Shown piece after piece: positions 1-64,000 of a stretch of DNA of 64,000 nt. Location of the stretch: positions 64,001 to 128,000 of the IMG/VR virus record IMGVR_UViG_3300050821_007134; one strand, given 5' to 3'. Origin of the DNA: a virus. Every line of letters begins with the position of its first letter. Within the stretch, counting starts at the first letter, position 1. The notes under the pieces were generated by a model. That model worked only from the letters and a program-made list of their open reading frames with translations, was not told where the DNA came from and ran no database searches. A program made the position numbers and the translations under genes.

Positions 1-117
1 TATCAGAACTCTTCAAAAGAAATACGGCGAGCAAACCGTAATTATAGAACAAGATGGGTTCAGGCAGACACTAAGCGATGAAGGCGAAGTAGAAAACATT
101 TCATTCGAGGCAAAGCG

Positions 118-384
118 ATGAACTTTTACGATTGGCTCGACACTCTAAATTTGGAACTGGAAATCACAAGATATCCGAATCAAGAAAATAGATTCTGCGC
201 TTCCATTAAAGAAGCTGAGTTCAAGGACTATCTCGGCGATGGGTTACTTCAAAGTCTTTATGGAGATGGCACCGAACCCAGCACAGCTATAGTTATGTTC
301 TCTAAAAGAATTGAAGGGAAAGTCTTAGTATTAGATAAACGCGGCAAGGATCGCATCACGTTTACCGTTCCAAAATTCCAATGA
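118..384 (+). CDS. hypothetical phage protein
   Basis: ORF in tightly coupled (ATGA-overlap) plus-strand run; no recognisable motif. Confidence 0.6.
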   Translation: MNFYDWLDTLNLELEITRYPNQENRFCASIKEAEFKDYLGDGLLQSLYGDGTEPSTAIVMFSKRIEGKVLVLDKRGKDRITFTVPKFQ

Positions 385-590
385 AACTGACCCAAAAAAT
401 GCTTCAACAATGCGTAGAAAGAGCTGCCACTGCCACTGAAAGTGGAAGAGGTCCGGTTTTCTTTGTGAGCCCTGCCGAATACAAAGATCTTAAAGTATTG
501 GTAGATAAAATATTAGCTATTGAGCCGGAATGGTTGCCCATAGATCCTTGGTCCATTCGATGGAAGGCTCAGCAATTGGGGATTAAATGA
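381..590 (+). CDS. hypothetical phage protein
   Basis: 4-nt overlaps with both neighbours. Confidence 0.55.
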   Translation: MKLTQKMLQQCVERAATATESGRGPVFFVSPAEYKDLKVLVDKILAIEPEWLPIDPWSIRWKAQQLGIK

Positions 591-952
591 AACACAGACT
601 TGTACATAATGGCCTTGGAGCAAATGCAGAAGTTCTATTGGATAACCAAGGAAGAATTAACAAAGAATTCGCAAATGCAGCTTTAGATTTTCTCAAGCTT
701 GAGGGATTAGATTTTCAAGTTGGTGAGCATTATGTTTCTGTAGGCATTGAACCTACTTACATGTATCAACCCTTAAAAATAATCACCATCTCCAGAAACA
801 AAGATGATTCGACCTATGTAACTGGGACTGCGTGGGGACCTTACGGAAGCGGGATTGCCAAGAGAGTTAGAAGGCGCGGGAACTACAAAAAGAAAAGCAA
901 GTTCACCAAGTTTGTCGATGAATGGCATCCGTTTTTATTCGTAAGTAGATAA
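587..952 (+). CDS. hypothetical phage protein
   Basis: coupled ORF, converges on 953..1312. Confidence 0.55.
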   Translation: MKHRLVHNGLGANAEVLLDNQGRINKEFANAALDFLKLEGLDFQVGEHYVSVGIEPTYMYQPLKIITISRNKDDSTYVTGTAWGPYGSGIAKRVRRRGNYKKKSKFTKFVDEWHPFLFVSR

Positions 953-1312
953 TTATTGTTTTTTAATGAATTCTGAAATTAGGTTGACTAGCTGGCCGTG
1001 TTGATTTCTTAATTCCTTGCGTAAGTCTTCGATCTTCTCACCCAAGTTAGCTAGAGCCCCATTATAGGTTTCTTTTATGTGGACTAGGTCTTTATCTATT
1101 TCGTGTTTGAAAGCCTGGAATTCGCTCTCCATTAGTTCTATTTTGGCCTGGAACTCTTTACGGACCTGAGAGTCGGCTTCTTTTGCGGCCTGTAGCGTCT
1201 TAGCCGCCTCAGCCTCGCGTTCTGTACGCATCTTGCTGCTGATCTTCCATGGAAGAGCCCAGGCAGCGGCTACGACCAATATTAAGCTTCCTACTTCGAC
1301 TGAAATGTCCAT
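953..1312 (-). CDS. N-terminally membrane-anchored coiled-coil protein (possible lysis accessory)
   Basis: N-terminal hydrophobic helix, heptad-rich remainder, GGAG RBS and AATCTTA motif upstream. Confidence 0.6.
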   Translation of the reverse strand: MDISVEVGSLILVVAAAWALPWKISSKMRTEREAEAAKTLQAAKEADSQVRKEFQAKIELMESEFQAFKHEIDKDLVHIKETYNGALANLGEKIEDLRKELRNQHGQLVNLISEFIKKQ

Positions 1313-1341
1313 TTAATTCTCCAATAGATAAGATTAGTTGC

Positions 1342-1370
1342 TTGATCTTCCTAGGAGTATGTGATATATC
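1342..1370 (+). promoter_or_regulatory. putative sigma70-type promoter
   Basis: TTGATC-17 nt-TATATC with TG extension, upstream of 1389. Confidence 0.4.
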
Positions 1371-1388
1371 ATTTAAATAGGAGTTAAG

Positions 1389-1691
1389 ATGAAAGAAAAA
1401 GCCGCTGAAGCGATAAATATCTTATTTGGATTTAGAAAAACCCTATTAGTTCTAATACTTTATATCGTAGGCATTCTATTCAGGCTTAAAGGCCTGATCG
1501 ATGGAGCCCAAATGGTCGATTTATTTAAAGGAATCACCATTGCATTCATGACGGCCAATAGCTTTGAGCACGCGACAACGACTGTCAGATCGTATATGGA
1601 CGCACAAGGTCGTCAGGTAACTGACGCCGAGCCAGGCGTCGCGACGGGCGGCCCCGCCGGAGATCCCCAGGCCGGAAGTACTTCCAAGTAA
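1389..1691 (+). CDS. putative holin-like membrane protein
   Basis: ~100 aa, two hydrophobic segments, hydrophilic C-tail, AGGAG RBS. Confidence 0.45.
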   Translation: MKEKAAEAINILFGFRKTLLVLILYIVGILFRLKGLIDGAQMVDLFKGITIAFMTANSFEHATTTVRSYMDAQGRQVTDAEPGVATGGPAGDPQAGSTSK

Positions 1692-1700
1692 GGAGACCTA

Positions 1701-2123
1701 ATGAGCGAAGATCAAAATCCACAAACACCTATTATTCCTAGCGCCACAGTCGATGTTAATGTGGTAGCCCCGACGCCCGCTCCAGTAGCGCCTCCGCCAG
1801 CTCCAGTGGTTCAGGTAGCGGCTAAGAGTTTGCAGGATAGGGTCGAAAGCTGGCTAAAAGACATTTACAGCACTAATAAGATTTTGTTTTATACGATAAT
1901 CCCACTGATGGGGATAATTTTCCTGATAATCAAGTACCATAATTTGATCATTGATCTTTTACTTGGGACTTCAAAAGAGATCCTTAAGCAGGAACAGCAA
2001 AAAGATTTAACTCTTGCTGCGCAAGCCCAGCAACAAGAAGCTGCCGGAGACGCATTAGTTCAGAAAGCTCAGAATGAGCCAAAACAAGAACAACCCGTGC
2101 CCGATGATTGGTTTAAAAAATGA
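1701..2123 (+). CDS. single-pass membrane protein (possible spanin-like)
   Basis: Pro-rich N-terminus, one TM helix, Gln-rich coiled coil. Confidence 0.45.
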   Translation: MSEDQNPQTPIIPSATVDVNVVAPTPAPVAPPPAPVVQVAAKSLQDRVESWLKDIYSTNKILFYTIIPLMGIIFLIIKYHNLIIDLLLGTSKEILKQEQQKDLTLAAQAQQQEAAGDALVQKAQNEPKQEQPVPDDWFKK

Positions 2124-2302
2124 CACAAAAAGAATGGGAAGACGAGCATTATTTTGATCCAGGAGAAATGAAGTTTCGTGAAATTAAAGCGAAGATCGAA
2201 ATGCAACAGAAGTATCACACTTGGGATATGATCATTAAACTTAGTCTACTAATTACTTTTTTCGCAGGGTTAATAGCTTTTGCAAGCAGGGTTAAAGGAT
2301 AA
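2120..2302 (+). CDS. small membrane protein
   Basis: C-terminal TM helix, coupled to upstream ORF. Confidence 0.5.
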   Translation: MTQKEWEDEHYFDPGEMKFREIKAKIEMQQKYHTWDMIIKLSLLITFFAGLIAFASRVKG

Positions 2303-2304
2303 AT

Positions 2305-2712
2305 ATGAAAATTTTGATGATTTTAATATTGTTGTTTTCGAGCGCTTCGCTTGGCTTAACCGTGACTACTAGTGATGGGACAAGCTGTGACTTCTCCACT
2401 ATCAAGTCTAATGCCGATGGAACCTATACTTATTCTGCTACTCAGAATAGCTGCGTTGGAAAAATCATACAGGACGGTGCCACTAAAGATAAACAGATGG
2501 CCGATCTCTATAAAGCAATCACTCAATTTAAGTTAACGATTGCCACAGACGAACAAAGAATCCAAGCATTGATGGTTTCTCTGTCTGAAGTAAGTGCGCG
2601 AGTGGAAAAATCCGATAATTTACAGAAATCGAATGATAAGTTGGCTTTTGGATTAGGCGTTTTGACTACTTTGGTGGCAGCTGAGACAATGGCGAAGTTA
2701 TCCGGCCACTGA
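2305..2712 (+). CDS. exported coiled-coil protein with C-terminal TM (possible spanin-like)
   Basis: signal peptide, two Cys, coiled coil, C-terminal hydrophobic helix. Confidence 0.45.
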   Translation: MKILMILILLFSSASLGLTVTTSDGTSCDFSTIKSNADGTYTYSATQNSCVGKIIQDGATKDKQMADLYKAITQFKLTIATDEQRIQALMVSLSEVSARVEKSDNLQKSNDKLAFGLGVLTTLVAAETMAKLSGH

Positions 2713-3219
2713 TTGAAATCCCTTAGAAATCATGAAATTGTAGACATCCTGTGGCGTCATGGCCGATGGGTCTAAGCTGCCTGCGTCTTCCTTATCAATT
2801 TCAATAAGAATATCTGCTACCAATTCAGAGCAAACATAAGAAGATCCGCTATAGAATGGATTGTGAATATTCTTTCCGAAGATCCTCATGAAAAGAACGG
2901 CGCCAAACCCTATGATTTGGCCTACTCCATATGGAGATCCGCATTTATCTATAGCGCCTTGAATGGCAGTTTTCTTTGTTAGCGGTGTAACAGGTACGTT
3001 GAACTCTTCGTAAACTAACTCCACATCATCAAATGAAGTTTGGCCGATGAAGTTTACTTTAAGGCCGCTGGCTTGATAGACTAACCATCGGTTATATTCT
3101 TCAGAGTAGAAACGAATATAAGCGTGGGAAAATTTCGACCTAGTAATTGCCCTAATGATCCAACTGAATGGTTCAAAGAAAGCCTTAGGTCTAGAAAATC
3201 CCACGATTATAGAATCCAT
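2698..3219 (-). CDS. permuted papain-like NlpC/P60 amidase (YiiX/YebB-like)
   Basis: N-terminal FSHAYI His motif, PYG, C-terminal YVCSELV Cys motif, TPQD. Confidence 0.75.
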   Translation of the reverse strand: MDSIIVGFSRPKAFFEPFSWIIRAITRSKFSHAYIRFYSEEYNRWLVYQASGLKVNFIGQTSFDDVELVYEEFNVPVTPLTKKTAIQGAIDKCGSPYGVGQIIGFGAVLFMRIFGKNIHNPFYSGSSYVCSELVADILIEIDKEDAGSLDPSAMTPQDVYNFMISKGFQSVAG

Positions 3220-3220
3220 A

Positions 3221-3412
3221 TTATCTCACGAGATTAGTAAATTGAGGAGGAAGATCTCTTAGTTTTTGCTTCATGTGGAAGCGAGTTCCGTCACTCAGGC
3301 CCACCAATAAATTTCCGGTGCCATCGTCTGTAATCCAAACGATTCCGGCTACGTTTACATAAACTACTTTATTTTGATCAATATTATTTAGGGGAATTAA
3401 TACGTTATCCAT
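3221..3412 (-). CDS. hypothetical protein
   Basis: in operon, AGGAG RBS. Confidence 0.55.
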   Translation of the reverse strand: MDNVLIPLNNIDQNKVVYVNVAGIVWITDDGTGNLLVGLSDGTRFHMKQKLRDLPPQFTNLVR

Positions 3413-3421
3413 GTCATCTCC

Positions 3422-3934
3422 TTAAGCTGCTTGGAACAAGCTGTTGAGGGTACAAACTAAAGTTCCAATAGCACTCAAATCATCCTGAATTGTAATAGTG
3501 ATGGAATCTACATCAGCTAAAACCATTGAGCTATCGTTGAATGTCATGGTTCCAGTGAAAGCATCAACAGAGGCGCCGAACCCAACTGCACTTCCAAGAG
3601 TTCCTTGAGCACTACTACCGAAGTTGTTCTGAGGGAACATCGTGACTAAATCTGCATTGTCTTTTATTACGCATATTACGGATTTAACTCCTCCTATGGT
3701 AACGGCAATTTCAATTCCATTGGGCAAAGCAGACAACTTACCAAAATTACTGAATGAATCTTGGCCAGTGCTTTCGATGAGAATGGTTAAAGAAAGTAAT
3801 TCTGCGCTGTTAACGCCATTTTCATCTGAACCTGGGGAATAAGAAAACACCTGAGGTACTTGAGATCCATCTAAGTTCATGGATTTACTTTGTTTGCCAC
3901 TTAATACTGGAGCGATTAAAGGTACTACGGCCAT
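3422..3934 (-). CDS. putative virion structural protein
   Basis: beta-rich S/G/T composition, late motif upstream, tail region. Confidence 0.5.
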   Translation of the reverse strand: MAVVPLIAPVLSGKQSKSMNLDGSQVPQVFSYSPGSDENGVNSAELLSLTILIESTGQDSFSNFGKLSALPNGIEIAVTIGGVKSVICVIKDNADLVTMFPQNNFGSSAQGTLGSAVGFGASVDAFTGTMTFNDSSMVLADVDSITITIQDDLSAIGTLVCTLNSLFQAA

Positions 3935-3997
3935 ATTGGACTCCTTGTCTTTGTTTTAGAACGGAGTCATTCCGTTCAGGGTCATAAGATTAATATT

Positions 3998-4417
3998 CTA
4001 AACTAGGACCTTGTGAAATTCGTAGTTCATTGCCACATTTACGTTCGAAGTGCCTGTAGAATTGTAAATTAATCGAACATAAAGACCTTGATATATCTTT
4101 GCTGGGTATTGGCATCTAAGTTCTAACTGAAATTCGCTACTGTCCATGATGTACCAATCCGTGACAAACTCGTTAAGGACGGTACCTGCGGGAGCTAAGA
4201 TGCCATCTTTATCGACGACTTGAAAGGTGATATTATCTCCCCAGTTCGCGCCTTTGCAAAGCAGTGCTCCTCCACTTATCAGCCTATCTTCAGGCAGAAC
4301 AAAATCAAAATTAGTTGAAGCTCCGGCTATTGCCACTCCTATGATTCCTTGGCCTTTAAAATTAAGACCGTCGGCTCTAAAATCTGCTTCATTCAAGGGC
4401 GCATAATTGGTAGGCAT
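3998..4417 (-). CDS. putative virion structural protein
   Basis: beta-rich, in tail-accessory operon. Confidence 0.5.
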   Translation of the reverse strand: MPTNYAPLNEADFRADGLNFKGQGIIGVAIAGASTNFDFVLPEDRLISGGALLCKGANWGDNITFQVVDKDGILAPAGTVLNEFVTDWYIMDSSEFQLELRCQYPAKIYQGLYVRLIYNSTGTSNVNVAMNYEFHKVLV

Positions 4418-5631
4418 TATCTTTCACTCCAAACAATTTCTCCAGAAATACTTTGTCCCACGACTGCGGCTACATCTAATCGGATGCAGAAGCCTTCTCC
4501 TGGCGCTAATTTAACCGCTATAGCTTCCCTTATGTATTGAGCAACTGGACCGTTATCTGTTTCTGGACATATGATCGTTGCTATGGGAGTTCCAAATGAA
4601 ACTCCAGTCGTAGTTAATCCGGTATCTAAAAATCTTACATCAGTTACTTGTGTCGCGGCGGACGAAGAGTCTTGAGCTACGACTGTGATGGCTGTTCCTC
4701 CAGTGGGAGTCGCAGAAGTATATCTAACTAAATCATATTTTAAAGAAGTTCTTGTAAGTGGCGTCGCGCCATCAAATGCCATACTTAGAAATATTCTTTC
4801 AAGATAAATGGTCTTCGTAGAACCGGAAGCATTTCTCATAGACCAAACAGTTGCATTGGCCGCAGTGGCCGCTGTTTGTCGAATGTTTACCGGTGCTGAA
4901 TAATAAGCTGCCGCAGGAGCTACAATATTTACGTCAAGAGATTGTTTAGATGTTTCGGCAGTGGATGTAATGCCATTCCCAGCCGTGTCTTGATTTCTTA
5001 CCTGTGCGCTAAAAGCAGCAGCGCTTGAACTGAATACTTGAATTGCATTGGTAGCTAGACTCGAATTATATTTTATGGTAGCCGTTCCAGAAGACCAGGC
5101 AGTTGCGACTAATTGAACTTGTGTGTAAGCTCCGCAAGGAACTGTGACCATGAAGTTAGTGGTTGTTGCATTGGTCCAGTTACCAGACGATGGAACGTAT
5201 CCTTGGATACTATCCCATGTTAATCCGCCATCAAGACTTCCCTGAAGACTTAAAGTTCCAGACCAAGTACCGGTGATCTTGAAGTTAACTGTTGCATTTT
5301 TTGCGACCGTTGCAATTACTGCTCCATTGAGTGCATTTACGGTACCGCTACCGGATTTATCGAGGTTACTGAAATCATGTGCTGCATTGTATAGAAAAAC
5401 CACGGCATTAGAGCCTAGATATGTGCTGATACCATCGCTTAAATTTAGATTTCCGGCTGTAATGTCAACTAACACCTGGGGATCTTGTTGGAATTGAACA
5501 AGCACAGTATTTGGAATCGTTAAGGTCGCGCCTGCGCCAATGGACACATTTTCGCCATTGTTATTGTACGCTAGGATGCCTCCGGTTGTATTAATAGCCT
5601 GTACTATCATGTTATTCCTCTGTCCATTCAA
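4417..5631 (-). CDS. tail fibre/appendage-like virion protein
   Basis: T/S/A/G-rich; SLDGGxTW Asp-box-like motif; shares modules with 5612..6928. Confidence 0.55.
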   Translation of the reverse strand: MNGQRNNMIVQAINTTGGILAYNNNGENVSIGAGATLTIPNTVLVQFQQDPQVLVDITAGNLNLSDGISTYLGSNAVVFLYNAAHDFSNLDKSGSGTVNALNGAVIATVAKNATVNFKITGTWSGTLSLQGSLDGGLTWDSIQGYVPSSGNWTNATTTNFMVTVPCGAYTQVQLVATAWSSGTATIKYNSSLATNAIQVFSSSAAAFSAQVRNQDTAGNGITSTAETSKQSLDVNIVAPAAAYYSAPVNIRQTAATAANATVWSMRNASGSTKTIYLERIFLSMAFDGATPLTRTSLKYDLVRYTSATPTGGTAITVVAQDSSSAATQVTDVRFLDTGLTTTGVSFGTPIATIICPETDNGPVAQYIREAIAVKLAPGEGFCIRLDVAAVVGQSISGEIVWSER

Positions 5632-6928
5632 CAGTACATAGCCAGCTTCCGCCTGTTACGGTTACGCCGCCTAGATTTATGGCCAATACTTGGGAAGTTC
5701 CTCTTAAAACTATAGATTGTGCAGGACTATTACCAAAATAAATATCGGGTATATTTTCTGAACTTACGTTACCCGCTACTGCCGGGACTTGAATAACTTT
5801 CTTAAAAGATAAAATTGTTCCAACAGTAGCTCCTAATGATGTTGGATTTGCTGTATATTGTAGTACTGTCGCAGTGGCAGCCAAATTATTAGAATCATGA
5901 GGAACTGCTGTGACTGCTGCCGATGTTCCACCCGAATTGGCAGCAGATCTTTTTATGAAAAAGAAACTCACGTATCCCGGCGTAGTTTGTGTTCCAGTGA
6001 TCGAGATCCTAGTTATTCGAATGGTTTTAGTGGCACTTCCTGTGATGGTGAAAATATCTGTAGCTGTAGCGGCAGAAGAAAAAGATGCACTGCTCGCAGC
6101 TCTATAGGATTGTTTAGACCCGTCTACTGGCGCATTTTGAACTACGGCACCGATATAAACCGTATTAACATTATTGGTGATCGTAAGCTTTACTACAGCC
6201 GTACCGGTCATTGCCGAAATGGCGCGTATTCTAAAATTTGTAAATCCGGCCATATTCGCTTCACCATTAAAATTAGCGGTGAAAGTGGAGGCCGTATAAA
6301 TAGTGCCGGTTTGATGAATAGGACGAACATACCAAGTAGTTCCTCCATCCATGCTTACTTCTGATTGTAAACTTCCAGTCCACGTTCCTGATACTTGGAC
6401 GACGACGGCTTCATCTGAATTAGTAGTTAATACAGCCGTTGAATTTGCGGTTGGAGTACCAGTTATTATTGGTTGTTGATTAAACCCTAATGCAGTGGTC
6501 GATACGATATCTTGAGTTGTTATATTGAAAGCGCCAAAGGATTCGTCTTGAGTGGTTACTATTAATTCTGCGTTGCTATTTAATTGTAGGTCCCCTCTTT
6601 GGCCGTTAGAAAGAGTTGGTAAGGTCGTATTAAAAACGCCACCAACTTTTACGGGACTACCCGAGTCAGCAGAACCAGAAGCTACATTGCCGACCATTTG
6701 TATATTGCCGCTAGCATCTACAGCGATACCAATTAAATTTCCAGCATTTTTTCCAGCTATGTATGAGGCGTTTGAAGGAACGGCAGAACCAGTTGCGCTA
6801 GTGGCATAATCCTTAACCAGTAAATTTCCGTTAGCGTCTGCGCCAACGTAGTTTACAGTTGTGCCACCAGAGTCTTGCCCTGTTATTTTAACTTCTTGTG
6901 CTTGATCGATATAGGGAATGTCTGCCAT
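5612..6928 (-). CDS. tail fibre/appendage-like virion protein
   Basis: T/S/A/G-rich; SMDGGTTW; shares modules with both neighbours. Confidence 0.55.
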   Translation of the reverse strand: MADIPYIDQAQEVKITGQDSGGTTVNYVGADANGNLLVKDYATSATGSAVPSNASYIAGKNAGNLIGIAVDASGNIQMVGNVASGSADSGSPVKVGGVFNTTLPTLSNGQRGDLQLNSNAELIVTTQDESFGAFNITTQDIVSTTALGFNQQPIITGTPTANSTAVLTTNSDEAVVVQVSGTWTGSLQSEVSMDGGTTWYVRPIHQTGTIYTASTFTANFNGEANMAGFTNFRIRAISAMTGTAVVKLTITNNVNTVYIGAVVQNAPVDGSKQSYRAASSASFSSAATATDIFTITGSATKTIRITRISITGTQTTPGYVSFFFIKRSAANSGGTSAAVTAVPHDSNNLAATATVLQYTANPTSLGATVGTILSFKKVIQVPAVAGNVSSENIPDIYFGNSPAQSIVLRGTSQVLAINLGGVTVTGGSWLCTVEWTEE

Positions 6929-6940
6929 TAGGCCTCCCTA

Positions 6941-8095
6941 TTATTGTTCGTTGCCGCTAATTGTCGAGTAAACGTCTTGAGACGCCTTATCGAGGTTCGT
7001 GCGGATGATTTGGATCTTTGCACCAGCAATTTGAGTTTTGTCTGAAGGAACTGGAATTGGAATGTTTGGTGTAGAAGTAGAGTTAAATCCTACCCAGAAA
7101 CTATTAAAAATACCTGAACCAGCTGCGGTTTCGTATTGGACTTCTACTTTTAATTTTCCAGACCCAGAAGCCCAGAATTGTTTGGTGAAAAAAGTTTTTC
7201 CAGCAGTGACAGTGTAAACATGAGTGCTTGTGGCATTTGCGGCCAATGCAGATACGGTATTATAATTATCTACAGGAGTACCAGAGGCAACTGCTTCAGA
7301 AACAAATATTGGATTTGTAGGACTGTTAGCTGCTCCACCAGAAGTGATTGAGATTGGCCATGCATTAGCTGCGGTATTTGGTGCTCCCTGATTAGCTACT
7401 ACTCTTAATGTCTGAGCACCCGTGGCACCAGCATTGAAGTCAGCCAGTCCAGTAGCATTTGCGATTTCAGCGGCTACTCTTAATGTTTGAGCACCGATGG
7501 CGCCTACATTAAAATCAGCGGCTCCGGTGGCATTACCAATTTGAGAAGCTGTGCGTAATGTGTTAGCTCCAACGGTTCCATAATTTGTGTCTAGGGTAGT
7601 TGGAAAATTGGAAATTGTAACTCTTAATGTTTGAGCGGTTGCAGAACCAGCACCAAAATCAGCAGCACCAGTCGCGTTACCAATTTGAGCAGCAGCTCTG
7701 AGTGTTTGAGCCCCAACAGTTCCATAGTTAAAATCGGCAGCGCCAGTGGCGTTACCGATTTGAGCGGCAGTTCTTAAAGTATTGGCCCCAACAACGCCAT
7801 AGTTCGTATCGTTTACAACGCTAGGAGTAACCAGTAATCTACCACGATTGTCAACTTGAAGGGCAGCTTGCTGTCCAGTAGTAAGTGTAGGAAGAGTGGT
7901 ATTAAACTGACCGCCGATAAGAGCAGAAAAGGCAGCTGCGGACCCAGGGCTTACGGGGCCGTCAACAACATCTCTTAAAGAACCATTCGCATCAACTGCG
8001 GCTTTCTGTGTAGGTGTAGTTCCGTCTACTAAAAAGACCGCTACATCGCCGGGGTTCTCTGTTCTTACTGGTAATGAACTATTAAAATCTGACAT
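6941..8095 (-). CDS. fibre-like virion protein with 25-aa tandem repeats
   Basis: repeats of NYGTVGAQTLRxAAQIGNATGAADF. Confidence 0.55.
   Translation of the reverse strand: MSDFNSSLPVRTENPGDVAVFLVDGTTPTQKAAVDANGSLRDVVDGPVSPGSAAAFSALIGGQFNTTLPTLTTGQQAALQVDNRGRLLVTPSVVNDTNYGVVGANTLRTAAQIGNATGAADFNYGTVGAQTLRAAAQIGNATGAADFGAGSATAQTLRVTISNFPTTLDTNYGTVGANTLRTASQIGNATGAADFNVGAIGAQTLRVAAEIANATGLADFNAGATGAQTLRVVANQGAPNTAANAWPISITSGGAANSPTNPIFVSEAVASGTPVDNYNTVSALAANATSTHVYTVTAGKTFFTKQFWASGSGKLKVEVQYETAAGSGIFNSFWVGFNSTSTPNIPIPVPSDKTQIAGAKIQIIRTNLDKASQDVYSTISGNEQ
7385..7807 (-). repeat. ~6 degenerate 75-bp coding tandem repeats
   Basis: visible in protein and DNA. Confidence 0.8.
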
Positions 8096-8106
8096 TTTCT
8101 ATTCCT

Positions 8107-8304
8107 TTAATTTTTTAAGGCCGATTCCGTTTCAGCTATTTTACCTTGAAGTTCTACTTCTCTTTTTATCTGCACTTCAACGTGATTTTTTAAACGCTGG
8201 ATTTCTTCTAGCATTTCCTCTATTCTAATTTCGAGGTTTGCCTTTGCATGAGAAACGCCCAAAAGCTCTGCCTTCATTTTTCTAATTTCTATTGGTGATG
8301 CCAT
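8107..8304 (-). CDS. small coiled-coil protein (possible fibre chaperone)
   Basis: heptad pattern, AAGGA RBS, AATCTTA motif at 8322-8328. Confidence 0.55.
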   Translation of the reverse strand: MASPIEIRKMKAELLGVSHAKANLEIRIEEMLEEIQRLKNHVEVQIKREVELQGKIAETESALKN

Positions 8305-8356
8305 TTTATCGTCCTTTACGGTAAGATTACTCCCGAGAGCATTTTATTCCAAAAAC

Positions 8357-9289
8357 TTATGTAACTTCAGCTACTTGTATGGTGGCCTCAAAGCTAGCTA
8401 ATGATGGTCTAGTGTGTAAAACCTTAACGACTACAGTGTTCCCTACAGCTAACGGAACGCCATTATTGTTAAAGCTCTGAAATTCAAAAGTCGCATTCAA
8501 ATCGCCACCGAAGTATGTTCTTTTTGTGGCAACTATTGAGGAGTTTATCAGTAGGTCATATCTGGCTATATTTTCTCCTGAAACTTGAACTCTTTGGAGA
8601 AAGGCGCTGGTTGCGGTGCCAGGGACAGTATAAGTGATTACAGTGGTACTTACGCCAGAAGCTACTGAATTTACTTCGTTATATGGAATTTTGATAGTGT
8701 ATATCGCCGCACTACCGCCGATATCAACGTTAATAGAGCCGTCGGCATTGATATGCAGTCTGTTAGTGCCGTCCCCTATTTGGATCGCATCTGGGAGGCC
8801 GTCAGGAGTCGTATCACCACTTTTATCGGTGAGTCGTCGAACTGTCGTCGTAATTGAACCGGCGAAAACAACGGGTAAGGGATTGGCAGTTTCATAATAA
8901 TCCCCAAACTGATCGACTAGGACGCTTCTCCACGCGACTGTAGGCTCCTGATCGTAAGTAGCCTTGTCCATGTCGTCGGTTTTGATGGTATTTTTGGTCT
9001 GTTCACCAGCATAAAGATATGCGCCTGCTGCGACTGTATAGGCCGAAACATCTACACCTTGAAACCATTGACCTTGAGGAGGATTGAGGGCTCCAACTTT
9101 GATTTGTGTTGGAGACATGACACGGACTACGCGGAGGGTTATATTTGGTTGCCCAGTTGCGACGATGGCAATTTCTTGCTTAACTTTTAAGCCAGCTGCC
9201 GTTACAACGTTTATTATTCCATACGGAGAACCATCAGACGTGAAAAGCGTCGGAGGTACCGCAGGCCATTTCTGCTCTATACCTGGCAT
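8357..9289 (-). CDS. putative virion structural protein
   Basis: beta-rich, directly downstream of tail tube, late motif upstream. Confidence 0.55.
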   Translation of the reverse strand: MPGIEQKWPAVPPTLFTSDGSPYGIINVVTAAGLKVKQEIAIVATGQPNITLRVVRVMSPTQIKVGALNPPQGQWFQGVDVSAYTVAAGAYLYAGEQTKNTIKTDDMDKATYDQEPTVAWRSVLVDQFGDYYETANPLPVVFAGSITTTVRRLTDKSGDTTPDGLPDAIQIGDGTNRLHINADGSINVDIGGSAAIYTIKIPYNEVNSVASGVSTTVITYTVPGTATSAFLQRVQVSGENIARYDLLINSSIVATKRTYFGGDLNATFEFQSFNNNGVPLAVGNTVVVKVLHTRPSLASFEATIQVAEVT

Positions 9290-9351
9290 TTTGGGGAACC
9301 CTAACCTAGTTAGATCTCAACCATATGAGACTTAGTTAAGATTGCTTCAAA

Positions 9352-9384
9352 ATAAAAAACGGATAAGATTAATCTTATCCGTTT
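9352..9384 (-). terminator. intrinsic terminator formed by a perfect 28-bp palindrome
   Basis: AAACGGATAAGATT|AATCTTATCCGTTT (9357-9384), followed by a T-tract on the minus strand, downstream of tail tube. Confidence 0.7.
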
Positions 9385-9411
9385 CCATAATTCTTAAATT
9401 AAATCACTATG

Positions 9412-9864
9412 TTAAGGGAGGCTGGTTGCTCCTGAACTTTCATCCTGGTCACCGGCTTCATCACTTAACCTGATGCCTGTGTAGTTGATTGTAACACGGC
9501 TGGTGGCGCGAGCATTGTGGTTACCGTTATAAGAGGTCGGGATACACCCGATTGCAGTCATAATGGTTGCACCAGTTTGTCGGTCAACAACGGCCAATGT
9601 AACGTTCTCTAAAGTCAAGAGATCTTGCAATTTTGGAAATTTTGGAAGAACCATAGGTCCTTGGCCAACTACCCTAAAAGCACCGCATGTAAGCGTAACT
9701 GCGTCATAAGACGTAGGAGTGATCTCATCTGGGCTATAACGGCCCAAAAGATGAATTGGTTCATTTCCAATATTGACGTTATAAGAGACTGTTTCAAAGA
9801 TACCAACGAGTGTATCGTCTACGTATACTTTTGTTCGGGCTCCAACTAAAACTTTTGATGGCAT
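9412..9864 (-). CDS. tail tube protein
   Basis: 150 aa immediately after sheath; EPIHLLGRYSPDEI resembles myovirus tube proteins. Confidence 0.75.
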   Translation of the reverse strand: MPSKVLVGARTKVYVDDTLVGIFETVSYNVNIGNEPIHLLGRYSPDEITPTSYDAVTLTCGAFRVVGQGPMVLPKFPKLQDLLTLENVTLAVVDRQTGATIMTAIGCIPTSYNGNHNARATSRVTINYTGIRLSDEAGDQDESSGATSLP

Positions 9865-9888
9865 TGTAAATTCTCCTTAAACTAAAGA

Positions 9889-12663
9889 TTAAGCGGCGCT
9901 CTGTACTTGCGATACGTTAATGGTAATCGGTACGAAGTAGATAGCGGTTGCAAGCTTGATTTCGACTGCAACGTCCATTTCAGGACCATTGACGCTGACT
10001 TTGGGATTTTTGAACCCGAGAGGAGCATCTGTGCTGCCTGCGATTAACTTTAATCGTTTGTATCCATCCATTTTTTGAGCTAAGAAGCTCAAAGCGGTAG
10101 CGGCGTCGACATCGGCCAAGCTCTTACCAACAAAGGATGCTTGGAAGCTTGCGGCGAGATCGAGGGCCAAAATATCCGAAGCGTACACGGCTTGGATGCT
10201 GTTATAAACGAAATTGGCGTCAAAGGCATAAGTCGTTTGGTCACTAACCCAACGAACTCCAGCGGTATCTTTGGTCCAAAATAATAGACCAGCATCGAGT
10301 GCATCTTCAACATCACCAGGGCTACCCGAGTCAAATCCTGAAGGATCAAGGTAACTGATAACGTTTGCGAATTTGTTAACGATGGCTTTATAGAAACCGC
10401 CCGTTTGCATACCGGCAGCAACAACTGCTTGGTACCAAGGGAGGAAGCTTGTGATAACGCCTTGCGAGTTAACTTGCGAAGGCCTTTGGAAAGCCAAAGA
10501 ACAACGGTACTGAGCAATCCCTTGAGATTTTTGTTTCGTCTGAGCATAAGTTCCCCAGAAAGAAAGGATTGCGATACGATTCTTTTTAAGCTTCGGTGTG
10601 CTGAATTGGATACAATGAGCCTTAGCAGCTGCATGGATTGCATCAATGGTGTAGGTCGAAGATGAATCGGTTAATCCGTCAGCGATATCAGCGCTTGCAT
10701 CTCTTGAGAAGAGAGGAACGATAATGTTAACATTCAATCCAGCCAATGCGTTGATTGCAGCGATAACTTGAGCAGCAGAAGTTCCACCTTTGGTTCCACC
10801 AGATAAGAAAATTGGAGCTGCATTTGGATTGGGTAATCCAGAAGAAGCTTGAGGTGCGAAATTCAATGCGCGAGAAGTACTCATACCTTGTTCGAAAGAG
10901 AACAGAGCATCTTTAATTCTTCCAGGCTGTTCACCAGCTCCGCTTGAAGCGATACCGGCTGCGGTAACTGCATCTAAAGCAGAAGGAGGTAATTGCTGAG
11001 CAGAAGGAGAAGCTGAAGCTGAATATCCAGATTGAGAATTGATAAAAGCAGCAATGTCGGCAACCGTTCTGTATTGGCTAAGAGCGATACTTAAGTTAGC
11101 ACCTGATCCGCCACTAACAGTAGTCGTCAACATTTGACTTACGGGATTAATTGTTAAAGTTGCGGTCGTACCTTGGTAACCAACGTTTAAGGCAATTTGA
11201 GTTGCAACGTCGATTGTTTCGCTTAAGTTAATGTCGGCGCGGTTGATTTGAACTTCAACAGAAGCCTCTTGAGCGGCAACATTTAAACTGTCAGAAAGAC
11301 CTAAAGCGGCTAAATCTCCAGGAGTAGAGTCGAACAATTCAAAACTTCTTGCATCTCCCCTTCGATAAGCGGTAGCATCTATGGCCATGGTAAGAGCAAT
11401 ACTATTTGGTGCAGCGCCAGGTGATGCAGAGATTCCAGAGGGAAGTAACAAATTGAGTTCAGTTATTAACTGAGCCTGATTTGAGTGGTTAGCTCCGTTG
11501 ATTACTCCAGGAGGGAAATTTGTGATTGAAGTTCCAGGACTCACACCAACGTTACCATTGATAATAGTACCGCTAGATGCGCTACCAGTTACGGCTGAAG
11601 CACCTAAGAGACCAAACGTCCCAGCGTAATTTAATAGAGGAGCTTGCTGTGCGTTGACGACAGTGGGTGCGCTTAATGTGACGGCTCCAGTAAGAGCAAT
11701 TAAACTGCCGTTTACAACGGTTCCTAATGTGTCAGTGATTGATGCTTGAGCGATAACGTTACCTTGGAAAGTACCAGCGAATGAAGAATCAAGAGTTGCA
11801 GAACTTCCGACGAGCCAATAAACGTTTTTGGCTAAAGCGCCACCAGTAAAGTTAATAACAGGAGTACCGCTTGAACCAGTCACTAAAGTACTTGCAGTTT
11901 TGATTACGAATACGTCAGTTGAAGAACCGCTAAAAGTAAGAGGTCCGCCTGCATCTAAGGAAGCGGCGCCCGTGCTATAATAACCAGCGGTTAATGTTTG
12001 ACCATCGAGAACAGCGGGAATTGAAACATATCCGCCATGACCAGATAAACTTGTGTAAGCGGCCTGAGCAGCTGATTGAGCTGAAGCGGCTTCGCTTGGA
12101 CTAACTGGACCAGAAGAGCTGCTACTAAGAGTGATAACATTGGCTGCTCCACCGTTTAATCGAAGTGTAAAAGAAGCGCCGTCTAAAGCTGCACCGAATG
12201 CAGGGATAGTTCCACCGGAAAGGGTAGGAGGAGCTTCGGTAGCGATCGAAGTAACTTGATATCTGTATTGGTTTCCAGGAATGCCGAAATTTTGATCAGA
12301 AAAAAGTCCATAGTTAGTGTCAACAGCGGCAGAAGCCTTTGCACTCGTATTTGTTTTTACGATGTAGATTAAATTTGCAGACCCAGTGATATCAGCATCA
12401 GCTGAAGGAGCAGATAATGCTCTCATAGCATCAACGATTGGACCGCTAAGGTATTGTTGTTGAACTTTATCCAATTGATCTGGAGTAAATGAATTGCTGC
12501 TCAAAGGATTAAGATCACTGAAAACATCTCCACCATCGGCTTCACCGATTATGACTACGTTACCAGAAGATCCGATACCAACAGGTTGGCTTTGAACAAC
12601 GATGTTAGGATACGCTCCAGGGATATTGGTATTAATGAAACTTGTTGCTAGTCTTTGAGACAT
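9889..12663 (-). CDS. contractile tail sheath protein with inserted DUF3494 ice-binding-like domain
   Basis: N-terminal PGAY...VIIGEADGG, LSGGTKG and sheath-type C-terminus; internal DUF3494 motifs (LDGQTLTAGYY, NVYWLVGSSATL, FQGNVIA). Confidence 0.85.
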   Translation of the reverse strand: MSQRLATSFINTNIPGAYPNIVVQSQPVGIGSSGNVVIIGEADGGDVFSDLNPLSSNSFTPDQLDKVQQQYLSGPIVDAMRALSAPSADADITGSANLIYIVKTNTSAKASAAVDTNYGLFSDQNFGIPGNQYRYQVTSIATEAPPTLSGGTIPAFGAALDGASFTLRLNGGAANVITLSSSSSGPVSPSEAASAQSAAQAAYTSLSGHGGYVSIPAVLDGQTLTAGYYSTGAASLDAGGPLTFSGSSTDVFVIKTASTLVTGSSGTPVINFTGGALAKNVYWLVGSSATLDSSFAGTFQGNVIAQASITDTLGTVVNGSLIALTGAVTLSAPTVVNAQQAPLLNYAGTFGLLGASAVTGSASSGTIINGNVGVSPGTSITNFPPGVINGANHSNQAQLITELNLLLPSGISASPGAAPNSIALTMAIDATAYRRGDARSFELFDSTPGDLAALGLSDSLNVAAQEASVEVQINRADINLSETIDVATQIALNVGYQGTTATLTINPVSQMLTTTVSGGSGANLSIALSQYRTVADIAAFINSQSGYSASASPSAQQLPPSALDAVTAAGIASSGAGEQPGRIKDALFSFEQGMSTSRALNFAPQASSGLPNPNAAPIFLSGGTKGGTSAAQVIAAINALAGLNVNIIVPLFSRDASADIADGLTDSSSTYTIDAIHAAAKAHCIQFSTPKLKKNRIAILSFWGTYAQTKQKSQGIAQYRCSLAFQRPSQVNSQGVITSFLPWYQAVVAAGMQTGGFYKAIVNKFANVISYLDPSGFDSGSPGDVEDALDAGLLFWTKDTAGVRWVSDQTTYAFDANFVYNSIQAVYASDILALDLAASFQASFVGKSLADVDAATALSFLAQKMDGYKRLKLIAGSTDAPLGFKNPKVSVNGPEMDVAVEIKLATAIYFVPITINVSQVQSAA

Positions 12664-12678
12664 TTTCGTTCTCCTTAA

Positions 12679-12978
12679 TTAACTTATTCTTTTAAGCCCA
12701 AAATGTTTAATTCCTTCTTCGAATCTTGCTGGGGCAGCCATAGCTACGGCTTTTAAATGAAGCCATATGATATGTTCAAGATCCTTAGAATTGGCCCATT
12801 TCGATTTCTCTTGAGCCCAGTAAAGTCTCCATGCTTCTCTAACTTGATCTTCTTTTAATGCTAGAGAGGCAGCAGGTTTGGCTAAAGAAGCGCGCCATTT
12901 TTTGGCTTCTTCTAAAGACATTTCTTTTGCTTTTTCAGCCACTTTTTCAATTTCCTGTTTCATGTTCTTCTTCGCCAT
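12679..12978 (-). CDS. hypothetical protein
   Basis: in operon upstream of sheath. Confidence 0.6.
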   Translation of the reverse strand: MAKKNMKQEIEKVAEKAKEMSLEEAKKWRASLAKPAASLALKEDQVREAWRLYWAQEKSKWANSKDLEHIIWLHLKAVAMAAPARFEEGIKHFGLKRIS

Positions 12979-12981
12979 TTC

Positions 12982-13845
12982 TTAACTCTTTTTTAAAATA
13001 TCAGATTTCTTGATTTCTAAAAATTTAGCCAGTTTGGCCACACCTGTATTTTTCCCCGCGATAGCTTCGGATTTATCCATCCAATTCTTCTCGGCCTGTG
13101 ATCTAGGTAACGTAGTACCTTCGCCTTTTGCTTCAGAATTACCTGGAGCTTGTTTTGAAACTCCCATATCATCTGACTTCTGTACGTTCGAAGGAGGAGG
13201 AGTCGCAGACGGTTGTCCAATACTTTGAGCACCCTGAGCAATTTTAGCTGGTGTGATTGCTCCGCTAGCGGCAGCATTTGCAAAGTTGGCGCCGAAGTCT
13301 TTCTTCAACTCGGCCTTTTCCATTGGTTCATGTCTATATGTGTCAGAAGCATGAACTATTTCGTGGCTGTGTAAATTCTTAATTCCAATATTTCGAGCAT
13401 GTTCGGATACTTGATTTGGTGAAGCTTCGTGGGTGTGATATCCGTGTTCTTTCATGCTGTGGTGAACTTTATCAACTAAATGCTGTCTTACGTGTTCACC
13501 GAATTTATTTTTGCTTGATTTTTCAAGCTCTTCGGACTTTCTTACTTGGCCTTCCATTCCATATTTCTTGGTATTGTAAGGTCGAGCGCCGGGGGCCGCA
13601 TTATTGCCTTCGGCATTTTCTTTTGGATTTGTTCTAGGGTCTTGTTGTTCCCTAACGCGTCTTTTTCCCACGATATCTTCTCTATCGAGTTCTTCTTGGT
13701 GTCTGTGGGGAGCCTGAGTACCTAATTTCTTAGAATTCTCAGATTCATATTTCTTCAAAGCTGGGAAATTCTTAATAAGTTCAGTGACCTTAGCTGCTAC
13801 TGCTTCGGCTGCCTGTTTTGCTGTATAACGCTTTTCTTGTGCCAT
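12982..13845 (-). CDS. putative internal head protein
   Basis: charged/low complexity, many hydrophobic-x-K-[S/A] motifs, late motif upstream. Confidence 0.5.
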   Translation of the reverse strand: MAQEKRYTAKQAAEAVAAKVTELIKNFPALKKYESENSKKLGTQAPHRHQEELDREDIVGKRRVREQQDPRTNPKENAEGNNAAPGARPYNTKKYGMEGQVRKSEELEKSSKNKFGEHVRQHLVDKVHHSMKEHGYHTHEASPNQVSEHARNIGIKNLHSHEIVHASDTYRHEPMEKAELKKDFGANFANAAASGAITPAKIAQGAQSIGQPSATPPPSNVQKSDDMGVSKQAPGNSEAKGEGTTLPRSQAEKNWMDKSEAIAGKNTGVAKLAKFLEIKKSDILKKS

Positions 13846-13879
13846 TATTGAACCTCTTTATACCACTGTAAGATTAGTA

Positions 13880-14242
13880 TTATGACTTACACTTGGCCAT
13901 AAAATCTCTTAGTTTTCGAGCACTTGCATGTTTTACGTCTTTAAAGTCCTCGGATTTAAACATTCCTGGAGACTTTGGGGTTTTCGATATAGTACTTTGC
14001 TCGCCCGATTTCATTGGATTAGCCACGGCTGTCGGAGTTGGCTTAGGTGAAAGAATTTGTGCTTCAGATTTAAAAATCTCTTGCATGAATTCTTCAGCTT
14101 TTTCAAGACCTTGTGACTTTTTCATCCTATGGAATATGAAGTTAGCCAGAGCCCATTTAGGTTCTCCGCCACTTTTACCGGCAGCTTCTTTAGCTTCCGA
14201 CCATTTCTTTTCATCTTTCGGGGTCTTTACAAATCCTGGCAT
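13880..14242 (-). CDS. putative internal head protein (N-terminus weakly ChaB-like)
   Basis: DEKKWSEAK...WAL helical hairpin; MKKS, LEKA, IFKS, MFKS motifs. Confidence 0.45.
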   Translation of the reverse strand: MPGFVKTPKDEKKWSEAKEAAGKSGGEPKWALANFIFHRMKKSQGLEKAEEFMQEIFKSEAQILSPKPTPTAVANPMKSGEQSTISKTPKSPGMFKSEDFKDVKHASARKLRDFMAKCKS

Positions 14243-14263
14243 GACTATAAGATTCCTACGATA

Positions 14264-15292
14264 TTATTCATTTTCATCTTCTGGGTCGGTGGAATCGTCG
14301 CCATTTTCATTATCTGTATACCAAATTTCATTGGCTTTATCGATAAAAGCTGGGGAATCTTCATTAGATAGGATTTTGATCCCTCCGAGGAATCCTTTGG
14401 ATGTTTTCTCTTTTAACGCAACGCTTTCAATAAATCTTCGCGGTGACTTGACCCAGCTGTTCTCTACTTGGCCAGTGATTGTGATGTATCTTCGAAAAAC
14501 TTCTTCACCTTCGACGCCGCCGTAATTGCTATCTTCCTGAAGGTCTGAACTGCTCAGAAGACTTTCCGTGAATCCGGAGGCCTCTAATAAGCTTTCTCTA
14601 TAACGCATTATACTATACATTGCGATTGACCAAAGCCAAAGTAGGTTTTGGGGATCTCCATGCGCATGACAGCCAATGGTGTAGCTTTCTTGAAAAAATG
14701 AGTGTTCAACTCTAGCCTTATATACTTGAAATTGTGGAACAATTCCGTATTTACTCGCATTGAGTTTTGTATCGGCTTCGATTAGGATACCAGCTTCAGT
14801 AATTTCCAGGATACCGTAACCGTTCCCGGTCGCAGGGTCAACAAGGATCATTCCCGGCGCAATCCCGTCGCTTCCCGGCGCATTCCCAGGGATCGCCAGT
14901 TCACCAGTTGATTGGTCATATGAAAGCGGGACGAAAGGCTTAACCACGTAGGGAATAGGCTTCCCAATAGTGTTTGGCATTAAGAGCACTGTCTCAGTGG
15001 ACTGGTCGGCCATGGTCTTCATGTCTTGTTTTTCAGGGCTATTTCCCATGGATATCGTTATGCAGGGCGTCTTATCTTTATCTTTTCTAAGTGCCATGTA
15101 AAATTCTATTTTGTTATTTGCGAACCACTCTTTACAGGCATCGATTTGTTTTTGGCCATATTTGTCTTTTAGATATGGGCTTGTGATTAAATCTTCAAAC
15201 ATGTGGTCAATAAGCCACGGATTCTTGCGCATGTCTTCGATGCCAAGCTCGATAGCTGTTTTTATTATCATGTCACCTTGAAAAATTCCCAT
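14264..15292 (-). CDS. putative tail completion/neck protein
   Basis: position upstream of sheath; size and PCITISMG pattern typical of myovirus tail terminator-like proteins. Confidence 0.5.
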   Translation of the reverse strand: MGIFQGDMIIKTAIELGIEDMRKNPWLIDHMFEDLITSPYLKDKYGQKQIDACKEWFANNKIEFYMALRKDKDKTPCITISMGNSPEKQDMKTMADQSTETVLLMPNTIGKPIPYVVKPFVPLSYDQSTGELAIPGNAPGSDGIAPGMILVDPATGNGYGILEITEAGILIEADTKLNASKYGIVPQFQVYKARVEHSFFQESYTIGCHAHGDPQNLLWLWSIAMYSIMRYRESLLEASGFTESLLSSSDLQEDSNYGGVEGEEVFRRYITITGQVENSWVKSPRRFIESVALKEKTSKGFLGGIKILSNEDSPAFIDKANEIWYTDNENGDDSTDPEDENE

Positions 15293-15298
15293 AAACCC

Positions 15299-16054
15299 TT
15301 AATATTTTGCCAAAATTTGCGGCAATACGTTTGTTTCCCATTCTTTTAAAGCCCATTCATAGGCTTTTTCAAAAAAATGTTGTGCGTCGTATCCGGGGTG
15401 AATCCACTTACCTTCACTGGCCGGGCCACTACTTACAGTTCGAAAAGTCATAATGTCTCTTTGAACTTTTCCAGTAATACGATTTTTCTTTTGATATATC
15501 GTAACTCTAGCCAAAGCATCCGTTGTTGCCCTGCTTGTAGGCGGAGCGCTTGGGATACTGAATGAATGAAGTTTTCCAAGTCTTGGATTGCCACCAGATC
15601 CCGTTTCTATTTTCTTATAAGGGATTTTTCTGGCCTTCAATTCAGTTCTAATTTGGCTGACCAAACTTTGAGCGTATGAATTCATGGTAGATGGTGCCCT
15701 ACTATGCTCAAAAGGGATGGCCCTACTTTTATTACCTGTTCTAGGATTTACAGGAGCATCTTTTAAAAGAGATTCCTTCATATCCTTTCCGGGAGTAATA
15801 CCTTCTTCAATCCAAAGTGCGCTTTCATCAATGGTCAAAAGATGAACATGTGGCGCGATTTCTTGAGTCTTAAATCCTTTTTGGAATTGACTCAGCGTGG
15901 TATGAAGTTTATCTGCGGCCATTTCATCAATTTTTGCAGTAGTCATGGCGGCCAGACCATCGACGGCTTCTAAGATGTCCTTTTCAATTTCTTCTTTTGC
16001 TTCTTTAAATGCGCCAGCAATTGCCGAAGCATCAATATGTATTTTAAAGCTCAT
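15299..16054 (-). CDS. putative neck/tail-completion protein (HK97 gp10-like)
   Basis: WIEEG...IPF...FRTVS...WIHPG...FFEKA pattern. Confidence 0.55.
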   Translation of the reverse strand: MSFKIHIDASAIAGAFKEAKEEIEKDILEAVDGLAAMTTAKIDEMAADKLHTTLSQFQKGFKTQEIAPHVHLLTIDESALWIEEGITPGKDMKESLLKDAPVNPRTGNKSRAIPFEHSRAPSTMNSYAQSLVSQIRTELKARKIPYKKIETGSGGNPRLGKLHSFSIPSAPPTSRATTDALARVTIYQKKNRITGKVQRDIMTFRTVSSGPASEGKWIHPGYDAQHFFEKAYEWALKEWETNVLPQILAKY

Positions 16055-18228
16055 TAGTTATTCTCTTGAGCCGCTGCCTTAACAGGAACTCCGCTAGGAC
16101 CCATCACTACACCCTTTTTGCGATCAATCCATCGGGTCTTCCCGGTCTTTTGATCTATCGTCTTTTGTTGACCTTTCAGGTTTATAGAACCTGGAGTCAA
16201 AGGAGTTCTTGGAGTGTGCTTGGTCGTTGCTTTAGTGGGTAATTTTCCCAGGCCACTACCGCCTGGCTTACTTTCTTTTGGGGGCTCGTTAGCTGCACCC
16301 TCCTTAGGAGCAGCCGACTTATCTTTGTCTTCTTTTTTAGGAGGAAATCCACCTTTTTCTTTTCCAGGAGGACCTTCTTTGCCTTCTTTTTTCTCAGGAG
16401 CTTTACCGTCCTTCTTTGGAGGAAAGCCACCTTTTTCTTTTCCGGGTTCTTGTCCAGCTTCTTTGGCTGGATGACTACCACAAGTAGGACAAGGATGTTC
16501 TTCTTGGCCTGGAATTGGTTCTCCGGGCTGGCCTTGAGCACCTTGTTGTTCATTTGGAAGTTGTTCAGTACCATTTGAAATACCAAGCAATTTGGACATT
16601 TCAATCATGGCGCGAAGCATTGCGATACATGAAGAATAAAGCTCAGGGGATTGAGCCTGAGATTGTTCCAAAATTTGTTTGTTATTTTTAAACCCTTGAA
16701 GAGCTTGGCCGATCATCTGTTTTATTTGCTCTTTTTGAGCATCTTCGGCGCCGCCTTCTAAACCATCCTGCATTACTGATTGCATTGGAGGCTCTTCTTC
16801 CTGACCAGGAGGAAGTTCTTCTTGCTCTTGTCCAGGAATTTGTTGGTCGGAAGCCTGATCGGTAGGAGAAGCTTGACCCATCATATCATCTTGGGTATCT
16901 CCAGCATTCGGTCCTTCAAGATTTACGCCACCTTCAGGTCCGCCAGGCATACCAGTGTCTCCGGGAACATTCTGTTCCTTGAAACCATCTGGACGACTAA
17001 CATTCCCTTCCATCTCACTACCGACGGGCATAGCGCCACTATCAATATTGTTCATCTGTTCTTGCTGAACTTGTGGATCGGCAGGGGGAGTATCAACGTT
17101 CTCTTGAATTACTTCTTCAGCTTCTTCTTGAGGCTTGCCACAAGTCGGGCAATTTTGCGCGTGAGCTTCTTGTGGAGGCGCTTGGCCATTTTCAGGAGCT
17201 TCTTTAGGAGCTTCTTTGCCTTTTTCATCTTTCACTTCCTTTTTAGGTTTTTCTTTAGTATCCATATCACCTTCTGCCTTTTTAATAGGAGTTTTGAATT
17301 CATTTTTAGAGGGATCTTTACCGGTATCTTCGGCTTTTTCCCTAGGAGTAGACATTTCTTTTCCACTCGCATGTTTATTGGCTTGACCGTCTTCTTCTTC
17401 CTTTTGTTTTTCTTTTTTCTTATCAGGAAGAGCATTAGGTTGGCCCTGTTCGCCTTTGTTTTTATCTGGAAGTGGCCTGTCTTCAGCTAAGGCAACGTCG
17501 GGTCTAGTATCGCTTTTTGGCTCTTGTTGAGCAACTTTGGCGGATGCTTCTTGATTGACTTTTGCCGTAGCTTGTTCTGGAGATTCCTGAGTTAATGCAC
17601 TATCTTGTGCAACTTGAGAAGACTTTTCTGCCGATGTTCCTGCCGGTGTTTTGGCGGATGCCTTGGCGGATGTTTCGTCACTAGCAGTCTCAGAAGGAGT
17701 CTCACCAGTTTTCTCTTTTTGAATTTGATCTTTCTGCCATGAGTCTTGTTTGAAACCTTTATCATCTTCGGGCTTTAAATATGCTTCACCAAGCTTCTGT
17801 TCTTCTTCAGATCCTTGTCCTTGTGATAATCGATCTTGTGTGGCTTGGATGTCCTTATCAACGGAATCATCGTACATGACCACTTGATTTTTACCACGAA
17901 ATTTAGCAACCATCAGAGATTTTCCAGCTTGTGGAAGATCTTGGCCTACACCAACTGACATAGTCAGATTGGTTGCGAATTCATAATCGCGTCTTAATTC
18001 TTCGATATCTTGAACAGCTTCAGCCGGTAGAGAGAATAAACCTTCGTCTCCGCCCCCGCTGATGACCTGTCCATTATGTTCTTCAACCCATTTCTTAACA
18101 ACTTCATGGCCTAAACCAATGCGACTGGAGACTTCGCTAAGCGCGCCTGGATCGTTAGCCAAAATGGCACGACCTACAAGTCTACCGGCATTATCGCCAT
18201 CGTATGCTAAGAAAATCTGGTTAGTCAC
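16054..18228 (-). CDS. mCpol (minimal CRISPR polymerase/Cas10 palm-like) domain fused to a long disordered region
   Basis: aa 1-120: YDGDNAG...GGGDEG...TMSVGVG...AKFRGKNQ; the remaining ~600 aa are Q/E/P/K-rich with two CPTCG. Confidence 0.75.
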   Translation of the reverse strand: MTNQIFLAYDGDNAGRLVGRAILANDPGALSEVSSRIGLGHEVVKKWVEEHNGQVISGGGDEGLFSLPAEAVQDIEELRRDYEFATNLTMSVGVGQDLPQAGKSLMVAKFRGKNQVVMYDDSVDKDIQATQDRLSQGQGSEEEQKLGEAYLKPEDDKGFKQDSWQKDQIQKEKTGETPSETASDETSAKASAKTPAGTSAEKSSQVAQDSALTQESPEQATAKVNQEASAKVAQQEPKSDTRPDVALAEDRPLPDKNKGEQGQPNALPDKKKEKQKEEEDGQANKHASGKEMSTPREKAEDTGKDPSKNEFKTPIKKAEGDMDTKEKPKKEVKDEKGKEAPKEAPENGQAPPQEAHAQNCPTCGKPQEEAEEVIQENVDTPPADPQVQQEQMNNIDSGAMPVGSEMEGNVSRPDGFKEQNVPGDTGMPGGPEGGVNLEGPNAGDTQDDMMGQASPTDQASDQQIPGQEQEELPPGQEEEPPMQSVMQDGLEGGAEDAQKEQIKQMIGQALQGFKNNKQILEQSQAQSPELYSSCIAMLRAMIEMSKLLGISNGTEQLPNEQQGAQGQPGEPIPGQEEHPCPTCGSHPAKEAGQEPGKEKGGFPPKKDGKAPEKKEGKEGPPGKEKGGFPPKKEDKDKSAAPKEGAANEPPKESKPGGSGLGKLPTKATTKHTPRTPLTPGSINLKGQQKTIDQKTGKTRWIDRKKGVVMGPSGVPVKAAAQENN

Positions 18229-19183
18229 GTTTTTTCCTTAAAGTATCTAGGAGCATTTCAATGTTTTCTGCATCCCAGCCTTTACCAAATCTGACTTTTA
18301 TTCCCTGTTCGGTCTTTTTAATGAAGACCTTCTTTTCTCGATCCTCACCAAGACATATGCACCCGGAAAAAATAGATCCGTCAAAAATGTGCTTACCGCA
18401 ATCCGGGCATTCAACAGTTTCGCCTTTAGCCATCTCAATTGAGAATTCATTCTTTTTACTCTTCCTAAGTTCTATGAACTTTTTTAATTTTTCGTGACCC
18501 TTTTTCATGGGCTCAACAAATTCTGGTTCTTTTCCTGTTACAACAGATTCTACGACCTTCATACCGTTAGTCATTCCTCGAAAGTATTGATCGGACTGGG
18601 GTGTAGATTCCTGTTGAATTTTGGTTATTTCTGAAACTTTGTCTGTAAGTTTCAATAGAACCAATTTATCTACAGCTTCTCTCTCCATGAGTTTCTTATC
18701 GATAACTTTACCGATTAAATCATGAAGTGCTATTCTCTCATCGACTAATTTTTGAACCTTTGCGTCAATGTCAGTGTTACCACTTGACATATTCTCTGAC
18801 AATTGGTTAACGTCATAAAGTTCGAAAGCACTCATTATGACAAGTCCCACTCCTGGTATAGCGCGATTGACAAACTGCACTATTAGTTTAGAACCTTGTC
18901 TGATTTCTCCGCTATAAACGTCTCTTTCATGTTTTTGAGCATTTAGTATAGCGCCGCCTTCCACTGGAAGGTCGAATTCTTTATTTTCACCGATGGCCAT
19001 TGGTGTTAGTTCTTTGATGACTAAAGCCATTACAGTTCTTGGAACAATTTGTAAGGCGGTCCTTAATTCTTCATGATCGACAACGGTACGAGTTCCGGGC
19101 TTATAAAGCTCGAATTTCTGCAAAGACTCCATGTAGTCCTTGCCCAAGGTCTTTTTCAAGAAGAAGTTAGCGCCTGAGGCCAT
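18221..19183 (-). CDS. putative head-associated protein with C-terminal Zn finger
   Basis: CPDC...CIC; several hydrophobic-x-K motifs. Confidence 0.55.
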   Translation of the reverse strand: MASGANFFLKKTLGKDYMESLQKFELYKPGTRTVVDHEELRTALQIVPRTVMALVIKELTPMAIGENKEFDLPVEGGAILNAQKHERDVYSGEIRQGSKLIVQFVNRAIPGVGLVIMSAFELYDVNQLSENMSSGNTDIDAKVQKLVDERIALHDLIGKVIDKKLMEREAVDKLVLLKLTDKVSEITKIQQESTPQSDQYFRGMTNGMKVVESVVTGKEPEFVEPMKKGHEKLKKFIELRKSKKNEFSIEMAKGETVECPDCGKHIFDGSIFSGCICLGEDREKKVFIKKTEQGIKVRFGKGWDAENIEMLLDTLRKKRD

Positions 19184-19192
19184 TTTATTACC

Positions 19193-19633
19193 TTATCTCG
19201 ATGCTTCGAGTGATATGGCCGTATCGTCGTCAATTAAATAAACAAGCAGTGTAGCGCTGTCAGTAATTACTGAAATTTGTTCGCCAGCTGCCACATAGGT
19301 CCAAGCATTTGGAGTACATGCAATTCCTACGTGACCCGAGGCATCTACTGCACCAGCTGCCAATGCAGCGATGGTAAGATCTTCACCAAAAGTGACAGCA
19401 TGAACGGCAGCGCTATTATTGTAGATCGCCAAATTTCTTCCAGCGGAAGGAAGTGCGCGAGCGGTAGAAGCATCAGTTGTATAAGTCGTCGCATTGATAT
19501 TTAGTGGAAGTAATTTCCTTCCAACTTCGGCAACTTTCCTAGCTCCGGCCTTTTCACTGAAAGTCATGTTCTCGACGCTGGGTACGTCTGTGACTCGATA
19601 ACCTAATACTTTTCTTTTCTTTATTCCTGCCAT
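19193..19633 (-). CDS. putative virion structural protein
   Basis: beta-rich, structural operon. Confidence 0.5.
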   Translation of the reverse strand: MAGIKKRKVLGYRVTDVPSVENMTFSEKAGARKVAEVGRKLLPLNINATTYTTDASTARALPSAGRNLAIYNNSAAVHAVTFGEDLTIAALAAGAVDASGHVGIACTPNAWTYVAAGEQISVITDSATLLVYLIDDDTAISLEASR

Positions 19634-19674
19634 AAGTCCTTAACTTTCCTTTGTTTTATACTGATTGAAGATTA

Positions 19675-20601
19675 TTATTCGCCTTCTGTAATTGTGGACA
19701 TATCCACTGGTATCACGGGGTTAGCTGGGTCAATGGATTCAGTGGGCGCTTCCACGACTCTTCCAGGTGTCTTCGATTTGAGCTGATTGACTTGGTCACC
19801 CTTATTTTGATTGTGATAGATGTATTCCCGGACGATCTCAGCGTAGTAGGGCATTCTTTCGGGACTTCTGACGCCATTAGTCGTAACATTGGTGATTCGG
19901 ATTTCTTTGGGGAGGCTGACCACATACCAAAAAGCATTGTAGAGATATCTGATTGAATATATTCGGCCTTTTCCGGTATCTGGATCAATTCCTGGATTTT
20001 TTCCGCCTTTTTCCCAGCGAATGCTGCCTTCACTTGTGAGGCAAAAATCAACACCGAGTTTGTATTCAATATTACGGCTGTCGATTAAAAACTCAATACT
20101 TACAATAGGATACATCGGAATATTGTCCGCATCAGGGGTGTAATCCATTTTATGATATGTGGCTACTTTGGTGTCTGCCTTTGGATCGGCAACATAAAGT
20201 CTATCACCAGGGGCCAAATAAATTCTATCACCATTCGACATGTCGGGGGTTCCCGGAGCATTATAGAACCTAGGCAGGACCAAACGGCCAACGGCCACGT
20301 CTACGAACCCGCCATCACTTTTCTTCTTGTCTCGTTTGTCATCTGTCATGGTGGCCGAGAAAACTCCGCCACATTTGTAAATAAAGCCGTTTGAGGTAAT
20401 TGTGTCGACTCCGTCGCTTCTGCGGTAGTCACCCTTGTCTTTTTGACCAATAGGGCTAGGAATTGCCTTGTAATGGTTGAAATCAACGGCGAAGCTTGTG
20501 ACAAAAGCATCCTGTTTGGCCAGATCTAAAGAATGCTGGACGAAGGGACTTTCGCGTTGAATATCATCGACTTGTATGCCGACGGGTTTACGATCTGACA
20601 T
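19675..20601 (-). CDS. putative neck/head-completion protein
   Basis: position between adaptor and tail genes; resembles SPO1/Twort-type structural proteins (YSIRY motif). Confidence 0.5.
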   Translation of the reverse strand: MSDRKPVGIQVDDIQRESPFVQHSLDLAKQDAFVTSFAVDFNHYKAIPSPIGQKDKGDYRRSDGVDTITSNGFIYKCGGVFSATMTDDKRDKKKSDGGFVDVAVGRLVLPRFYNAPGTPDMSNGDRIYLAPGDRLYVADPKADTKVATYHKMDYTPDADNIPMYPIVSIEFLIDSRNIEYKLGVDFCLTSEGSIRWEKGGKNPGIDPDTGKGRIYSIRYLYNAFWYVVSLPKEIRITNVTTNGVRSPERMPYYAEIVREYIYHNQNKGDQVNQLKSKTPGRVVEAPTESIDPANPVIPVDMSTITEGE

Positions 20602-20959
20602 TATTACATCCTGCTATGCTGCACATTTCGGCTATTTCTTCTAATTTCTTGTCTGTGTTAGAAAATGAATTAACCAGAGATTTTATCACTTCATTAAGTT
20701 CTAAATCTTTGGAGTACATTTTCATTTTATTTTTTACCTTTGCACCCATTATGCTACTGTTATGATTGACCTTTATATTGAATGTTCGGCTGATTCCAGT
20801 TTGGCAAAATCGTTCGATCTCATCCAAAAATTTCTCCAAGGAGGGATCGTTTGGCTCATAGTCTACTACGATCTGTTTTGAGCCCCTTATCTGTTCTTCC
20901 AGTGGCTTATTTATATCGTATTTGATTTCGTCTTCAGCTCGAATAATCTTTATACACAT
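20588..20959 (-). CDS. hypothetical protein (probable start MCIKII at 20959)
   Basis: in-frame ATG abutting the upstream stop; the longer ORF-track start overlaps the upstream gene. Confidence 0.55.
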   Translation of the reverse strand: MCIKIIRAEDEIKYDINKPLEEQIRGSKQIVVDYEPNDPSLEKFLDEIERFCQTGISRTFNIKVNHNSSIMGAKVKNKMKMYSKDLELNEVIKSLVNSFSNTDKKLEEIAEMCSIAGCNNVRS

Positions 20960-20960
20960 C

Positions 20961-21482
20961 TTATTTACCCGTAATTTTAACCTTTGACGCATTGCAAGAC
21001 ATTGCCTTCTCGGCAGTTGCCCCGGCCAGTGCCCGGCGGAATTCTTGCGGTGCAGTAACACCATCAATAACAATTGAATCTCTCTCGAAATGGCTCATTA
21101 CAGAGGCCACCTTAGCGTTATTTTTGGTAATGTGAAATTCCACCATGCTACCATTTTGGATAGAATAAATACCATGACCAGACTTCCTAAGATCCTCGCT
21201 CAACCAATGAGAATGTTCATCGACGATGGAAGAATCAGTCATTCCCTCGCTTTTCATCAAAGCTGGCTGAAAGTCTGGGTATTGTTTTCCAAGGTTGAAC
21301 TTTACAACAGCTGGATGACTCCCTGCGGCTAAAGCTTCTTCCCTGTATTTGCCTTTTGGTTTACCAATGGCAATCCAGAAACCTCCGCGAGTGCGGATCA
21401 TTTTAACTGGATGTTTGTCGAGCATACCAGCATCTTCTATATGTTCAATTTCTTTTTCAGTGAGAATTGGCTTGTCGCTCAT
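20961..21482 (-). CDS. putative internal head protein
   Basis: coupled ORF; LMKSE, LRKSG motifs. Confidence 0.5.
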   Translation of the reverse strand: MSDKPILTEKEIEHIEDAGMLDKHPVKMIRTRGGFWIAIGKPKGKYREEALAAGSHPAVVKFNLGKQYPDFQPALMKSEGMTDSSIVDEHSHWLSEDLRKSGHGIYSIQNGSMVEFHITKNNAKVASVMSHFERDSIVIDGVTAPQEFRRALAGATAEKAMSCNASKVKITGK

Positions 21483-23005
21483 TTCTTAACTCCTTGATTA
21501 TAGGCATTATTTATTTTTATTACATGCCAGTGTTTACTAATGTCTTGTTTGTCGTGTTGGGCCTTATAAGTACCGCGAATTCCTTCTAACCATGCATATC
21601 CTATTTTCTGCGGATCGTTGCCAAAATGTTTTTCAAGTCTTTTCAAATGCTGCTTAGCAATAGTGTCTTCTAGGCCTGGATTGTCTCTCATGAAGTTTTG
21701 CAATTGGGGACCGCGAAGGATAGTGGCTTTTTGATATTTGTGCTTTAGTTCTGGATGAAGGCTTATTGTTTCTCGTATGATATTTGGCGTTAAAGCATAC
21801 TTACCGTATGCTTGTTCGCCAGAATGTAATCTCTTGTGATGTGTGTTCTTGCCGCCGCTACTTTCGACAGAAGCGATAGTTCTAAGCATGTGTTCTGGAC
21901 TGTAAGTGGGAGCCTTGAATGCCGGGGCTTGCATAACCTTTGGAGCCGCGTCTACACTTTGGGGAGCGGCGGGCTGACCAATTAAAGAAGAAGCGGCGAT
22001 CATTGCGCCTGCGGCTTTAGTCTTAAAGCTTTTTTCCATGTCTTCTGTAAATTCATATATGGTATTCCCGGCGCCTTTTTCAACACTAAGGTTATCGAAA
22101 TGGACTTCATCCGGAGATAGACCCTCCTTCTTTATTTGGTCATAAAGAGGCTTGTCGATTGTAACGTGTGTGAAATATTCTTTATATTGCACTCCGTCAA
22201 TAGTGTCATAGAATTTTTTGTATTCTGGAGGGCATCCGTCAATCATGAGCATGAAATAATCGGCATCGCTATAATCAGAATGATGAATTTTGGTATGGAA
22301 TCTTAAAGCATGAGGATCTGGTTTTGTAATTCCAAGTCGTTTGACTTTGGCTTTGATATCTTCGATATCCATCTTTTGTTTTTCGTCAAAAACCTTAAGA
22401 GACATATGAAGAGGAATATCATCCGTTAAGAATTTACGACCTTTGATGGTTACTTTGAAAAGTACATCTCCGCCAGATTTTGCTTTCTTTCGATATTCAT
22501 TGCAAACACCAGTTCCGATTTTTTCTCTTTTAGCAATATCGGGCTCGATAAGTTGATTGTTAATAGTCTGTTCGGGAGATCTCTGTACTCCACTTTGACC
22601 TTCGCCTTCAGCACCAGGATTTGATCGCATATCGCGATCTCCAGTTTCAACCTTTAGTACTTTGATGCCATAGGCAGCGAGTTCTTTAGCCCATTTGTCC
22701 TGCTCTTCTTTATGGCAAACTACGTAGGCAGAATCAATAAATTCCCTACTTTTTTGAATGATGACATGATCTGGGTATTTCATTGCAAAAAGTTCAACGG
22801 CTCCAGGAGGACTGGACGATTGATCTAAAATGATTTTACAATCAGATGGAATTTCCATGACAGGATTGTAAGTATCATTGTTTATGACAGTATCTCCGGC
22901 GCTACCACTAGGAGCAGACCCCGACTCAACGATATCGCTAAGTTCTTGAATAGAATCTTCCAATGTGCGTCTCATATGTTTATGCAGCATGATGCCACTT
23001 CCCAT
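21479..23005 (-). CDS. multidomain virion protein: 2H phosphoesterase (Acb1-like) plus C-terminal lytic transglycosylase/lysozyme-like domain
   Basis: LHMSL and THVTI motifs 80 aa apart; IASVESSGG...AYGKYAL...AW..G. Confidence 0.65.
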   Translation of the reverse strand: MGSGIMLHKHMRRTLEDSIQELSDIVESGSAPSGSAGDTVINNDTYNPVMEIPSDCKIILDQSSSPPGAVELFAMKYPDHVIIQKSREFIDSAYVVCHKEEQDKWAKELAAYGIKVLKVETGDRDMRSNPGAEGEGQSGVQRSPEQTINNQLIEPDIAKREKIGTGVCNEYRKKAKSGGDVLFKVTIKGRKFLTDDIPLHMSLKVFDEKQKMDIEDIKAKVKRLGITKPDPHALRFHTKIHHSDYSDADYFMLMIDGCPPEYKKFYDTIDGVQYKEYFTHVTIDKPLYDQIKKEGLSPDEVHFDNLSVEKGAGNTIYEFTEDMEKSFKTKAAGAMIAASSLIGQPAAPQSVDAAPKVMQAPAFKAPTYSPEHMLRTIASVESSGGKNTHHKRLHSGEQAYGKYALTPNIIRETISLHPELKHKYQKATILRGPQLQNFMRDNPGLEDTIAKQHLKRLEKHFGNDPQKIGYAWLEGIRGTYKAQHDKQDISKHWHVIKINNAYNQGVKK

Positions 23006-24200
23006 GTACTATGTTTTCGGGCAGTAGACCAGCTTTTTGATCTGCGTAAACTGTCTTTTGAGGATTTTTTCTATTTTCTTCGCCATGTTTGCCAAAATTG
23101 ACGGTATTATTTTGTCCCATCGTTTCTGTGGCGAGTGCCTTTTGTGCTTCAGGAGAATACATTTGTTTGTGAGTTAAGAATGCAGAATGTTCACCCTTAG
23201 GACCAAAAGTATGTCCTTCTTTGGCATGACCAAAATAATCGTGTACTATTCTGAATACGTCATTGGCAAGTAGTGGGCTGCCTTCATGGAGAATCTTTGT
23301 AGGTGTCAATAGAGGATGATCCTTCGGAGCACTTCCTTCAGAACCAAATCCACCTTCTGTTGGGAAAAACCAGAGATGATTGTTATTATGGATATCGTGC
23401 ATTACGTCTTTTGAATTTTTATAAGGGTTGGCCATTCCCGGTTTGATCTTTGAAATCTTCAATCCACTATTCTTAATATGGTTGAACTGATCCATAGTTT
23501 CATTGATCAGGGCGCCATATGCTTTCTGAACAGCTGGGTCTCCGGGACTGTGCTTCATTCCTTCATATGAACTAGCTATTTGTTTACCGTGTTCTGGATT
23601 AACATTGACAGCTGGTGTAGGAGATAGTTTTATCCCTTTACTTTTGGCATAACTCTCCGCAACTTGTTTTACTTTATTGTCAGGTTTCAGACCAATACTA
23701 GGAGTAGGTTGAGCAGCAGATTGAATTGGTTTTTCTTCGGCCTTTTTCATATCTTCATTGAAGTTATGAGTAAATCGTCCGGCGCCACCAGGAAGAGTTG
23801 TATAAAAATCTTTTGGCTGTTGAGCATGCCAGGTAGTTCCTTGTCCCATTACTTTCTGCCCAGCTTTTTCTCCATGATGATAACGCATTTCATGTTTCTT
23901 TCCAGTAGAATAAATGGAACTCTCTTGACCCAGATTAGCGGCTAATGAATGAAGTTGTTCGGCTTGTTGGGGAGAAATTTTGTAAATGATTATTGATTTT
24001 TCTGGTTTTCCATAATGACCCATAACTTCATGGGCGTCGTACTGAGCACCCTTAAGATGTTTCAAAACAGCTGCATGATCTAGATTTAACTTGTTTTGTT
24101 CTGGGTATATTGGATTGTCAGCGGACATAAGGAAATGCGGTCCGGAAATGCTTTTCCGGTGATCTTTCATCGCATTTAATATGCCTCTATCAACGCCCAT
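22980..24200 (-). CDS. two-domain virion protein: SAM-lyase/DUF3293-like N-domain plus HDxxGH domain
   Basis: MSADNP...GHYGKPEKSII...LGQESSIY; NDVFRIVHDYFGH...GE...ETMGQN; MKKAE linker. Confidence 0.55.
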   Translation of the reverse strand: MGVDRGILNAMKDHRKSISGPHFLMSADNPIYPEQNKLNLDHAAVLKHLKGAQYDAHEVMGHYGKPEKSIIIYKISPQQAEQLHSLAANLGQESSIYSTGKKHEMRYHHGEKAGQKVMGQGTTWHAQQPKDFYTTLPGGAGRFTHNFNEDMKKAEEKPIQSAAQPTPSIGLKPDNKVKQVAESYAKSKGIKLSPTPAVNVNPEHGKQIASSYEGMKHSPGDPAVQKAYGALINETMDQFNHIKNSGLKISKIKPGMANPYKNSKDVMHDIHNNNHLWFFPTEGGFGSEGSAPKDHPLLTPTKILHEGSPLLANDVFRIVHDYFGHAKEGHTFGPKGEHSAFLTHKQMYSPEAQKALATETMGQNNTVNFGKHGEENRKNPQKTVYADQKAGLLPENIVHGKWHHAA

Positions 24201-24208
24201 TTTACACC

Positions 24209-25039
24209 TTAGAAGTTATCTATGAAATATTTTGAACTAAAGATCCCGCGAAGCTTTCTAACAAGCTCATCTCTTTGGGCCATTAATTCTTCTATTCTCA
24301 GCTGATAAATTCTAGGGCCGGGGCCACTAGAAGATTGAGAAATACCATCCTGAGACAAGCTTTGAGAAGTATGAATGAACAATGGAGCAAGCATACTCAA
24401 GATATGGATCGCAGTAATAACACCAACCAATTCGTTTACTGGAACGGGAACAAGGCCTTCTTTATTTGAAAGACCAGCCGTGTATTTAATTTGCCAGTAA
24501 GCGGGAACCCAGTTGAGTCCGTCTATGACAGTCAAAAAGGCGATACCGGCGTTACCGACAGCACCTTGGACAGAATTGACTCCATAGGCGGCCAACAGTG
24601 GAATGACGTTGATCAAATTTTTGGAAAAATTCGCAGCTTCAATCCACGTAGGGGGGATTTCGAAAATTAAATTATTGTCTGAACTTACAATTGCAAGATG
24701 TTCCAAACTTACAATTGGTCCGTGTTCCGCTCGGAGATGGATGTAAGTTTTGTACAAATTGTAATCAAATGGCAATTTTTCCTTAAAGGCTTCCCTGGTA
24801 ATTGTTCGGCCTAAAAGTAATTCAGCGTCGTTCATGGCGACCATTATATAGTCTTTCATCTCATCATCGGTAATAAAATCGCCATTTTGCATTCGAAGGG
24901 GGATTCCCTTCAACCAACGAGAAATAACCTGCTGTGGCTGCAATAGGGGCTCACAGCGCCTAAGTAGGCCAGAGGTTTGACTGGCATGTACGGGGTACAT
25001 TGCCGTTTCATATGTTTTTGTTAAGGTATAATCTCCCAT
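24209..25039 (-). CDS. putative head-tail adaptor
   Basis: YTAGL, SQSLSQDGISQS pattern; position downstream of capsid. Confidence 0.6.
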   Translation of the reverse strand: MGDYTLTKTYETAMYPVHASQTSGLLRRCEPLLQPQQVISRWLKGIPLRMQNGDFITDDEMKDYIMVAMNDAELLLGRTITREAFKEKLPFDYNLYKTYIHLRAEHGPIVSLEHLAIVSSDNNLIFEIPPTWIEAANFSKNLINVIPLLAAYGVNSVQGAVGNAGIAFLTVIDGLNWVPAYWQIKYTAGLSNKEGLVPVPVNELVGVITAIHILSMLAPLFIHTSQSLSQDGISQSSSGPGPRIYQLRIEELMAQRDELVRKLRGIFSSKYFIDNF

Positions 25040-25513
25040 TTAGCAGCTCCCGTCATTCATGGGCTCGACGGAAATCATGTTTAAAACGCTAAAACGTCTT
25101 ATATTGCTTCCCTCGAATACTGCAAACTGGACATTTCCTGAATTCGGTGTTTTACTGGGAGGAATGGTGACTTTCCAGATCGACGCGTCATTTGGATCGG
25201 CCTGTACAGCGGTTAAATTGATCACCTGAGCGTCATCTATGGACGGGAAGGTGACCTGGATGGAGGCTGGCTGATTACCGCCGCCAACGCCTACCATGTA
25301 ACGTAGACCTATTACGCTGGCCTGGGCCGGGGGAACGTTGAAAAATCCGCCAATAAGGGCTGCGCCGGAGATGTTAGCTAAAGTGACTTGATCTAGATCA
25401 ACTATTTGAAAATACAGGGTATTTGGGTCTCCAGCTCGAACCGCCCACTGAGCAGCGTAGGAAAACTGGTTTACAGTCGCGAAATTTGTGATTACTCGTG
25501 CGGAAAGTCTCAT
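25040..25513 (-). CDS. putative virion structural protein
   Basis: late motif upstream at 25549; beta-rich. Confidence 0.5.
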   Translation of the reverse strand: MRLSARVITNFATVNQFSYAAQWAVRAGDPNTLYFQIVDLDQVTLANISGAALIGGFFNVPPAQASVIGLRYMVGVGGGNQPASIQVTFPSIDDAQVINLTAVQADPNDASIWKVTIPPSKTPNSGNVQFAVFEGSNIRRFSVLNMISVEPMNDGSC

Positions 25514-25626
25514 TGCAATTTACTCCAATTTGAGGTATATCTTTCACTTAAGATTGGCACGAAAACATTTGGGAAAGCGGAATAGGCTGTTTTTCCAAGC
25601 ATTTACACATATTTAAGGAGAAAAAC

Positions 25627-26256
25627 ATGTCAGCAAAAGTCATTGAATTCGAAGGGATCGACGGCTCGGGAAAGACCACGGCCTATAACTACTTCATTCA
25701 GACATTAAGAGATCAAGGTAAGAGAGTTTTGGACACCCGAGAAGTGGGAAATCCCCATATTCCCGTCTGTGTCGCTCTAAGAAAATTAGTTCTTGATCCC
25801 TCAAGTAAAATGGATGGAATGTCCATGGAATTCGTGTTTGCTGCTATGCGTATCGAAAATCAAAGAATGTATCGCGCTGTCGAAAATGACTATGATTACA
25901 TCGTAAGCGATCGAGGTCTTCTTTCTCACTTGGCTTACACAGACCACAATGTGACTTCAGTTTTTACAGACATGTTTTATCGTGGCCTTGTGATGCAATA
26001 CACACAAAATCCTGATCAAGTCATATTTTTGGAAATTGATCCAGAAACAGCTCTTAAACGTAGAAATTTGCGAAATGGTTTTGTCGACGCCATTGAAGCA
26101 AAAGGACCTGAATTTCAACGAAAGGTTTATTCCAGTTTTACAAAATACATCCATGAATTAGCAGAAAATACCGGTCTAAGTTACACGATGATTGATGCCA
26201 ATGTTAGTATCGAAGAAGTTCAAGCTCAATTGGACAGAGTAATTTCCGAATTATAA
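25627..26256 (+). CDS. tmk: thymidylate (dTMP) kinase
   Basis: IEFEGIDGSGKTT P-loop, TRE, SDR motif, lid region. Confidence 0.9.
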   Translation: MSAKVIEFEGIDGSGKTTAYNYFIQTLRDQGKRVLDTREVGNPHIPVCVALRKLVLDPSSKMDGMSMEFVFAAMRIENQRMYRAVENDYDYIVSDRGLLSHLAYTDHNVTSVFTDMFYRGLVMQYTQNPDQVIFLEIDPETALKRRNLRNGFVDAIEAKGPEFQRKVYSSFTKYIHELAENTGLSYTMIDANVSIEEVQAQLDRVISEL

Positions 26257-26290
26257 AAATAAAAAGGCCCTAGGGCGAAACCCTAGGGCC
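26255..26290 (-). terminator. intrinsic terminator
   Basis: GGCCCTAGGG-loop-CCCTAGGGCC followed by T-tract on the minus strand, between convergent genes. Confidence 0.8.
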
Positions 26291-26338
26291 AACGAGACAG
26301 TAGACGGTTGACGAAGACCGTCTTCGGGAGGAACTTAA

Positions 26339-27307
26339 TTAGGGGCCAGTGTTGCCGCTGATTAATGTAACTGCGGTCTGAGCATAGAGAGATCCGTGAA
26401 CCGTACATGTCGCTTGAACTGCGATTGATGTTTGATCCAAGATAACGCCTCTGAATATTGAACTTGTTTTCAGAGTGGTTGCGCCTGCAACTGCCCATGT
26501 AACGTTTTGTGGCAAGATTCCACCAGTCAAATGAATTTGAACACCAGTTTCTAAATTGAGAGTACCGGCAATTTGAAGGATGATTGAATCTGCGGGTCCG
26601 CCATTGATAGTGATATCACCAGTGACATCGACTGCTGTGGACCATTTGTAAATCCCAGGAGTTAAAGTTTGACCGTTAAGAGTACCTGCGCCTAAGTTAA
26701 CAACCGGAGCTGGGCTTGTTTGTGCTTGAGCAAAAGTGTAAGCAGCTTGCATTGCACTAACAGCTGCCGTTAAGTTTGCAGGAGTTGGAGCTGCGTTATC
26801 GGAAGCATCCACGTTTCCAGAAACTTCAACAGCACTTCCATGTGGGCCAGCGAGATTTGGAGTGTATGTGAAACCAGTGATTGCAGTATGTGAAATTGGA
26901 CTTACTGCAATGTTACCTGTAACTGTTGCGCCGGATGCATTGCTGATTCCAGATTCAGCTAACATTCTGTAATTTGAAGCAGAACCTAAGTTTACCAAAG
27001 CTGGGCCACGATGAACAGGAATTGCGCAATGAGCATTGATGCTTGCAACGACGGCTTCCATAACATCATCACTTGCGAACCCATCTTCCATTACTGCTTG
27101 GTCATGCAGAGAAAGAGATCTTTGACATAACATAGCAGCTTGAATATTTTGGGCTACGGTTTTGCTGCCCATGGCGTCTGTCAATCTAATGAAAGTTTTT
27201 GGTGAGAGAATTGCGCCAGCATCGATTGCTGCACAAAATTCTTTACCGGCTTTTACGTCTGCCAGTGCGACAATGACGTTGGGAATAAATTTACTCGGGA
27301 ATGCCAT
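26339..27307 (-). CDS. DUF3494 ice-binding-like protein with ~100-aa N-terminal domain (possible capsid decoration)
   Basis: VNLGSASNYRMLA...GNIAVSP...AMQAAY...GQTLTPGIYKW...NVTWAVAG...FRGVIL...LYAQTAVTL. Confidence 0.85.
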   Translation of the reverse strand: MAFPSKFIPNVIVALADVKAGKEFCAAIDAGAILSPKTFIRLTDAMGSKTVAQNIQAAMLCQRSLSLHDQAVMEDGFASDDVMEAVVASINAHCAIPVHRGPALVNLGSASNYRMLAESGISNASGATVTGNIAVSPISHTAITGFTYTPNLAGPHGSAVEVSGNVDASDNAAPTPANLTAAVSAMQAAYTFAQAQTSPAPVVNLGAGTLNGQTLTPGIYKWSTAVDVTGDITINGGPADSIILQIAGTLNLETGVQIHLTGGILPQNVTWAVAGATTLKTSSIFRGVILDQTSIAVQATCTVHGSLYAQTAVTLISGNTGP

Positions 27308-27373
27308 AAAATCTCCTTAATAGTTTTTTGCGCTTTAGATGCGCTTATACATATTAAAGATTAGTATTCGTGC

Positions 27374-27652
27374 TTAGTCAGCTTTTCGGATGATAGAAGA
27401 TAGGGTACAACCGTCGGGAGAATCGCCCTTTTTCCAGGCTCTAAAGTTCTTATAATGGTTTTTACACCAGCAATATTCGTATTCTGACAATTTTGGGGGT
27501 GAACCGTAATTTTTTCTATCTTTGAGATCCATCTCACGTAACCACTTGGTACTACTGGCGATTTCTTCTTCGGCCCATGCGCGAGGGACGGCAACATATA
27601 CAGTTCCGCATTTTTTGCAAGTTACTTGTTTGAAAGAATTCGGAAAGCCCAT
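27374..27652 (-). CDS. small Cys-rich (Zn-binding) protein
   Basis: CKKC...CWC. Confidence 0.5.
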   Translation of the reverse strand: MGFPNSFKQVTCKKCGTVYVAVPRAWAEEEIASSTKWLREMDLKDRKNYGSPPKLSEYEYCWCKNHYKNFRAWKKGDSPDGCTLSSIIRKAD

Positions 27653-27785
27653 TGTTTCTACCTACATAGAAAGTTATACTGAGTTTAACCCAGTTTATCG
27701 ATTATCCCTAACATTCTGGAAATAATATAGCACACAAATAAGATTAAACATATCAATTTGATAAGATTAAACTTATTTTGGGCAA

Positions 27786-27817
27786 GAAAAAGGCCACGTC
27801 TTTCGACGCAGCCTCTT
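27786..27817 (-). terminator. intrinsic terminator after major capsid gene
   Basis: minus strand AGGCTGCGTC-GAAA-GACGTGGCCT-TTTT. Confidence 0.8.
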
Positions 27818-27914
27818 CCTTTCGGCTTGCTCCACCAGGGCGGACAACAAATCCCCAGATATTGCTACCTGGGATCTGTTATCTACCCCTTAGGGGCAGG
27901 CTAACTTTTAATTC

Positions 27915-29315
27915 TTATGATCCACCAGGGGTCAATTGACCAGTGATGTTCTCAAGAAGAACGTTTTTGCGAGGTTGGAAAACAGCGAGAGACAAGAATC
28001 TGAAATGTGCTTCGGGGAGCGACAAGTCATTGATTGCAAGTTTCAATTTGCTGTAAGGAGCCAATTGAGCGATGCTCATTGTGTTTCCTTGAACGAGGAA
28101 CCCTGTAACAGATCCTTCAGATCGGTTACCGAGGTCGGTAAATACTGGGTTACCAATCCCTTGAGAGATCTTACCGATGAACTTAGCAGAAGCGGCAGAT
28201 CCACCAGCACTTGAACGATAAACGTTGTAGTACTGAGCGCCAGCAACAGCGGTAATGGTAACGGTAACTTTATCACCGGCCAAAGCAACTGCTTGCGAAG
28301 CGGAAGGGGAGGGGAGCGACTCACCACGGATACTTACGGCGGTTACATAATAAACGTATGTAGCAGCTTGGAGTAATGATCCGGCAGCACCGGCATCAGC
28401 AAGAGCAGGAGCAGCGGGTTGATTTGGGCTGCCTGCGCGAGCGCGTGCGGGGCGGGTTTTACCAGAGAGGAAACGAGAAGCTTCTAGCGAAACAATGGCA
28501 CTTGATGTCCATTGAGTTCGTAAATGAGCGCCTGAGGCCTCTTGAGGAGAACCGGCGAGCATAATACGTTCTTTCGCATGAGCGATTTTGTTATATTGAC
28601 TGAGGGTGATAGGATCGAGAACGAGTCTGTCAGCAGCACCCATGTTCATTGCTGAACGAACCGAGCTATCTTCGATGATGGACTGTGCTAATGCACCGCC
28701 AACAGAGAGGATAACAGTTTGGTCTGAACCGTACTCAGCAAACATCAAGTCTTGAGTGTTTGATTGAGCATCGGATTGACGAACTTGTTGATCGAGACCG
28801 ATCATGTTTGGAACTTTTGCGACTGCAAGAGGGTTACCATCGAACACCCCAGCATTGGAGAAATCTGATTGTCCTCGGAAGAGGTCAAATTCGATATCGC
28901 CAGCAAGCTTCATAGCTGCGTCAGCTGAAGCTCTATCTTCGGCTTTAACACCGTCGAAAGCACCAATCATATTGGCAGCAACAGTGACTCGACGAGTCGT
29001 GCTGTAATATGACATGGGGACTACTGCACGAACATAATTCGTGGTGTCTTCTTCGCCGATTCCGCCTTCAAATTGAGCAGAACCTCCGAAAATACCATAG
29101 TCAAGTTGACGGTTAAACTGGTGAAGCTGAGACTTAACGTCTTTGCTTGGCAGCATTTTTTGCAACTTGATATGACTGTCATCGAATGTAACATTATGCA
29201 TTACGGGGGAAAGATCTTCCACCATAAGTGCAGCACCTTGAGCCAATTGGCCGGGAGCCGCGTTATAGCTACCTGCTTCTAGGGCTTTCATAAGTGACTG
29301 AAGTTGTTCGATCAT
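27915..29315 (-). CDS. major capsid protein (SPO1/Twort-like)
   Basis: KAL.AG...GAAL.VEDL start, IEFDLF.G, Ig-like insertion with Y.VTAV...GES and YNVYRS, LAVFQPRKN C-terminus. Confidence 0.85.
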   Translation of the reverse strand: MIEQLQSLMKALEAGSYNAAPGQLAQGAALMVEDLSPVMHNVTFDDSHIKLQKMLPSKDVKSQLHQFNRQLDYGIFGGSAQFEGGIGEEDTTNYVRAVVPMSYYSTTRRVTVAANMIGAFDGVKAEDRASADAAMKLAGDIEFDLFRGQSDFSNAGVFDGNPLAVAKVPNMIGLDQQVRQSDAQSNTQDLMFAEYGSDQTVILSVGGALAQSIIEDSSVRSAMNMGAADRLVLDPITLSQYNKIAHAKERIMLAGSPQEASGAHLRTQWTSSAIVSLEASRFLSGKTRPARARAGSPNQPAAPALADAGAAGSLLQAATYVYYVTAVSIRGESLPSPSASQAVALAGDKVTVTITAVAGAQYYNVYRSSAGGSAASAKFIGKISQGIGNPVFTDLGNRSEGSVTGFLVQGNTMSIAQLAPYSKLKLAINDLSLPEAHFRFLSLAVFQPRKNVLLENITGQLTPGGS

Positions 29316-29345
29316 ATTTTTCTCCTTGTTTCCTTATGCCTCTGT

Positions 29346-30260
29346 TTATTTAAGCAGATGGCTAATAGTTTTAATGTCGGCACCATTTAAATAAAATTCG
29401 TTGATCGCATCTCGGTCAGCTTTGGCCAAGGTAGGATCAGCGGACTTTTTCAATAAAATCGGGGTAATTTCACTCTTTGTGAGTGGCTGTACTTCTGCTC
29501 CAGCGCCTTCGCCTTTGGCAATTACATCAATTGATGTAATAGCTTTTTGGGGAGGAGGAGTAGTTTTCTCAACAAACTTCGTTAAGAAAGCGGTTACTGC
29601 GTTAAGTTGATTCTTCGAATCTTCATTTTCTTTTTTGAGAGACTCGATTTCAGATTTCAAAAGATCGGCTTCTGACTTATTCATTTCGCTTCCTTTGTTA
29701 AGTACAGGTTGAGGTGTTTCTGAATCAGCGGACTTAGCGCCCGGCGATCCCTTCGGGGGACATTTCTCAATTTCTGCCTTATTCAAGACAGGTTGAGGTG
29801 TTTCTGAATCTGAGGATTTAGCCCCAGGAGAACCCTTCGGAGGGTTTGCTTCGATTTTCCCAGTTTCGGTCTTATTAAGAACCGGTTGGGGCGTTTCAGA
29901 AGCTTCAGATTTGGCTCCAGGTGAACCTTTGGGAGGGCAAGCGTTCATTTCTCCGCCATTGCCGTCTGCTTTTGCGAGATCGCCATCGGTCATTGCCTTT
30001 GCGATTGACTCATGATGAGCTTTTAACTCACCCTTCGACATAGACTTATACATTTTATGCATAGCCTTTTTGTCTTCTTCGTCGTAATCACAATCCTCAT
30101 TCTTTTCAATAGCGGTCGTTTCCGACTTAACTACTTCAGCGGAGGGCTCTGATTTTGCAAGCGGGGCAGCGGCCTCGCCTTCAGCTTTCTTAAGCTCTAC
30201 TGAGAATTCTTTTTCGATTTCCGAAACAAGACTCAATAGTTGCTGTTCTGTGTAATGCAT
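29346..30260 (-). CDS. capsid scaffolding protein
   Basis: immediately upstream of MCP; acidic/coiled-coil; many LxKS/A motifs; internal repeats. Confidence 0.7.
   Translation of the reverse strand: MHYTEQQLLSLVSEIEKEFSVELKKAEGEAAAPLAKSEPSAEVVKSETTAIEKNEDCDYDEEDKKAMHKMYKSMSKGELKAHHESIAKAMTDGDLAKADGNGGEMNACPPKGSPGAKSEASETPQPVLNKTETGKIEANPPKGSPGAKSSDSETPQPVLNKAEIEKCPPKGSPGAKSADSETPQPVLNKGSEMNKSEADLLKSEIESLKKENEDSKNQLNAVTAFLTKFVEKTTPPPQKAITSIDVIAKGEGAGAEVQPLTKSEITPILLKKSADPTLAKADRDAINEFYLNGADIKTISHLLK
29695..29945 (-). repeat. three copies of PPKGSPGAKSxxSETPQPVLNK
   Basis: near-identical coding repeats. Confidence 0.85.
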
Positions 30261-30295
30261 AATTCAAACCTCCTTTATTGATCCAACGTCTCCAA

Positions 30296-30781
30296 TTAAA
30301 CAGATTTAGTTGGCCAGTAAAGTTCGTCGATATCTGCGATTGGGGAAGCAGCCATAACGTTTGCATCCGTAGCAGCAGATCCGTTAGCAAGCTCAGCAAG
30401 CTGCCAACGAGCGCCAACTTTAATCGATTCAAATTTGATCGCTTCAAGATCGGCGTGTGAGGGAATTGGATTTGTACCGGCTGCGCCACTTAACTCATAG
30501 CCCATTCTGATGATGTGTGGGGCGTATGCGTCAGTACCGTTACCGAAAATATCTTTAGAAACAGCGTCTACGTTGCGACAGTCGATAATAACGACAGGCT
30601 GACCTTCAGCTTCGTTACCGTTCTCAGAAATAGCAAGATAGGGCCAAACTGCACCGTTTGCATCGGCAGCAGAGAAAGCCGTTCTGACTGAATTCATTGA
30701 TGTGCCGCTATAGGCAAGTCTTTTCGACAGTTTATCGCTAAGATCTCTCAAGAGGGCGATTGCTTTTGCATTACTGTACAT
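30296..30781 (-). CDS. putative capsid-associated protein
   Basis: first gene of capsid operon, AAGGAG RBS. Confidence 0.55.
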   Translation of the reverse strand: MYSNAKAIALLRDLSDKLSKRLAYSGTSMNSVRTAFSAADANGAVWPYLAISENGNEAEGQPVVIIDCRNVDAVSKDIFGNGTDAYAPHIIRMGYELSGAAGTNPIPSHADLEAIKFESIKVGARWQLAELANGSAATDANVMAASPIADIDELYWPTKSV

Positions 30782-30968
30782 ATTTTATTTCTCCTTAAAT
30801 TTGTCAGTGTTTAACACTTGACCATTCTTTAAAACGTGAATGGGATAACTTACGTAATGTCTAAATGATTACTACTCTTGACCAAAAATCAATGATTTCC
30901 AATACTTCCAGACCGTTTTTGGGAAAAGTGGCTATTTACATAAAATCTGATATATTTTAGGCTGGGGC

Positions 30969-30976
30969 AATCTTTA
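30969..30976 (+). promoter_or_regulatory. putative late promoter element AATCTTTA
   Basis: same motif found upstream of minus-strand structural genes, here on the plus strand 21 nt before the protease ATG. Confidence 0.6.
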
Positions 30977-30997
30977 CTTTGGAGATACACGAACATT

Positions 30998-32512
30998 ATG
31001 GCCACTCTAATTCACGGGATTGCCGCTTCAGAAAATATTGACTCTTCGGGCGAAAGAATCATCATTGCCGGTATGGATATTTCCAGTCTTGAAAAAGACG
31101 GAGTTTTCAACTGGGAACACAAATCTGACCAACCAGCTCAAGTAGTTGGTAAGATATTGAAAGCAAAGAAGATTTTCTCAGAAAAAGACTGCGAAAATGA
31201 GCATGAAAAGCGCTTTTGGGAAAAATGTGGAGTTCCATTCGTCTATGTAATGGGCGAACTTTTGGATGACTATAAAGAATCAGCCAAAGAAGTGGCCGGT
31301 ACCTTCCGATACGATCATGATCACAAAGACCGCGACGAACGCAGTATTTCGAACTTCTCTATAGAAGGGGCTAAAATCAACAAAGTAGGAATGGACGTTC
31401 CTAATTCTATTGCGCGCAAGGTCACGATTACTGTCCATCCCTGTAATAAAGTGGCCATCGCCACCCTTTACCCTACAGATAAAAAATCACATTCCAAAAA
31501 AGATGATATAGATTCACTATTTAAGACCGAAAGTACGGAAATTGAACTTTTCAAAGCAGAAGATCTCGATTATGGTAAAATGACCCTTTCTGAGGCCATG
31601 GCCAAAAAAGAAGATCCTGCCGTTCATGCAAAAGCCTTGGGAGTTGAACCTATGAAAAAAGAAGATATTGCCGGTACGACTGGCGCTCCCGCCAATGTCG
31701 CGCAACGCGCCCTTCCAATGATTAAAGCCGGTTCGGCCCCCGCGAAACCCAATTTAAACATAGTTGGCGAAAATGGCCATAAACTTGGTACGACTAAGGG
31801 CGGCCATGATATTCATAGTCACAAACGGGTCCACGAATATGGTCCAATGCATCCTAATGATCACCTTGAAGCTGCGAATATGCACTTTAATGCTGCTCAG
31901 GCCGCCCGAGACCCAAAAACAGGATCTCATCATATGGATAAAGTCCGTCTTCATATGGAAGCACATAAAACTTCCTCTCGTAGGGAAGAAAGACTTCATC
32001 CAAAGGAAAAATTGGCCAAAACCCTAGATGCTGGTTCTATGATGGCTCCGCCTGCCGGATTATCTGGAGGCGCCGCATTACAATCTGAAAGCCTCGGCGG
32101 GAAAATGCAAAATACTTCCTTTGGTATGAAATCCAAAGAAAAGAAAAATAAGTGGCTTGCTCGCGCTGAAGAAGAATATCAGGTTTGGAGCAAGAAAGAA
32201 GAATTCTCTGGCTTCATGCAGCAAAAACTCCCTAACTTTAAAAAACATGAAATCGATGCAATTGGTCGAACTGTCGCCCTCAAAAAGGGTATGGCCGAAT
32301 CAAAAAAATGGCTCGCTAAGTTTGGATACTCTGAAGATGGCGTTCCTTCTGGCACAATGGGCCAAAATACTCCCGGCGGAAGCGCTATTGCCAAATCAGA
32401 TATTATGATGGCTTCAGAACGAAGTAAAAACGAAATGCGCAAATTCTTCTCCAAAGCCATAAATGAACAAGCCAAAGATTTAAAGACAAAAGATATCAAC
32501 GAATTATGTTAA
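30998..32512 (+). CDS. prohead (maturation) protease with long C-terminal extension
   Basis: GIAASENIDSSGE...FNWEH...FSIEG...VTITVHPCN (HK97/SPO1-type protease motifs). Confidence 0.8.
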   Translation: MATLIHGIAASENIDSSGERIIIAGMDISSLEKDGVFNWEHKSDQPAQVVGKILKAKKIFSEKDCENEHEKRFWEKCGVPFVYVMGELLDDYKESAKEVAGTFRYDHDHKDRDERSISNFSIEGAKINKVGMDVPNSIARKVTITVHPCNKVAIATLYPTDKKSHSKKDDIDSLFKTESTEIELFKAEDLDYGKMTLSEAMAKKEDPAVHAKALGVEPMKKEDIAGTTGAPANVAQRALPMIKAGSAPAKPNLNIVGENGHKLGTTKGGHDIHSHKRVHEYGPMHPNDHLEAANMHFNAAQAARDPKTGSHHMDKVRLHMEAHKTSSRREERLHPKEKLAKTLDAGSMMAPPAGLSGGAALQSESLGGKMQNTSFGMKSKEKKNKWLARAEEEYQVWSKKEEFSGFMQQKLPNFKKHEIDAIGRTVALKKGMAESKKWLAKFGYSEDGVPSGTMGQNTPGGSAIAKSDIMMASERSKNEMRKFFSKAINEQAKDLKTKDINELC

Positions 32513-32656
32513 TCGTGCGGTGGGGATGGACCCGCGTGCCAACGAAGCATCCGTAAGGGTGGACGATCTCAATCCGCAGACCACGTTGGACAGATTTCGT
32601 AGAGCCATATGATTGAGGGCGACTACGATAGCCGGAATCAAGCCCGGCACACGGTT
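32511..32656 (+). ncRNA. candidate structured RNA with kissing loops and tRNA-like outer frame
   Basis: GC-rich intergenic stretch with six complementary segment pairs, followed by a terminator. Confidence 0.55.
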
Positions 32657-32659
32657 TAG

Positions 32660-32684
32660 GCCCGCCAGTGATGGCGGGTTTTTT
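32660..32684 (+). terminator. intrinsic terminator
   Basis: CCCGCCA-GTGA-TGGCGGG-TTTTTT. Confidence 0.85.
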
Positions 32685-32685
32685 C

Positions 32686-32713
32686 TTGCCTTTTTCTAAA
32701 TTAGCGCTATACT
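32686..32713 (+). promoter_or_regulatory. putative sigma70-type promoter for ligase operon
   Basis: TTGCCT-16 nt-TATACT. Confidence 0.45.
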
Positions 32714-32748
32714 GGTTTCATGGAGTTAGTTCCATTATAGGGGTCAAA

Positions 32749-33942
32749 ATGAAGAATTTTCCTACTCTTTACAAGAAAACATCAACAGGCGCGATTCAGT
32801 TTTGGACAATAGCAACATGGTTTGGACGGGAATCTGAAACTGGAGACGACGCACAGGATTATACGGCAAGTATCATAACTACCTATGGCCAGCTTGGAAC
32901 AGACAGTCCACAAGTGACTCACGACAAAATCAAAGAAGGTAAAAACAAAGGTAAGAAGAATGAAACTTCAGCCGAACAACAGGCCGATGCAGAAGCTCAA
33001 GCTAAATGGGAAAAACAAAAGAAAAAGGGCTATGTTGAAACCAAAGAAGAAGCTGAAGCTGGTACCGTGGATGCTATCATTGAAGGCGGCATCGTGCCTA
33101 TGTTGGCTCACAAATTCAGAGATCAAGGACATAAAATAAAATATCCCGCATTCGCTCAACCTAAATTGGACGGCCATCGTTGCATTGCTATTGTAAAAGA
33201 CAGCCAAGTTTCTCTTTGGTCACGTACTCGTAAGAGAATCACTTCCATGCCACATATCGAGGCTGAAATTGCTGAAATATTTAAGGCTAGCGCTGACGGC
33301 ACAACTTACAATGCCATTTTGGATGGCGAGCTTTACAACCATGACTTTAAAAAGGATTTCGAAAAAATAACATCTGCCATTAGAAAAGAAAAACCAGAAG
33401 AAGGCTATTTGAACGTTCAATATCATATCTATGATATGGATAGAAATGGCGATTTCGAAGACAGAACTCGTACTCTGCGCGGAATAATGACAATTCATGA
33501 AGATAGAAATGGACCATTCAAGTATTTGAAGCGTGTAACTACTCAATGGGTAGAAAATGAAGAACAGCTCATGGAATTTTTTGAAGCATCTCTAGTTCAA
33601 GGATACGAGGGCGCGATGGTTCGGAATGCCGCAGGAGAATATGAAAACAAACGTTCCTACAATTTATTAAAAATCAAGGAGTTCGATGATGCAGAGTTCC
33701 CAATTATTGGAATTGAAGAAGGGCGTGGAAAGCTTGCCGGGCACGCAATTTTTATTTGTCGGGATGGAAAAGGAAAGGAATTTTCTGCTAAAATGCGCGG
33801 AGACACATCGAAACTTAAAGAATTCTTCGATAACCGATCGCTGTGGGATGGAAAAATGCTCACTGTGCAATATCAAGGGCTTACAGGCAAGGAAGGCGTT
33901 CCTAGATTTCCTGTTGGGGTACGTATAAGGGAGGACGCATGA
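32749..33942 (+). CDS. ATP-dependent DNA ligase (N-terminal WGR-like domain); probable start MKNFPTL at 32749
   Basis: QPKLDGHR adenylation motif, LDGELY, YEGAMVR, LLKIKE, PRFP. Confidence 0.9.
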   Translation: MKNFPTLYKKTSTGAIQFWTIATWFGRESETGDDAQDYTASIITTYGQLGTDSPQVTHDKIKEGKNKGKKNETSAEQQADAEAQAKWEKQKKKGYVETKEEAEAGTVDAIIEGGIVPMLAHKFRDQGHKIKYPAFAQPKLDGHRCIAIVKDSQVSLWSRTRKRITSMPHIEAEIAEIFKASADGTTYNAILDGELYNHDFKKDFEKITSAIRKEKPEEGYLNVQYHIYDMDRNGDFEDRTRTLRGIMTIHEDRNGPFKYLKRVTTQWVENEEQLMEFFEASLVQGYEGAMVRNAAGEYENKRSYNLLKIKEFDDAEFPIIGIEEGRGKLAGHAIFICRDGKGKEFSAKMRGDTSKLKEFFDNRSLWDGKMLTVQYQGLTGKEGVPRFPVGVRIREDA

Positions 33943-34067
33943 GTCCTGTAGTGATTAAACTTATCTTAGTTTTCTTTTTGAGTTTACTCGCTTTTAGCGT
34001 TGGCACTTTCGTTGGAAAGCAATTTTCAGATTCTCAAAGTAGAATTGAAGAACTGGAAGGAAAATGA
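33939..34067 (+). CDS. small membrane protein (42 aa, not in ORF track)
   Basis: GGAGG RBS, ATGA overlaps at both ends, similar to the next ORF (VGTFVGKQFS vs IGTLVGKQYS). Confidence 0.55.
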   Translation: MSPVVIKLILVFFLSLLAFSVGTFVGKQFSDSQSRIEELEGK

Positions 34068-34309
34068 GACAGATAGATAATAAAGAAGCAAAAGATATTG
34101 CTATTAGGATAGTTTTTGTCCTTTTACTTGGAGTTGCATCCTTTTATATTGGAACTCTTGTTGGCAAACAATATTCAGAAGGTTATCAAAAAGAATTAGC
34201 CGATAGAGCCGCCATGGATGAACGAGAAAGAGACACAACCAAACTGATCGATGATGAAATCAAATCAATCAGTAAATCCATCCAAGAAATTGAAAAGGTC
34301 AATAAATGA
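34064..34309 (+). CDS. membrane-anchored small protein
   Basis: TM helix plus coiled coil. Confidence 0.55.
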   Translation: MRQIDNKEAKDIAIRIVFVLLLGVASFYIGTLVGKQYSEGYQKELADRAAMDERERDTTKLIDDEIKSISKSIQEIEKVNK

Positions 34310-34692
34310 AAAATGTAGTCTTTAAAGATGTGGTAATTTTAAGGATCGATGGAGAAGCAGATCTTTTTGGACAAAGTTTTGCTATCAATTCAGAAGTTAA
34401 GATTCCCACAGAACTACCTGTCTATTGCTCTGTTCCAATGCAATACGTTGCTATTGCAAAAAATGTAAAGCGCATCGACTCAGTAGTAGTCGCAGATATT
34501 CACGTTTATAATGAATGTAAAATACCCATTGAAGTCTTGAGACACTTAAAACCCTGCATTTCTGGCTTTTGTAAAAGTCAGAATAAAGTAGTCGAGCAAG
34601 CAGAAATAAAGTCCATAGATCTTACACCTTACAATGCAGATAAAAGAATTGAATCCTTAGTCAACTATACATTTGTTTGGATGGAGGAGTAA
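34306..34692 (+). CDS. hypothetical protein (weak resemblance to HK97 protease fold)
   Basis: coupled ORF. Confidence 0.5.
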   Translation: MKNVVFKDVVILRIDGEADLFGQSFAINSEVKIPTELPVYCSVPMQYVAIAKNVKRIDSVVVADIHVYNECKIPIEVLRHLKPCISGFCKSQNKVVEQAEIKSIDLTPYNADKRIESLVNYTFVWMEE

Positions 34693-34898
34693 TGTTGTCT
34701 TGGAAAGAAAAATTACTTTGCCTTATGGCTTCTCTAGCCATTAACTTTTTGATTATTTGGTTTTTCGCTAGAGTCGTCAGACCAGCAATTAAAGAAGCCG
34801 TTCAAGGTGCATTCATAATGATGGGACAAGATGTTAGACGTGAAATTCCCGCCCGCTCGGACCAGGCGCCCGTAAGTCCACATGAACCCACGAAGTAG
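34692..34898 (+). CDS. small membrane protein (probable start MLSWKEK)
   Basis: GGAGGAG RBS; TM helix. Confidence 0.45.
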   Translation: MLSWKEKLLCLMASLAINFLIIWFFARVVRPAIKEAVQGAFIMMGQDVRREIPARSDQAPVSPHEPTK

Positions 34899-35385
34899 TC
34901 CCAAATTCCATTCGAATTCCTAATTCCTCAAGTCTTGGTCTCAGAATATCTTTAATTTGGTCAATCGTTAGATGGGGAGCGCAATCAAAGTCACAGGCAA
35001 TGCTCATGGAGTGAACATCATGAACTGGAGCGATATTTTGACTCGCATTGTAATCCTGGGATCTGAAGATACAATGTATGTTCATGGGAAACCCAAGTAT
35101 CTCTCTTATTTGATCTAACTTAACACATAGGTTAAGTAATTGTGTGGAATCGTATCCGTCGGCCTCGGTCGCCAAACGATTCCAATTATGAAGTAAGAGG
35201 CAGTTATTTACGGAGAAGTATTTTGACACTATGCATTCAGGATTGGACCAATCCAGGGAATTCATATCGGGAGCTTGAATTGGGGCCGGGGCGGGCGCCG
35301 CTGGAGCTGGAGTGCCTAAAAGTTTTTGCTGGAGCAGAGAAAGCCCAGCACTGATAATTTTGCTCCATATGTCATTATTAGCCAT
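34834..35385 (-). CDS. endolysin-like peptidase M15 (probable start MANNDIW at 35385)
   Basis: FRSQDYN...VHSMSIACDF...WVHVDLR Zn-peptidase motifs; AGAGG RBS; AATCTTA at 35424-35430. Confidence 0.75.
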   Translation of the reverse strand: MANNDIWSKIISAGLSLLQQKLLGTPAPAAPAPAPIQAPDMNSLDWSNPECIVSKYFSVNNCLLLHNWNRLATEADGYDSTQLLNLCVKLDQIREILGFPMNIHCIFRSQDYNASQNIAPVHDVHSMSIACDFDCAPHLTIDQIKDILRPRLEELGIRMEFGTTSWVHVDLRAPGPSGREFHV

Positions 35386-35443
35386 AAAAACCTCTTGATT
35401 ACAAGTAGAGTATATCCTATAATTAAGATTCACGGAGGCCAAA

Positions 35444-35617
35444 ATGAAGAAAGAAATGTCACTATGGGTCAGAATTACTGAGGACGGACGGGTTATTTGG
35501 TCCGCCGGTAAGAAAGAATGGCTTAGTAATCCCGAATCTCTTAAGGGAAGAGAAATGTATGATGTTGAATTAAAAGGAGAATACGAGGTTCCAGATGAAA
35601 AAGAAATCAGGAGTTGA
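35444..35617 (+). CDS. hypothetical protein (57 aa, not in ORF track)
   Basis: GGAGG RBS, open frame MKKEMSLW... Confidence 0.5.
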   Translation: MKKEMSLWVRITEDGRVIWSAGKKEWLSNPESLKGREMYDVELKGEYEVPDEKEIRS

Positions 35618-35858
35618 AGAAGGTGACGTAATTTTATTGACTGATGGTCGATTGGCCAGAGTCACTAGTCCTATGCAGGGCAGTATAGATTTCTACTTTA
35701 TGATGCAATTTATCGACACTAATGGCGAAACAATGCAATTAGACGACGGAACACTGGATATCGACAGAAATCTCGGCCAATCTGAAGAGATTTTGGCTAA
35801 TTTTTATGCGGCGCGCAGTATTCACCTTCGTTTAAATGACGCAAAATTGTTCTCATGA
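35595..35858 (+). CDS. hypothetical protein
   Basis: ORF in coupled run. Confidence 0.5.
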   Translation: MKKKSGVEEGDVILLTDGRLARVTSPMQGSIDFYFMMQFIDTNGETMQLDDGTLDIDRNLGQSEEILANFYAARSIHLRLNDAKLFS

Positions 35859-36178
35859 GACTGAAGCTCTATTTCCTTCCAGACCAGACTCCGATTCAAA
35901 TGGATTGGAATAAGAAGGTATTGGACTTTCCTAAAATTGTAAATTACAAATATAGGAATTGGGAATGGTTCATGTACAACCCTTTGGATAGTGCCGGTAC
36001 CGAATGGGAGCTTAAATTTACTGAGTTGAAAATTTATGACCCCAGAGCTTTAGAATGCCATCCAACCTTATCGGAAGTTATGGATGATGCGGCAAGTTAT
36101 AAATGTGATTGCGGGGCCGAGAAGAATCCTGACACTGGTGGCCATTGGCAATTTTGCAAATTGTATAAGAAAAATTAA
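35855..36178 (+). CDS. hypothetical protein with C-terminal CxC...H...C
   Basis: CDCGAEK...HWQFC. Confidence 0.55.
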   Translation: MRLKLYFLPDQTPIQMDWNKKVLDFPKIVNYKYRNWEWFMYNPLDSAGTEWELKFTELKIYDPRALECHPTLSEVMDDAASYKCDCGAEKNPDTGGHWQFCKLYKKN

Positions 36179-36184
36179 AAGTTG

Positions 36185-36193
36185 TGATATATT
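36185..36193 (+). promoter_or_regulatory. putative extended -10 promoter (TGnTATATT)
   Basis: 5 nt upstream of the tRNA-like gene. Confidence 0.45.
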
Positions 36194-36198
36194 ATTTG

Positions 36199-36281
36199 TG
36201 CGGGATAACTGGAGAACTGGTTGCACCAGACTGGCCTCATAAGCCAGAATACGAAGGGCCATGCTACTTCTCCCGCAACCA
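36199..36281 (+). tRNA. tRNA-Met/Ile2(CAT)-like, non-canonical D and T arms
   Basis: acceptor TGCGGGA/TCCCGCA, A-CCA end, anticodon arm CTGGC-CTCATAA-GCCAG; T-loop lacks TTC. Confidence 0.7.
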
Positions 36282-36289
36282 AATCATTA

Positions 36290-36935
36290 CGAATTGAGCC
36301 TGTGGGATGGCCGCCCACGGTCACAGCGCGGATAGGAGGCCCCCATTGCAAAAGATGGAAATATGTGATCCCGCGACGTGTAGTCCTACGATTATTGGCT
36401 AATTCTACAGTAGACGTAGCCCAGCGACGATACACGTCTGGGTTGGCTGCCAGAGCCGAGATTCACTGGACGCTACGGGAAATGCAAGTCCTCAAGATTG
36501 GCGACACAAGCTTGGGGGATGACAAATCAAGTTTCTAGGCGCTGTCGGGGTTGATCGCCCGCAAGCCTAAAAGAGGTACAACTGCGCCCTCGGAGGGGTT
36601 GAAATCCCTGGCAGTGATATTTCACGAGCTATCCCACGGTGACCTCGGTGGGAGTAAGAGATAACCGGGTACTGGGTCTATTCTGTTGGTAGCTTACTGC
36701 ATAAGGAATAGATGATACGGTGAGAGGTCCATAAATCAAAGGCGGCGCTGACAGTGAAGCGCTAAGGTAAGTCGGACAACTAGGCCATAAAGATCGTACA
36801 CCGAAAGTCAAACACGGGGACGCCCGTTAGTGAACGAATAGAAAACGGTGACCTTTGGCCATAATCAGGTGACTATACTCGTGCGCGAGCCAATTCCTGA
36901 TCCCTACAGGCGGTCCGCAAGGGCCGCCCAATTTT
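36290..36935 (+). ncRNA. candidate large ornate non-coding RNA (~640 nt)
   Basis: GC-enriched, no credible ORF, more than 12 hairpins, pseudoknot, GNRA-capped terminal hairpin. Confidence 0.65.
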
Positions 36936-36943
36936 GAGGCTTT

Positions 36944-37138
36944 ATGACTGGAATGATGCATAGTAGACGAAGAACTCCCACATGTTGCAAATGTTATGTT
37001 TGCAAATGCAAATGCCACAGAAAATTGACTCCCAAGCAAATAAGAGCCCAAAAAAGAGAATTGATTATTTGTTTTGCCTTATTGGGAGTGTGTGTTTTAG
37101 GTTTGATTTGGCTGCATTTTCATTACGGTGTTTCTTGA
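36944..37138 (+). CDS. small Cys-rich membrane protein
   Basis: GAGG RBS, CCKC..CKCKC, C-terminal TM. Confidence 0.4.
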   Translation: MTGMMHSRRRTPTCCKCYVCKCKCHRKLTPKQIRAQKRELIICFALLGVCVLGLIWLHFHYGVS

Positions 37139-37890
37139 GCGCTATATTGATTATGATTTTCTTTAATATAAGCGATTTTGCCTTTTTTATTGAATCCAAA
37201 GCCCCTAGCCAAATAAGTCAAAGTACATCGACAATGAGGATGAAGCCCAAATGCAGAGGGTGTATCATCGCCTCGCTTATGATATGACTGCTTTAATTCG
37301 CTGAACTTCCATACTCTGGGAGTAACTCCATCAGGCATCATATGAAGTCTTAAACATTCTTTACAAGTAGTAGAGTCTCGGACAATCACAAAAAATACCA
37401 AGGGATCTGAATCGTTGATACTCGAAGCTACTCGGGTAATATCCATCATTCTGCCAACATTACGAATTTTTGTACTTTCAGATTCAGCGATTAGTTTCAT
37501 ATGAGCTTTAGCTTTTCGCATTTCTTCAGAAACGACGGCTTGAATTGCTTTGTCATCAACTTTGTCGCCCTTAGCCTTAGCCTCTTTGATTAGTCCATCA
37601 ATGCTTTCCGTGAGGTTAGACTGAGTACGACTCTTGAGAGAATCAATATAGCCGTAAGTGCTTTCTAGCATAGACTTAAGAGCATCTTGTTCAAACATAT
37701 TGGGATTTTTATTAGCCATGGATTGAACGAATAAGTGTGCGAGACCTAAGTTCTTCTGACCAGAAATTGCAAGATATTTTTTATGGGCTAGACGTGGGAT
37801 ATGGCCAAGGAAGCTCAAAGCCAGTTTGTCGAACATGTCCTCAATTATGGTTTTGATAGCGTCTTTACCGCTACTGGACATGCCGATCAT
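37123..37890 (-). CDS. head morphogenesis protein (Mu gpF/SPP1 gp7-like)
   Basis: IAESE...TCKEC...LHPHCRC motif; downstream of portal. Confidence 0.75.
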   Translation of the reverse strand: MIGMSSSGKDAIKTIIEDMFDKLALSFLGHIPRLAHKKYLAISGQKNLGLAHLFVQSMANKNPNMFEQDALKSMLESTYGYIDSLKSRTQSNLTESIDGLIKEAKAKGDKVDDKAIQAVVSEEMRKAKAHMKLIAESESTKIRNVGRMMDITRVASSINDSDPLVFFVIVRDSTTCKECLRLHMMPDGVTPRVWKFSELKQSYHKRGDDTPSAFGLHPHCRCTLTYLARGFGFNKKGKIAYIKENHNQYSAQETP

Positions 37891-37893
37891 TTG

Positions 37894-38610
37894 TTAGTCC
37901 TTTTTCAGGCCTTCAACAGAAATAATATTGGAGACAGACTTTTGTACTTTAGATTCTTCGGCAGCCCATGACTTCATGATTCCGTCGACCATTTTCTCTT
38001 GCATGTTAAGAGCTTTTGTTTGGTTTGAATCAAGATTATGAGAAGCTACCATTCCAATTTTAAAATTGTGTTTGGCAGGACCCTTTAAAGCTTTTGCAAT
38101 TGCAGGAATTGCGGCTTGTGACTTTTTAAGGCCTTCATATTGAGTCTTTTTTAAATTGTAGGCTCTTTCGAATTCACTTTTTTTAAGATAGAATTCTTTT
38201 ATTCCAGCGATAGATTTCTTAATTTCTTCTTCACCGCCAGGAGCAGAAGCCGATCCAGGTTGAGAAACGATACCTTCAAGTTTTGCAATATGTTGATCAA
38301 GTTCCGATTGATTTGGGCCAGCCATTTGAGGTTCACCTTCGCCTGGAGGTTGCTGACCTTCTTGGCCTGGTTCTTGACCTTCTTCTCCGGGCTGTCCGCC
38401 TTCGATAGGATTACCATTTTCATCTACTTGTTGGCCAGCGGCAGCGGCCTGTGCATCTGCGGCAGCTTGAACAGCTTGGTCCATCTGAGCATCTTTGCCA
38501 CCCTGTTCGTAACCAAGGCGAAAAGCCATGTCCATAGACTCTGTAAATTTAAGTCTTAAAGCATGATATTTCTTTTTATAATCGACTTCCATAACTTTCC
38601 TCTTCTTCAA
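37894..38610 (-). CDS. putative head-associated protein
   Basis: between portal and gpF; Q/P/G-rich; IKKS, LKKS, IMKS, VQKS motifs. Confidence 0.55.
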   Translation of the reverse strand: MKKRKVMEVDYKKKYHALRLKFTESMDMAFRLGYEQGGKDAQMDQAVQAAADAQAAAAGQQVDENGNPIEGGQPGEEGQEPGQEGQQPPGEGEPQMAGPNQSELDQHIAKLEGIVSQPGSASAPGGEEEIKKSIAGIKEFYLKKSEFERAYNLKKTQYEGLKKSQAAIPAIAKALKGPAKHNFKIGMVASHNLDSNQTKALNMQEKMVDGIMKSWAAEESKVQKSVSNIISVEGLKKD

Positions 38611-40444
38611 GCGAATCTTCTACGAACATTTTTAACATATCCATAGCGTAAGGTCTAGGAGCAAAATAAGCTTTCACGGCGTTAGGATTAACTTCAGCCA
38701 TTAATTGCATCCATTGTAAGAAAAATGGATCTCTCTTGTATTTCAATAGTGGATCTACAATGGCAGCTGGGCTGTCCATAGTTTCGGCCTTAATTTCGGC
38801 CACATTCATATATTTGTCGGCGAGTAGCTGCCATCGTTCATTGAATGGAACTGCGCCGCCCATGTAAGTTCCAATTGGATCTTTATCCACTTGTTGGAGA
38901 ACTTCATCATAGGTCATGTGAGTCGGCATGTCTTGTTGTAGACGCTGAGACTCCTGTTCTTTACTTTGGGCATCCAATCCTGCAAGTCTGATTTCACAGA
39001 GTTTAGCGAGCAATGGATCTATTAAGGGTAAGAGCTTCTCATTTAAAAATGTTTGAAAGTGGAGTAGGAGAGGTCGTAAACCTGTATCGCGAGAAGCTGT
39101 GAGTTTAAATTCATTGTTACTTTCAGAGAGAGTTTGGGAATTTGTTCCACGGGATAAGTGGTTATAACCAGGCAATTCGTCGGGAGAAATGTTGAATGCT
39201 GATAAAATGTTTCGGCAAGTTTGGTCGTACATGTATTGGAAGTCGCCATCGTGCATCCCTTCACCGGTCATTGATAACCAGTCAACTTTATCGTCTTTAC
39301 CTACACCGAAGATAGGTGTTCTAAAAGAGTTACTTACTGAATTGATGGCAGCGTTGAACTGCAACTTGACGTTGTTGAGGACTGCTTCATCAACTTCGTC
39401 AGACTGTATGAGCAATAACCCTTTTGAGGCTCTGCCGTTTTGGAAATAGAGTTTTTCGTATGTGTCGATTGAAATGTGGGTCGTGATACACTGGATACAT
39501 GTATCAATAGGGCTAAGAGGATAGCCATTATGCTCAACGTCAGTAGACGGAAAAAGATTGGTAACAAGAAGCTCTTCATGGGTAAAGGCTTGTCTTGGGA
39601 GTCCGTCGATGACTTGGAGCCATGCATATTGATCTTCCTTTAACTTTCTCGAATCAATACTTGGTTTCTCACCAGACAATGCTTCGAGCATTTTGATAGC
39701 GACTTCTCGTAGGTTATTCCCTATGTATTCGCCCTTACGAACAGTTTTGTAAATTGTTCCGATATCAACTGGTCTGAAACGATTAAATTTGGGAACTTCA
39801 CCTGATCGGTCATAAATTATTTCTGTACCAAACCTACCAAAAGAAAGACCGTTTCTTGATTGAATATCTAAAAATTCTGCGATATTCATTTTATCTTGCT
39901 GCTCAAGACCTTCAGAATGTCCGCAAGACATTAAGATATTTTCAAGTTGTTTCATCTTGAATTCAACTTTTTCACGTTGTTCGGGGGTGAGTATTTTTTC
40001 GAGTTCGGCTTTTATGGCAATTTCAAGACCTGTGTCAAATCGATCTTTTCTTACATGGCCGTAAAGGCTGAGCATGTTACCACGAGCACGCAGGATCGCA
40101 GCGACCAAATGATCTTGAATACGGATTTGTTTAATTACATCGTCTGGTAGTAAACGTCTTTTGGATTTGAAAAGGCCTAAATAGTTCTCAGATGGGGCCG
40201 GATGTTCCGTAAACGCAAGACGTGGCGCTTTTTTCGTAGCTGACCCAGATGCTTCACTAAGAATGTACATCAAAGGAGACTTAGGATTAGCAGCCTCATA
40301 ACCAGCTTTTCTTAGCTGGGAGTCCGCATTCTGAGTAGTAGCGAAAAGAACTTTTTGTCCTTTAGTCACCGCATCAGTAATAGCGGCAGCGGCATTCATA
40401 GCCGCAGCTTGTTCTTCGTTGGTTGGTTTTTTCTCGTCTGCCAT
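38576..40444 (-). CDS. portal protein
   Basis: GYPLSPID...YFQNG...KGLL...PIFG...DFQY...ILSAFNISPDEL...GLRPLL pattern; follows terminase. Confidence 0.85.
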   Translation of the reverse strand: MADEKKPTNEEQAAAMNAAAAITDAVTKGQKVLFATTQNADSQLRKAGYEAANPKSPLMYILSEASGSATKKAPRLAFTEHPAPSENYLGLFKSKRRLLPDDVIKQIRIQDHLVAAILRARGNMLSLYGHVRKDRFDTGLEIAIKAELEKILTPEQREKVEFKMKQLENILMSCGHSEGLEQQDKMNIAEFLDIQSRNGLSFGRFGTEIIYDRSGEVPKFNRFRPVDIGTIYKTVRKGEYIGNNLREVAIKMLEALSGEKPSIDSRKLKEDQYAWLQVIDGLPRQAFTHEELLVTNLFPSTDVEHNGYPLSPIDTCIQCITTHISIDTYEKLYFQNGRASKGLLLIQSDEVDEAVLNNVKLQFNAAINSVSNSFRTPIFGVGKDDKVDWLSMTGEGMHDGDFQYMYDQTCRNILSAFNISPDELPGYNHLSRGTNSQTLSESNNEFKLTASRDTGLRPLLLHFQTFLNEKLLPLIDPLLAKLCEIRLAGLDAQSKEQESQRLQQDMPTHMTYDEVLQQVDKDPIGTYMGGAVPFNERWQLLADKYMNVAEIKAETMDSPAAIVDPLLKYKRDPFFLQWMQLMAEVNPNAVKAYFAPRPYAMDMLKMFVEDSLEEEESYGSRL

Positions 40445-40445
40445 G

Positions 40446-41387
40446 TTATCCTACTAAAGCCATCCAAACATTAGCCGGGTTGATGCTATTGTTTTGGATC
40501 GACAAGGAATAAATCGTATCTGTTCGTACAAAGACGCCAGGAAGGGTCGAACTGTCTGAAACGAAAGGTCGAACGGTACCGGCTGCTACCCCGTTAATTA
40601 TCAGAGAACAGGGCTGATCGGCCTCTAAATAAATAAAAGAAAGCGCAGCTTCATATATGGCAACCTGAGTCATTATGTTAGATTCTTGTGGAAGGACCCC
40701 AGCGAAGAAAAATTCAAGAGAATTCGAATAAACTTGTGTGATCGCATAATTCCCGAAACTAGCTGGCGAGAATCCAGAACTGATATTCAGGGTATCGCCG
40801 ATTTGAACTCCTGCGGCACTAAAAACATCTACTTGACTTGCGAATCCGGTGCCTAAAGTGATGGGACCTTCCGATACGCCTTGGTCATTAATTACTGAAA
40901 TGCTAGTCGCCGTATGGGAAATAACTTGCCAAACACCTTGATTTAAGATATTGAAAAGATTACCAATTTTGACAGAATCGCCATCTGAAATTGAAGCAAA
41001 ATTAAATGGGGTTCCAGCCGTGGAAGCATAGGTCGATACGGGACCATTTTGGGTAACCGTAACTTGAGTCGTTGCGTCTGAACCGATTGCGCGATCCGCT
41101 CGGAATGCGGGAGCCGTTCCGCCTGTCCAGGAAAGTACATAAGTATTGGTACTTAGGGGCTTTAATGCAATACTGTATTGAGTTGTTCCATCTTGAGAAG
41201 TTGATCTGACCTTATTAAAGAGACTTTGAGACTCTCCAGGGGCTAGACTTAAGCTGTCACTTTCGGCATTATTAATTTGTAAACCATTGATATCTCTAGC
41301 CCATTTGAAGTTGGACATGCTTGGTGCATTGCTAGGATTTTGGTCAGAATAAGCGTTCAAAAAGAATAAAAGATTGAATGTTCGCAT
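40446..41387 (-). CDS. putative virion structural protein
   Basis: beta-rich, S/T/G-rich; late motif at 41420-41426. Confidence 0.5.
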   Translation of the reverse strand: MRTFNLLFFLNAYSDQNPSNAPSMSNFKWARDINGLQINNAESDSLSLAPGESQSLFNKVRSTSQDGTTQYSIALKPLSTNTYVLSWTGGTAPAFRADRAIGSDATTQVTVTQNGPVSTYASTAGTPFNFASISDGDSVKIGNLFNILNQGVWQVISHTATSISVINDQGVSEGPITLGTGFASQVDVFSAAGVQIGDTLNISSGFSPASFGNYAITQVYSNSLEFFFAGVLPQESNIMTQVAIYEAALSFIYLEADQPCSLIINGVAAGTVRPFVSDSSTLPGVFVRTDTIYSLSIQNNSINPANVWMALVG

Positions 41388-41433
41388 TTAAAAATCCTCT
41401 GTACGGTGCAAGACTACATTAAGATTACTGGCA

Positions 41434-43284
41434 TCAGAAGGACCAGGAAAATCCGCCCTTCTTTCCAGTACCTCCAGAATGTTTACCGCCGCCTAGACGG
41501 TTGGCGATCTCATCCCTCATTTGTTGCTCGGCGGCTGGATTAGAGGATTTTTGGCCATTTTCTTCAGGAGTGACCATTTGTGGCTTTTGAGGACCCTTGA
41601 TTGGGAAAACGTTTTGGGCAACGTATCGCATGGCGTCAGATTGGTCGGCTACTCCTGGCGTGTCATCGGGCTCCAAAGTCGGGTTTCCGGCGGCATCCAG
41701 TTTAAAGTGATGTTTTACGAACGCTTCAACAATTCTCTTTGTGGCTTCGGTCAAAAGAACTTTAAGAAGTCTTCGTCCATAACCATCCAAAATCTTTGAT
41801 CGTAGAGCTTCTATGCCGCCCATAACGTCTTTTTTGAAGTCGGGGGATCTCATACCATTCCTGTTGAATGATTTGAGTGACGCGGGCATGGCAGTGTCAC
41901 AGAACCATTTATCGACGTTGTAGCGATCTCGGTACTTTTTGGCTATTTCCAACTGATCGGCGAATTCTAAGCCTGGGGAACTGAAACAGTCAACAATCCA
42001 GACTTCACCGTTTGGAATCATGGCAAAAATGACAATAACGAAATCATGCGTGTATCCCCAGTCAACTCCGGCGTAGAATCTAATACCGAGATTTCGCATG
42101 ACCAAAAGAAGTTCGTTTTCGGTAACTTTCTTTCTAAACTCACCCATGAGAGTTTCATAGGCTTTTTCTAAAGTGACCAGATTGCCATTGTTTATGGTTG
42201 ATTCGAAACGAGGATAAACTAAGCCCTTTGAAGATGGTTTCCAGCACATTAACTGTGCTTCTCCCATGTCGGGACTTGTTTTTTTGAAATTGTTTATGAT
42301 GACATCGATTGGCTTATATAGGCCGCCAGTATTCTTGTCTGGTCTGTGGGCAAGGCCCATTTTACAAACAGGCAATAACGCACAATTTTTACATCCAGAA
42401 TAAACTTGAGAGATTTTCTCATATTTTGGTTGTTCGACATCTTGCAAATTATTGTAATCGTCAACTGAGATTTGTTTTAATGGAAGAGATTTAGCAATAT
42501 ATCGGTCTTCTTTAGGGCCGTCTGGAAGATGTCTTTCTGGAGGGCATTTCTCGGCCACATCCACAATATTCCAGCGTAAGATAACATCCCCTGTGATCGG
42601 GGCCATATCAAGTTCTTTTTGCATTAAACCGAATGCGAATTTTCTTGTAGATAGTTTGATCGTAAGAGGGTAAATTCCTTTGGTATATCCAGGAATTAGC
42701 TTAGCTTCATCATAGGCCAATGGATCTTTAACAACGTCGATTTCATCAACGAATAAAAGAGATGTATGCTCTGAATTCGCACCCGATAATGTAGCAATAA
42801 CGATTTTGATGTAAACGTCTTCGCCGCCCGGAGTACGATATTCAACTTTGCTTTTATTTTGACTTCTATTAACCCATCCAGCGACATCGAGCAATGGTTG
42901 AATTTTATTGAAAAAATAGTTAATGTACTGGATTGACTTAGCAGATTGAGATTGAATGGCCGCCATGTGAGCTATGGTGACTTCAAAATGTAACATGAGT
43001 AGGGTTTCAAGGATGGAAGCCGAAAGAGTCTTAAATCCCTCGCGACAAGATAGCATGATAAAACCAGGAGTTTTATTTCCTGTGTTATCTTTGATCGTTT
43101 TGTATATGGTCCACATTGCATCAACAGGACTGCTGTTACTGTCGGCGTCAATGAATCCCACGGGCATATCGAGGCCGAAAAAAATCTTTATCCAAGACTT
43201 TAAATGGGCAGCACTTTCTAGAGGAGCAAATAGTTGCTCCGCCATTTCTTGCAGTTTTTCTGGTGTTTGCTCTCTAAAATTCAT
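41434..43284 (-). CDS. terminase large subunit (probable start MNFREQ at 43284)
   Basis: Walker A-like SCREGFKT, Walker B LLFVDE, LST motif III, nuclease GVDWG and DQSDAMRY. Confidence 0.85.
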   Translation of the reverse strand: MNFREQTPEKLQEMAEQLFAPLESAAHLKSWIKIFFGLDMPVGFIDADSNSSPVDAMWTIYKTIKDNTGNKTPGFIMLSCREGFKTLSASILETLLMLHFEVTIAHMAAIQSQSAKSIQYINYFFNKIQPLLDVAGWVNRSQNKSKVEYRTPGGEDVYIKIVIATLSGANSEHTSLLFVDEIDVVKDPLAYDEAKLIPGYTKGIYPLTIKLSTRKFAFGLMQKELDMAPITGDVILRWNIVDVAEKCPPERHLPDGPKEDRYIAKSLPLKQISVDDYNNLQDVEQPKYEKISQVYSGCKNCALLPVCKMGLAHRPDKNTGGLYKPIDVIINNFKKTSPDMGEAQLMCWKPSSKGLVYPRFESTINNGNLVTLEKAYETLMGEFRKKVTENELLLVMRNLGIRFYAGVDWGYTHDFVIVIFAMIPNGEVWIVDCFSSPGLEFADQLEIAKKYRDRYNVDKWFCDTAMPASLKSFNRNGMRSPDFKKDVMGGIEALRSKILDGYGRRLLKVLLTEATKRIVEAFVKHHFKLDAAGNPTLEPDDTPGVADQSDAMRYVAQNVFPIKGPQKPQMVTPEENGQKSSNPAAEQQMRDEIANRLGGGKHSGGTGKKGGFSWSF

Positions 43285-43456
43285 GTGATCTTTTTCCAGG
43301 CTACCGTTATCAAATAAGAGATGCCTAACAAACAAAGATGTATGTGCAGTCCTTTTTGATAGCCGCTATGTCTTACGGAATGCTTCATTATGTGAATCAT
43401 TAAAATCGAATGGTCACCATGCATTTCGCAGGCTTCGATTTCAACTCCTAAGATGT

Positions 43457-43972
43457 TCACTCAGTTTCGCTTTTTGGCATCGTATCAACGACAGGCGTTT
43501 CTTTTTCCTTCAAGAAAATATTTACAAGCGATTGAGTGGCTGGAGCCGCTTCTTTAATTGCTTTGTGTCTATCGTTGTACAGCTTTAAAAGTTCGTCAGC
43601 ACTTGGCTGAGGAATGACTTCTTTTGAAAATGCACGTCTTTGAGTATGATTTGATACTTGCGCATTTCTGGCTATGATCTCATCTGGAGTCAGTTCCGTG
43701 GGTTTCTTTTTAAGGGGTTTTTCTCCCTGACTAAAACCAATGCTAGTTAAATCTAGTCCATTTTGAAGAGCATATTTTTTAAGCATGACAAGTGCTAAAT
43801 GAAGTTGTCTTATCTCTTCATTGGCCTTATCAAGTGCCGCCAAGGCATCATACAACTGAGCCTCGGTGTCCACGGGAGATTGCTCGACTAGATCGGATTC
43901 AGAAACTCCACTTAGACCTACACCTAGATCCAATTGATTCACATTCAATTCTTCTTCATGTTCGTCTGACAT
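43457..43972 (-). CDS. hypothetical coiled-coil protein
   Basis: abuts GroEL stop; upstream of terminase. Confidence 0.55.
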   Translation of the reverse strand: MSDEHEEELNVNQLDLGVGLSGVSESDLVEQSPVDTEAQLYDALAALDKANEEIRQLHLALVMLKKYALQNGLDLTSIGFSQGEKPLKKKPTELTPDEIIARNAQVSNHTQRRAFSKEVIPQPSADELLKLYNDRHKAIKEAAPATQSLVNIFLKEKETPVVDTMPKSETE

Positions 43973-45745
43973 TTAGGGCCTCTCATTCGCTTCGTTTACA
44001 TATTGATCGGCCTGTGATGTCGCTCGACCGAATTCAGCGTCAGCCTTGGCTTCAGATCTTTCGAACTGATCGTCCCTAGGATGGCATACGATGCCGCCGC
44101 AGGTTCCAAGGATGGTTGCGATACTTACCGCATTAGATAAAGATTCCTCCACAGCCTTCGTGGCGTCAAATAGGCCTAACTCCTCAGCTTTTCCGAATCG
44201 TTGATTTTCAATGTCGTAGACTTCGTCAGGACTTTCGATCAATTTCCTAATAACGGCTTCGGCTTCTTCCGGGATGTATCCGGAGTTATCCAGAAGCTTA
44301 TTCGGTAGCGAAAGGAGGGACGGCATGAGTACTTCCCTTGCCGGGTCTCCGGCCTCAAGCTCAGAATCCAGCTTAAGCGCCATGTCGATTGCGATTCGGC
44401 AGCCGCCTGGCAAAGCTCCATGTTTAATGGCGCTTCTGACTGCGCATACGGCGTCTTCGCATCTATCGTGAGCTTCTTTGAGTTCGCCATTTGAACCCCC
44501 ATAAATGGTTAATTTGGCAATACCGTTTGTAATTTTACCCAATCGTTCTTGAAGCCATATTCTATCGGCTTCGGATTCGGCACCTTCCATCATTTTGTTA
44601 AGTTCTTCTGCGCGCATTTCTACCAATGTAGTATCGGGGTTACCGATAACTGTGGATCGAAACCTGTAGCATTCAAAAGACTCTGAACCAACACCAAGTT
44701 GACCCATATGTCCATTCTGAACTGGGTCCTTCATACTGAACACTTTGGCCCCAGTAAAGGCGGCCAAATCATGTAAGAAGTGGAGTTGACTATTAGTGAA
44801 CTGATGCATTGGCGTAACCAGTGGAACAACATTCAATGTGTTTGGATTGTTCATGTTAAACGCCAATTGCGTCAGGACTGTTTCGCTAAAACCATGAGCA
44901 ACGATTACAATATTCTTGTAATCACTGTCACCTTCTTCAACGAACTTTTTTCCGCAGCTGTCTAAAAGGCCTTGGAAACCCATTAAATCATTTACATTAC
45001 CGTCATAAAGGATGTAGAGAGGTTTTTCTAAGTAGCATCTTTGGTTGGCTTGATCATTGATGAATGCTGTGTGAAATTTACCAATACTCTCTTCGTATCC
45101 CATAGGAATAGGAAACCCATCGATTCGCTCGACCTTATATCCGGATTTTCCGGAAAGTTCGCGAATTGTGACGTGGGAACTATCTCCATACCCTACTTCT
45201 TCAAATGCTTGGATAACGGCATTGGCCATATCAGTATCGCCATTGGCGCTGACAGTCGCAACCATCTTAAGCATTTCTTTATTATCTACGCCGACTTTAA
45301 TGCTACGAGAACGAATGTAAGGAACCAATAATTCTTTGGTTACTTTTGCAATTCGTCTAGCGGCTTTCTGAGGGCTGTATTTTGGATTCTTTTTACAGAA
45401 ATCAAATAAGTTAGCTATAATGTTATAAGAAAGGATGGTAGCCGTAGTGGTACCGTCTCCCGCTTCGGATGCGGTTCTCTTAGCGGCATCGCGAGCTTGC
45501 TCGGTGATCAAATGCTCATATGCATCGATTGCGCCTAGACTGTCAAAAACAGTAACGCCGTCTTTTGTATTTTTGTTGCCGATTCCAGGGAAATCACTTT
45601 CTATTAAAATATTCATGCCGCCGGGGCCAAGCGTTCTTCCAACGGCTTCTGAGACACGGTGCATCGTTTTAAGAATTTTATTCTGAAGTGTTTTTTTGTC
45701 GATCTCATAAACCTTAGGGGCCGACTTCGCTTTTCTATAAGACAT
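43973..45745 (-). CDS. groEL: GroEL-like chaperonin (start MSYRKAK at 45745)
   Basis: TLGPGG, TKDGVTV, GDGTTTAT, SANGD, EDAVCAVRSA, PGG; AGGAGG RBS. Confidence 0.92.
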   Translation of the reverse strand: MSYRKAKSAPKVYEIDKKTLQNKILKTMHRVSEAVGRTLGPGGMNILIESDFPGIGNKNTKDGVTVFDSLGAIDAYEHLITEQARDAAKRTASEAGDGTTTATILSYNIIANLFDFCKKNPKYSPQKAARRIAKVTKELLVPYIRSRSIKVGVDNKEMLKMVATVSANGDTDMANAVIQAFEEVGYGDSSHVTIRELSGKSGYKVERIDGFPIPMGYEESIGKFHTAFINDQANQRCYLEKPLYILYDGNVNDLMGFQGLLDSCGKKFVEEGDSDYKNIVIVAHGFSETVLTQLAFNMNNPNTLNVVPLVTPMHQFTNSQLHFLHDLAAFTGAKVFSMKDPVQNGHMGQLGVGSESFECYRFRSTVIGNPDTTLVEMRAEELNKMMEGAESEADRIWLQERLGKITNGIAKLTIYGGSNGELKEAHDRCEDAVCAVRSAIKHGALPGGCRIAIDMALKLDSELEAGDPAREVLMPSLLSLPNKLLDNSGYIPEEAEAVIRKLIESPDEVYDIENQRFGKAEELGLFDATKAVEESLSNAVSIATILGTCGGIVCHPRDDQFERSEAKADAEFGRATSQADQYVNEANERP

Positions 45746-45803
45746 CTTGTGTCCTCCTGTTTCTCGCTTTGTATATATCACAACTCCATGATATACAAAG
45801 CGT

Positions 45804-47351
45804 ATGGAATTAATTATTGAAAATCCCGTGAAGGCCGTCATTAAAGGGGCCGATGTACAAACCTTGATTGCTCTTAAAGAAGAGCTTACCTACGTTAATA
45901 CGGGGAATAAGCAACAACTTAAACGCCTGGTCCACAGTCAATGGGAGAAAAATAAAGATCCCGAGAAATGGGCTGCTGACATTGAATGGCTTAAGAACCA
46001 CATAACTAACGTCCTCATGTTTAAAGATCAACAAAATCAAGTATTTATACGTCCGGGTTCAATTTCATATTTAACACAATTTACAGATTACAATTTACAA
46101 ATTGTAAATCATGTGGAATATCCAACACCTAAGGCGGTGGCTTGGGCTCATAAGCTACCATTTGAATTACACGACTATCAACAAGAGAGTGTCGACAAGT
46201 TTATTGCGGTGCATCATGGCCATGTAGCACTTTGTACGGGGTCCGGAAAGAGCGCAATCATCCTAAAGTATTGTAGAGAGACAGGTTTTCGGACTGCCAT
46301 TGTAGCACCTTCATCTAGCATTTTTAACGAGCTTTATGACAAATTTGAACATCATTTAGGTCGAGTTCATACGGGCGGTTTCGGGGATGGTAAAAAGAAA
46401 CTGGACAAAAGATTTACAGTTTGCATTGGCGATAGTTTGGTCAATATAGAAGAGGGCAGCGAAGAATGGGAATTTTTCAGTAACCTCGATGCCATCGTTG
46501 TCGACGAAAGCCATACATGGGCCGCTGAAACTCTTGACAAACTTTGTCATGGCCTTTTCGCGAAAGTCCCGAATCGTATCTTCTTAAGTGGTACGCAGGT
46601 TCGCGGAGACGGCGCCGGTAAGCTCCTGGAGAGCATCATTGGCCCAAGGCAGGTAGAACTCACCACTGAAGAGGCTATCAGGAAGGGTTACATTTGTGAC
46701 CACGATTTCTCGATTGTAGAGCTTGAGTCAAGTAATCCCAGTTATCAAAATGCCGATATAATGAAAATGAAGCGCGTTCACTTCCTAAACAATAGAAATA
46801 TCGCGGCCTTTACGGCCAAGTTCGCAAATGTTATGGCAGCTCAAGGATTACAAACTCTTGTTTTAGTTCAAGAATTAAGTCAAATTGCAATGTTCATAAA
46901 GCTGCTTAGGCCGGAAACGACGTTTGCTTATGCGCATAGTCAAACATCCAAAAAGGAACTTTTAAAAATAGGTCTTGAGCCGGTCGACAAAGAAGACGCA
47001 GTTGAAAGATTTAATAAAAATGAGATCAAGGTCCTAATAGGAACAAGCTGTATCGCCACGGGAACCAATATATTCCCCATGAGACATACATTCAATTGGG
47101 TCGGAGGATCTTCCGAGATCAACGCGAAACAGGGGGCCGTAGGCCGCACAGTTCGCCTGTGGGAACATAACCCCTGGAAAGACAAATGCGTGAGACATAC
47201 CAAAAAGACGATCTGGGATTTCGATGTCTATGATATAGATGCATTAGGACACCAACTGGTTAAAAGAATTGAATATTATAGAGATTCTGGAACCGAAATC
47301 AAAAGGATCAATTTAAGTGGCAAAACAAAAGCGTCAGGAGAGGTTCGATGA
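45804..47351 (+). CDS. superfamily 2 DNA helicase (UvsW-like)
   Basis: TGSGKS, VVDESH, SGT, TGTNI, QGAVGRTVR. Confidence 0.85.
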   Translation: MELIIENPVKAVIKGADVQTLIALKEELTYVNTGNKQQLKRLVHSQWEKNKDPEKWAADIEWLKNHITNVLMFKDQQNQVFIRPGSISYLTQFTDYNLQIVNHVEYPTPKAVAWAHKLPFELHDYQQESVDKFIAVHHGHVALCTGSGKSAIILKYCRETGFRTAIVAPSSSIFNELYDKFEHHLGRVHTGGFGDGKKKLDKRFTVCIGDSLVNIEEGSEEWEFFSNLDAIVVDESHTWAAETLDKLCHGLFAKVPNRIFLSGTQVRGDGAGKLLESIIGPRQVELTTEEAIRKGYICDHDFSIVELESSNPSYQNADIMKMKRVHFLNNRNIAAFTAKFANVMAAQGLQTLVLVQELSQIAMFIKLLRPETTFAYAHSQTSKKELLKIGLEPVDKEDAVERFNKNEIKVLIGTSCIATGTNIFPMRHTFNWVGGSSEINAKQGAVGRTVRLWEHNPWKDKCVRHTKKTIWDFDVYDIDALGHQLVKRIEYYRDSGTEIKRINLSGKTKASGEVR

Positions 47352-48351
47352 TTCCTTCTATAAATTAGCCGCTGAGGTTACCCGATCGCTTGAAAAAAAC
47401 AAGCTTGACGGTACTATCCAAGAACAGCAAGTAGAAGAGCTTTTAGATGCCGAATTAAAATTCAAAGAAGACATCCTAAGATACCGACAATCCTCAAAAA
47501 TTTACGTAAAATTCCTAAATAAGATCTGTGAAACTAACCGAAATATTTTATCCGCAAGGCCCTATTTTCGGGAAACTGCGCCCACATTTTCCAAAAAAAT
47601 CACTCCGGCCATTAAAACAAAAGATATCACAATTCTCAAGACTTTTAATATAAATTATCAATTTATTAAGTTCATCAGAGAAAATTGGCTTGGTCCATTC
47701 CCTAAGAGAGCCCAGGAACTTTATGAAAGGGTTTTCACAGCCCGAACCAAGTTGATTGAAAATAACATGCCTTTGGCGATAAACCGCGCAAAGTTGTTCT
47801 ATCGTAAGACTCCAAAAAGTCATCTGACTTTGATGGACTTTATCGGAATCTGTTCCATGGGTCTGGCCGCTGGTATCGATAAATGGTGCGGCAAATATTC
47901 TCCGGTCTTCCGTTCCGTGTGTATTGGTCGCATGGTTGGAAATATGATTGACAGTTATAGCGAAACGATGTTACATTTCTACCCATCAGACAAAAGGGTG
48001 CTCTATAAAGCCCACACAATTCGAGGCCGAAAAGGAATAGAAAAGATTGACAATTTAACTACTGCGGTCAATAATGCCTTCAAACAGGATCAAATTGACG
48101 GTAAAACAATTCCGAAAGATGAAATTAACGTGAGCGAACTTAGCGCCCTTATGAATGCAGCCAGTACAGTGTCAGCGGACGCAACAGTTAACGACGAAGG
48201 TTATGGTGTTTATGCATATACGGAAGATACGACTCAAGACACGGAAGCGTCCTACATTAAAAAAGAAGCTACTGAGAGGATGCTCCACTGTGCGAAAGAT
48301 CTTCCAATCCTTCATAAAAAAGTTCTTAGGCTAAAAGGCGTTAAGATATGA
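47317..48351 (+). CDS. phage RNA polymerase sigma factor (sigma70 region 2; truncated in region 4)
   Basis: ARTKLIENNMPLAINRAK...MDFIGICSMGLAAGIDKW...FRSV; ends LPILHKKVLRLKGVKI. Confidence 0.75.
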   Translation: MAKQKRQERFDDSFYKLAAEVTRSLEKNKLDGTIQEQQVEELLDAELKFKEDILRYRQSSKIYVKFLNKICETNRNILSARPYFRETAPTFSKKITPAIKTKDITILKTFNINYQFIKFIRENWLGPFPKRAQELYERVFTARTKLIENNMPLAINRAKLFYRKTPKSHLTLMDFIGICSMGLAAGIDKWCGKYSPVFRSVCIGRMVGNMIDSYSETMLHFYPSDKRVLYKAHTIRGRKGIEKIDNLTTAVNNAFKQDQIDGKTIPKDEINVSELSALMNAASTVSADATVNDEGYGVYAYTEDTTQDTEASYIKKEATERMLHCAKDLPILHKKVLRLKGVKI

Positions 48352-48689
48352 AGTTCCGAAAGAAACCAGTTGTCATAGAAGCCTTTCAATGGTTCATGAA
48401 TGGTGATCATCCTGAAGATGATGTTTTTAGACCGTTCGAAGATACCGGCGTAGTTCCAAAGGCACCAAGAGAAGGTAAAATTGTTAGATACTTTAGACAT
48501 CCTGATATGCCTGGCAATGTAGTCTGCGGAAACTGTGAACAGACCATGCACTTTCATGGCTGGATTGATACACTTGAAGGCGGACACAATGTATGCCCAG
48601 GTGATTGGATTATTACCGGAGTCAAGGGCGAACGATATCCCTGCAAACCGGACATTTTTGAAATGACTTATGAAAGGGTAGAAGAATGA
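48348..48689 (+). CDS. conserved phage protein (PGDYG-like)
   Basis: FRKKPVVIEA...TLEG...PGDWIITGVKGERYPCKPDIF..TYE. Confidence 0.7.
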   Translation: MKFRKKPVVIEAFQWFMNGDHPEDDVFRPFEDTGVVPKAPREGKIVRYFRHPDMPGNVVCGNCEQTMHFHGWIDTLEGGHNVCPGDWIITGVKGERYPCKPDIFEMTYERVEE

Positions 48690-49093
48690 GCGACAAAGAT
48701 TTGGCCGGTAATGGGCCTGAATATCAAATGGATAAAAAAGATACACCAGAAAAAGGATCATACGACAGATATGTAGCTCCTCCGTTTTCTATCAACAACA
48801 AATTCATAGTGGAAGCCTACAATAGCGATAGAGCCCTAAAATCTGTTGAACGCAATGGTTTTGCTATGGTCTCTCAGAAAGTTATGGTCGTTGGCCTTAA
48901 GCTTCTTCTAGATGCGGTCATTAAAGATTATTCGGAGACTTCTCGTTTGGTCCCAAAGGGATCTTTGATCTATGTTAAAGAAGAACTTTTACATACCAAT
49001 CCTGGAATCAAAAGAATATTTGAAAGTGATGCCGTTGAAGGCAAATTTAACATCCTAGAAATGTCTTGGGTTGAATTCGTGGTGCCGCGATGA
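48686..49093 (+). CDS. possible GroES/gp31-like co-chaperonin
   Basis: by-eye alignment to GroES strands (INNKFIVE, NGFAM, VPKGSLIYV, FNILEMSWVEFV). Confidence 0.4.
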   Translation: MSDKDLAGNGPEYQMDKKDTPEKGSYDRYVAPPFSINNKFIVEAYNSDRALKSVERNGFAMVSQKVMVVGLKLLLDAVIKDYSETSRLVPKGSLIYVKEELLHTNPGIKRIFESDAVEGKFNILEMSWVEFVVPR

Positions 49094-49335
49094 AAAACTT
49101 AGCGCCGACAATTACAAAAAATAAGCCATATAGAGAGTATGATTTTGCCGATGCCAATGGCAAGACTTTATCCGGTTTCAAAAAAGGCAAACTTGTTTAT
49201 GCCGTTTTGGTTCCATATAAAGGAAAAGGAACTCCTAAAGTTATACTTCATGAAGCCCTTCTTATGGGCGAAGAAGCTTCCTTTGGGTATGGCGGAGGCA
49301 AAGCCTGGGTTTTAAAGCCTAAGAGCAAAAGATGA
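49090..49335 (+). CDS. hypothetical protein
   Basis: coupled ORF. Confidence 0.5.
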   Translation: MKNLAPTITKNKPYREYDFADANGKTLSGFKKGKLVYAVLVPYKGKGTPKVILHEALLMGEEASFGYGGGKAWVLKPKSKR

Positions 49336-50339
49336 AAGTGTTGCGGATTGGGGACCCCCATGTAAAATTTAACAATCTCGAAGACTGTGAAAAGCTGATG
49401 CACTTCATAGTTGATATTATTCTCAAGTATAGCCCAGATCGTGTTGAAATCCTTGGTGATTTATTCCATACTCACTACATTGTACGCCTGGAAGTCCTTG
49501 ATTTCTGGGATGCATGGCTCGATGTTCTAAGCGATGCCTGCGATGTTGTTGTCTTAGAAGGCAATCACGATCAGCTTGGTGATACAGACGCAAGTATGGG
49601 TACCATCCGCGTGTTCAAACGTTTGGCTCAGAATAAGATCCTGAAGAAGAGCCGTACCAGACTGAGAATTGTGGATTGTCCCCAGTACGATGGAATTATA
49701 GCATATATGCCATATGTCCATGATAAGGCCAAGTTTGTCGACATGGCCAATTCAATGGCTTCAGACGCAGGATGTAAAGTTCTCGTTTGCCATCAAACAT
49801 TCGAGGGCGCTACTTATGAAAATGGCATGTATGCTCCAGACGGTATTAATCTTTCCGACCTAAAATACGATGTCGTAATAAGCGGACATATCCATACATA
49901 TCAACGGTTTGGCAATCTCATCTACCCCGGAACTATGAAGTGGGATACGGCATCGGATGCAAACAAGGAAAAGGGCATTTGGCTCTATGAACATGACGAT
50001 GTAACTGGAAAAATTATCTCAGAAGAACTCATTAGGACCCATGGAGTTATTCCTCCGTTGGTCAGCATAACTTGGATTGAAGGACAGGAACAGCTTGCGA
50101 TCCCCAGCGGCGCCCGAGTGACCATCGAACTTATCGGCAGTTCCGAATGGGTCAATAAACAGAAGAATGAGCTTAAAGGCTTTGTAAGCATCAAGTCAAA
50201 AATCACAGACCGAGCCCGGCCCGAAAATAGAAAGACCGGAAAGAACTTGGAAGAATTTGTTAGAGATCATTTCGAGCCCATTGAAGGCGTTTCTAAAGAC
50301 GAACTTTTAGCCTACATGAAGGGAAGTTTAAATGTCTGA
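49332..50339 (+). CDS. SbcD/Mre11-like metallophosphoesterase nuclease
   Basis: GDPH, GDLFH, GNHD, CHQ, SGHIH, YPG. Confidence 0.85.
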   Translation: MKVLRIGDPHVKFNNLEDCEKLMHFIVDIILKYSPDRVEILGDLFHTHYIVRLEVLDFWDAWLDVLSDACDVVVLEGNHDQLGDTDASMGTIRVFKRLAQNKILKKSRTRLRIVDCPQYDGIIAYMPYVHDKAKFVDMANSMASDAGCKVLVCHQTFEGATYENGMYAPDGINLSDLKYDVVISGHIHTYQRFGNLIYPGTMKWDTASDANKEKGIWLYEHDDVTGKIISEELIRTHGVIPPLVSITWIEGQEQLAIPSGARVTIELIGSSEWVNKQKNELKGFVSIKSKITDRARPENRKTGKNLEEFVRDHFEPIEGVSKDELLAYMKGSLNV

Positions 50340-50748
50340 CGAAAAGATGACACCTGAAAAGATCAAAGATATGGCTAAGTTGGTTCATCTTAGCGGACGC
50401 ATCAGCGAATTCCATGAGAAGAATCTGAAAATGTATCCTTATGTATTTTTTGACGGCGTACTCGAAGCAAAAATAGAATATGACTTTTCCCATAGGCCAT
50501 CAGATAGCGGTCCAAAGGAATCTCCTAAAACTCCAGATGAATTCTATAAAGAGATTGGTCGGGCTGCCATGAACATGAGGTCTGATTCCTATGTGGCCTA
50601 TAGACTTAAAATTAACGATAATCCTATGCAACCCCATATGGATAAAAGATTTGATGCTCTTGAAAAATCAGTAAGGAGCCTTTTCTGGAACGATGTTATA
50701 GTAAAGGTTTACTTTAACGACAAAATAGTGTATGAGTCACGTAAATGA
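50332..50748 (+). CDS. hypothetical protein
   Basis: coupled ORF. Confidence 0.6.
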   Translation: MSDEKMTPEKIKDMAKLVHLSGRISEFHEKNLKMYPYVFFDGVLEAKIEYDFSHRPSDSGPKESPKTPDEFYKEIGRAAMNMRSDSYVAYRLKINDNPMQPHMDKRFDALEKSVRSLFWNDVIVKVYFNDKIVYESRK

Positions 50749-50827
50749 TTAAAGATATAGCGGTAATGGCAGTTGCTTTACTTTCAGTGGTTGCATTCTT
50801 TACTGCATTCCCAGGAAAGAAGAAGAG

Positions 50828-51532
50828 ATGAGCAAGCTACCAGAGAAGAAAGAAACGTTGCCTGAACCTACTACCGACATCGGCGAAGGCGACATGAACC
50901 GTCTCACGGCTTTCCTAGAAGCTGGATTGCCAGGTATTGTCAATTTGACCCAAGAAAAGATAAATGACATGCTAGAACTTTACATGGACGGCGCCAGCTA
51001 TTCCAGTCTTGCTATGGACATGAAGGTAAAAAAAGAACTCGTTCTTTATGCAGCGTATAAAGGTGATTGGTTCGCGGTTAGAAAAGACCATTTGGCAGAA
51101 TTATCCAGCCAATTGGCACAGACTGTAGCGGCCACTAAAATAAGAAATAGAATCACCATGAAAAAGGCCATTGATCATAAGCGTAGGATTTTAGACGATC
51201 TCATTGGCTATTATAATAGAACTAGGGACCGCATCACCAAAGAAGAGATTGATAAAGAAACCATGGCCTATGCCAAATTGGTTGAACAATACGAAAAACT
51301 CGAAAGCGATGAGTCGAACAAAGCTCCTAAAACCCCTCCATTTGGCCTTCAGGTTGGAGCCACAGGCGTTAAAATTACTAATAACCAAACCGGTCAATCA
51401 GTGGATGTAACCCCTAAAAAGGAGAGTCCGGGTGCTGCCCTCGAACGTATGGCAGAAGAGGAACGGGAAGAGGAACGACGTAAAAAGAATGAGAAAATTG
51501 TTGACAGTACTGATATAAAAGAAGAAAATTGA
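50828..51532 (+). CDS. HTH plus coiled-coil protein (possible terminase small subunit)
   Basis: LYMDGASYSSLAMDMKVKKELV..AAYKGDW HTH-like segment followed by helices. Confidence 0.4.
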   Translation: MSKLPEKKETLPEPTTDIGEGDMNRLTAFLEAGLPGIVNLTQEKINDMLELYMDGASYSSLAMDMKVKKELVLYAAYKGDWFAVRKDHLAELSSQLAQTVAATKIRNRITMKKAIDHKRRILDDLIGYYNRTRDRITKEEIDKETMAYAKLVEQYEKLESDESNKAPKTPPFGLQVGATGVKITNNQTGQSVDVTPKKESPGAALERMAEEEREEERRKKNEKIVDSTDIKEEN

Positions 51533-51564
51533 ACTTTAAAGAACTTTTTAGGAAAGAGGAAAAA

Positions 51565-52551
51565 ATGAAAAATCTACTGATCGCATTATGTCTTATTTTC
51601 GGCGCCCAGGCGTTCGCCGGAGATCAGATCACACTAACTGTGGACAACACAATCGCCATTAACGATGAGTTTGACGGACATTCAGTCTCTCAAATCATCA
51701 AAAAGGCACGGGAATTGGATGCCAGAATTCCATCTGGAGATGCCCTTTATCTCGTAATCAACAGCCCAGGCGGCAGCATTGAAGACGGATTGGAACTCAT
51801 CGAGAACCTTTCTAACCTCAAACGCCCCGTAATCACAATCACCTTATTCTCGGCCAGTATGGGATTCCAGACTGTACAAGCATTGGGCGAGCGATACATC
51901 ACAAATATGGGAACCCTCATGTCACACAGAGCAGCCGGTGGATTCTGGGGCCAAATTCCAGGTTCATTAGGAACTCGATACGCTTTCTATTTAAGACGCG
52001 TACAAAAACTTGACGAAAATGCAGTCAAGCGATCCAAAGGAAAACTTACAATGGCAACTTATGCCACTCTCATTCAGGATGAATACTGGTGTGAAGGCCA
52101 AGACTGTATCGACAAAGGTCTAGCCGATAAAATCGTATCTCCTCAGTGCGACAAGAGTTTGACTGGGACAACGAGTGTTTCAATTTTCCAAGCTCTTATG
52201 GGCGCGGTAGTTGAAATTTTCGCAGACTATGATAACTGTCCACTTAACACTAACGTCTTGAAGTACACCCTTTTGGTGAACGGCGAACCACTCTTTAAAG
52301 ACGGCGTCAGCATCGAAGAACTTCACAGACTTTTGGGCCAAAAAGAACAGAAAGAAAAAGAAGCGGCTAAAGCCAAAGAATCCTCTGGTATTTTCAGCTC
52401 TTCTTACTTTTCGTCATCTAGCTATGACTATTCTTCTTCTCCCAAGACTCCCATTGATTCTCTGACCAAAGAGCAAATCCTTGAGATCTGGACCAAGTAT
52501 CAAGAAGTTAAGAAAAAGAAAGAAAACCGCGACGTTATCAAAGGTTACTAA
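51565..52551 (+). CDS. ClpP-like serine protease with signal peptide (start MKNLLIAL at 51565)
   Basis: INSPGGS, SASMG, LMSH, DEYW...GLADKI; N-terminal AQAFA signal; GAGGA RBS. Confidence 0.75.
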   Translation: MKNLLIALCLIFGAQAFAGDQITLTVDNTIAINDEFDGHSVSQIIKKARELDARIPSGDALYLVINSPGGSIEDGLELIENLSNLKRPVITITLFSASMGFQTVQALGERYITNMGTLMSHRAAGGFWGQIPGSLGTRYAFYLRRVQKLDENAVKRSKGKLTMATYATLIQDEYWCEGQDCIDKGLADKIVSPQCDKSLTGTTSVSIFQALMGAVVEIFADYDNCPLNTNVLKYTLLVNGEPLFKDGVSIEELHRLLGQKEQKEKEAAKAKESSGIFSSSYFSSSSYDYSSSPKTPIDSLTKEQILEIWTKYQEVKKKKENRDVIKGY

Positions 52552-52799
52552 TGCCTATCATCGCGTACTCTTGCGAGTGCAAACACTCTGTTAAAAAGTT
52601 CTACCGGTCGGCGAAAGACTCGCCGACCGTTCTTATTTGCGATAAATGTCAAAAAGAAATGAAAAAACAGTTGTCTTCTCCCTCATCTGTGTCTAAGATA
52701 GTAGTAGACAATGGGGTTCAGGCCCGCTCGGTAGAAATCATACCGAACATTGTCGAGCTTAATCAGGAAAGAGCCTCCAAAAATTACAAGGGAGACTAA
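52551..52799 (+). CDS. FmdB-like zinc-ribbon protein
   Basis: MPIIAYSCECKH...CDKC..EMKKQLS. Confidence 0.7.
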   Translation: MPIIAYSCECKHSVKKFYRSAKDSPTVLICDKCQKEMKKQLSSPSSVSKIVVDNGVQARSVEIIPNIVELNQERASKNYKGD

Positions 52800-54956
52800 G
52801 TGTTAAAACTCAAAACTCTACGCATTCGTGCCGTAGGCCGATTCGTGGATCTCCAGACTATCAATGTTGATGCTCTAGGGAATTTCGTACAAGTAGATGG
52901 CGATAATAAAAACACTGGCGGTTCCAGCGGAGCAGCTAAAACTACCTTATTCAGGGCTCATGATTACCTTCTAGGCGTTAGTGATATCCCCTCCACGATT
53001 TTACAATCTAGACTTACAAAAGAAGGAATGCTCGTAGAAGGAGACTATGATTGGGACGGACGAGATCTCACAATTTCTCGTGGTAAAAAAGAGGGTCTAA
53101 CAATCACAGTAGACGGAGAAGTTAAATCCGGCAGTGTTAAACTCTTAGAAGAAGAACTCGATAAAATTCTAGCTGTCCCCAGAGATTTATTCAGACAGAT
53201 GTTTCATAAACGACAGTTCGCCAGGGGATTCTTTTTGAGTATGACTCCCAAAGAAACCTATGAATTCCTAACAAGTTGTCTCGGATTAGAAAAAGAAAAA
53301 GCTAAAGTTGACGATCAAGAAAAAGACATTAAAAAATTCACAGAGCATAAAGAATTTTTAAATAAATCCTTAGAGATTCAAAAACAGGGCAAGAAGGCTA
53401 CAGAAGATGCCCTCTTATCTTTTGGTCTCGGACCCGTAAAGGACATGCACGAAGAAGTTGTTGCGTCTCTATTGGAAAAAGTAAATTCATCAAGACAAGC
53501 CCTATCAATGGTAGAATACGGCCACAGTAAAGAACTAGAAAAATTAATAGCTACAAAGCCATCTTATAAGGCTACGCCGTTTACTTCTGAATCATTTACT
53601 GTCGTTCCTTTCGACCGCACCACTTTAAATAAATGTGAAGCGGCAATGAAAGTCCTCGGCAATAAAATGAGTATTGCCGTAAAAGCCGAAAATGACAGAC
53701 AAGCCGAAGTAATGAAAGATATTTCTGAGGCCAAACTTAGATTGGCCGAATATTCTCAAGTCGTAGTCGATAGCGAAAAAGCTAAAATTGATGCTGCGAC
53801 TAAGGCTTCACAAATCAAAACTATTCGCGATAGTTTCTGCCCGACATGCGAACAGACATGGATAAATGAAAAAGCTAAAGCAAAAGAACAGAAACTTTTA
53901 GCTGAAGTTTTGGAACTTAAAAAATTAATTATGGCCGGTTCTGAAGCTGAAAAAATAGTTACAATCATCAAAGGGAATATTGATCGCTTGGTCTTGGACT
54001 CTACTCTTAAAAAATCTCCCGAATTCTTAGAAATTGTTGCTAACCAGACCAGACTTAATCAAATGATTTCTGCCGAAATGAACAAGGAATTTGCTCATTC
54101 CGATGCCCAAAGACAAGCTCAGAGAGACCATGATTTAAAGGAATCTAGGAGAAGTCACGCCCATAACGAAGCTGAAACCAGCCAAAATCGCGCCATTATG
54201 GCGGAATACACTCAAAGAGAGAATGATCTTAGGGCCAAACACAAGAGCGAGATCCAACAGGCCGCTGGACAGCTAGATATCGATTCTAGAGCCCATATGG
54301 CAGCCGAAGAGAAGCTTAGGGCTTACAGGACTGCAAAGACCTCCTATGACGCCTCTGTAGGCCGAATGAAGAGCCAATATGATGGCTATGCAATGGCAGT
54401 CGAGGCTTTGTCCAAGGAATTGGAAAAGACAGCCAAAGATTTGATTCTGGCCGAAGAAGCCAAACGCGCCACGAAGAGCTATATTTCTCGATCATTTGAT
54501 GATGCCCTGAATACAATAAGCAACAATGCTACTGAGATGATTCGGCATATTCCAGTTATGGCCAACTGTACTATTCAATTAGAAGGTCTTAGAGAGACTA
54601 AGGATGGCAAAGTCAAAGAAGAAATTAACGCAGTCATCCATATGGATGGAGAAGAAAATATTCCAATCAAGAGTCTTTGCGGCGGCGAGGAAACTTCTTC
54701 TCATTTAGCGATTGACTTAGCGGTCATTGATCTGATAGAACAGAGGACAGCCAAAGGAATAAATATTTTTATTCTTGACGAACCCTTCACAGGGATGGAT
54801 ACTGTGTGTATTGAAATGGCCCTGGAAGTTTTAAAGAACTCGAACACTAACAAGAAACTGATTATCGTGGATCACAATCCTGAAGTTAAGCAAATGGTTC
54901 AAAGTAGATTAGTAGTGGTCCGCGATGGAACCACGAGTAACGTCGTTCAAGCATAG
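52800..54956 (+). CDS. SbcC/Rad50-like SMC ATPase
   Basis: Walker A GSSGAAKTT, CPTC zinc hook, LCGGE signature, ILDEP Walker B, long coiled coils. Confidence 0.88.
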   Translation: MLKLKTLRIRAVGRFVDLQTINVDALGNFVQVDGDNKNTGGSSGAAKTTLFRAHDYLLGVSDIPSTILQSRLTKEGMLVEGDYDWDGRDLTISRGKKEGLTITVDGEVKSGSVKLLEEELDKILAVPRDLFRQMFHKRQFARGFFLSMTPKETYEFLTSCLGLEKEKAKVDDQEKDIKKFTEHKEFLNKSLEIQKQGKKATEDALLSFGLGPVKDMHEEVVASLLEKVNSSRQALSMVEYGHSKELEKLIATKPSYKATPFTSESFTVVPFDRTTLNKCEAAMKVLGNKMSIAVKAENDRQAEVMKDISEAKLRLAEYSQVVVDSEKAKIDAATKASQIKTIRDSFCPTCEQTWINEKAKAKEQKLLAEVLELKKLIMAGSEAEKIVTIIKGNIDRLVLDSTLKKSPEFLEIVANQTRLNQMISAEMNKEFAHSDAQRQAQRDHDLKESRRSHAHNEAETSQNRAIMAEYTQRENDLRAKHKSEIQQAAGQLDIDSRAHMAAEEKLRAYRTAKTSYDASVGRMKSQYDGYAMAVEALSKELEKTAKDLILAEEAKRATKSYISRSFDDALNTISNNATEMIRHIPVMANCTIQLEGLRETKDGKVKEEINAVIHMDGEENIPIKSLCGGEETSSHLAIDLAVIDLIEQRTAKGINIFILDEPFTGMDTVCIEMALEVLKNSNTNKKLIIVDHNPEVKQMVQSRLVVVRDGTTSNVVQA

Positions 54957-54964
54957 GGGGAATA

Positions 54965-55198
54965 ATGACTCTAGAAGAAAAAATGCATAAATACAAAATT
55001 TATCACGAAATGACCGAAACAATTTATGAGTTAGAAGCTCACGCGAACAAATTAAAAAGAGAAAGAGACGAACTTATTACGGCATTGGGCTTAGAATACA
55101 ATATAGATTCAAACAAATTTACAGACGACAAAATACTTCAATCAGTTGTTTTTGAAGTTGGACAGACCGAACTCAAAAGGCGGTCTACAAATGTCTAA
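54965..55198 (+). CDS. hypothetical protein
   Basis: RBS, coupled run. Confidence 0.55.
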   Translation: MTLEEKMHKYKIYHEMTETIYELEAHANKLKRERDELITALGLEYNIDSNKFTDDKILQSVVFEVGQTELKRRSTNV

Positions 55199-55526
55199 CA
55201 AAGAACAAGTAGAACGTGACATTTCAGACTATTTGGAAAAAGAAGAAAACTTAACGGAGAACGATAAAAGAAAGTATTTACGAGCTTTATTTGAAAAACA
55301 CTTTGAATTCGACAAGTTAGATCATCTGTTAAATTATCACGATTTCCATGACATCATCAGTATGGCCAAAACAAATTATAATAATGTAAAGCTTGAAATT
55401 TCAGGCAGACAGTTGTATCCTTCTGAGGTCTCGCAAGTTGCCATTATCGAAGCGGTTGCGACCCATCTCAATGCTAAAGGCATTTTAAGAAAGATTGTAA
55501 AAATCGATTATAGGAGCCGACGATGA
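55191..55526 (+). CDS. hypothetical protein (probable start MSNKEQ)
   Basis: coupled run. Confidence 0.55.
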   Translation: MSNKEQVERDISDYLEKEENLTENDKRKYLRALFEKHFEFDKLDHLLNYHDFHDIISMAKTNYNNVKLEISGRQLYPSEVSQVAIIEAVATHLNAKGILRKIVKIDYRSRR

Positions 55527-55762
55527 AATATTTTTTGATTGGTCTAGTTTTCCTCATGGGTTGTACGGATGCAGAATTTGCCAATTTCACAAGTCTCGGT
55601 TCATCTGCACATATCACTTGCTACAGCGGAGATAAAGTTACTTATGATGGTATCTCAACTGGGAAAGTCTCTACAGTCACCCATTCAGATGGATGGCAGT
55701 TTAAGGATTCAAAAACTGGGAAGTTCATGCGTGTAAGCGGCCCCTGCGTAATTGAGAACTAA
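55523..55762 (+). CDS. putative lipoprotein
   Basis: MKYFLIGLVFLMGC lipobox-like signal. Confidence 0.6.
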   Translation: MKYFLIGLVFLMGCTDAEFANFTSLGSSAHITCYSGDKVTYDGISTGKVSTVTHSDGWQFKDSKTGKFMRVSGPCVIEN

Positions 55763-55990
55763 ATGAACGTACAAGATTTAGTGAATGCTCTCTTACAATT
55801 CCCTCCTACTATGGAAGTGTATTCCGTGCGAGAGGATTTCAGTAAAACGATAGAACGGTATTCACCAATTGAATCCGTTATGATTGGCGAGGCCGCAGTC
55901 GGCCAAGCTAAAGACGATCAAGGAAACGACAAAGCATTGTTCAAACAGGCCATTCTCATTAAGGGACTGGTCAAAAAGGAGACCAAATGA
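55763..55990 (+). CDS. hypothetical protein
   Basis: MNVQDLVNALLQFPPTMEV, a common phage small-protein start. Confidence 0.55.
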   Translation: MNVQDLVNALLQFPPTMEVYSVREDFSKTIERYSPIESVMIGEAAVGQAKDDQGNDKALFKQAILIKGLVKKETK

Positions 55991-56511
55991 TTTTACGCAC
56001 ATTATTATTTATACTTGGGCTATTGGCCAAAGTTTCTGGGGTTGCAAAGTATGCCAAGAGCAGATTCGATAAAAACAGAAAGCTTATCGTTTTCGTCGCT
56101 CTTTTACCTCTTCGAGATCTTACTCTAAAGATCGCATTTAGAAGCGAAAAGGAAACAGGATGGAGAACATTAAAAATTACCATTCCTGCTGTTCTTACCT
56201 CTAGAGGAACTGGGCTTGGCGTACTAGAAGATATTTTAACTGGTTATTACGGAGAATACGAAGAAGCAATCACGGTCCTGAATGTTTCAGGATTTCGTAC
56301 TCCATGGAAGAAATTCAAAGATGAGCTTGTCGGTGTTAAGTATCCCAAGCTAACATACGAAATGGCTCAATTACTGGACGCTTTAGAAGTGGGACCTTAC
56401 GGTTCTACAAAAGATAAAGTAACTGATAATTCCGCAGAAAATGACAAACTTGCGGAGCAAATAAACGCATTGAAAAATTTATTAAATAATAAGGAGGCTA
56501 CCAATGGATAG
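55987..56511 (+). CDS. hypothetical protein
   Basis: coupled ORF. Confidence 0.55.
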   Translation: MILRTLLFILGLLAKVSGVAKYAKSRFDKNRKLIVFVALLPLRDLTLKIAFRSEKETGWRTLKITIPAVLTSRGTGLGVLEDILTGYYGEYEEAITVLNVSGFRTPWKKFKDELVGVKYPKLTYEMAQLLDALEVGPYGSTKDKVTDNSAENDKLAEQINALKNLLNNKEATNG

Positions 56512-56782
56512 AGAGAAATTAGAAGACCAATTGGACAAGATCGATCCACGTTTCCGTAAGGAAGCAAATGGATTAAGCGCCGCTGAACTTGAATCTAAGA
56601 TTAACCTCTTAGCAAAAGCCAGCGAAGCCAATGATCAATTGCAAGAAGACGACGAAGACCTCGCAGGAGCTAAAGCTAAAGCTTCCGAACTTGGCCGTCC
56701 TTATCGCGAAGATCGCAAGGCCTACAAACTCAAAACAAAATACTCGATTCTTCTGCTCAAGGAAAAAACCGGCCAATCATGA
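56504..56782 (+). CDS. small coiled-coil protein
   Basis: AAGGAGG RBS; helical. Confidence 0.6.
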   Translation: MDREKLEDQLDKIDPRFRKEANGLSAAELESKINLLAKASEANDQLQEDDEDLAGAKAKASELGRPYREDRKAYKLKTKYSILLLKEKTGQS

Positions 56783-57453
56783 GCGAAAGAATTCTCTCCC
56801 TTGATATTTCAACCAAAACTGGTTGGTCGCTTGCTTTAAGCGATGCAGATGGTTGTCATATTGCCCACTACGGGCAGACTGAGCCTATTCCTGAGCCAAA
56901 GGGAGAGTACCCATACAGAGTTTGGGACTGGACATACAAATGTTTCTCAGTGATAGAAAAACTCATTAAAGAACATCACCCCGATGTATTAGTGATAGAA
57001 CAGACCTCCAAAGGTAGTAAGGCTTCAAAAACGCAGAAGCTATTAGAATGGATTCATTTTCTCGTGGCCGACTACATCATCAAGAGATCCATGAAAAATG
57101 TCTATTTACAGACCGGTGAATGGAGATCTTTAGTTGGCTCCAAAATGACCAAAGATGAAAAGACTCGAAACAAGTATGTTAAGGATTATAAGGCCAAATA
57201 CTTAGCCGAACACGGACAAGAATATACAATAGGAAAAAATGGCAAGAAAAAGAAGAAAGCCATTGTTGTTTACGATGAAGAAGGCGTTCGCATAGGTAAA
57301 GTTGGCAAGAAGAATGTAAGTGTTCGAACCGCCAATGAAATCTTTGGCCCACAACTTAAGAGGCCATTACAAAGAAAAGATGAGGATGCGGCTGAGGCTC
57401 TTTTATTGGCTTACGCGTATCATAGGAGAACCAATGCGCTTCAAAAATCTTAG
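56779..57453 (+). CDS. RuvC-like Holliday junction resolvase
   Basis: ILSLDISTKTGW, PDVLVIE, EWR, DAAEALLLA. Confidence 0.75.
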   Translation: MSERILSLDISTKTGWSLALSDADGCHIAHYGQTEPIPEPKGEYPYRVWDWTYKCFSVIEKLIKEHHPDVLVIEQTSKGSKASKTQKLLEWIHFLVADYIIKRSMKNVYLQTGEWRSLVGSKMTKDEKTRNKYVKDYKAKYLAEHGQEYTIGKNGKKKKKAIVVYDEEGVRIGKVGKKNVSVRTANEIFGPQLKRPLQRKDEDAAEALLLAYAYHRRTNALQKS

Positions 57454-57709
57454 ACACCTAGAAGATGAAATCCTTAACAAAATATTAAAGCTTGTCCCCG
57501 TTCATCTGGACATTAATGTAGGAAGCAATATACATTATTTGGCAGAAGACATGGCTTTATTGTTAACAGAAGTTCAATCGGAATTAGAGGCTCTACGATA
57601 TAAGTATAAAATAGAAGATAATGATTTACTTCCTTTAACGACTGTGTTATCAAGAGGTGAATCAATTCCCGCCCGAACCGTATTACGGGCACTTGGAGAA
57701 AAAGTATGA
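57434..57709 (+). CDS. hypothetical protein (probable start MRFKNL)
   Basis: AGGAG RBS. Confidence 0.5.
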   Translation: MRFKNLRHLEDEILNKILKLVPVHLDINVGSNIHYLAEDMALLLTEVQSELEALRYKYKIEDNDLLPLTTVLSRGESIPARTVLRALGEKV

Positions 57710-58665
57710 GCGAATATTGGAATGACGAAAATGACCCAAATGCTGACGGAGACTTCCGGGACATCCCAGAAGAAACGGTAGAAAATGCCATTATTCCCCA
57801 GCCCAGTATAATGCCTCCTCCGAGGGCTCAGGCAGTTCAAGTAGTCGGCCAAGACGCTGAGTACGAAGAGGAATATGACGAAGAGTATGACACGACCGCC
57901 GATGACGATTTACAACAAAATGAAGTGGCAGAAGAAGACGACTATTCAAACATCCTAGACGATGCTCGATTGAGACTTGAACAAGGTCGCCTTTACGAAA
58001 TGGTTATGAAACATAACCCATTCGAACACCTTGATGCAGACCCTAAAGCGGTCATCGTAGTTCAAAAACAAATCGTTAAGTTTGCAAAAGAACAAATGGA
58101 AATCATGTTGGGAATGAGACAGGCTAAACAACAAAATTTTGACTCAGTAGTCTCTTCTCCATTCAATGATTTGGAAGTTAAACTCTTAAAAGAATTCGCA
58201 TCCAAAATGAGTGGCGGAAAGTCCGCCGAAGCTGGCGCAAATCAAGTCGCACAAAAGCTAACTTCAATTGGGGCTCCTAAACAACAAAGGGCTCCTGCAC
58301 CAATACCGACTTCTCAGCCTCGGGCTCCTCAGCAAGCTTTACCACAAGCTCCTGGACAGCCTTTAAAACGTAAAAAGAAAGTGCCAGGCAGCATTGATCG
58401 GCTGTTAAGAGAAGGAATGAGTCCAAAAGACGTGGGATATAAACCACTTAAGAAGTCCCCAAATCAAATGACTACGGATGAACTTCTACAAAGAAATGAA
58501 GAAGCTAAGATAAGACAGGCCTCACAGAAATCAGCCAGGCCAGCTAATGCTACTCCATTACCGACCTATGAACAAGAAGAAGCTCTTCATGCTTCGCGGG
58601 TTAATGCGGCCAATGGAACCGTGTCTTTGATCATGAAAGCAATTGAAATGAGTAAAAAGAAATAG
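57706..58665 (+). CDS. hypothetical protein, acidic N-terminus
   Basis: long coupled ORF. Confidence 0.65.
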   Translation: MSEYWNDENDPNADGDFRDIPEETVENAIIPQPSIMPPPRAQAVQVVGQDAEYEEEYDEEYDTTADDDLQQNEVAEEDDYSNILDDARLRLEQGRLYEMVMKHNPFEHLDADPKAVIVVQKQIVKFAKEQMEIMLGMRQAKQQNFDSVVSSPFNDLEVKLLKEFASKMSGGKSAEAGANQVAQKLTSIGAPKQQRAPAPIPTSQPRAPQQALPQAPGQPLKRKKKVPGSIDRLLREGMSPKDVGYKPLKKSPNQMTTDELLQRNEEAKIRQASQKSARPANATPLPTYEQEEALHASRVNAANGTVSLIMKAIEMSKKK

Positions 58666-58696
58666 TGACGATAATTAATTTAAAAGGAGACAGAAA

Positions 58697-59455
58697 ATGT
58701 CAGAAGCAAAAGAAGCCCCAAAAGCAGCATCGGTAACACCAATTGGTGCAAAACCCAATGGAGCCGCTGCAAAGCCCGCACCCCCAAAAACCGCTGGTCA
58801 GCGATTAGACGATCTTGAAAGAGCTATGATGAGTCTTTTTCAAAATATGGATAATCTTGGTCGCGAAACTGGAACGATCAAAGAGGCTCTTCGATTGTTA
58901 GGTAACAAAGTGGATGCATTGGCAAAAGCCAATCTTCGCGGCGAAGCCCCAACAGACGAAACTCTTAGCCAGATCATGATCGATAACAACGTCGAAGAAC
59001 TCAAAGGCAAAGTTGAAGGGCTTGTAAAAGCTCAGGTATTGGTAGCTACCGATATCGTTGGAGACACATCCTTTATCGTTGGTCGCGAGATCGCAGCAGA
59101 TTCAGATAAAGTGATCAATCCTCGCCTTCAGTTCTCTCTCACAGCTTTAGCAAAAGAAGTTGGAGACAAGATCAGAGGTCATCTCGTTGGTGACATTATC
59201 ACCATTCAAGAAGGCCAAGTGAGATTCGAAGTGTTGGAAGTTTACAACATTCAGACTCCTCCTCCAGCAGCTCAACCAACTGCACCTGCAACTGATGCAC
59301 AAGCCGCCGCACCCGCAGCTGCTCCAGCAACAGACGCAAGTTCAACTCCCGCTGCTACGGCAACAACCGATGCTAGCGCACCAGCTGCCCCTGCTGCCGC
59401 AACACCGGCTGCACAAGATCAAACTCAGACACAGGCTGCGCCCACAGGCAACTAA
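58697..59455 (+). CDS. coiled-coil plus GreA/FKBP-like C-domain, Ala/Pro/Thr tail
   Basis: IRGHLVGDIITI...FEVLEVY; AAGGAG RBS. Confidence 0.5.
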   Translation: MSEAKEAPKAASVTPIGAKPNGAAAKPAPPKTAGQRLDDLERAMMSLFQNMDNLGRETGTIKEALRLLGNKVDALAKANLRGEAPTDETLSQIMIDNNVEELKGKVEGLVKAQVLVATDIVGDTSFIVGREIAADSDKVINPRLQFSLTALAKEVGDKIRGHLVGDIITIQEGQVRFEVLEVYNIQTPPPAAQPTAPATDAQAAAPAAAPATDASSTPAATATTDASAPAAPAAATPAAQDQTQTQAAPTGN

Positions 59456-59494
59456 TCTTCTGAGTATGATTAACAATTAGGGAATGGGCTCTTT

Positions 59495-61126
59495 ATGGAT
59501 GGTAAAAATCTTGGTGGCAAAGCTACGGAAAAAGAACAAGAAGCTAAAAGGCTTGCAATTCTTAAGGCTTACGTAGAACATGTAAAAGCAGGGTCGTTAT
59601 TTCCGACCAAGGCCGACATGTTTGATAGCGGAATTTCAAGAGAGACGATCCGACATTGGTTCGTCAACATGGCCAAATTGAGGGCCGCCGCCAAACAAAG
59701 ATTTCCCGATGAATTCCGAGGAGTTCTAGATATTGAGGATTATACATCCCCAGAATATCTTGCAAAACTTCGAAGGCTTACTGTCAAAACCAAACGATTC
59801 GTAGTTACGACTGCGATCAGCGGACAGAAGGTTCATCAGGAATTTTTAGACTCCATAGATAGTTATTGTAAATTAAATGATGCGGAACTCCTTTTAATAC
59901 CCAGTCACGATCCCGCGCATAATTTGGACAACGAAATCGAGTGGCACATGGATGATCCACTCGTTGATTATTACTGGATTTTTCAGAAACTCGAATTTAA
60001 TAGCAATATTCATATTAGTGACATTCCTGTCACAGCTAAACAGATTAACCCTACAACGGGGCTAGGACGCTTCGTACAGGGCCAAGGCAGTGCGATCTTC
60101 GGGTCACCTAAGCAAAGCCTTGAATTCATTCCAGTGTCGAATGTTAAGTATCCTCACGCTCTTATGTCTACCGGGGCTATAACAGTCTCTAATTACAAAT
60201 CTAGCCGTGGAAACAGTCTTAGGACTGCATGGATTGCCGATCACGACCATAAGGTAGGAGCAATTATTCTTGAAATTCAAGATGATAAGCTCTATCATTT
60301 CAGACAGATACAGGCAGATGAAAAAGGTGGATTCTGCGACATTGGTAAATATTACCTCAAAAACAAAGTCAAAAATGTAAGATCAAAACTTGTCATCGGT
60401 GACTATCACTCAGGACAGCACTCTGAAACTGCTCAACAGGCCTGGATTGAAGTTTGTAAGGCGGCCCATGTTGATGAGGTCATCTTACATGATCTCCATA
60501 ACGGCCTTTCTACGAATCACCATGACGCGCATAAAATGGTCACTCAGGCACGAAGGGCGGCCAAAGGCCAGCTTGATGCAAAAAAAGAGCTTGGGATAAC
60601 TGGTTCCGTTCTAAATCTTTGGACAAGCCTTGTAGACAAAGTCACAGTTACCAAATCCAACCATGATGAATTTCTTGAACGATGGTTAGATGAAGCTAGA
60701 TTCGCAAAAGATCCCTACAACTTCCAGCTCGGATGTAAACTCGCAGATGCAATGGTTGATGAAAAGGACCCACTAATCGTTGGTCTGGAACTCTACGGTA
60801 ACCTGAAACAGCCTAAGAAAATCAACTGGTTAAAGAGAGATGAAGACTACAGAGTTTTTGGTCATGAGAACGGAGCCCATGGAGACATAGGTCCCAACGG
60901 CGCAAAGGGTTCAAAAGCAAGTTTGGAAAAATCATACGGCAGCGCCACCATTGCTCACTCACATACTGCCGGTATTCTAAGAAACATTTTCCAAGTTGGA
61001 ACCACTAGTTGGTTTGATCTGGATTACAATAGAGGCCCTTCATCCTGGATGCACTGCTCATGTCTCGAATATGAAAATGGCGGTCGCCAATTAATTAACT
61101 CTATAAACGGCGAATGGCGACTATAA
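59495..61126 (+). CDS. T5 A1-like nuclease (metallophosphoesterase domain)
   Basis: FVVTTA...VH, MSTGAITVSNY, FRQIQAD, GDYH, HD, SNHDEFLERWL, HGDIGPNGAKGS, HSHT. Confidence 0.7.
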   Translation: MDGKNLGGKATEKEQEAKRLAILKAYVEHVKAGSLFPTKADMFDSGISRETIRHWFVNMAKLRAAAKQRFPDEFRGVLDIEDYTSPEYLAKLRRLTVKTKRFVVTTAISGQKVHQEFLDSIDSYCKLNDAELLLIPSHDPAHNLDNEIEWHMDDPLVDYYWIFQKLEFNSNIHISDIPVTAKQINPTTGLGRFVQGQGSAIFGSPKQSLEFIPVSNVKYPHALMSTGAITVSNYKSSRGNSLRTAWIADHDHKVGAIILEIQDDKLYHFRQIQADEKGGFCDIGKYYLKNKVKNVRSKLVIGDYHSGQHSETAQQAWIEVCKAAHVDEVILHDLHNGLSTNHHDAHKMVTQARRAAKGQLDAKKELGITGSVLNLWTSLVDKVTVTKSNHDEFLERWLDEARFAKDPYNFQLGCKLADAMVDEKDPLIVGLELYGNLKQPKKINWLKRDEDYRVFGHENGAHGDIGPNGAKGSKASLEKSYGSATIAHSHTAGILRNIFQVGTTSWFDLDYNRGPSSWMHCSCLEYENGGRQLINSINGEWRL

Positions 61127-61130
61127 TGGT

Positions 61131-61520
61131 ATGGGCAGAACAGACGAACTTGAAAAGGCCTCGACCACAATAAAGGATGCCGAGAGAAGACGGGACCAAG
61201 TCAGGCAGGAAATGTGGGATTTGGATCAGGAAATCAGGCATTTAGATAAGTTCGTTGAGATTCTGGAAGCTAACATTAAATTTCTTAAGGATACTCGCAT
61301 TATAGCGATGGCCAAAGAATTTAAGAAAGCCAGAAAAGATCTTGAAACGGCCAATACTAGAATTGAAATTTTAAAAAAAGACCGAGATGCGGCAGCTAAG
61401 GCATTGAATCATACAGAGATTTTCATTAAAAAGGCCAAAGAAAATCATGAGAAACTGTTGAGGAGTTTTAATAACAATGTGGTGCGCGGAAACTTTGGGA
61501 GCGGAAATAATGGATCGTGA
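61131..61520 (+). CDS. coiled-coil protein
   Basis: heptad pattern. Confidence 0.55.
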   Translation: MGRTDELEKASTTIKDAERRRDQVRQEMWDLDQEIRHLDKFVEILEANIKFLKDTRIIAMAKEFKKARKDLETANTRIEILKKDRDAAAKALNHTEIFIKKAKENHEKLLRSFNNNVVRGNFGSGNNGS

Positions 61521-61725
61521 TGATGTGACTAAGCGCATCCAGGATGAAGAGGACTACATAAGGTCCCCTAAATTCGGGAACTCGTTAACTCGCTTAAAAT
61601 TAAAAAATCCGGAAGGTGTTGACGACGCCACTATTGCTAAGGTATTAATGATATCTGAAGAAGACGTGCAAAAGCTTTATGAAGAAGCCGTAGCGATGAT
61701 TAAAGAAGGTATCGATGATGAGTAG
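61510..61725 (+). CDS. stand-alone sigma region-4-like HTH protein (start MDRDD at 61510)
   Basis: GVDDATIAKVLMISEEDVQKLYEEAVAMIK. Confidence 0.55.
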   Translation: MDRDDVTKRIQDEEDYIRSPKFGNSLTRLKLKNPEGVDDATIAKVLMISEEDVQKLYEEAVAMIKEGIDDE

Positions 61726-62020
61726 AGAAGAAAAAATAGTCGATTCATTTAGAACACTGATGAACTATTTTTTACAATTAGAATTTCTCATTCCCGACGA
61801 AGAGCGCCAATTCTTCAGGAGAACTAAAGATCAAGTACTCCCTATTTTGGTTGCAGAAGAACAAAGACGCTGGGATTTAAGAGGGTTTGACGAAAATACT
61901 ACAACTTTAATTCAAGATATGAGCGCTTTAACCGACGAACAAAGAATGGAAGTAATCGGTAATTTTTGTAGGTATTGTGGATGCAAGAATCCCAGATGCC
62001 AATGTTGGAACGACGAATGA
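61715..62020 (+). CDS. hypothetical protein with C-terminal Cys cluster
   Basis: CRYCGC..P.CQCWNDE. Confidence 0.55.
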   Translation: MMSREEKIVDSFRTLMNYFLQLEFLIPDEERQFFRRTKDQVLPILVAEEQRRWDLRGFDENTTTLIQDMSALTDEQRMEVIGNFCRYCGCKNPRCQCWNDE

Positions 62021-62223
62021 AATGCCAGTATTGTGAGCAAGAAGCAACATGTAAATGTGCTTCATGCCCATTAAAATTTTGTGACTTTTGTGTTGAAGAA
62101 CATCTTCACGGAAAAGGAATTCCAAGACGAAGTTGGGGTTCAAATAAAATTATGTTAGAGAAAAAGGGAGAGACAGATGCAGGTGGAAGTATACTCAGAT
62201 GGAAGCGCAACGATCGCGACTAA
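62017..62223 (+). CDS. small zinc-finger (B-box-like) protein (probable start MKCQYC)
   Basis: CxxC...CxxC...CxxC..H. Confidence 0.5.
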   Translation: MKCQYCEQEATCKCASCPLKFCDFCVEEHLHGKGIPRRSWGSNKIMLEKKGETDAGGSILRWKRNDRD

Positions 62224-62914
62224 ACCCGGCGGATATGGGTATGTAGTTGTAATTGACGGAGCACTTGAAAAAACGGGCAGCGGCGCAATGCCACTGGCCA
62301 CGAACAATGATGCCGAACTTGAAGGCGCAATTCAAGGCCTGAAAGCAGCTAAAGAAATCATTTATAATAACCCAAGACATTTCAATGCAGAATCTTCAGT
62401 TACATTGGTTAGTGATAGCCAAATAGTTCTCGGTTGGGTCAGTGGAGATTTGCAATTCAGGCAAGCCACTAAACAAGACAAATACATTGAATTGGTTCAA
62501 TTGGTGAATCAGCTTCGGGTAAAGACTCGTTGGGTTGAAGGTCATTCAGGAGATCCTTGGAACGAGAAATGTGATGAACTCGCCAATGAAGCTCGTAAAT
62601 CTTTGTTGCCTCCAGAAGCAGTAAAGCCTAAAAAAGAGAAAAAGAAGAAACAATTGTCACCCCCTGAAGGTCAATTGTCACCCTCGACGGAAAACAATTG
62701 TAACCCTCAAGTCAATTTTAGCTGGAATCAGAAACCCGCTCCCGCCCCCCAGACTGAAGTCTGGGACCCTACATTACATAAATTCCTTCCCCAACAACAA
62801 GACATGAGAACCGATAAAGAAAAATTATTTGCTATGACTGGCGTCTATATCGACACCGCTGTATTAATTAGAGTGTTACAAGAACTTGTAACTCGCGAGG
62901 AAAATCGAAAATGA
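62177..62914 (+). CDS. rnhA: ribonuclease HI
   Basis: YSDGS, TNNDAEL, SDSQ, WVEGHSG, NEKCDELA. Confidence 0.9.
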   Translation: MQVEVYSDGSATIATKPGGYGYVVVIDGALEKTGSGAMPLATNNDAELEGAIQGLKAAKEIIYNNPRHFNAESSVTLVSDSQIVLGWVSGDLQFRQATKQDKYIELVQLVNQLRVKTRWVEGHSGDPWNEKCDELANEARKSLLPPEAVKPKKEKKKKQLSPPEGQLSPSTENNCNPQVNFSWNQKPAPAPQTEVWDPTLHKFLPQQQDMRTDKEKLFAMTGVYIDTAVLIRVLQELVTREENRK

Positions 62915-63543
62915 GCGTATATGCACCACTTGATACTGAGACCGGCGGCCTAGATCCTGAAATCGCAGATCTGTTGACCCTCTACATATGCATTATGGAT
63001 GATAACTTCAATTTGTTAGATGAGCTTGATCTTCAGCTTAAGCCCGATGGTGGAAGACTCCCGAACGCTGACGCTGGCGCACTGCGCGTGAATGGCATAA
63101 ATATTGCGGAGCATATGGCGGACCCTAAGACAATTACCTATTCCGAAGCTAAACCTCTGGTTGTCGCAATGCTTAAGAAGCATTACAAAAAGATAGGTAA
63201 GTCCATACAAACACGTACCATGGGCCATAACCTACCGTTCGACAATAGCTTTATCTGGAAGTATCTCATTCCAAAAGATGAGTGGACAAAGCTAGTTCAC
63301 TATGGCATCATAGATACTAAGTCAAATACTGACTTCCTAAAGGATGCCGGATGGCTCCCAAAGGATGTAGGGACGTTGATTTCTTTGGTCGAGTTCTTTG
63401 GGATACCTAAAAGGGACGCCCATAGAGCTAAGGGTGATACACTTATGTGCGTGGATGTTTATAAGGCCCAGTTAGGTCTTATGAAGTCTAAAAAGGAGAG
63501 CGCACCTCAACAAGACCTTATAAGTTTACTTGAACAGGAATAG
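62911..63543 (+). CDS. DEDDh 3'-5' exonuclease (DnaQ-like)
   Basis: LDTETGGL, GHNLPFD, IDT, HRAKGD. Confidence 0.88.
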   Translation: MSVYAPLDTETGGLDPEIADLLTLYICIMDDNFNLLDELDLQLKPDGGRLPNADAGALRVNGINIAEHMADPKTITYSEAKPLVVAMLKKHYKKIGKSIQTRTMGHNLPFDNSFIWKYLIPKDEWTKLVHYGIIDTKSNTDFLKDAGWLPKDVGTLISLVEFFGIPKRDAHRAKGDTLMCVDVYKAQLGLMKSKKESAPQQDLISLLEQE

Positions 63544-63552
63544 GAGAATAAA

Positions 63553-63696
63553 ATGAGCGTTGGTAGTAAATTAAAAAATCTGGCCGACAGAGCAAAAGAA
63601 GTTATGGCAAAATTTCAAGCCAAATCTAAACCAGGCCCGCTTGAAGTTAAAAGATTGAAAAATCGCGCAAAACGTCGAAGACAGGGTCGAAGATGA
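63553..63696 (+). CDS. small basic protein (47 aa, not in ORF track)
   Basis: AGGAG RBS, ATGA overlap with next ORF. Confidence 0.45.
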   Translation: MSVGSKLKNLADRAKEVMAKFQAKSKPGPLEVKRLKNRAKRRRQGRR

Positions 63697-64000
63697 ACTT
63701 GATTGAGCTTTTATTAAAGCCGATCATTTGGTTCTGTATCAAGACTGGTAGGGTATTTAATATTACCGGGACTGGTCCTGACACTGACATATATCTGATC
63801 AGATATTATGTCTTTCAGAACAAATACTTCAATGTTTTCATTCATATCTTCCTAAGATCTGATCGAGACGATATGCACGACCATCCGTGGAACTTTGGAA
63901 CCTATGTTGTTCGCGGAGCCTATAAAGAACAAGTTCCTGACCCTATTGAAGGATCTCCCGACAATTTAAAAATTAATAATAGAAGTGTAAATGAAAATCG
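63693..64000 (+). CDS. cupin-like phage protein (partial, runs off window)
   Basis: YLIRYY...FIHIFLRSD...HDHPW...GAYKE. Confidence 0.6.
   Translation, partial: MNLIELLLKPIIWFCIKTGRVFNITGTGPDTDIYLIRYYVFQNKYFNVFIHIFLRSDRDDMHDHPWNFGTYVVRGAYKEQVPDPIEGSPDNLKINNRSVNEN

Follow-up and report, generated by a model that had tools for sequence, protein, structure and literature searches.

The closest described counterparts of the locus presented here are the phage polyvalent proteins, multi-enzyme polypeptides encoded among virion genes, for which Iyer et al. (2017, PMC5512222) predicted packaging and injection; our phage shares this arrangement. That 2H domains packaged in the capsid might act against nucleotide-activated defence was likewise already proposed in 2017 in that paper. 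Protease-processed ejection proteins have a precedent in SPN3US and T4; the mapped cleavages in SPN3US take off terminal propeptides and do not part enzyme from enzyme (PMC10052503). On the host side, the Panoptes system constitutively makes 2',3'-c-di-AMP, 3',2'-cGAMP or cA3, and its effector is encoded next to the cyclase in a two-gene operon. Our literature search found no paper on a phage version of mCpol, the minimal Cas10-palm cyclase to which the Panoptes enzyme OptS belongs.

The window analysed here, a stretch of 64,000 nucleotides, comes from the complete 171-kb genome of a large uncultured relative of Myxococcus phage Mx1. All three cargo ORFs called in a first-pass annotation were recovered on the minus strand with the same boundaries (Table 1); the real start of the 508-aa protein is probably Met6. 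That annotation had also placed them within a head/neck operon. They do sit between the tail sheath and major capsid genes, but a terminator cuts the block off from the capsid genes and the protease gene lies on the opposite strand, so that the cargo block does not form one operon with the capsid genes. The reading we favour, and consider fairly likely, is that the block consists of late genes for virion cargo in an Mx1-like myophage, with exchangeable enzyme cassettes that are packed, cut by the prohead protease and injected against the host.

Table 1. Features of the cargo region and of neighbouring virion genes (positions in the window; an arrow marks the candidate scissile bond)
Feature	Position	Strand	Details
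Tail sheath gene	9889-12663		
mCpol carrier ORF	16054-18228	-	724 aa; mCpol, long acidic tether, helical domain, C-terminal domain
Conserved C-terminal domain of carrier	16075-16251	-	aa 660-718
Slippery heptamer C-CCA-AAA	16276-16282	-	in phase for -1 frameshifting
Conserved helical domain of carrier	16573-16740	-	aa 497-552
Candidate site IKK↓A in carrier tether	17275-17286	-	aa 317
mCpol domain	17872-18213	-	aa 6-119 of carrier
Small domain + 2H + LT ORF	21479-23005	-	508 aa
Lytic transglycosylase (LT)/lysozyme-fold domain	21482-21904	-	aa 368-508; Glu381
LT leader helix	21968-22030	-	basic then hydrophobic, signal-peptide-like; followed by Pro/Ala/Gln linker
Candidate prohead-protease site MEK↓S	22028-22039	-	aa 323-326, between 2H and LT leader
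2H phosphoesterase domain	22043-22474	-	aa 178-321; His200, His280
Small alpha/beta domain	22634-22849	-	aa 53-124 of 508-aa protein
SAM lyase + HDxxGH ORF	22980-24200	-	406 aa
HDxxGH domain	22989-23687	-	aa 172-404; phrog_3170
Candidate prohead-protease site MKK↓A	23739-23750	-	aa 151-154, between SAM lyase and HDxxGH
SAM-lyase-fold domain	23760-24158	-	aa 15-147; Gly61-x-Tyr63, Glu67, Gln92, Glu93
Terminator	26266-26290		between cargo block and capsid genes
Major capsid protein	27915-29315	-	phrog_752; leader ends LMK↓ALEAG
Head scaffold	29346-30260	-	14 motif copies
Prohead protease, proposed cutter	30998-32512	+	N-terminal ~190 aa, then motif-rich tail

The 508-aa protein contains the expected 2H and LT domains plus a small N-terminal alpha/beta domain that had been missed, which is modelled with pLDDT 78-96, occurs only in the closest relatives (6 homologues) and gives nothing beyond generic ACT/YebC-like matches. 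The 2H assignment is backed by fold matches to rotavirus VP3 PDE (Z 8.8), YjcG (Z 8.6) and Acb1 (Z 6.8) and by HMS and HVT motifs, with His200 and His280 invariant across 111 homologues. Calling the domain Acb1-like, however, was too specific: neither the Acb1 profile (PF23474) nor any other 2H family profile matched at E up to 1, and structurally it is no closer to Acb1 than to VP3 or YjcG. JGI names some of the homologues 2'-5' RNA ligase. The fold does not tell the substrate, and substrates of viral 2H enzymes vary widely (10.1101/2025.08.21.671373). For the LT domain, a lysozyme fold (MltC, Z 11.6; Slt70, Z 9.9; phiKZ gp144, Z 9.4) with an invariant catalytic Glu381 closing its first helix bears out the original call.

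The SAM-lyase fold named for the 406-aa protein was also confirmed: T3 SAM lyase matches it with Z 9.9 (rmsd 3.9 Å, 123 aligned residues; unrelated rows reach at most 5.3) and a Foldseek E of 9e-4, and Svi3-3 with Z 5.9; a sequence-only comparison with T3 fails. The G-x-Y, Glu and Gln-Glu residues Gly61, Tyr63, Glu67, Gln92 and Glu93 are conserved in 42-45 of 45 homologues, position 93 being Asp or Glu, and correspond, paired by motif and not by superposition, to Gly56, Tyr58, Glu69, Gln104 and Glu105 of Svi3-3 (PMC7877911). The PF23780 profile does not match the phage protein and gives 20-26 bits for homologues (cut-off 28); DUF3293 reaches 22 among the homologues (cut-off 25). The HDxxGH domain is present as annotated, with invariant His320, Asp321, His325, Glu337 and His344, and a structure search turned up no solved relative. 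Its family comprises 4713 clusters at 50% identity, whose members co-occur with LPD38, ART-PolyVal and MuF-type domains. The domain belongs to a large phage family not described before and is probably a metal-dependent enzyme.

The mCpol label on the carrier also held, with a PF18182 score of 51.5 bits (cut-off 26.4), an NF033576 score slightly below its cut-off (37.9 versus 40) and a match to the OptS structure 9mnr at E 3e-7. In the alignment, the metal-binding Asp6 and Asp57 of OptS correspond to the catalytic Asp10 and Asp61, kept in 96/98 and 89/98 homologues, respectively, and the GGDE loop is retained. OptS Ser30 is matched by Ser34, and OptS Asn34 is replaced by Gly38. The OptS residue equivalent to Ser34 favours 2',3'-c-di-AMP (PMC12657218); Ser34 hints at adenine; Gly38 differs from OptS. 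As to the two-protomer active site of mCpol enzymes, a modelled homodimer scored 0.82 against 0.00 for the best control, a score that may reflect the predictor's memory of OptS; runs agreed in 100% of contacts with pLDDT 94, and among solved structures 20 of 30 homodimers and 1 of 23 monomers pass the dimer mark. Elsewhere in the carrier, the helical domain is found in 97/98 homologues, and relatives have GNAT, YunG or DUF5661 modules inserted in the tether. The C-terminal domain lies in the -1 frame behind a slippery heptamer in 39 of 53 related loci; it is in frame in our phage, where a slip at the heptamer would yield a shortened product that stops near aa 652. In a second mCpol group, the domain stands directly behind the junction motif within cargo polyproteins with SAM-lyase and HDxxGH domains, its catalytic motifs intact.

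As the first-pass annotation had noticed, the motif that delimits domains, phi-x-K↓[S/A/G] (given there as hydrophobic-x-K-[S/A]; MEKS and MKKA in the two polyproteins), also saturates the scaffold, where the 14 copies compare with 1.6 expected, a number reached by 0 of 2000 shuffles. Among homologues it occurs at 112 of 133 domain junctions (26% in shuffles), its density being 2.03 per 100 aa at junctions versus 0.17 within domains. It is present at 83/86 short 2H-LT junctions, upstream of the LT in 118/126 homologues, at 9/18 SAM lyase-HDxxGH junctions in a first homologue set and upstream of 64/104 HDxxGH domains in an independent one, with 20 expected; none separates the small N-terminal domain from 2H. 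The candidate sites, sharing the motif of scaffold and capsid leader, lie in junctions predicted to be unstructured (pLDDT <50 at aa 325-354 of the 508-aa and aa 151-167 of the 406-aa protein). The SPO1 scaffold has 11 such sites, and the capsid leaders of SPO1 and Mx1 read LNK↓ALEAG and LRK↓AMEAG at the equivalent place. The proposed cutter shares 38% identity with the putative prohead protease of Mx1 across 206 aa, aligns with the SPO1 protease with conserved His and Ser motifs and weakly matches phrog_1028. The herelleviral protease (A511, phage K) presumably cuts after the motif lysine. Since the motif saturates scaffolds here and in SPO1 and recurs in the capsid leader, it is very probably the prohead-protease site. 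Cleavage at MEK↓S would expose a conserved signal-like helix as the new LT N-terminus, a feature new in this analysis: a hydrophobic stretch follows in 97% of motif-bearing LT homologues versus 0-10% for other modules, and the same leader exists in Mx1.

Cassettes are shuffled, with five modules in eleven architectures among relatives. In Mx1, the sole cultured relative, the slots homologous to the cargo genes hold GNAT, ART-PolyVal, NUDIX, LT, kinase and SAM-lyase domains between the same motifs; its mCpol copy is degenerate and a 2H domain was not detectable. One complete relative lacks mCpol, 2H, LT, SAM lyase and HDxxGH yet keeps the carrier and neck genes, which marks the enzymes as dispensable payload. 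Several unrelated conflict-enzyme domains are shuffled within one polypeptide among virion genes, a trait by which polyvalent proteins are recognized.

From this organization we infer packaging, cleavage and activity of the cargo. Its precursors would be built into the prohead, where cutting after lysine would yield the small domain with 2H, the helix with the LT, the SAM lyase, HDxxGH, and mCpol with its tether, pieces small enough for tail exit and free to oligomerise. The LT, guided by its exposed helix, may then reach the cell envelope and open peptidoglycan there. In the cytoplasm, 2H would cleave alarm nucleotides of the cyclic or 2'-5' kind and the SAM lyase would destroy SAM or SAM-AMP; the product of mCpol might be an adenylate cyclic nucleotide that sits in host nucleotide receptors yet leaves them inactive, as an antagonist or off-signal. 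We picture mCpol as an ancestral cassette that would act independently of 2H, with Panoptes cover for 2H at most one use.

The first-pass annotation had gone further in coupling the two enzymes. A broader version of its proposal has the phage inject mCpol to provide a decoy nucleotide that silences a Panoptes-type guard, with 2H delivered alongside to destroy the signals of CBASS or type III systems, all within a protease-coded modular payload. It strikes us as unlikely, although such phage anti-anti-anti-defence was predicted in the Panoptes paper and Acb1 can trigger Panoptes (PMC12657218; bioRxiv 10.1101/2025.08.21.671373). In a clade survey anchored on a neck gene, and hence unbiased for cargo, 46 of 49 members have mCpol. 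Co-occurrence speaks for the pairing in that each of the 19 members carrying 2H in the cargo slot has an intact mCpol with both catalytic Asp and 2H is absent from all 10 covered members with a lost or damaged mCpol; one mCpol-less clade, still in possession of the carrier gene, is nested among 2H carriers and has lost 2H as well. Only this nested co-loss is informative, however, and it took all cargo, LT included. Conversely, the slot lacks 2H in 10 members whose mCpol is intact, and in one of these, the complete genome G004, no 2H, Acb1, Acb2/Tad1, Tad2 or PF13876 match was found anywhere. On the tree, mCpol predates the 2H cassette, and it is ancestral in the clade. A search of 130 other, incomplete genomes of the tentative host phylum (that of a MAG containing two contigs of the phage clade), nine of which have SMODS, turned up no bacterial Panoptes mCpol, and no S-2TMbeta or CARF-TM effector stands beside the phage mCpol, whose neighbours are conserved virion-module genes. 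Ser34 would suit the pairing, Gly in place of OptS Asn34 would not, and making and destroying one molecule is futile unless the enzymes differ in specificity. That 2H destroys CBASS signals while mCpol refills the decoy holding the Panoptes effector off is, on this evidence, doubtful.

The proteins could instead be protease-cut but not injected, acting late in the infected cell or staying on the exterior of head or neck, which we rate as rather improbable. Their place among neck and head-completion genes and the -1 frameshifting are what one would expect of structural or late proteins, and the LT leader resembles an export signal that could serve lysis. Prohead proteases trigger type I CBASS, as cited in PMC13728456, so a counter-defence that acts late, on systems sensing capsid proteins or that protease, would be of use. 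A prohead-protease site is nevertheless explained most simply by a location inside the prohead, and sites are enriched in N-terminal leaders (103/240 versus 42 expected), as in T4 internal proteins. HDxxGH relatives are, moreover, fused to head-morphogenesis (MuF-type) domains, and SAM depletion is most useful at DNA entry.

It seems improbable that mCpol and 2H retune ordinary host cyclic-dinucleotide signalling (c-di-GMP or cGAMP) toward phage growth rather than jam immunity. cGAMP is made by deltaproteobacterial GGDEF variants, the only cultured relative infects Myxococcus and has a further gene, annotated nucleotide cyclase, adjoining its protease, and mCpol is near-universal in the clade with Panoptes not seen in the tentative host phylum. 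Yet that host link is itself tentative, the cargo neighbours (SAM lyase, ART, GNAT, NUDIX) are typical conflict enzymes, and known mCpol relatives work in immunity only.

Eight clade members hold an mCpol with a predicted dead or degenerate active site. A seven-member clade has Asp10Asn, and the equivalent change kills KpOptS (PMC12657218). This clade and the Mx1 copy indicate that the fold is retained without catalysis in some lineages. The carrier has a single motif site, at aa 317 and ~200 residues beyond mCpol; just 28/97 carriers have one in the stretch from mCpol to the helical domain, at a density not above background (0.14 per 100 aa). These sparse sites, the Asp10Asn clade and the degenerate Mx1 copy count against our main explanation. 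They would suit an mCpol fold that serves a neck-assembly protein mainly by dimerising or by binding nucleotides like a sponge, with incidental catalysis, as would the fixed gene position and strong modelled dimer, but this is very improbable given that 38 of 46 members keep both Asp and the GD[E/Q] loop across deep divergence, that one clade assembles particles without mCpol and that the second mCpol group is a free cassette with intact motifs.

If injection of protease-cut cassettes is correct, a short sequence tag shows head-loaded enzymes and their cut points across a family of 155-175 kb phages, and every cassette lying between two tags can be regarded as a candidate anti-defence protein, HDxxGH with its thousands of unstudied members among them. 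An active phage mCpol would mean that phages, too, produce nucleotides of the immune type, through an enzyme that until now has been known from host defence alone. Cultured Mx1 allows the cleavage and packaging claims to be tested directly. The M. xanthus CBASS/type III-B locus does not stop Mx1 (PMC11506125), and the Mx1 payload offers a lead to this unexplained resistance; lacking a detectable 2H and with a degenerate mCpol, Mx1 is of no use for testing the pairing.

Compared with known systems, the phage mCpol shares family and the Asp6, Asp57 and Ser30 equivalents with Panoptes OptS (PF18182; PDB 9mnr, 9pd0, 9nwn; PMC12657218, PMC12657230, PMC13577387), but sits in a lytic-type phage, fused to a 600-aa carrier, and differs from OptS in its retained GGDE loop and its Gly at the Asn34 equivalent. 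The 2H domain has the fold and two His motifs of viral 2H PDEs (Acb1 7t27, 9q2y, rotavirus VP3, poxvirus cGAMP PDE) and, unlike Acb1, is part of a polyprotein. With T3 gp0.3, Svi3-3 and the SAM-AMP lyase AcrIIIB4 (PMC7877911, PMC12255297), the SAM lyase shares fold and motifs; the T3 enzyme is an early stand-alone gene, whereas ours is a late cassette that may act on SAM or SAM-AMP. T4 internal proteins and Alt, SPN3US and phiKZ ejection proteins and P1 DarA/DdrB are head proteins proteolysed in maturation and delivered to the host, but the proteases there cut after Glu and mainly remove propeptides, while here a Lys-based, SPO1-type site parts folded enzymes. Polyvalent proteins, as described in PMC5512222, have 2H, lysozyme, ART-PolyVal, GNAT, NUDIX and kinase domains in common with our phage and its relatives; that paper does not use the term mCpol, is not known to include SAM-lyase cassettes or a signal-like LT leader, and proposes release via built-in metallopeptidase domains instead of the prohead-protease-type site seen at our junctions. 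The cargo described here is a further form of phage polyvalent proteins, with prohead-protease-type sites.

Sequence searches of the genome (Pfam, PHROG, NCBIfam, PADLOC and PDB) returned no match to a 2H phosphoesterase, a lytic transglycosylase (LT) or a SAM lyase, so that predicted folds were required for their identification. The structure predicted for the 508-aa protein comprises a small N-terminal domain, for which a structure search returned only generic folds, then a 2H domain and, at the C-terminus, a domain with the lysozyme fold. The last matches MltC (Z 11.6) and Slt70 (Z 9.9) and carries a Glu381 that is invariant across homologues, in agreement with the muramidase proposed in the first-pass annotation. 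The 2H domain, in which His200 and His280 are invariant, matches the rotavirus VP3 phosphodiesterase (Z 8.8), YjcG (8.6) and Acb1 (6.8); the Acb1-like phosphodiesterase suspected here is a 2H enzyme by fold, but its profile places it outside the Acb1 family.

The proposed SAM-lyase-like domain was likewise borne out. This fold opens the 406-aa protein, matches the T3 enzyme at Z 9.9 and Svi3-3 at Z 5.9, and retains Gly61-x-Tyr63, Glu67 and Gln92-Glu93, the G-x-Y, Glu, Gln-Glu pattern required by both of these lyases (PMC7877911). Aligning SAM-lyase homologues to the lone T3 sequence with hhalign did not recover the likeness. The HDxxGH domain had no PDB match with Foldseek or VIA-align, a weak search since the query was the whole-protein model, and its Atlas matches were clusters of hypothetical proteins only. 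An identity as peptidase was not adopted, the likeness to an M48 peptidase being just TM 0.33. HDxxGH proteins form a family of 4713 cluster representatives, and the domain is often part of giant proteins that also contain LPD38, ART-PolyVal, GNAT, NUDIX or kinase domains. The genome has a second SAM-lyase-like gene (E 7e-8), a stand-alone one surrounded by small genes and well away from the virion module.

As first proposed, the N-terminus of the 724-aa carrier protein is an mCpol domain (Pfam 51.5 bits, cut-off 26.4; E 3e-7 against OptS, the mCpol synthase of the Panoptes defence). By alignment, Asp10 and Asp61, conserved in 96/98 and 89/98 homologues, respectively, are the equivalents of OptS Asp6 and Asp57, whose replacement by Asn abolishes activity (PMC12657218). 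Ser34 similarly corresponds to OptS Ser30, a residue favouring c-di-AMP (PMC12657218), and Gly stands where OptS has Asn34. A homodimer model of the domain scored 0.82 against 0.00 for the best control (pLDDT 94; 100% contact agreement between runs), a pass that memory of OptS could explain; of the solved structures, 20 of 30 homodimers reached the same mark, as did 1 of 23 monomers.

The tether of the carrier hosts inserted GNAT and other cassettes in relatives, and the gene persists where mCpol was lost; in the clade lacking mCpol (L063, L064 and L072), the N-terminus consists of many CxxC repeats, and the window carrier has two CPTCG motifs. In 39 of 53 loci, a slippery heptamer precedes the C-terminal domain, which is encoded in the -1 frame. 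In the window carrier, the domain is in frame and the heptamer is still in phase; default and shifted products would be swapped relative to most relatives. The 320-aa gene before mCpol is reduced to its Zn-ribbon end in the closest relative and likewise in L006, another related locus.

We then consider what separates these domains. Five modules are combined into eleven architectures in ~240 homologous proteins, and the motif [LMFI]-x-K-[S/A/G] occurs 2.03 times per 100 aa in the short junctions, compared to 0.17 in domain interiors. It is present at 112/133 junctions versus 26% in composition-matched shuffles, a count of related homologues rather than independent events; in an independent set, it lies upstream of HDxxGH in 64/104 cases (20 expected). 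Both junction sites of the window proteins exist and fall in low-confidence linkers of the structure models, and the scaffold holds 14 copies (1.6 expected), upholding the earlier claim that a scaffold-saturating motif delimits the domains. The SPO1 scaffold has 11 copies, with Val also allowed, and the end of the capsid leader carries the motif in the window phage, Mx1 and SPO1. In Mx1, the same gene slots contain different cassettes with the same motifs between them. Prohead proteases typically process scaffolds and capsid leaders, so the motif found there is very probably the site of this enzyme; in A511 and phage K, cleavage reportedly occurs after the motif's lysine. In the tail of the protease (aa ~337-413), a motif is directly followed by a copy of the N-terminal arm of the capsid protein, as in the Mx1 protease, possibly as a capsid-docking signal. 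The gene preceding the sheath forms a third cargo slot, which holds a SAM lyase in Mx1 and exceeds 1000 aa in some relatives. A sigma-70 promoter scan stayed at chance level.

For mCpol, the idea of motif-punctuated cargo mostly fails in the carrier gene, where a site separates it from the conserved helical domain in 28/97 homologues (including the window protein, at aa 317), but holds for a second mCpol group. The latter, with motifs intact, resides in four cargo polyproteins with HDxxGH, two of these also with SAM lyase, and directly follows a site in three of the four.

Features by coordinates, in the window unless marked otherwise
Coordinates	Strand	Feature	Remark
9889-12663		Sheath	924 aa versus ~718 in most relatives (~200 aa longer); insert resembles gene 26339-27307 by eye
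12982-13845		Motif-rich small gene	
13880-14242		Motif-rich small gene	
16054-18228	-	724-aa carrier	
16276-16282		Slippery heptamer	
18221-19183		Motif-rich small gene	
20961-21482		Motif-rich small gene	Homologues average 1.6 sites per 100 aa
21479-23005	-	508-aa protein	
22980-24200	-	406-aa protein	
26339-27307		322-aa gene	
30998-32512	+	Prohead protease	Inverted relative to other head genes; co-oriented in Mx1
37894-38610		Motif-rich small gene	
43435-43920 (genome, outside window)	+	SAM-lyase-like gene	
L003:9174-9905 (Mx1)		Second nucleotide-cyclase gene	Beside protease; matches the mCpol profile built here
L001:9715-10008 (closest relative)		97-aa Zn-ribbon remnant	

A feature absent from the first-pass annotation directly follows the pre-LT site: a basic-then-hydrophobic stretch of ~20 residues, succeeded by a Pro/Ala/Gln linker. 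Of the 118 LT homologues that have a site upstream, 97% carry the stretch, against ≤10% for other modules; it also occurs in Mx1. Cutting at this site would expose it as a new N-terminus, which may carry LT to or across a membrane toward peptidoglycan, apart from the cytoplasmic enzymes.

Beyond sequence and fold, we infer a route that we regard as reasonably likely. The precursors would enter the prohead, where cleavage would yield single enzymes for subsequent ejection; LT would act on the cell wall, and 2H, SAM lyase and mCpol on nucleotide- and SAM-dependent defence, with mCpol making a non-activating or off-signal nucleotide.

The first-pass annotation suggested that mCpol, paired with 2H, could keep a Panoptes-type guard silent. 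Co-occurrence was scored in 49 distinct members anchored on a neck gene, since an mCpol anchor biases the counts. mCpol is found in 46 of these: 38 keep both Asp, seven form a clade with Asp10Asn, and the Mx1 copy is degenerate. One three-member clade lost it. Among members whose cargo slot is at least partly covered, all 19 carriers of 2H have intact mCpol; 10 members with intact mCpol lack 2H, and another 10 without 2H have a lost or damaged mCpol. A very divergent 2H could escape the profile used, which derives from relatives. Whole-genome searches, with the window phage as positive control, found no 2H in one complete intact-mCpol genome, the Asn-clade genomes, a loss-clade genome or Mx1, and no Acb2/Tad1, Tad2 or PF13876 across five genomes, the window phage among them. 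mCpol is clearly independent of 2H; the pattern fits a 2H that needs mCpol, with a single informative event among three losses in all. That event is the loss clade, which branches within the 2H carriers; since LT, SAM lyase and HDxxGH are gone too, it shows a payload dispensable as a whole rather than two mutually dependent enzymes. We give dedicated Panoptes silencing a low chance. Action late inside the infected cell, or on the outside of the particle, is unlikely, a retuning of host physiology quite unlikely, and an mCpol fold with a non-catalytic role more unlikely still; these readings are not fully mutually exclusive.

The window spans bases 64001-128000 of a complete phage record of 171,073 bases. 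Only one close relative is in culture, Myxococcus phage Mx1, whose capsid protein is 52% identical and whose genes from capsid to sheath are in the same order; SPO1-like herelleviruses come next at 27% capsid identity. Two clade contigs were binned into a MAG named Deltaproteobacteria bacterium bog_1112, only a hint at the host. In 130 other genomes of this MAG's phylum, no Panoptes mCpol was found, the single match being a Cas10; SMODS occurred in 9.

The observation as a whole is real. A literature search covering few subscription papers found no description of a phage mCpol or of Mx1-like cargo. In the literature covered, we likewise found no precedent for whole enzyme cassettes with predicted release at an SPO1-type prohead-protease site, an unmasked LT leader, a SAM lyase as late cassette or a phage-encoded mCpol. 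The Panoptes paper lists a phage counter as still undiscovered (PMC12657218), and Mx1 escapes the M. xanthus CBASS/type III-B locus (PMC11506125). The nearest known counterparts are the ejection proteins of T4 and SPN3US, which are processed by protease (PMC10052503), and the polyvalent proteins predicted in 2017, which would be delivered from the capsid and include 2H and lysozyme domains (PMC5512222).

Follow-up and report, generated by a model that had tools for sequence, protein, structure and literature searches.

The 724-aa ORF described here, P0001, carries an intact mCpol domain at the N-terminus of a core protein of the particle module of a phage group, the Mx1-like phages. The mCpol family itself is known. 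We regard the protein as a putative virion-carried cyclic-adenylate synthase for counter-defence, a reading to which we give a probability of roughly 0.45. The ORF is found in a window of 64,000 nucleotides, which is the whole stretch of DNA analysed and forms part of a virus record of 171,073 bases (IMGVR_UViG_3300050821_007134; G+C content 41.8%) with a single mCpol copy. The features discussed below are listed in Table 1.

Sequence support and reading frame

The part of the window between positions 12000 and 26000 is found as one Logan contig with zero differences, in a soil metagenome that may be the source sample. In a second soil run, the neighbouring genes are covered and the mCpol gene hardly, at 85% likeness. 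The GTG start codon of the ORF overlaps the stop codon of the upstream 320-aa gene, and a promoter scan remained at chance level. A sequence-only reading of this DNA had quoted several motifs from aa 1-120 and had described the gene as phage-encoded and as lying in a structural operon. All of these motifs are present in the translation where they had been placed, the ORF belongs to a 171-kb virus record, and it lies among particle-assembly genes, in a head-neck slot that is fixed in about 60 loci.

Table 1 Position of the mCpol gene, its modules and its neighbours in the window.
Feature	Position	Strand	Remarks
724-aa ORF (P0001)	16054..18228	-	mCpol, extension, acidic linker, helical domain, linker, basic C-terminal module
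AAGGA ribosome-binding-like site	18235..18239	-	6 nt before GTG start
mCpol palm domain, aa 1-121	17866..18228	-	PF18182 56.9 bits; TM 0.87, Z 18.5 to 9pd0
Asp10 (DGD motif)	18199..18201	-	equivalent to metal-binding KpOptS Asp6; 212/218 domains
Ser34	18127..18129	-	equivalent to adenine-selecting Ser30; Ser in 202/218 domains
Asp61 (GGDE motif)	18046..18048	-	equivalent to catalytic KpOptS Asp57; 216/218 domains
Extension aa 122-152	17773..17865	-	conserved, ends AYL; K-S/A/G motif after it in distant relatives, lost here
Acidic low-complexity linker aa 153-477	16798..17772	-	45% Q/E/P/K, net charge -30
Helical domain aa 478-555	16564..16797	-	192/216 homologues; 57/57 terminator-survey loci; Mx1 E 2e-18
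Second low-complexity linker	16267..16563	-	CPTCG aa 580 (16477-16491)
Basic C-terminal module aa 655-724	16057..16266	-	59/216 database homologues; 55/57 survey loci; Mx1 E 7e-16
Upstream 320-aa gene	18221..19183	-	Cys cluster at C-terminus; almost always the immediate upstream neighbour of the mCpol gene
Downstream 251-aa gene, phrog_16819	15299..16054	-	putative neck protein, by position
Tail-terminator-like gene	14264..15292	-	PF23932 E 0.009, below cut-off; bait of unbiased survey
2H phosphoesterase-like domain in 508-aa protein	22031..22513	-	HMS and HVT motifs; same module

The N-terminal domain belongs to the mCpol family

Residues 6-119 match the Pfam family PF18182 over its full length (model positions 1-114 of 114), with 56.9 bits for a cut-off of 26.4 and an E-value of 3e-15. 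The earlier assignment to mCpol is borne out by this profile, which is above its cut-off and outscores both Cas10 palm2 (30.6, a partial match) and GGDEF_GdpP (13.6 bits for a cut-off of 30); PF00990 (GGDEF) is absent from the Pfam matches of the 724-aa ORF. A sequence search of the PDB retrieved OptS (9mnr, E 1.7e-6), and KpOptS was matched by profile with E 2e-18. The domain was modelled from 134 sequences with a pLDDT of 97, a single-sequence fold with a pLDDT of 39 having been set aside. The best fold matches of the model are 9pd0, 9mnr and 9nwn (TM 0.82-0.87; Z 17.7-18.5), the top match aligning 118 residues with an rmsd of 1.6. GGDEF, adenylyl cyclase, Y-polymerase and GTP cyclohydrolase III structures reach Z values of up to 13.3, so that the closest structures are OptS/mCpol entries and not an unrelated fold, GTP cyclohydrolase III coming lower. 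That the N-terminal domain has the mCpol fold is practically certain.

Two related enzymes were considered and rejected: a GGDEF diguanylate cyclase on account of the two GGDEF profile results above, and a type III CRISPR Cas10 since the ORF has a single 120-aa palm and its palm2 match is only partial. The Cas10 palm and the GGDEF cyclases share with the phage domain the superfamily and the GGD[E] hairpin, but they are more distant in fold (Z of about 13, compared with 18.5 to OptS), and the phage domain is shorter, is not accompanied by an HD domain and has no CRISPR context. The OptS/mCpol enzymes (9mnr, 9pd0; ECOR31 9nwn; PMC12657218, PMC12657230) share with it the minimal palm fold, the two aspartates and the base-selecting serine, and a two-fold dimer like theirs is predicted for the phage domain. 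In contrast to OptS, with which it shares about 24% identity, the domain is phage-encoded, fused to a 600-aa tail and part of a particle-assembly module.

Catalytic site and predicted dimer

In KpOptS, D6 and D57 are metal ligands required for activity, and S30 and N34 are the residue pair that selects ATP; each active site of OptS is formed by two protomers. D10 and D61 of the phage domain align with D6 and D57, and the catalytic aspartates are thus intact, as had been read from the sequence. The phage copy exhibits the canonical GGDE, whereas KpOptS exhibits AADG. D10, D12, D61, and K109 are all present in 210 of 218 domains. The position corresponding to N34 of OptS, position 38, is a glycine here, an asparagine in the three nearest relatives (P0002-P0004) and variable across the family. 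Judging by D10, D61 and S34, which takes the place of S30, a putative product would contain adenine and most likely resemble 2',3'-c-di-AMP, and G38 may loosen the base choice.

Since an OptS dimer of like form has already been solved, the homodimer model of the phage domain, with a score of 0.78 for a best control of 0.00, denotes likeness rather than binding; the score mark is attained by 20 of 30 solved homodimers and by one of 23 single chains. The contacts agree by at least 97% between runs, the pLDDT is at least 92, and S34 faces the hairpin residues 56-58 of the partner copy.

Compared with its nearest relative, the domain exhibits 89% identity, with a pN of 0.08 and a pS of 0.82, the synonymous sites being saturated. 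Its dN/dS ranges from 0.03 to 0.12 in ten close pairs, several of which are near saturation. Taken together with the residues described above, this conservation suggests that the domain is likely to be active as a nucleotide synthase.

Tail modules and gene neighbourhood

The remaining 600 or so residues had been described as disordered, which holds for the low-complexity sequence that makes up the larger part of them; aa 478-555 and 655-724, on the other hand, are conserved modules. The two CPTCG motifs pointed out in the same reading are real (aa 360, in the acidic linker, which also carries one IKKAE motif at aa 315, and aa 580) but are not conserved, CPxCG being found in 6 of 216 homologues; some CxxC is present in 115 of the 216. 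Neither the helical domain nor the C-terminal module matches a named family in Pfam, and in the atlas the helical domain matches unnamed viral clusters only, at 0.80 or less. These two modules probably tie the protein to the particle.

The gene order is constant in about 60 loci, and in these as well as in Mx1 the slot of the mCpol gene lies between head-tail genes and sheath genes; a few outer loci deviate upstream from this order. The capsid gene is followed by an adaptor-like gene, a variable enzyme slot, three to four conserved genes, the 320-aa gene and the mCpol gene, after which come the neck-like gene, the terminator, small genes, sheath and tube. Proteins of the neighbourhood carry ART-PolyVal, LPD1, GNAT, kinase and SAM-lyase-like domains.

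Bacterial mCpols adjoin TM effectors. No effector had been seen next to the phage gene, and this was confirmed: the neighbours show no paired TM segments and no PADLOC match. In the genome, there is no match to Cap15 (PF18153) or SAVED (PF18145) in a scan whose built-in controls were silent, nor to three proteins flanking bacterial mCpols; the Cap15 model PF18153 does match an effector beside a bacterial mCpol. Unlike in Panoptes, no S-2TM-beta or CARF-TM/SAVED-TM effector is adjacent, and the same particle genes flank the slot in about 60 loci, for which reason a Panoptes system was rejected. With type II Panoptes mCpol (PMC13577387), the phage protein shares the enzyme family, but its locus has no CARF-TM neighbour. 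A lone synthase of about 120 aa, encoded by a defence locus of a cell, was likewise rejected, a 724-aa fusion in a virus record having been found instead. The ORF is a member of the mCpol family and not a Panoptes system.

The effector could also be encoded elsewhere in the genome, in which case the mCpol domain would supply the signal of a Panoptes-like defence or toxin-antitoxin module carried by the phage itself. In bacteria, an mCpol almost always has an effector as its partner; here, the 320-aa gene upstream shows tight linkage and belongs to no family, and five small multi-TM ORFs lie elsewhere in the genome. Nevertheless, this appears very improbable: the neighbours exhibit neither a 2TM pattern nor a PADLOC match, the searches for Cap15, SAVED (both with silent controls) and the bacterial flanking proteins found nothing, and the 320-aa gene, for which Pfam and TM searches gave no family and no TM segment, persists where mCpol is lost or degenerate.

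Distribution and evolution of the phage mCpol gene

A domain search retrieved 86 long homologues. Matching protein clusters number 856 at E 0.001 or better and 566 at E 1e-10 or better, and 143 of the best 150 are longer than 200 aa; for comparison, 295 mCpol loci were counted in PMC12657230. The phage clade thus looks large, and judging from the top 150 clusters, a good part of the family may be absent from published accounts. Short forms of the phage clade, where contig data are available, lie on contigs of less than 3.3 kb and look like fragments. Complete members of the phage group have genomes of 155-177 kb. Among 50,697 phage records, Myxococcus phage Mx1 is the sole cultured match, for the mCpol gene as well as for the terminator, and no member of the clade was found in a scan of the genome contig collection. 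In a FastTree phylogeny, the phage copies form one clade with a support of 0.89; with three bacterial outgroups only, this tree is too thin for naming a donor or a direction.

Previous work touches on these proteins without comment. In Supplementary Table 3 of PMC12657218, the Mx1 orthologue WNM70340.1 is given as 'mCpol+?' and a few proteins from metagenome bins as 'mCpol+disordered', and the accessible text of that paper does not discuss viral copies. P0023 (562 aa, from a 161-kb phage-like contig of a metagenome bin) equals the 'Rhabdochlamydiaceae' entry of the supplement in length but not in the assembly given, and is no more than a candidate for it. A literature search that reached few subscription papers found no discussion of phage mCpol.

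As mCpol-based searches favour intact copies, loci were also gathered via the terminator gene. In the 57 loci where the slot is visible, the helical domain is always present; D10, D12, and D61 are intact in 45, Asp10 is replaced by Asn in nine, which form one clade, and the domain is deleted in three; these counts, like the others given here, include near-duplicate records. The three mCpol-less loci represent one lineage, nested among intact relatives, whose complete genome has no mCpol and an empty enzyme slot and has kept the tail gene. Since the tail is always kept and mCpol is sometimes lost or degenerate, the tail is the core of the protein and mCpol an old, mostly intact and dispensable passenger. 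The mCpol gene is a long-standing gene of the Mx1-like phage group, and not a one-off capture. The Mx1 orthologue shares with P0001 the slot and the helical and C-terminal modules, and it retains the mCpol fold (profile E 3e-25); its catalytic motifs are degenerate, whereas they are intact here.

These degenerate copies could suggest that the palm is mainly a dimerisation or structural module in which catalysis is vestigial or incidental. The fold persists in Mx1 despite substitutions of DGD, GGDE, and the Lys motif, nine survey loci carry the Asp10-to-Asn change, and tandem mCpol copies with a degenerate second domain occur among the homologues. However, the catalytic and phosphate-binding columns are the best conserved of the domain (218 domains), 45 of the 54 domains recovered without bias through the neighbouring gene have D10, D12, and D61 intact, and in close relatives the domain, at 89% identity, is more conserved than most neck genes (65-82%, mostly below the domain). 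Moreover, a complete relative does without the domain, which is therefore not needed for assembly there. We consider a mainly structural role rather improbable.

Processing motif and packaging

The scaffold-like protein carries ten copies of the motif [LM]xK[SAG], the capsid protein has it at residue 8, and neighbouring enzyme proteins have it between their domains. Counted in its strict form, it reaches 22 copies in the head-neck module, where 4.5 are expected, and a single copy in the tail and baseplate genes, where 3 are expected. Of 202 homologues, 56 have the motif after the mCpol domain (16.5 expected); of 19 N-terminal fusions, 8 have it before the domain (1.5 expected); inside the domain it never occurs (12.9 expected). 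The capsid proteins of Herelleviridae are processed at K-S. From this precedent and from the distribution of the motif, we infer that [LM]xK[SAG] is a putative prohead-protease site. An excess of the motif within the helical domain (116, with 22 expected) was discarded as a cleavage signal, being mostly due to one conserved helix, MLKAM. A literature search, which reached few subscription papers, found no paper on the cleavage motif and no Mx1 proteome paper.

Enzyme domains beside virion genes are known from polyvalent proteins, which have been proposed to be packaged and injected (PMC5512222) and which comprise GNAT, NUDIX, ART, 2H, and GGDEF domains. The virion-gene setting is shared, and some homologues of P0001 are fused to GNAT and NUDIX domains (e.g. 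P0055, P0068, and P0122). P0001, in contrast, has mCpol as its one enzyme domain, on a fixed and vertically inherited carrier, and mCpol is not among the domains of PMC5512222. Judged on sequence, there are signs that the members of this family are cargo of the head and are processed by the protease. In P0001 itself, the motif after the domain is missing and one loose site is present at aa 315, which two of four close relatives do not share; the post-domain site is kept in only 11 of 80 close homologues. Since P0001 lacks this site, the cargo evidence holds for the family and not for P0001. On the whole, we lean towards a particle-associated protein.

A counter-defence synthase could also be active without being packaged, made late and in the cytoplasm, at the time of assembly, when capsid and protease trigger CBASS. 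The coupling of the gene into the late module would fit this timing, as would the lack of the post-domain motif in P0001 and a 724-aa chain that is largely unfolded and carries no recognised signal for packaging; CBASS has been reported to be triggered by structural proteins and by the prohead protease (PMC13728456). This scenario seems unlikely to us, as the motif brackets the domain across the family, the tail modules are obligatory and polyvalent cargo enzymes lie nearby.

A 2H phosphoesterase-like neighbour

The 2H domain lies 3.8 kb upstream of the mCpol gene, and both of its motif histidines are invariant in 26 sequences. It resembles LigT at weak significance (PDB match E 0.015), and its similarity of 0.80 to an Acb1/LigT cluster of the atlas is a lead only. 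The Acb1 profile PF23474 stays below its cut-off, one of the 26 members matching at E 0.084, and the full 508-aa protein matched nothing in Pfam or the PDB. The 2H domain is a candidate signal-degrading partner.

An intact mCpol accompanies the 2H domain in all 21 examined records that have one, and the nine records (from three lineages) in which mCpol is lost or degenerate are all devoid of the 2H domain; twelve records have mCpol and no 2H domain. In the tree, the 2H domain is limited to a single branch, mCpol being the older of the two. An origin of mCpol as a counterweight to the 2H enzyme was considered and rejected, intact mCpol without 2H being present in the outer branches. This co-occurrence is compatible with a phosphoesterase that depends on the synthase, but does not demonstrate it. 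The sole joint loss, a caveat to any pairing of 2H and mCpol, took all cargo enzymes. It is conceivable, if doubtful, that virion-borne mCpol keeps Panoptes-type effectors shut and that one branch then carries 2H against CBASS with the guard untripped.

Proposed role

In the mechanism that we propose, the ORF encodes a core particle-assembly protein of Mx1-like myoviruses, of which the helical and C-terminal modules are the obligatory part. The mCpol N-terminus would dimerise like OptS and, with no need of a trigger, convert ATP into an adenine-containing cyclic oligonucleotide. The protein would be loaded into the head with the other enzyme cargo of the module and delivered at infection, and its product would act on the host by holding Panoptes-type effectors shut or by occupying CBASS-type receptors without activating them. 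As Panoptes fires on removal of its signal (PMC12657218, PMC12657230, PMC13577387), a signal made by the phage would hold it shut.

A similar logic applies to phage CD-NTases, which make cyclic dinucleotides competing at a host immune receptor (Ho et al. 2023, PMID 36952342, via PMC10419184). Their fold is unrelated, being cGAS/DncV-like rather than a palm, and they are not reported there as particle-module fusions. Putative decoy or jamming nucleotides, as had been suggested from the sequence, remain the most likely purpose, and overall a counter-defence purpose is slightly favoured. The catalytically degenerate and yet retained copy of Mx1, together with the clade in which Asp10 is replaced by Asn, speaks against this purpose. 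According to PMC12657218, Panoptes is relatively rare, and a near-universal gene directed at Panoptes alone is hard to square with this rarity. Constitutive synthesis can, moreover, switch host effectors on, as a cA3-making mCpol killed cells via NucC (PMC13577387).

An active synthase could alternatively retune host second messengers (c-di-GMP, cGAMP, c-di-AMP), with effects on lysis timing or the exclusion of later phages, and not on immunity. Near-universal retention is easier to reconcile with such a general role than with a defence target of patchy distribution, and comparable uses are proposed for the GGDEF domains of polyvalent proteins (PMC5512222). Against this, the products of characterised mCpols, 2',3'-linked dinucleotides or cA3, are known from immunity and not from housekeeping (PMC12657218, PMC13577387). 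Mx1, in which mCpol is degenerate, has a separate GGDEF protein (PF00990, E 1e-9) between the protease and capsid genes of its head module, a possible replacement, but this swap is a single case and no receptor has been identified. We judge retuning of host second messengers to be improbable, though to a lesser degree than a structural role.

Implications for the mCpol family

To our knowledge, mCpol has been known only as the source of the host's constitutive tripwire signal. The 120-aa domain should be easily expressed, and rescue assays with OptE and CARF-TM are published, which makes the main question directly testable. According to the Panoptes papers, the dilemma of the phage is a lose-lose one: destroying the signals trips the guard, and leaving them exposes the phage to CBASS (PMC12657218, PMC12657230). 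If the phage makes the signal itself, this would represent a third way out of the Panoptes/CBASS dilemma.

Variation of the mCpol domain among relatives

The mCpol of the cultured Myxococcus phage Mx1 is catalytically degenerate. Mx1 encodes a GGDEF protein between its protease and capsid genes, which could possibly be a functional replacement for this degenerate domain. In the homologues P0096 and P0123, an mCpol copy with catalytic motifs is followed by a degenerate copy, an arrangement resembling that of Cas10, which has two palms. The L167 lineage has lost mCpol together with all cargo-slot enzymes. It retains the carrier tail, which has many CxxC repeats at its N-terminus. From the resemblance of its start to Thg1-like guanylyltransferase, the 267-aa ORF is a candidate for a second palm-type enzyme of this genome.

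Phage-like contigs of 100-172 kb with the mCpol-bearing module (L005, L176 and L178) are found inside NCBI assemblies with GCA accessions, and therefore part of the long mCpol entries labelled "cellular" may be phage.

Features of the module and its relatives
Feature	Location	Strand	Remarks
Sheath, 924 aa	window 9889-12663	(-)	
[LM]xK[SAG] motif-bearing region	window 12982-30260	(-)	scaffold, capsid, small genes
508-aa protein	window 21479-23005	(-)	2H phosphoesterase-like and C-terminal domains
406-aa protein, N-terminal domain	window 23760-24200	(-)	local profile match to Mx1 region
Ice-binding domain PF11999	window 26339-27307	(-)	E 4e-54; after capsid gene
267-aa ORF	G000:C1:56120-56923 (L011)		outside window
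Mx1 GGDEF protein / mCpol	L007:3214-3945 and L007:20004-21410		
Tandem mCpol proteins	P0096 (L172:106-993), P0123		
Lineage without mCpol	L167:5464-10828		complete 170.6-kb relative

Neighbouring proteins and the [LM]xK[SAG] motif

In the 508-aa protein, the 2H phosphoesterase-like domain (aa 165-325) is separated by a MEKS motif from a C-terminal domain (aa 354-502), which is present in 34 loci, including that of Mx1. The C-terminal domain looks lysozyme-like by eye and had no match in a Pfam search. The N-terminal domain of the 406-aa protein has a local-profile match to an Mx1 region that is SAM-lyase-like/DUF3293 in Pfam, below the cut-off; a Pfam search with the window copy gave no match. 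The sheath is longer here than in most relatives (about 716 aa); judged by eye, the insert in it may resemble the ice-binding domain.

The [LM]xK[SAG] motif, a putative prohead-protease site, is present in the scaffold, at the N-terminus of the capsid protein and in several small genes without an assignment (12982, 13880, 18221 and 20961), which makes it a possible handle for listing the head-internal proteins of this phage group.

Follow-up and report, generated by a model that had tools for sequence, protein, structure and literature searches.

The window, by which we mean the whole stretch of 64,000 nt that was analysed, is part of the 171-kb virus record (IMGVR_UViG_3300050821_007134) of a large uncultured phage whose major capsid protein is 52% identical to that of Myxococcus phage Mx1. 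Portal and large terminase genes are present in the window, together with a putative prohead protease gene in opposite orientation to the capsid operon. This gene has a weak PHROG 1028 match (E 3e-4), and the N-terminal 206 aa of its product are 38% identical to the Mx1 'putative prohead protease' (E 5e-35); a Pfam search of the product gave no match. Its TAA stop codon (32510-32512) overlaps the start of the closing stem of a tRNA-shaped RNA, of which the genome contains one copy. The features of the locus are listed below with the evidence for each, where L001 and L004 are two relatives with further copies of the RNA and R2 is a model of the wider RNA family.

30998 to 32512, plus strand: putative prohead (head maturation) protease gene, 504 aa (PHROG 1028 match; homology to Mx1 protein)
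32511 to 32656, plus strand: whole tRNA-shaped RNA, 146 nt (R2, built without the window copy: 47.6 bits, E 4e-7)
32511 to 32517, plus strand: 5' strand of the acceptor-like closing stem, pairing with 32650-32656, A 32649 unpaired (double change in L001)
32518 to 32535, plus strand: CG linker (tRNA positions 8-9) and D-like arm, stem 32520-24/32531-35, loop 32525-30 (family position counts, pair types)
32539 to 32589, plus strand: insert domain A, stem 32539-44/32584-89 (same helices with other sequence in L004 and L001)
32597 to 32628, plus strand: insert domain C, stem 32597-602/32623-28, inner stem 32604-06/32618-20 (comparison of three copies)
32630 to 32648, plus strand: conserved A, then T-like arm with 5-bp stem 32631-35/32644-48 and 8-nt loop (family counts)
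32658 to 32684, plus strand: intrinsic-terminator-like hairpin (32658-32681) and U tract (sequence; a terminator also follows the RNA in L001 and L004)
32686 to 32713, plus strand: sigma-70-like promoter match, outside the RNA, for the next unit (consensus match)
32749 to 33942: DNA ligase gene, the next unit after the RNA, preceded by the promoter-like site

No promoter match was found directly upstream of the RNA, so that it would most simply be the 3' end of the protease transcript. A separate terminator had been proposed in an earlier note made from the sequence alone, and the hairpin at 32658-32681 agrees with this; the hairpin after the RNA in L001 is 88% identical to it and the one in L004 is different. 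The late expression suggested in the same note was inferred from the head gene only. Elsewhere in the window an ice-binding-like protein (PF11999) is encoded just after the capsid gene (26339-27307, minus strand) and a GroEL-like chaperonin at 43973-45841 (minus strand). A degenerate tRNA-Met(CAT)-like gene with a CCA end, missed by ARAGORN at default settings, lies at about 36198-36283 (plus strand), with a structured non-coding region of about 640 nt downstream.

The RNA stretch has a G+C content of 57%, compared to 42% for the window. Its plain folding energy is unremarkable (z -1.1), 26 of 200 shuffles folding equally well. The D-like arm has a 5-bp stem and a 6-nt loop (32525-30) carrying GG at tRNA positions 18-19. 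The stem of domain A encloses two elements, the GNRA hairpin at 32548-61 and, on a weak 2-bp mini stem (32564-65/32575-76) that was read by eye, kissing strand B (32568-74); domain C presents kissing strand B' (32611-17) in a loop of 11 nt in all three copies. The T-like loop corresponds to the tRNA T-loop pattern plus one extra base, within an arm whose sequence is partly imposed by the search patterns used to collect family members. The motifs named in the earlier note were all found where it had placed them, apart from the register of a GCGG/CCGC hairpin: a hairpin does exist there, but the proposed register reuses closing-stem base 32517, and the relatives as well as the family consensus give 32520-24/32531-35. 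The A-B-A'-C-B'-C' order with its 7-bp loop-loop pairing, also recognized in that note, was matched by none of 1000 dinucleotide shuffles, in the window and in each of the two relatives.

The two further copies were obtained by a protease-based search of relatives and occupy the same place; both keep every helix of the window RNA, and in all three copies the TAA stop of the protease overlaps the closing stem. The L004 insert is 88% identical to that of the window, with compensatory changes in the D stem and in the kiss and a change from a wobble to a standard pair in the GNRA stem; its closing stem comprises 5 bp only. The L001 insert shows 47% identity, equal to the mean for shuffled sequence (47%), yet forms the same stems, the GNRA hairpin, the 11-nt loop and a 9-bp kiss. 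L001 also carries a both-sided change in the closing stem and a U for C in the T-loop. Between the window and L001, third codon positions of the protease are 62% identical, terminators 88% and inserts 47%. The covariation check in homologues suggested at the outset thus revealed compensatory changes in the D stem, the closing stem and the kiss. Three of the seven kiss pairs changed on both sides across the three copies, one of them occurring as three pair types, a covariation made up of few events because this type of insert turned up in three copies only. Matched loops have predicted pairing strengths of -8.4 to -10 kcal/mol, as against -0.2 to -4.5 kcal/mol for mismatched loops of different phages. 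A pattern search of IMG/VR for this insert type recovered only L001 again, and blastn of the window copy against cultured phages gave nothing useful. As judged from the covariation, the RNA is a real structured element with genuine loop-loop pairing.

The three carriers fall in one supported clade (99/97), which also includes L102; the L102 protease is 79% identical, yet the RNA is absent at this site. It is likewise absent after the protease in L005 and in P0005's locus, both just outside the carrier clade. These absences in close relatives refer to this site only, since the contigs are short and a copy could lie elsewhere. The RNA was found in none of the more distant protease loci scanned with model R1, which was built on a poor automatic alignment and is a screen only. 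Such patchy presence marks the RNA as accessory, at least at this position. Other small RNA genes occur here: 8 of 69 distinct relatives have a tRNA in the 260 nt that follow the protease stop, and six of these tRNAs are Met-CAT, within about 40 nt of the stop. In L615 a YrlA-like RNA (2963-3069, plus strand; 38.9 bits, below the gathering score) lies between the protease and a TROVE/Ro60 gene, and sequence similar to it follows the protease in L008 and L057. About 4 kb past the protease of another relative, L612 (G001:C1:118727-118879, minus strand) is a canonical member of the family described below (66 bits), located upstream of tRNA-like genes; its insert is different and also has a 6-nt loop complement. 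Just after the protease in L032, L058, L062 and L063, the leader of the next gene contains a conserved element, about 80 nt long and closed by a stem.

The post-protease position is a slot for small RNA genes, which weakens the argument from closeness to a head gene. This bears on the analogy with the phi29 pRNA drawn in the earlier note, which a position after a head gene and loop-loop complementarity in a small phage RNA had suggested. The pRNA, however, comes from a different virus group with a different packaging motor, whereas the window RNA has a tRNA frame and is dispensable at its site, being absent there in L102, L005 and P0005's locus and from the distant loci screened with R1. Large terminase and portal genes are present, no Rfam pRNA match was obtained, tRNAs take the same slot in relatives, and the neighbors of family members include no dominant gene family. 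We consider a prohead or packaging RNA highly improbable, and the analogy is not supported.

Pattern scans of viral contigs and bacterial genomes for the D-like and T-like arms yielded at least 139 parsed members of a wider family, all counts from these scans being lower bounds. Under the common plan, the 7-8-bp closing stem leads through a CG linker into a D arm (5-bp stem, GAWGGA loop) and then into the insert; after this come an A, a T arm (5-bp stem, 8-nt loop) and the closing strand. The insert is hypervariable (43-173 nt among these at least 139 members) and contains no shared anticodon arm. CCA is encoded in 2 of the 139 members listed and is not encoded in the window copy, to which a host enzyme could add it. 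In a frame alignment of 70 members 97.5% of cells are paired, with both-sided changes at 12 of 18 pairs; none of 500 shuffles paired as well, and the value is far above that of slid controls. The closing stem by itself shows both-sided change at seven of eight pairs. It often extends beyond 7 bp (95 of 131 have an eighth pair, and some stems reach at least 15 bp), and in one subgroup (L234, L267, L272, L273, L420, L460, L464, L475, L489 and L558) it reaches about 15 bp, with CCATCA and TGATGG at the stem ends. GG at positions 18-19 and the T-loop pattern U-C-purine-A-N-pyrimidine are kept across the family as sequence patterns. Conservation of the T arm and D loop is overstated because both are partly fixed by the search patterns; the D arm also emerged independently from a scan that used only the T arm.

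The window copy has the closing stem, the CG linker and the 5-bp D stem with GAWGGA loop on the 5' side, and on the 3' side the A, a GCCGG stem with the 8-nt loop NAUCAAGC and the closing strand, plus the extra unpaired A 32649. Model R2, built from the 70 members with the window copy left out, finds the window RNA as well as L004 and L001, in a test that is not fully independent because the patterns behind the training set were first taken from the window copy. The earlier proposal of a discrete structured non-coding RNA with a tRNA-like frame is upheld by this score of 47.6 bits and by the helices kept in L004 and L001. The frame comparison shows that the window RNA belongs to a family, widespread in phages, in which the tRNA body (acceptor, D and T arms) is retained. 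Unannotated members were found in the cultured phages Caulobacter DMCA, Pseudanabaena Pan3 and Komagataeibacter phiKX1, and others in genomes of several phyla. L283, L384 and L402 each have two members with different inserts in one locus, L283 with repeated flanks and a repeated closing stem.

At gathering and E-value thresholds Rfam assigned no family to the window RNA, as the database check named in the earlier note would ask, or to the members, a tRNA match in Pan3 being a piece within the insert. ARAGORN found nothing in the window RNA, and one member plus flank had no match in E. coli genomes. No description of the family was found in the literature; the frame may figure in the list of 10,006 candidate viral RNAs published by Fremin et al. 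in 2023 (PMC10690425).

Neighboring genes of the members are heterogeneous; packaging genes are included, and among the members listed no gene family occurs more than twice. A same-strand tRNA lies within 700 nt in 18 of the 139 members listed. Members occur in all orientations to their neighbors, at a median distance of 140-190 nt. This argues against a cis-acting end module of the protease mRNA, in which a tRNA-type cut at the closing stem would remove the stop codon and limit the protease, or the fold would protect the 3' end. Such a module would account for the TAA stop in the closing stem of all three copies and for the terminator directly after the RNA, but close relatives lack the RNA here and the stop overlap may record a single insertion event. 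We regard a cis-acting role as improbable.

Taken over the whole family, the inserts gain little folding stability over shuffles (mean z -0.37) and have no motif in common. Loop-loop pairing in other inserts shows a mild excess (15 versus 7.6 expected; in a second test 47 versus 30), and most inserts have no clear kiss. It follows that the strong kiss belongs to the insert of this clade, and perhaps to a minority of other inserts, rather than to the family as a whole. The inserts of L572 (3060-3125) and L203 contain tRNA-like pieces (T-arm sequence; Rfam tRNA match in Pan3), which suggests that inserts can be captured from tRNA genes. The tRNA body might on the other hand be a chassis for processing and stability, with the kissing-loop insert as the working aptamer for a lineage-specific host or phage protein. 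That all helices are shared at an insert identity no higher than that of shuffles speaks for selection on the fold, or for insert exchange. The frame of this clade is moreover its degenerate part, with the bulged A, the 5-bp closing stem of L004 and the U for C in the L001 T-loop; as the insert fold is kept, the insert could matter more than the mimicry. The poor folding of family inserts, their lack of a shared motif and the absence of a linked target count against an aptamer, which we rate as somewhat unlikely, ahead of the other alternatives.

Among described molecules the closest is RNA2 of phage T5 (AY543070, 32959-33083), annotated as 'tRNA-like stable RNA with unknown functions'. Its 8-bp closing stem and CG linker are followed by a 5-bp D stem capped by a GAUGG...A loop, and by a folded insert where a tRNA has its anticodon arm; an A precedes the 5-bp T arm, and CCA is lacking. 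It differs from the family in its 8-nt D loop, canonical 7-nt T loop, other T-stem sequence and location in a tRNA cluster. RNA2 is the best R2 match in the T5 locus, with exact ends, but scores only 11.9 bits (E 0.22); with the same architecture it works as a precedent for the kind of RNA. RNA C and RNA D of phage T4 (species 1 and 2; NC_000866) are likewise stable RNAs of small size (120-140 nt) encoded next to tRNA genes, and RNA C ends in a T arm and closing stem. It is more distant than T5 RNA2, and both T4 RNAs lack such a D arm and gave no full-length R2 match. With tRNA itself (RF00005; class II Leu, Sec) the window RNA shares the acceptor-D-T order, GG at 18-19 and the T-loop pattern; we take the family D arm to read like that of tRNA-Leu, and the extended D stem and 8-bp acceptor to recall tRNA-Sec. 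It differs from tRNA in the missing anticodon arm, C at position 8, the 8-nt T loop and a CCA that is rarely encoded in the family.

Membership in several known classes was considered and rejected. For tRNA (RF00005), the anticodon stem-loop is absent and the RNA was found by neither ARAGORN nor Rfam. For bacterial Y RNA (YrlA, RF02553), there was no Rfam match and no linked Ro60 gene, and the order of the window RNA is that of a standard tRNA, not a permuted one. Neither a tag reading frame nor a model match was found for tmRNA. Resemblance to group II intron ends (GUGCG near the 5' end, a domain-V-like 3' stretch) is not borne out by L001, where a change breaks that pairing and keeps the closing stem. 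A ribozyme, one of the three options in the earlier note, fared no better, since no ribozyme model scored at threshold. The T-like arm does resemble the twister P4 hairpin, and another member gave a weak Rfam match (E 3.5), but the inserts contain no conserved cleavage-site bases, and self-cleavage seems to us very doubtful. In the twister arrangement the D-loop base needed for P4-loop pairing varies between A and U without a matching change; correspondingly, Watson-Crick pairing of D-loop and T-loop via the variable D-loop base showed no covariation in that register.

The manA RNA (RF01745) is another phage RNA below 200 nt, with a closing stem round a multi-arm junction, a final hairpin and loop-loop pairings; in S-CREM1 it is located between tRNAs. 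Its conserved motifs differ from those of the window RNA, it has no tRNA-type D loop and it contains more kissing pairs. The manA model, which works on S-CREM1 (96.6 bits, threshold 55.2 bits), found no match at E 10 in the genome. Through intermolecular kissing loops manA forms pentamers, decamers and a 60-mer (bioRxiv 10.64898/2026.07.01.735769). By analogy, kissing between molecules could build rings or cages from the window RNA, each subunit presenting a tRNA-like elbow. The similar size and multi-arm plan of manA RNAs, the strong kissing codes without cross-pairing between lineages and the mild excess of loop pairings in other inserts fit this idea. The covariation fits pairing inside one molecule equally well, and within- and between-molecule kissing cannot be told apart because our basis is sequence comparison. 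Several points weigh against assembly: the two arms lie next to each other and differ little in length, a single kissing pair was found as against two or three interfaces in the pentamers of manA, the model of manA gave no match, and most inserts lack a clear kiss. Rings or cages are thus unlikely, and it is less likely still that they would act as self-assembling, multivalent decoys whose many tRNA elbows engage host tRNA-targeting defenses.

Of the three options in the earlier note, a tRNA mimic is the best. We tentatively favor an accessory, non-decoding tRNA mimic that would occupy host proteins binding the tRNA body, probably as a decoy, with the kiss formed within one molecule. In such a scheme the RNA would be transcribed as the 3' end of the protease mRNA, the terminator stopping the transcript, and would be freed by the nucleases that process host tRNAs (RNase P for the 5' side, trimming for the 3' side), to accumulate as a stable RNA. 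By tRNA numbering, the GG (18-19) together with the T-loop pattern is expected to join the D and T loops into a tRNA elbow. The anticodon and variable arms are replaced by a folded insert that varies between phage lineages and in this clade consists of two arms joined by the 7-bp kiss, which would make it compact and nuclease-resistant. In the least certain step the RNA may bind or distract host proteins recognizing the tRNA body, e.g. tRNA-attacking anti-phage effectors. Phage tRNAs have been discussed as decoys or supplements against tRNA-cutting defenses (PMC13096335).

A tRNA mimic is supported by the pairing and covariation of the frame, by GG 18-19 and the T-loop pattern, and by the missing shared anticodon arm and rarity of CCA. 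The slot is consistent with it, holding tRNAs or a YrlA-like RNA in relatives, as are the canonical L612 member before tRNA-like genes, the members near same-strand tRNAs, the common plan with T5 RNA2 and the accessory presence. Against it, no partner protein is linked to the heterogeneous neighborhoods, closing stems above 7 bp would be a non-standard RNase P substrate, and the D/T conservation is partly imposed by the search patterns. Neither a CCA-adding gene nor a Ro60 gene was found in this genome. Many of the known tRNA-cutting effectors attack the anticodon or the variable loop, and the window RNA has neither. Cutting in the variable loop is described in PMC13096335.

The window RNA is a variant within a known class of phage RNAs that still lacks an explanation, and it is most unlikely to be a pRNA; T4 RNA C and D and T5 RNA1 and RNA2 are still annotated as stable RNAs of unknown function. 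For such RNAs the family, which is absent from Rfam and newly modelled here (R2), provides a large alignable set, and its copies in the cultured phages DMCA, Pan3 and phiKX1 permit deletion tests. As the window insert keeps its fold and kiss at background sequence identity, the inserts would not all be filler. The three natural loop codes, which do not cross-pair, make the question of kissing within or between molecules directly testable.

Follow-up and report, generated by a model that had tools for sequence, protein, structure and literature searches.

A probable array of small folded RNAs with exchangeable inserts behind a tRNA-Met gene in a phage of the Mx1-like family

Does a long, hairpin-rich gap behind a phage tRNA gene encode one giant RNA or several small ones? 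The question is raised by positions 36290-36935 of a 64,000-nt stretch of DNA (the window), which is part of a record holding a complete 171-kb phage genome. Among cultured phages, Myxococcus phage Mx1 has the nearest portal protein (47% identity), and a myxobacterial host is only a guess. The gap lies between small genes found 3' of an endolysin-like gene and the convergent genes for head morphogenesis, portal and terminase. The original prediction had described this block as GC-enriched, poor in open reading frames (ORFs) and packed with helices, and had proposed a giant ornate RNA, either a divergent relative of GOLLD (RF02032) and ROOL (RF03087) or a new class. Much of the description stood up to scrutiny: all 13 helices of its list are present at the positions given, the block ranks second in GC content among the 600-nt windows of the 171-kb genome (0.53 vs 0.42), and the three short ORFs that overlap it are not conserved across relatives.

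The simplest objection to any RNA would be that the block holds chance hairpins or small protein-coding genes, a reading encouraged by the length of those ORFs (60-105 codons, across the region) and by modest fold energies, with z about -2 against shuffles for the whole region and from -0.5 to -1.9 for single units. Folding energy by itself is weak evidence for structure, and structure is accepted here because relatives show compensatory changes. Since stops break two of the three frames in relatives, the third giving a partial alignment only, and covariation is strong, this explanation is hardly credible and is largely refuted for the units called A, C and D below. The block is also absent from Rfam: a cmscan of the window gave no match at the gathering score and no meaningful one even at E<=10, and across the window and about 40 related loci the only Rfam matches were tRNAs and a weak tRNA-Sec hit to one scaffold RNA (E 0.55), the RNA units being unmatched. 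Searches of cultured phages by blastn with the region, unit C or M0 plus A as queries gave no real match. The claim that the region is conserved, structured, non-coding and missing from Rfam was thus upheld by the compensatory changes and the lack of an Rfam match.

About 80 loci of the phage family were gathered through a neighbouring head gene, and their comparison indicates that the region most likely encodes four or five short structured RNAs one after another (units M0, A, B, C and D, from 5' to 3') and not one giant RNA. Six close relatives carry differing subsets of pieces behind the same tRNA-Met gene. The tRNA is followed by an ORF and then A, C and D in L074; by another small RNA, A, D, a hairpin and a further RNA in L075; by C and D only in L002; by C and an unrelated RNA in L071; and by that unrelated RNA alone in L069 and L070. 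In the closest relative, L433, it is followed by M0, an A frame with a different insert, and a different RNA at the position of B. In this way the units are separately conserved and separately gained and lost, with boundaries mostly at A/U-rich linkers, and a modular array is strongly favoured. Comparison of the loci also shows A and D, at least, behaving as fixed frames around swappable inserts. When all possible helices of at least 6 pairs were considered, compensatory changes proved to be concentrated inside units (14 of 363 cells, against 2 of 375 between units), in a count that relies on crude pairwise alignments and on cells that are not independent. Our preferred reading, to which we assign a probability of roughly 0.6, is that small RNA genes, each independent of the others, are arrayed as cassettes at a hotspot of the Mx1-like phage family; their products would be cut from one precursor and may have a tRNA-directed role.

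The same comparison bears on the giant-RNA proposal. As with GOLLD and ROOL, we find structured and pseudoknotted phage RNA of unknown function behind a tRNA, and one continuous, modular large RNA with optional domains, perhaps assembling into an RNA-only multimer, would account for a contiguous GC-rich block placed right behind tRNA-Met as in GOLLD env-38, and for some near-palindromic loops. GOLLD has a variable 5' region and a conserved 3' region (bioRxiv 10.1101/2024.12.08.627333); here, unit order is constant and D comes last in four phages. Within the close clade the order of A, C and D is never shuffled, which is equally expected of a single modular RNA. Against this, the parts of the array vary independently, whereas GOLLD and ROOL each keep one conserved architecture; C and D-family RNAs are found on their own elsewhere; in L074 an ORF intervenes between the tRNA and A; L069 and L070 lack any unit; and compensatory changes between units are scarce. 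Searched against the whole genome, the model of the conserved 3' domain of GOLLD matched nothing at E<=10, nor did it match in the Rfam scans, and that of ROOL found no match at E<=10 by cmscan or in a genome search run without a positive control. The location directly behind tRNA-Met agrees with GOLLD and is not specific to it. A large RNA is therefore unlikely, and its assignment to GOLLD or ROOL, with pieces recombined among relatives and C standing alone, is probably wrong. Two of the proposed helices fail in the same comparison. The long-range pair 36319/36848 is contradicted by L074, which holds the 3' strand within a local stem and lacks the 5' partner, and the pseudoknot 36375/36431 by L433, in which the 5' strand is retained and the site of the 3' strand is taken by another insert. 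A minimum-energy fold of all 646 nt, in which M0 pairs with D, was dropped on the ground that D is present without M0 in three relatives.

Returning to the array, its 5' border is a divergent tRNA-Met(CAU) gene at 36199-36281 (plus strand, as are all units and linkers), with a cloverleaf recognisable from the sequence (fold z -2.9), an initiator-like U1-A72 pair, an encoded CCA and a long D loop. It had been presented as a tRNA-like gene. Neither ARAGORN nor Rfam called it, yet it occupies the place of ordinary tRNA-Met(CAU) genes and is homologous to them: at this locus in relatives a tRNA-Met is called by ARAGORN/Rfam and is linked to the window gene by an nhmmer profile search. The CAU anticodon arm, the CCA acceptor and this homology identify it as tRNA-Met, and only the T loop departs from the canonical form, as it does in L002. 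Between the window and L433 (693-768) the tRNA is strongly divergent while both flanks are nearly identical, which suggests that the tRNA-Met itself was exchanged or rapidly remodelled. An extended -10 promoter-like element at 36185-36193, 5 nt 5' of the tRNA start, marks a putative precursor start. Of 18 orthologous tRNA-Met genes, which are related and hence not independent cases, 14 have a loose TG-n-hexamer pattern 4-8 nt before them, whereas 3.6% of random genome positions match it. We infer that transcription, starting around the tRNA 5' end, continues through the array, so that the region is probably co-transcribed with tRNA-Met.

Unit M0 (about 36290-36410), a hairpin plus a multi-stem domain, has a single homologue, in L433, against which three short stems show compensatory changes, and is absent from L002, L071, L074 and L075; M0 and A may form one RNA. 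Unit A (36415-36521) comprises a clamp stem (36415-36420/36472-36477) round a pseudoknotted insert, a T-loop-like element and a hairpin at 36489-36518. Its homologues in L074 and L075 have covarying stems, compensatory changes being seen when three to four sequences are compared, and L433 retains the clamp and the hairpin around an unrelated insert. An A/U-rich linker (36522-36530, containing ACAAATC) comes next as a candidate cleavage site, and similar linkers bound units in L002, L071, L074, L075 and L433. Unit B (36531-36625), two hairpin domains with one T-arm-like loop, is the least supported of all, being proposed from position and fold (z -1.45); a search for homologues found none, L074 lacks it and L433 has unrelated sequence in its place. 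Models for A and C gave no matches beyond the Mx1-like family, and exact-pattern scans for A, C and the T-loop insert returned chance matches only, besides the known L002 contig.

Unit C (36630-36729) is a pseudoknot RNA of about 100 nt. It is built from a stem P1 (36632-36637/36648-36653), a 9-11-nt linker, a stem P2 that carries a variable domain, a 2-nt joint and a 6-bp pairing between the loop at 36641-36646 and the 3' end at 36724-36729, and every one of these elements is found in the window. In four relatives 96% of cells are paired and 10 pairs are changed on both sides, more than in any shuffle or slide control, for a structure drawn from those same sequences. A model built from these four, the window left out, covers 36628-36738 end to end (E 6.5e-6) and recovered three new members, and over nine members 52 of 54 pseudoknot cells are paired, with most positions swapping. 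All known members belong to the Mx1-like phage family, although C was not found in Mx1 itself, and in L135, L146, L414, L416 and L417 the unit occurs apart from A and D. The outline recalls the preQ1-II riboswitch, in which a hairpin and a linker are followed by an inner stem and a 3' strand that pairs with the first loop. The likeness is one of topology only: Rfam is unmatched and, unlike in preQ1-II, the 3' strand covaries freely and in most members does not form the ribosome-binding site of a following gene. On comparative grounds, C is a family defined here and new to the Rfam catalogue.

The position of C invites a different explanation, in which some of the units work in cis: by cleaving themselves as ribozymes, or by blocking nucleases, they would bring about maturation or protection of the tRNA and its neighbouring RNAs in the precursor. 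C would be the best candidate, since in L002, L071 and L416 this compact pseudoknot begins 6-15 nt past a tRNA 3' end. In the window, on the other hand, it lies far from the tRNA, and in L414 it directly follows an ORF. Its CGA-like linker motif varies among members, the strand order of HDV-like and pistol folds is unlike its own, and no Rfam ribozyme or riboswitch model matches in the window (E<=10) or in L135 (E<=1), with units A, B and C likewise unmatched by the models of self-cleaving ribozymes and riboswitches. Resemblances seen by eye to HDV-like, pistol and hammerhead ribozymes, to group I introns and to the c-di-GMP-I riboswitch were rejected because the order of strands was wrong or core residues were absent. 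Altogether, a role in cis appears improbable.

Beyond a second A/U-rich linker (36730-36738, with similar ones in L002, L074 and L075), unit D (36740-36905) is, judged by its sequence, a divergent member of a widespread phage family in which the top half of a tRNA bears a variable insert in place of the anticodon arm. A short acceptor-like stem is followed by C8-G9 and a 5-bp D stem with a GA...GA loop (36743-36762; D arm 36745-36762), a cargo of 101 nt (36763-36863) and a T stem (36864-36869/36896-36901) with a hairpin inside the T loop. Homologues in L002, L074 and L075 have covarying D stem, T stem and inserted hairpin. Two pairs of the D stem are compensatorily swapped relative to L074, where the stem of the T-loop hairpin also covaries; the T stem covaries in four phages, and the letters expected of the family's 7-8-nt T loop are present, split by the 19-nt hairpin insert. 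The acceptor-like stem has 3 bp in the window and 4-5 bp in L074 and L075 (3-5 bp in the clade), against 7 bp in the family. A family model matched D from 36736 with E 4e-4 in a 5-kb unfiltered search, through the D arm and stem only, whereas a search with default filters did not list it, and the model chose an alternative 7-bp closing pair (36736-36742/36852-36858) that competes with a cargo stem. Because the score is modest and another closing pair is preferred, what places D in the family is its D arm, together with covariation in the T stem and the order of its strands.

The D-arm pattern matched exactly in at least 120 viral stretches. Among the 120 viral matches listed, 97 close as a 7-bp acceptor-like stem and a 5-bp T stem round an insert of 45-254 nt, as compared with 6.75 when acceptor strands were swapped and 2.1 when the sequence was shuffled; in prokaryote genomes closure was found for 22 of 61 matches. 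The inserts fall into 112 clusters among the 119 members listed. In these members, picked for pairing so that pair counts are inflated, the acceptor varies freely with position 7 always G-C, and D-loop and T-loop types co-vary as in a tRNA elbow, including a change of G19-C56 to C-G. CCA is not encoded in the family (NCCA in 7 of 119), and a same-strand tRNA lies within 1 kb of 9 of the 119 members. The clade of D has two cargo types among four phages, the second being shared by L002 and L075. The frame of D in the window is closest to that of L075 (D arm 100%, T arm 82%) and its cargo to that of L074 (68% vs 43%); with the frame thus pointing to one relative and the cargo to another, this is direct evidence that inserts are exchanged between frames.

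A canonical second scaffold RNA occupies 32511-32656 (plus strand) between the head protease and DNA ligase genes (family model E 0.001-0.004), with the full 7-bp acceptor-like stem, a typical T arm and a terminator-like hairpin behind it, and its cargo is common to an RNA in L100. Two further look-alikes, in which the T loops have 8 nt and the D arms are altered, are found outside the window (G000:C1 about 31150-31290 and 37010-37150, minus strand). The cultured Caulobacter phage DMCA carries an unannotated scaffold RNA between transposase and integrase genes (PQ480021.1 25557-25683; L441 1501-1627), which makes expression, processing and function of these RNAs testable. A similar match in two pieces occurs in Pseudanabaena phage Pan3, and matches in Mx1 are weak. 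In L077 (3775-3894, minus strand) the T arm of a tRNA with a GAU anticodon is enlarged by an insert of about 47 nt, a feature reminiscent of the T-loop insert of D. No description of the family was found in Rfam or in the searchable literature, subscription journals being mostly outside the search.

Several known RNAs share features with these units. In tmRNA the order of strands is acceptor 5', D element, a large insert for the anticodon arm, T arm and acceptor 3', and D has the strand order of its tRNA-like domain. Unlike tmRNA, the scaffold RNA has no tag reading frame, no G3-U70 alanine identity and no encoded CCA, and neither ARAGORN nor Rfam reports a tmRNA. The T4 RNAs RNAC and RNAD lie within the T4 tRNA cluster and are processed like tRNA. 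Also called species 1 and 2, they are small non-coding phage RNAs of unknown function (PMC9697503). The array resembles them as a source of small stable phage RNAs of a tRNA region and differs in its several RNA classes, its swappable inserts and in having one family spread across many phage groups. Y RNAs of the YrlA type, bacterial and phage, are tRNA-elbow mimics matured by tRNA enzymes (PMC4201824). Elbow mimicry and occurrence in phages are common to them and to the scaffold RNA; in YrlA the acceptor-like arm is an internal hairpin and the Ro60 gene is adjacent (PMC4201824), whereas no TROVE/Ro60 gene was found in this genome, control genomes being positive, and the Y RNA models of Rfam gave no match.

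How would the array be expressed? Precursors of tRNA operons are cut and trimmed to each closed fold, and a similar route is proposed here. A promoter at the tRNA-Met 5' end would give a single precursor, host nucleases would cleave the single-stranded A/U-rich linkers, and trimming would stop at the closing structure of each unit, be it the acceptor-like stem, the clamp stem or the pseudoknot, to leave stable RNAs of 100-240 nt. Separate mature RNAs are a reasonably probable outcome. At the 3' border, a GC-rich closing hairpin (36909-36928) is a candidate weak terminator or 3' protector; it was not called as a terminator in the window, is followed by a long U run in L002 and by another RNA in L075, and is absent from L074. 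A 7-bp stem is a main determinant of RNase P cleavage (PMC4201824). Release of D by RNase P is consequently doubtful in the window, where the acceptor-like stem has just 3 bp, and plausible for scaffold members with the full 7 bp.

The RNAs might then act in trans, as fast-changing decoys or ligands of host proteins that recognise the shape of tRNA or attack it, such as anticodon nucleases, the constant frame providing stability and the variable insert specificity. Such a part in phage-host conflict over tRNA and translation is proposed tentatively, on the grounds that frames shaped like tRNA lack the signals for decoding or charging, that the inserts evolve rapidly, and that genes for a T4-type RNA ligase 1 (G000:C1 18994-19557) and a Thg1-like enzyme (56153-56566) are present in the genome. 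The two enzymes fit a pressure on tRNA, without a link to the array RNAs; RtcB, a CCA-adding enzyme and Ro60 were searched for in the genome and none was found. It is more speculative, and rather doubtful, that hypervariable payloads swapped into stable frames (tRNA top half, clamp stem, pseudoknot) make up an RNA-based counter-defence repertoire; if true, these exchangeable cassettes would be comparable to variable islands of anti-defence proteins. Patchy presence, rapid replacement, mosaic frames and the lack of C in complete relatives could also come from cassettes, near-neutral or selfish, that recombination between conserved frames has spread with little benefit to the phage. Pairing, including the pseudoknot and the D/T elbow, is nevertheless maintained by compensatory change and therefore under selection at the RNA level, and beside the array no mobilising enzyme or target duplication was seen, which makes this explanation quite improbable.

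What the stable small RNAs of phage tRNA regions do has been asked ever since T4. Several uncatalogued RNA classes can share such a region as a hotspot, as this locus shows; it also provides direct sequence evidence for insert swapping between frames of the scaffold family, and adds one pseudoknot family. It also advises caution, as arrays can mimic giant RNAs in long hairpin-rich gaps behind phage tRNAs. Directly 3' of the array, a Cys-rich ORF of 64 aa with a hydrophobic C-terminal stretch (36944-37138, plus strand) is similarly placed in L074, L075 and L151; seven distant relatives of it were found, of no known family, and none of the further loci reached through it has the RNA units. A non-coding element of about 200 nt just 5' of this ORF is common to L075 (2671-2895) and L151 (1906-2049), on the minus strand. 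The unrelated RNA of L069 and L071, here unit E, is a structured RNA of about 115 nt behind tRNA-Met (L069 6092-6206 and L071 3934-4048, on the minus strand) and is negative in Rfam. Distant members of the phage family have other stand-alone RNAs at the same hotspot, and unannotated structured RNAs behind tRNAs were seen there in L083, L084, L086, L087, L095, L097, L100, L120 and L122, some of them shared pairwise (L086/L120, L087/L097, L095/L122 and L083/L122).
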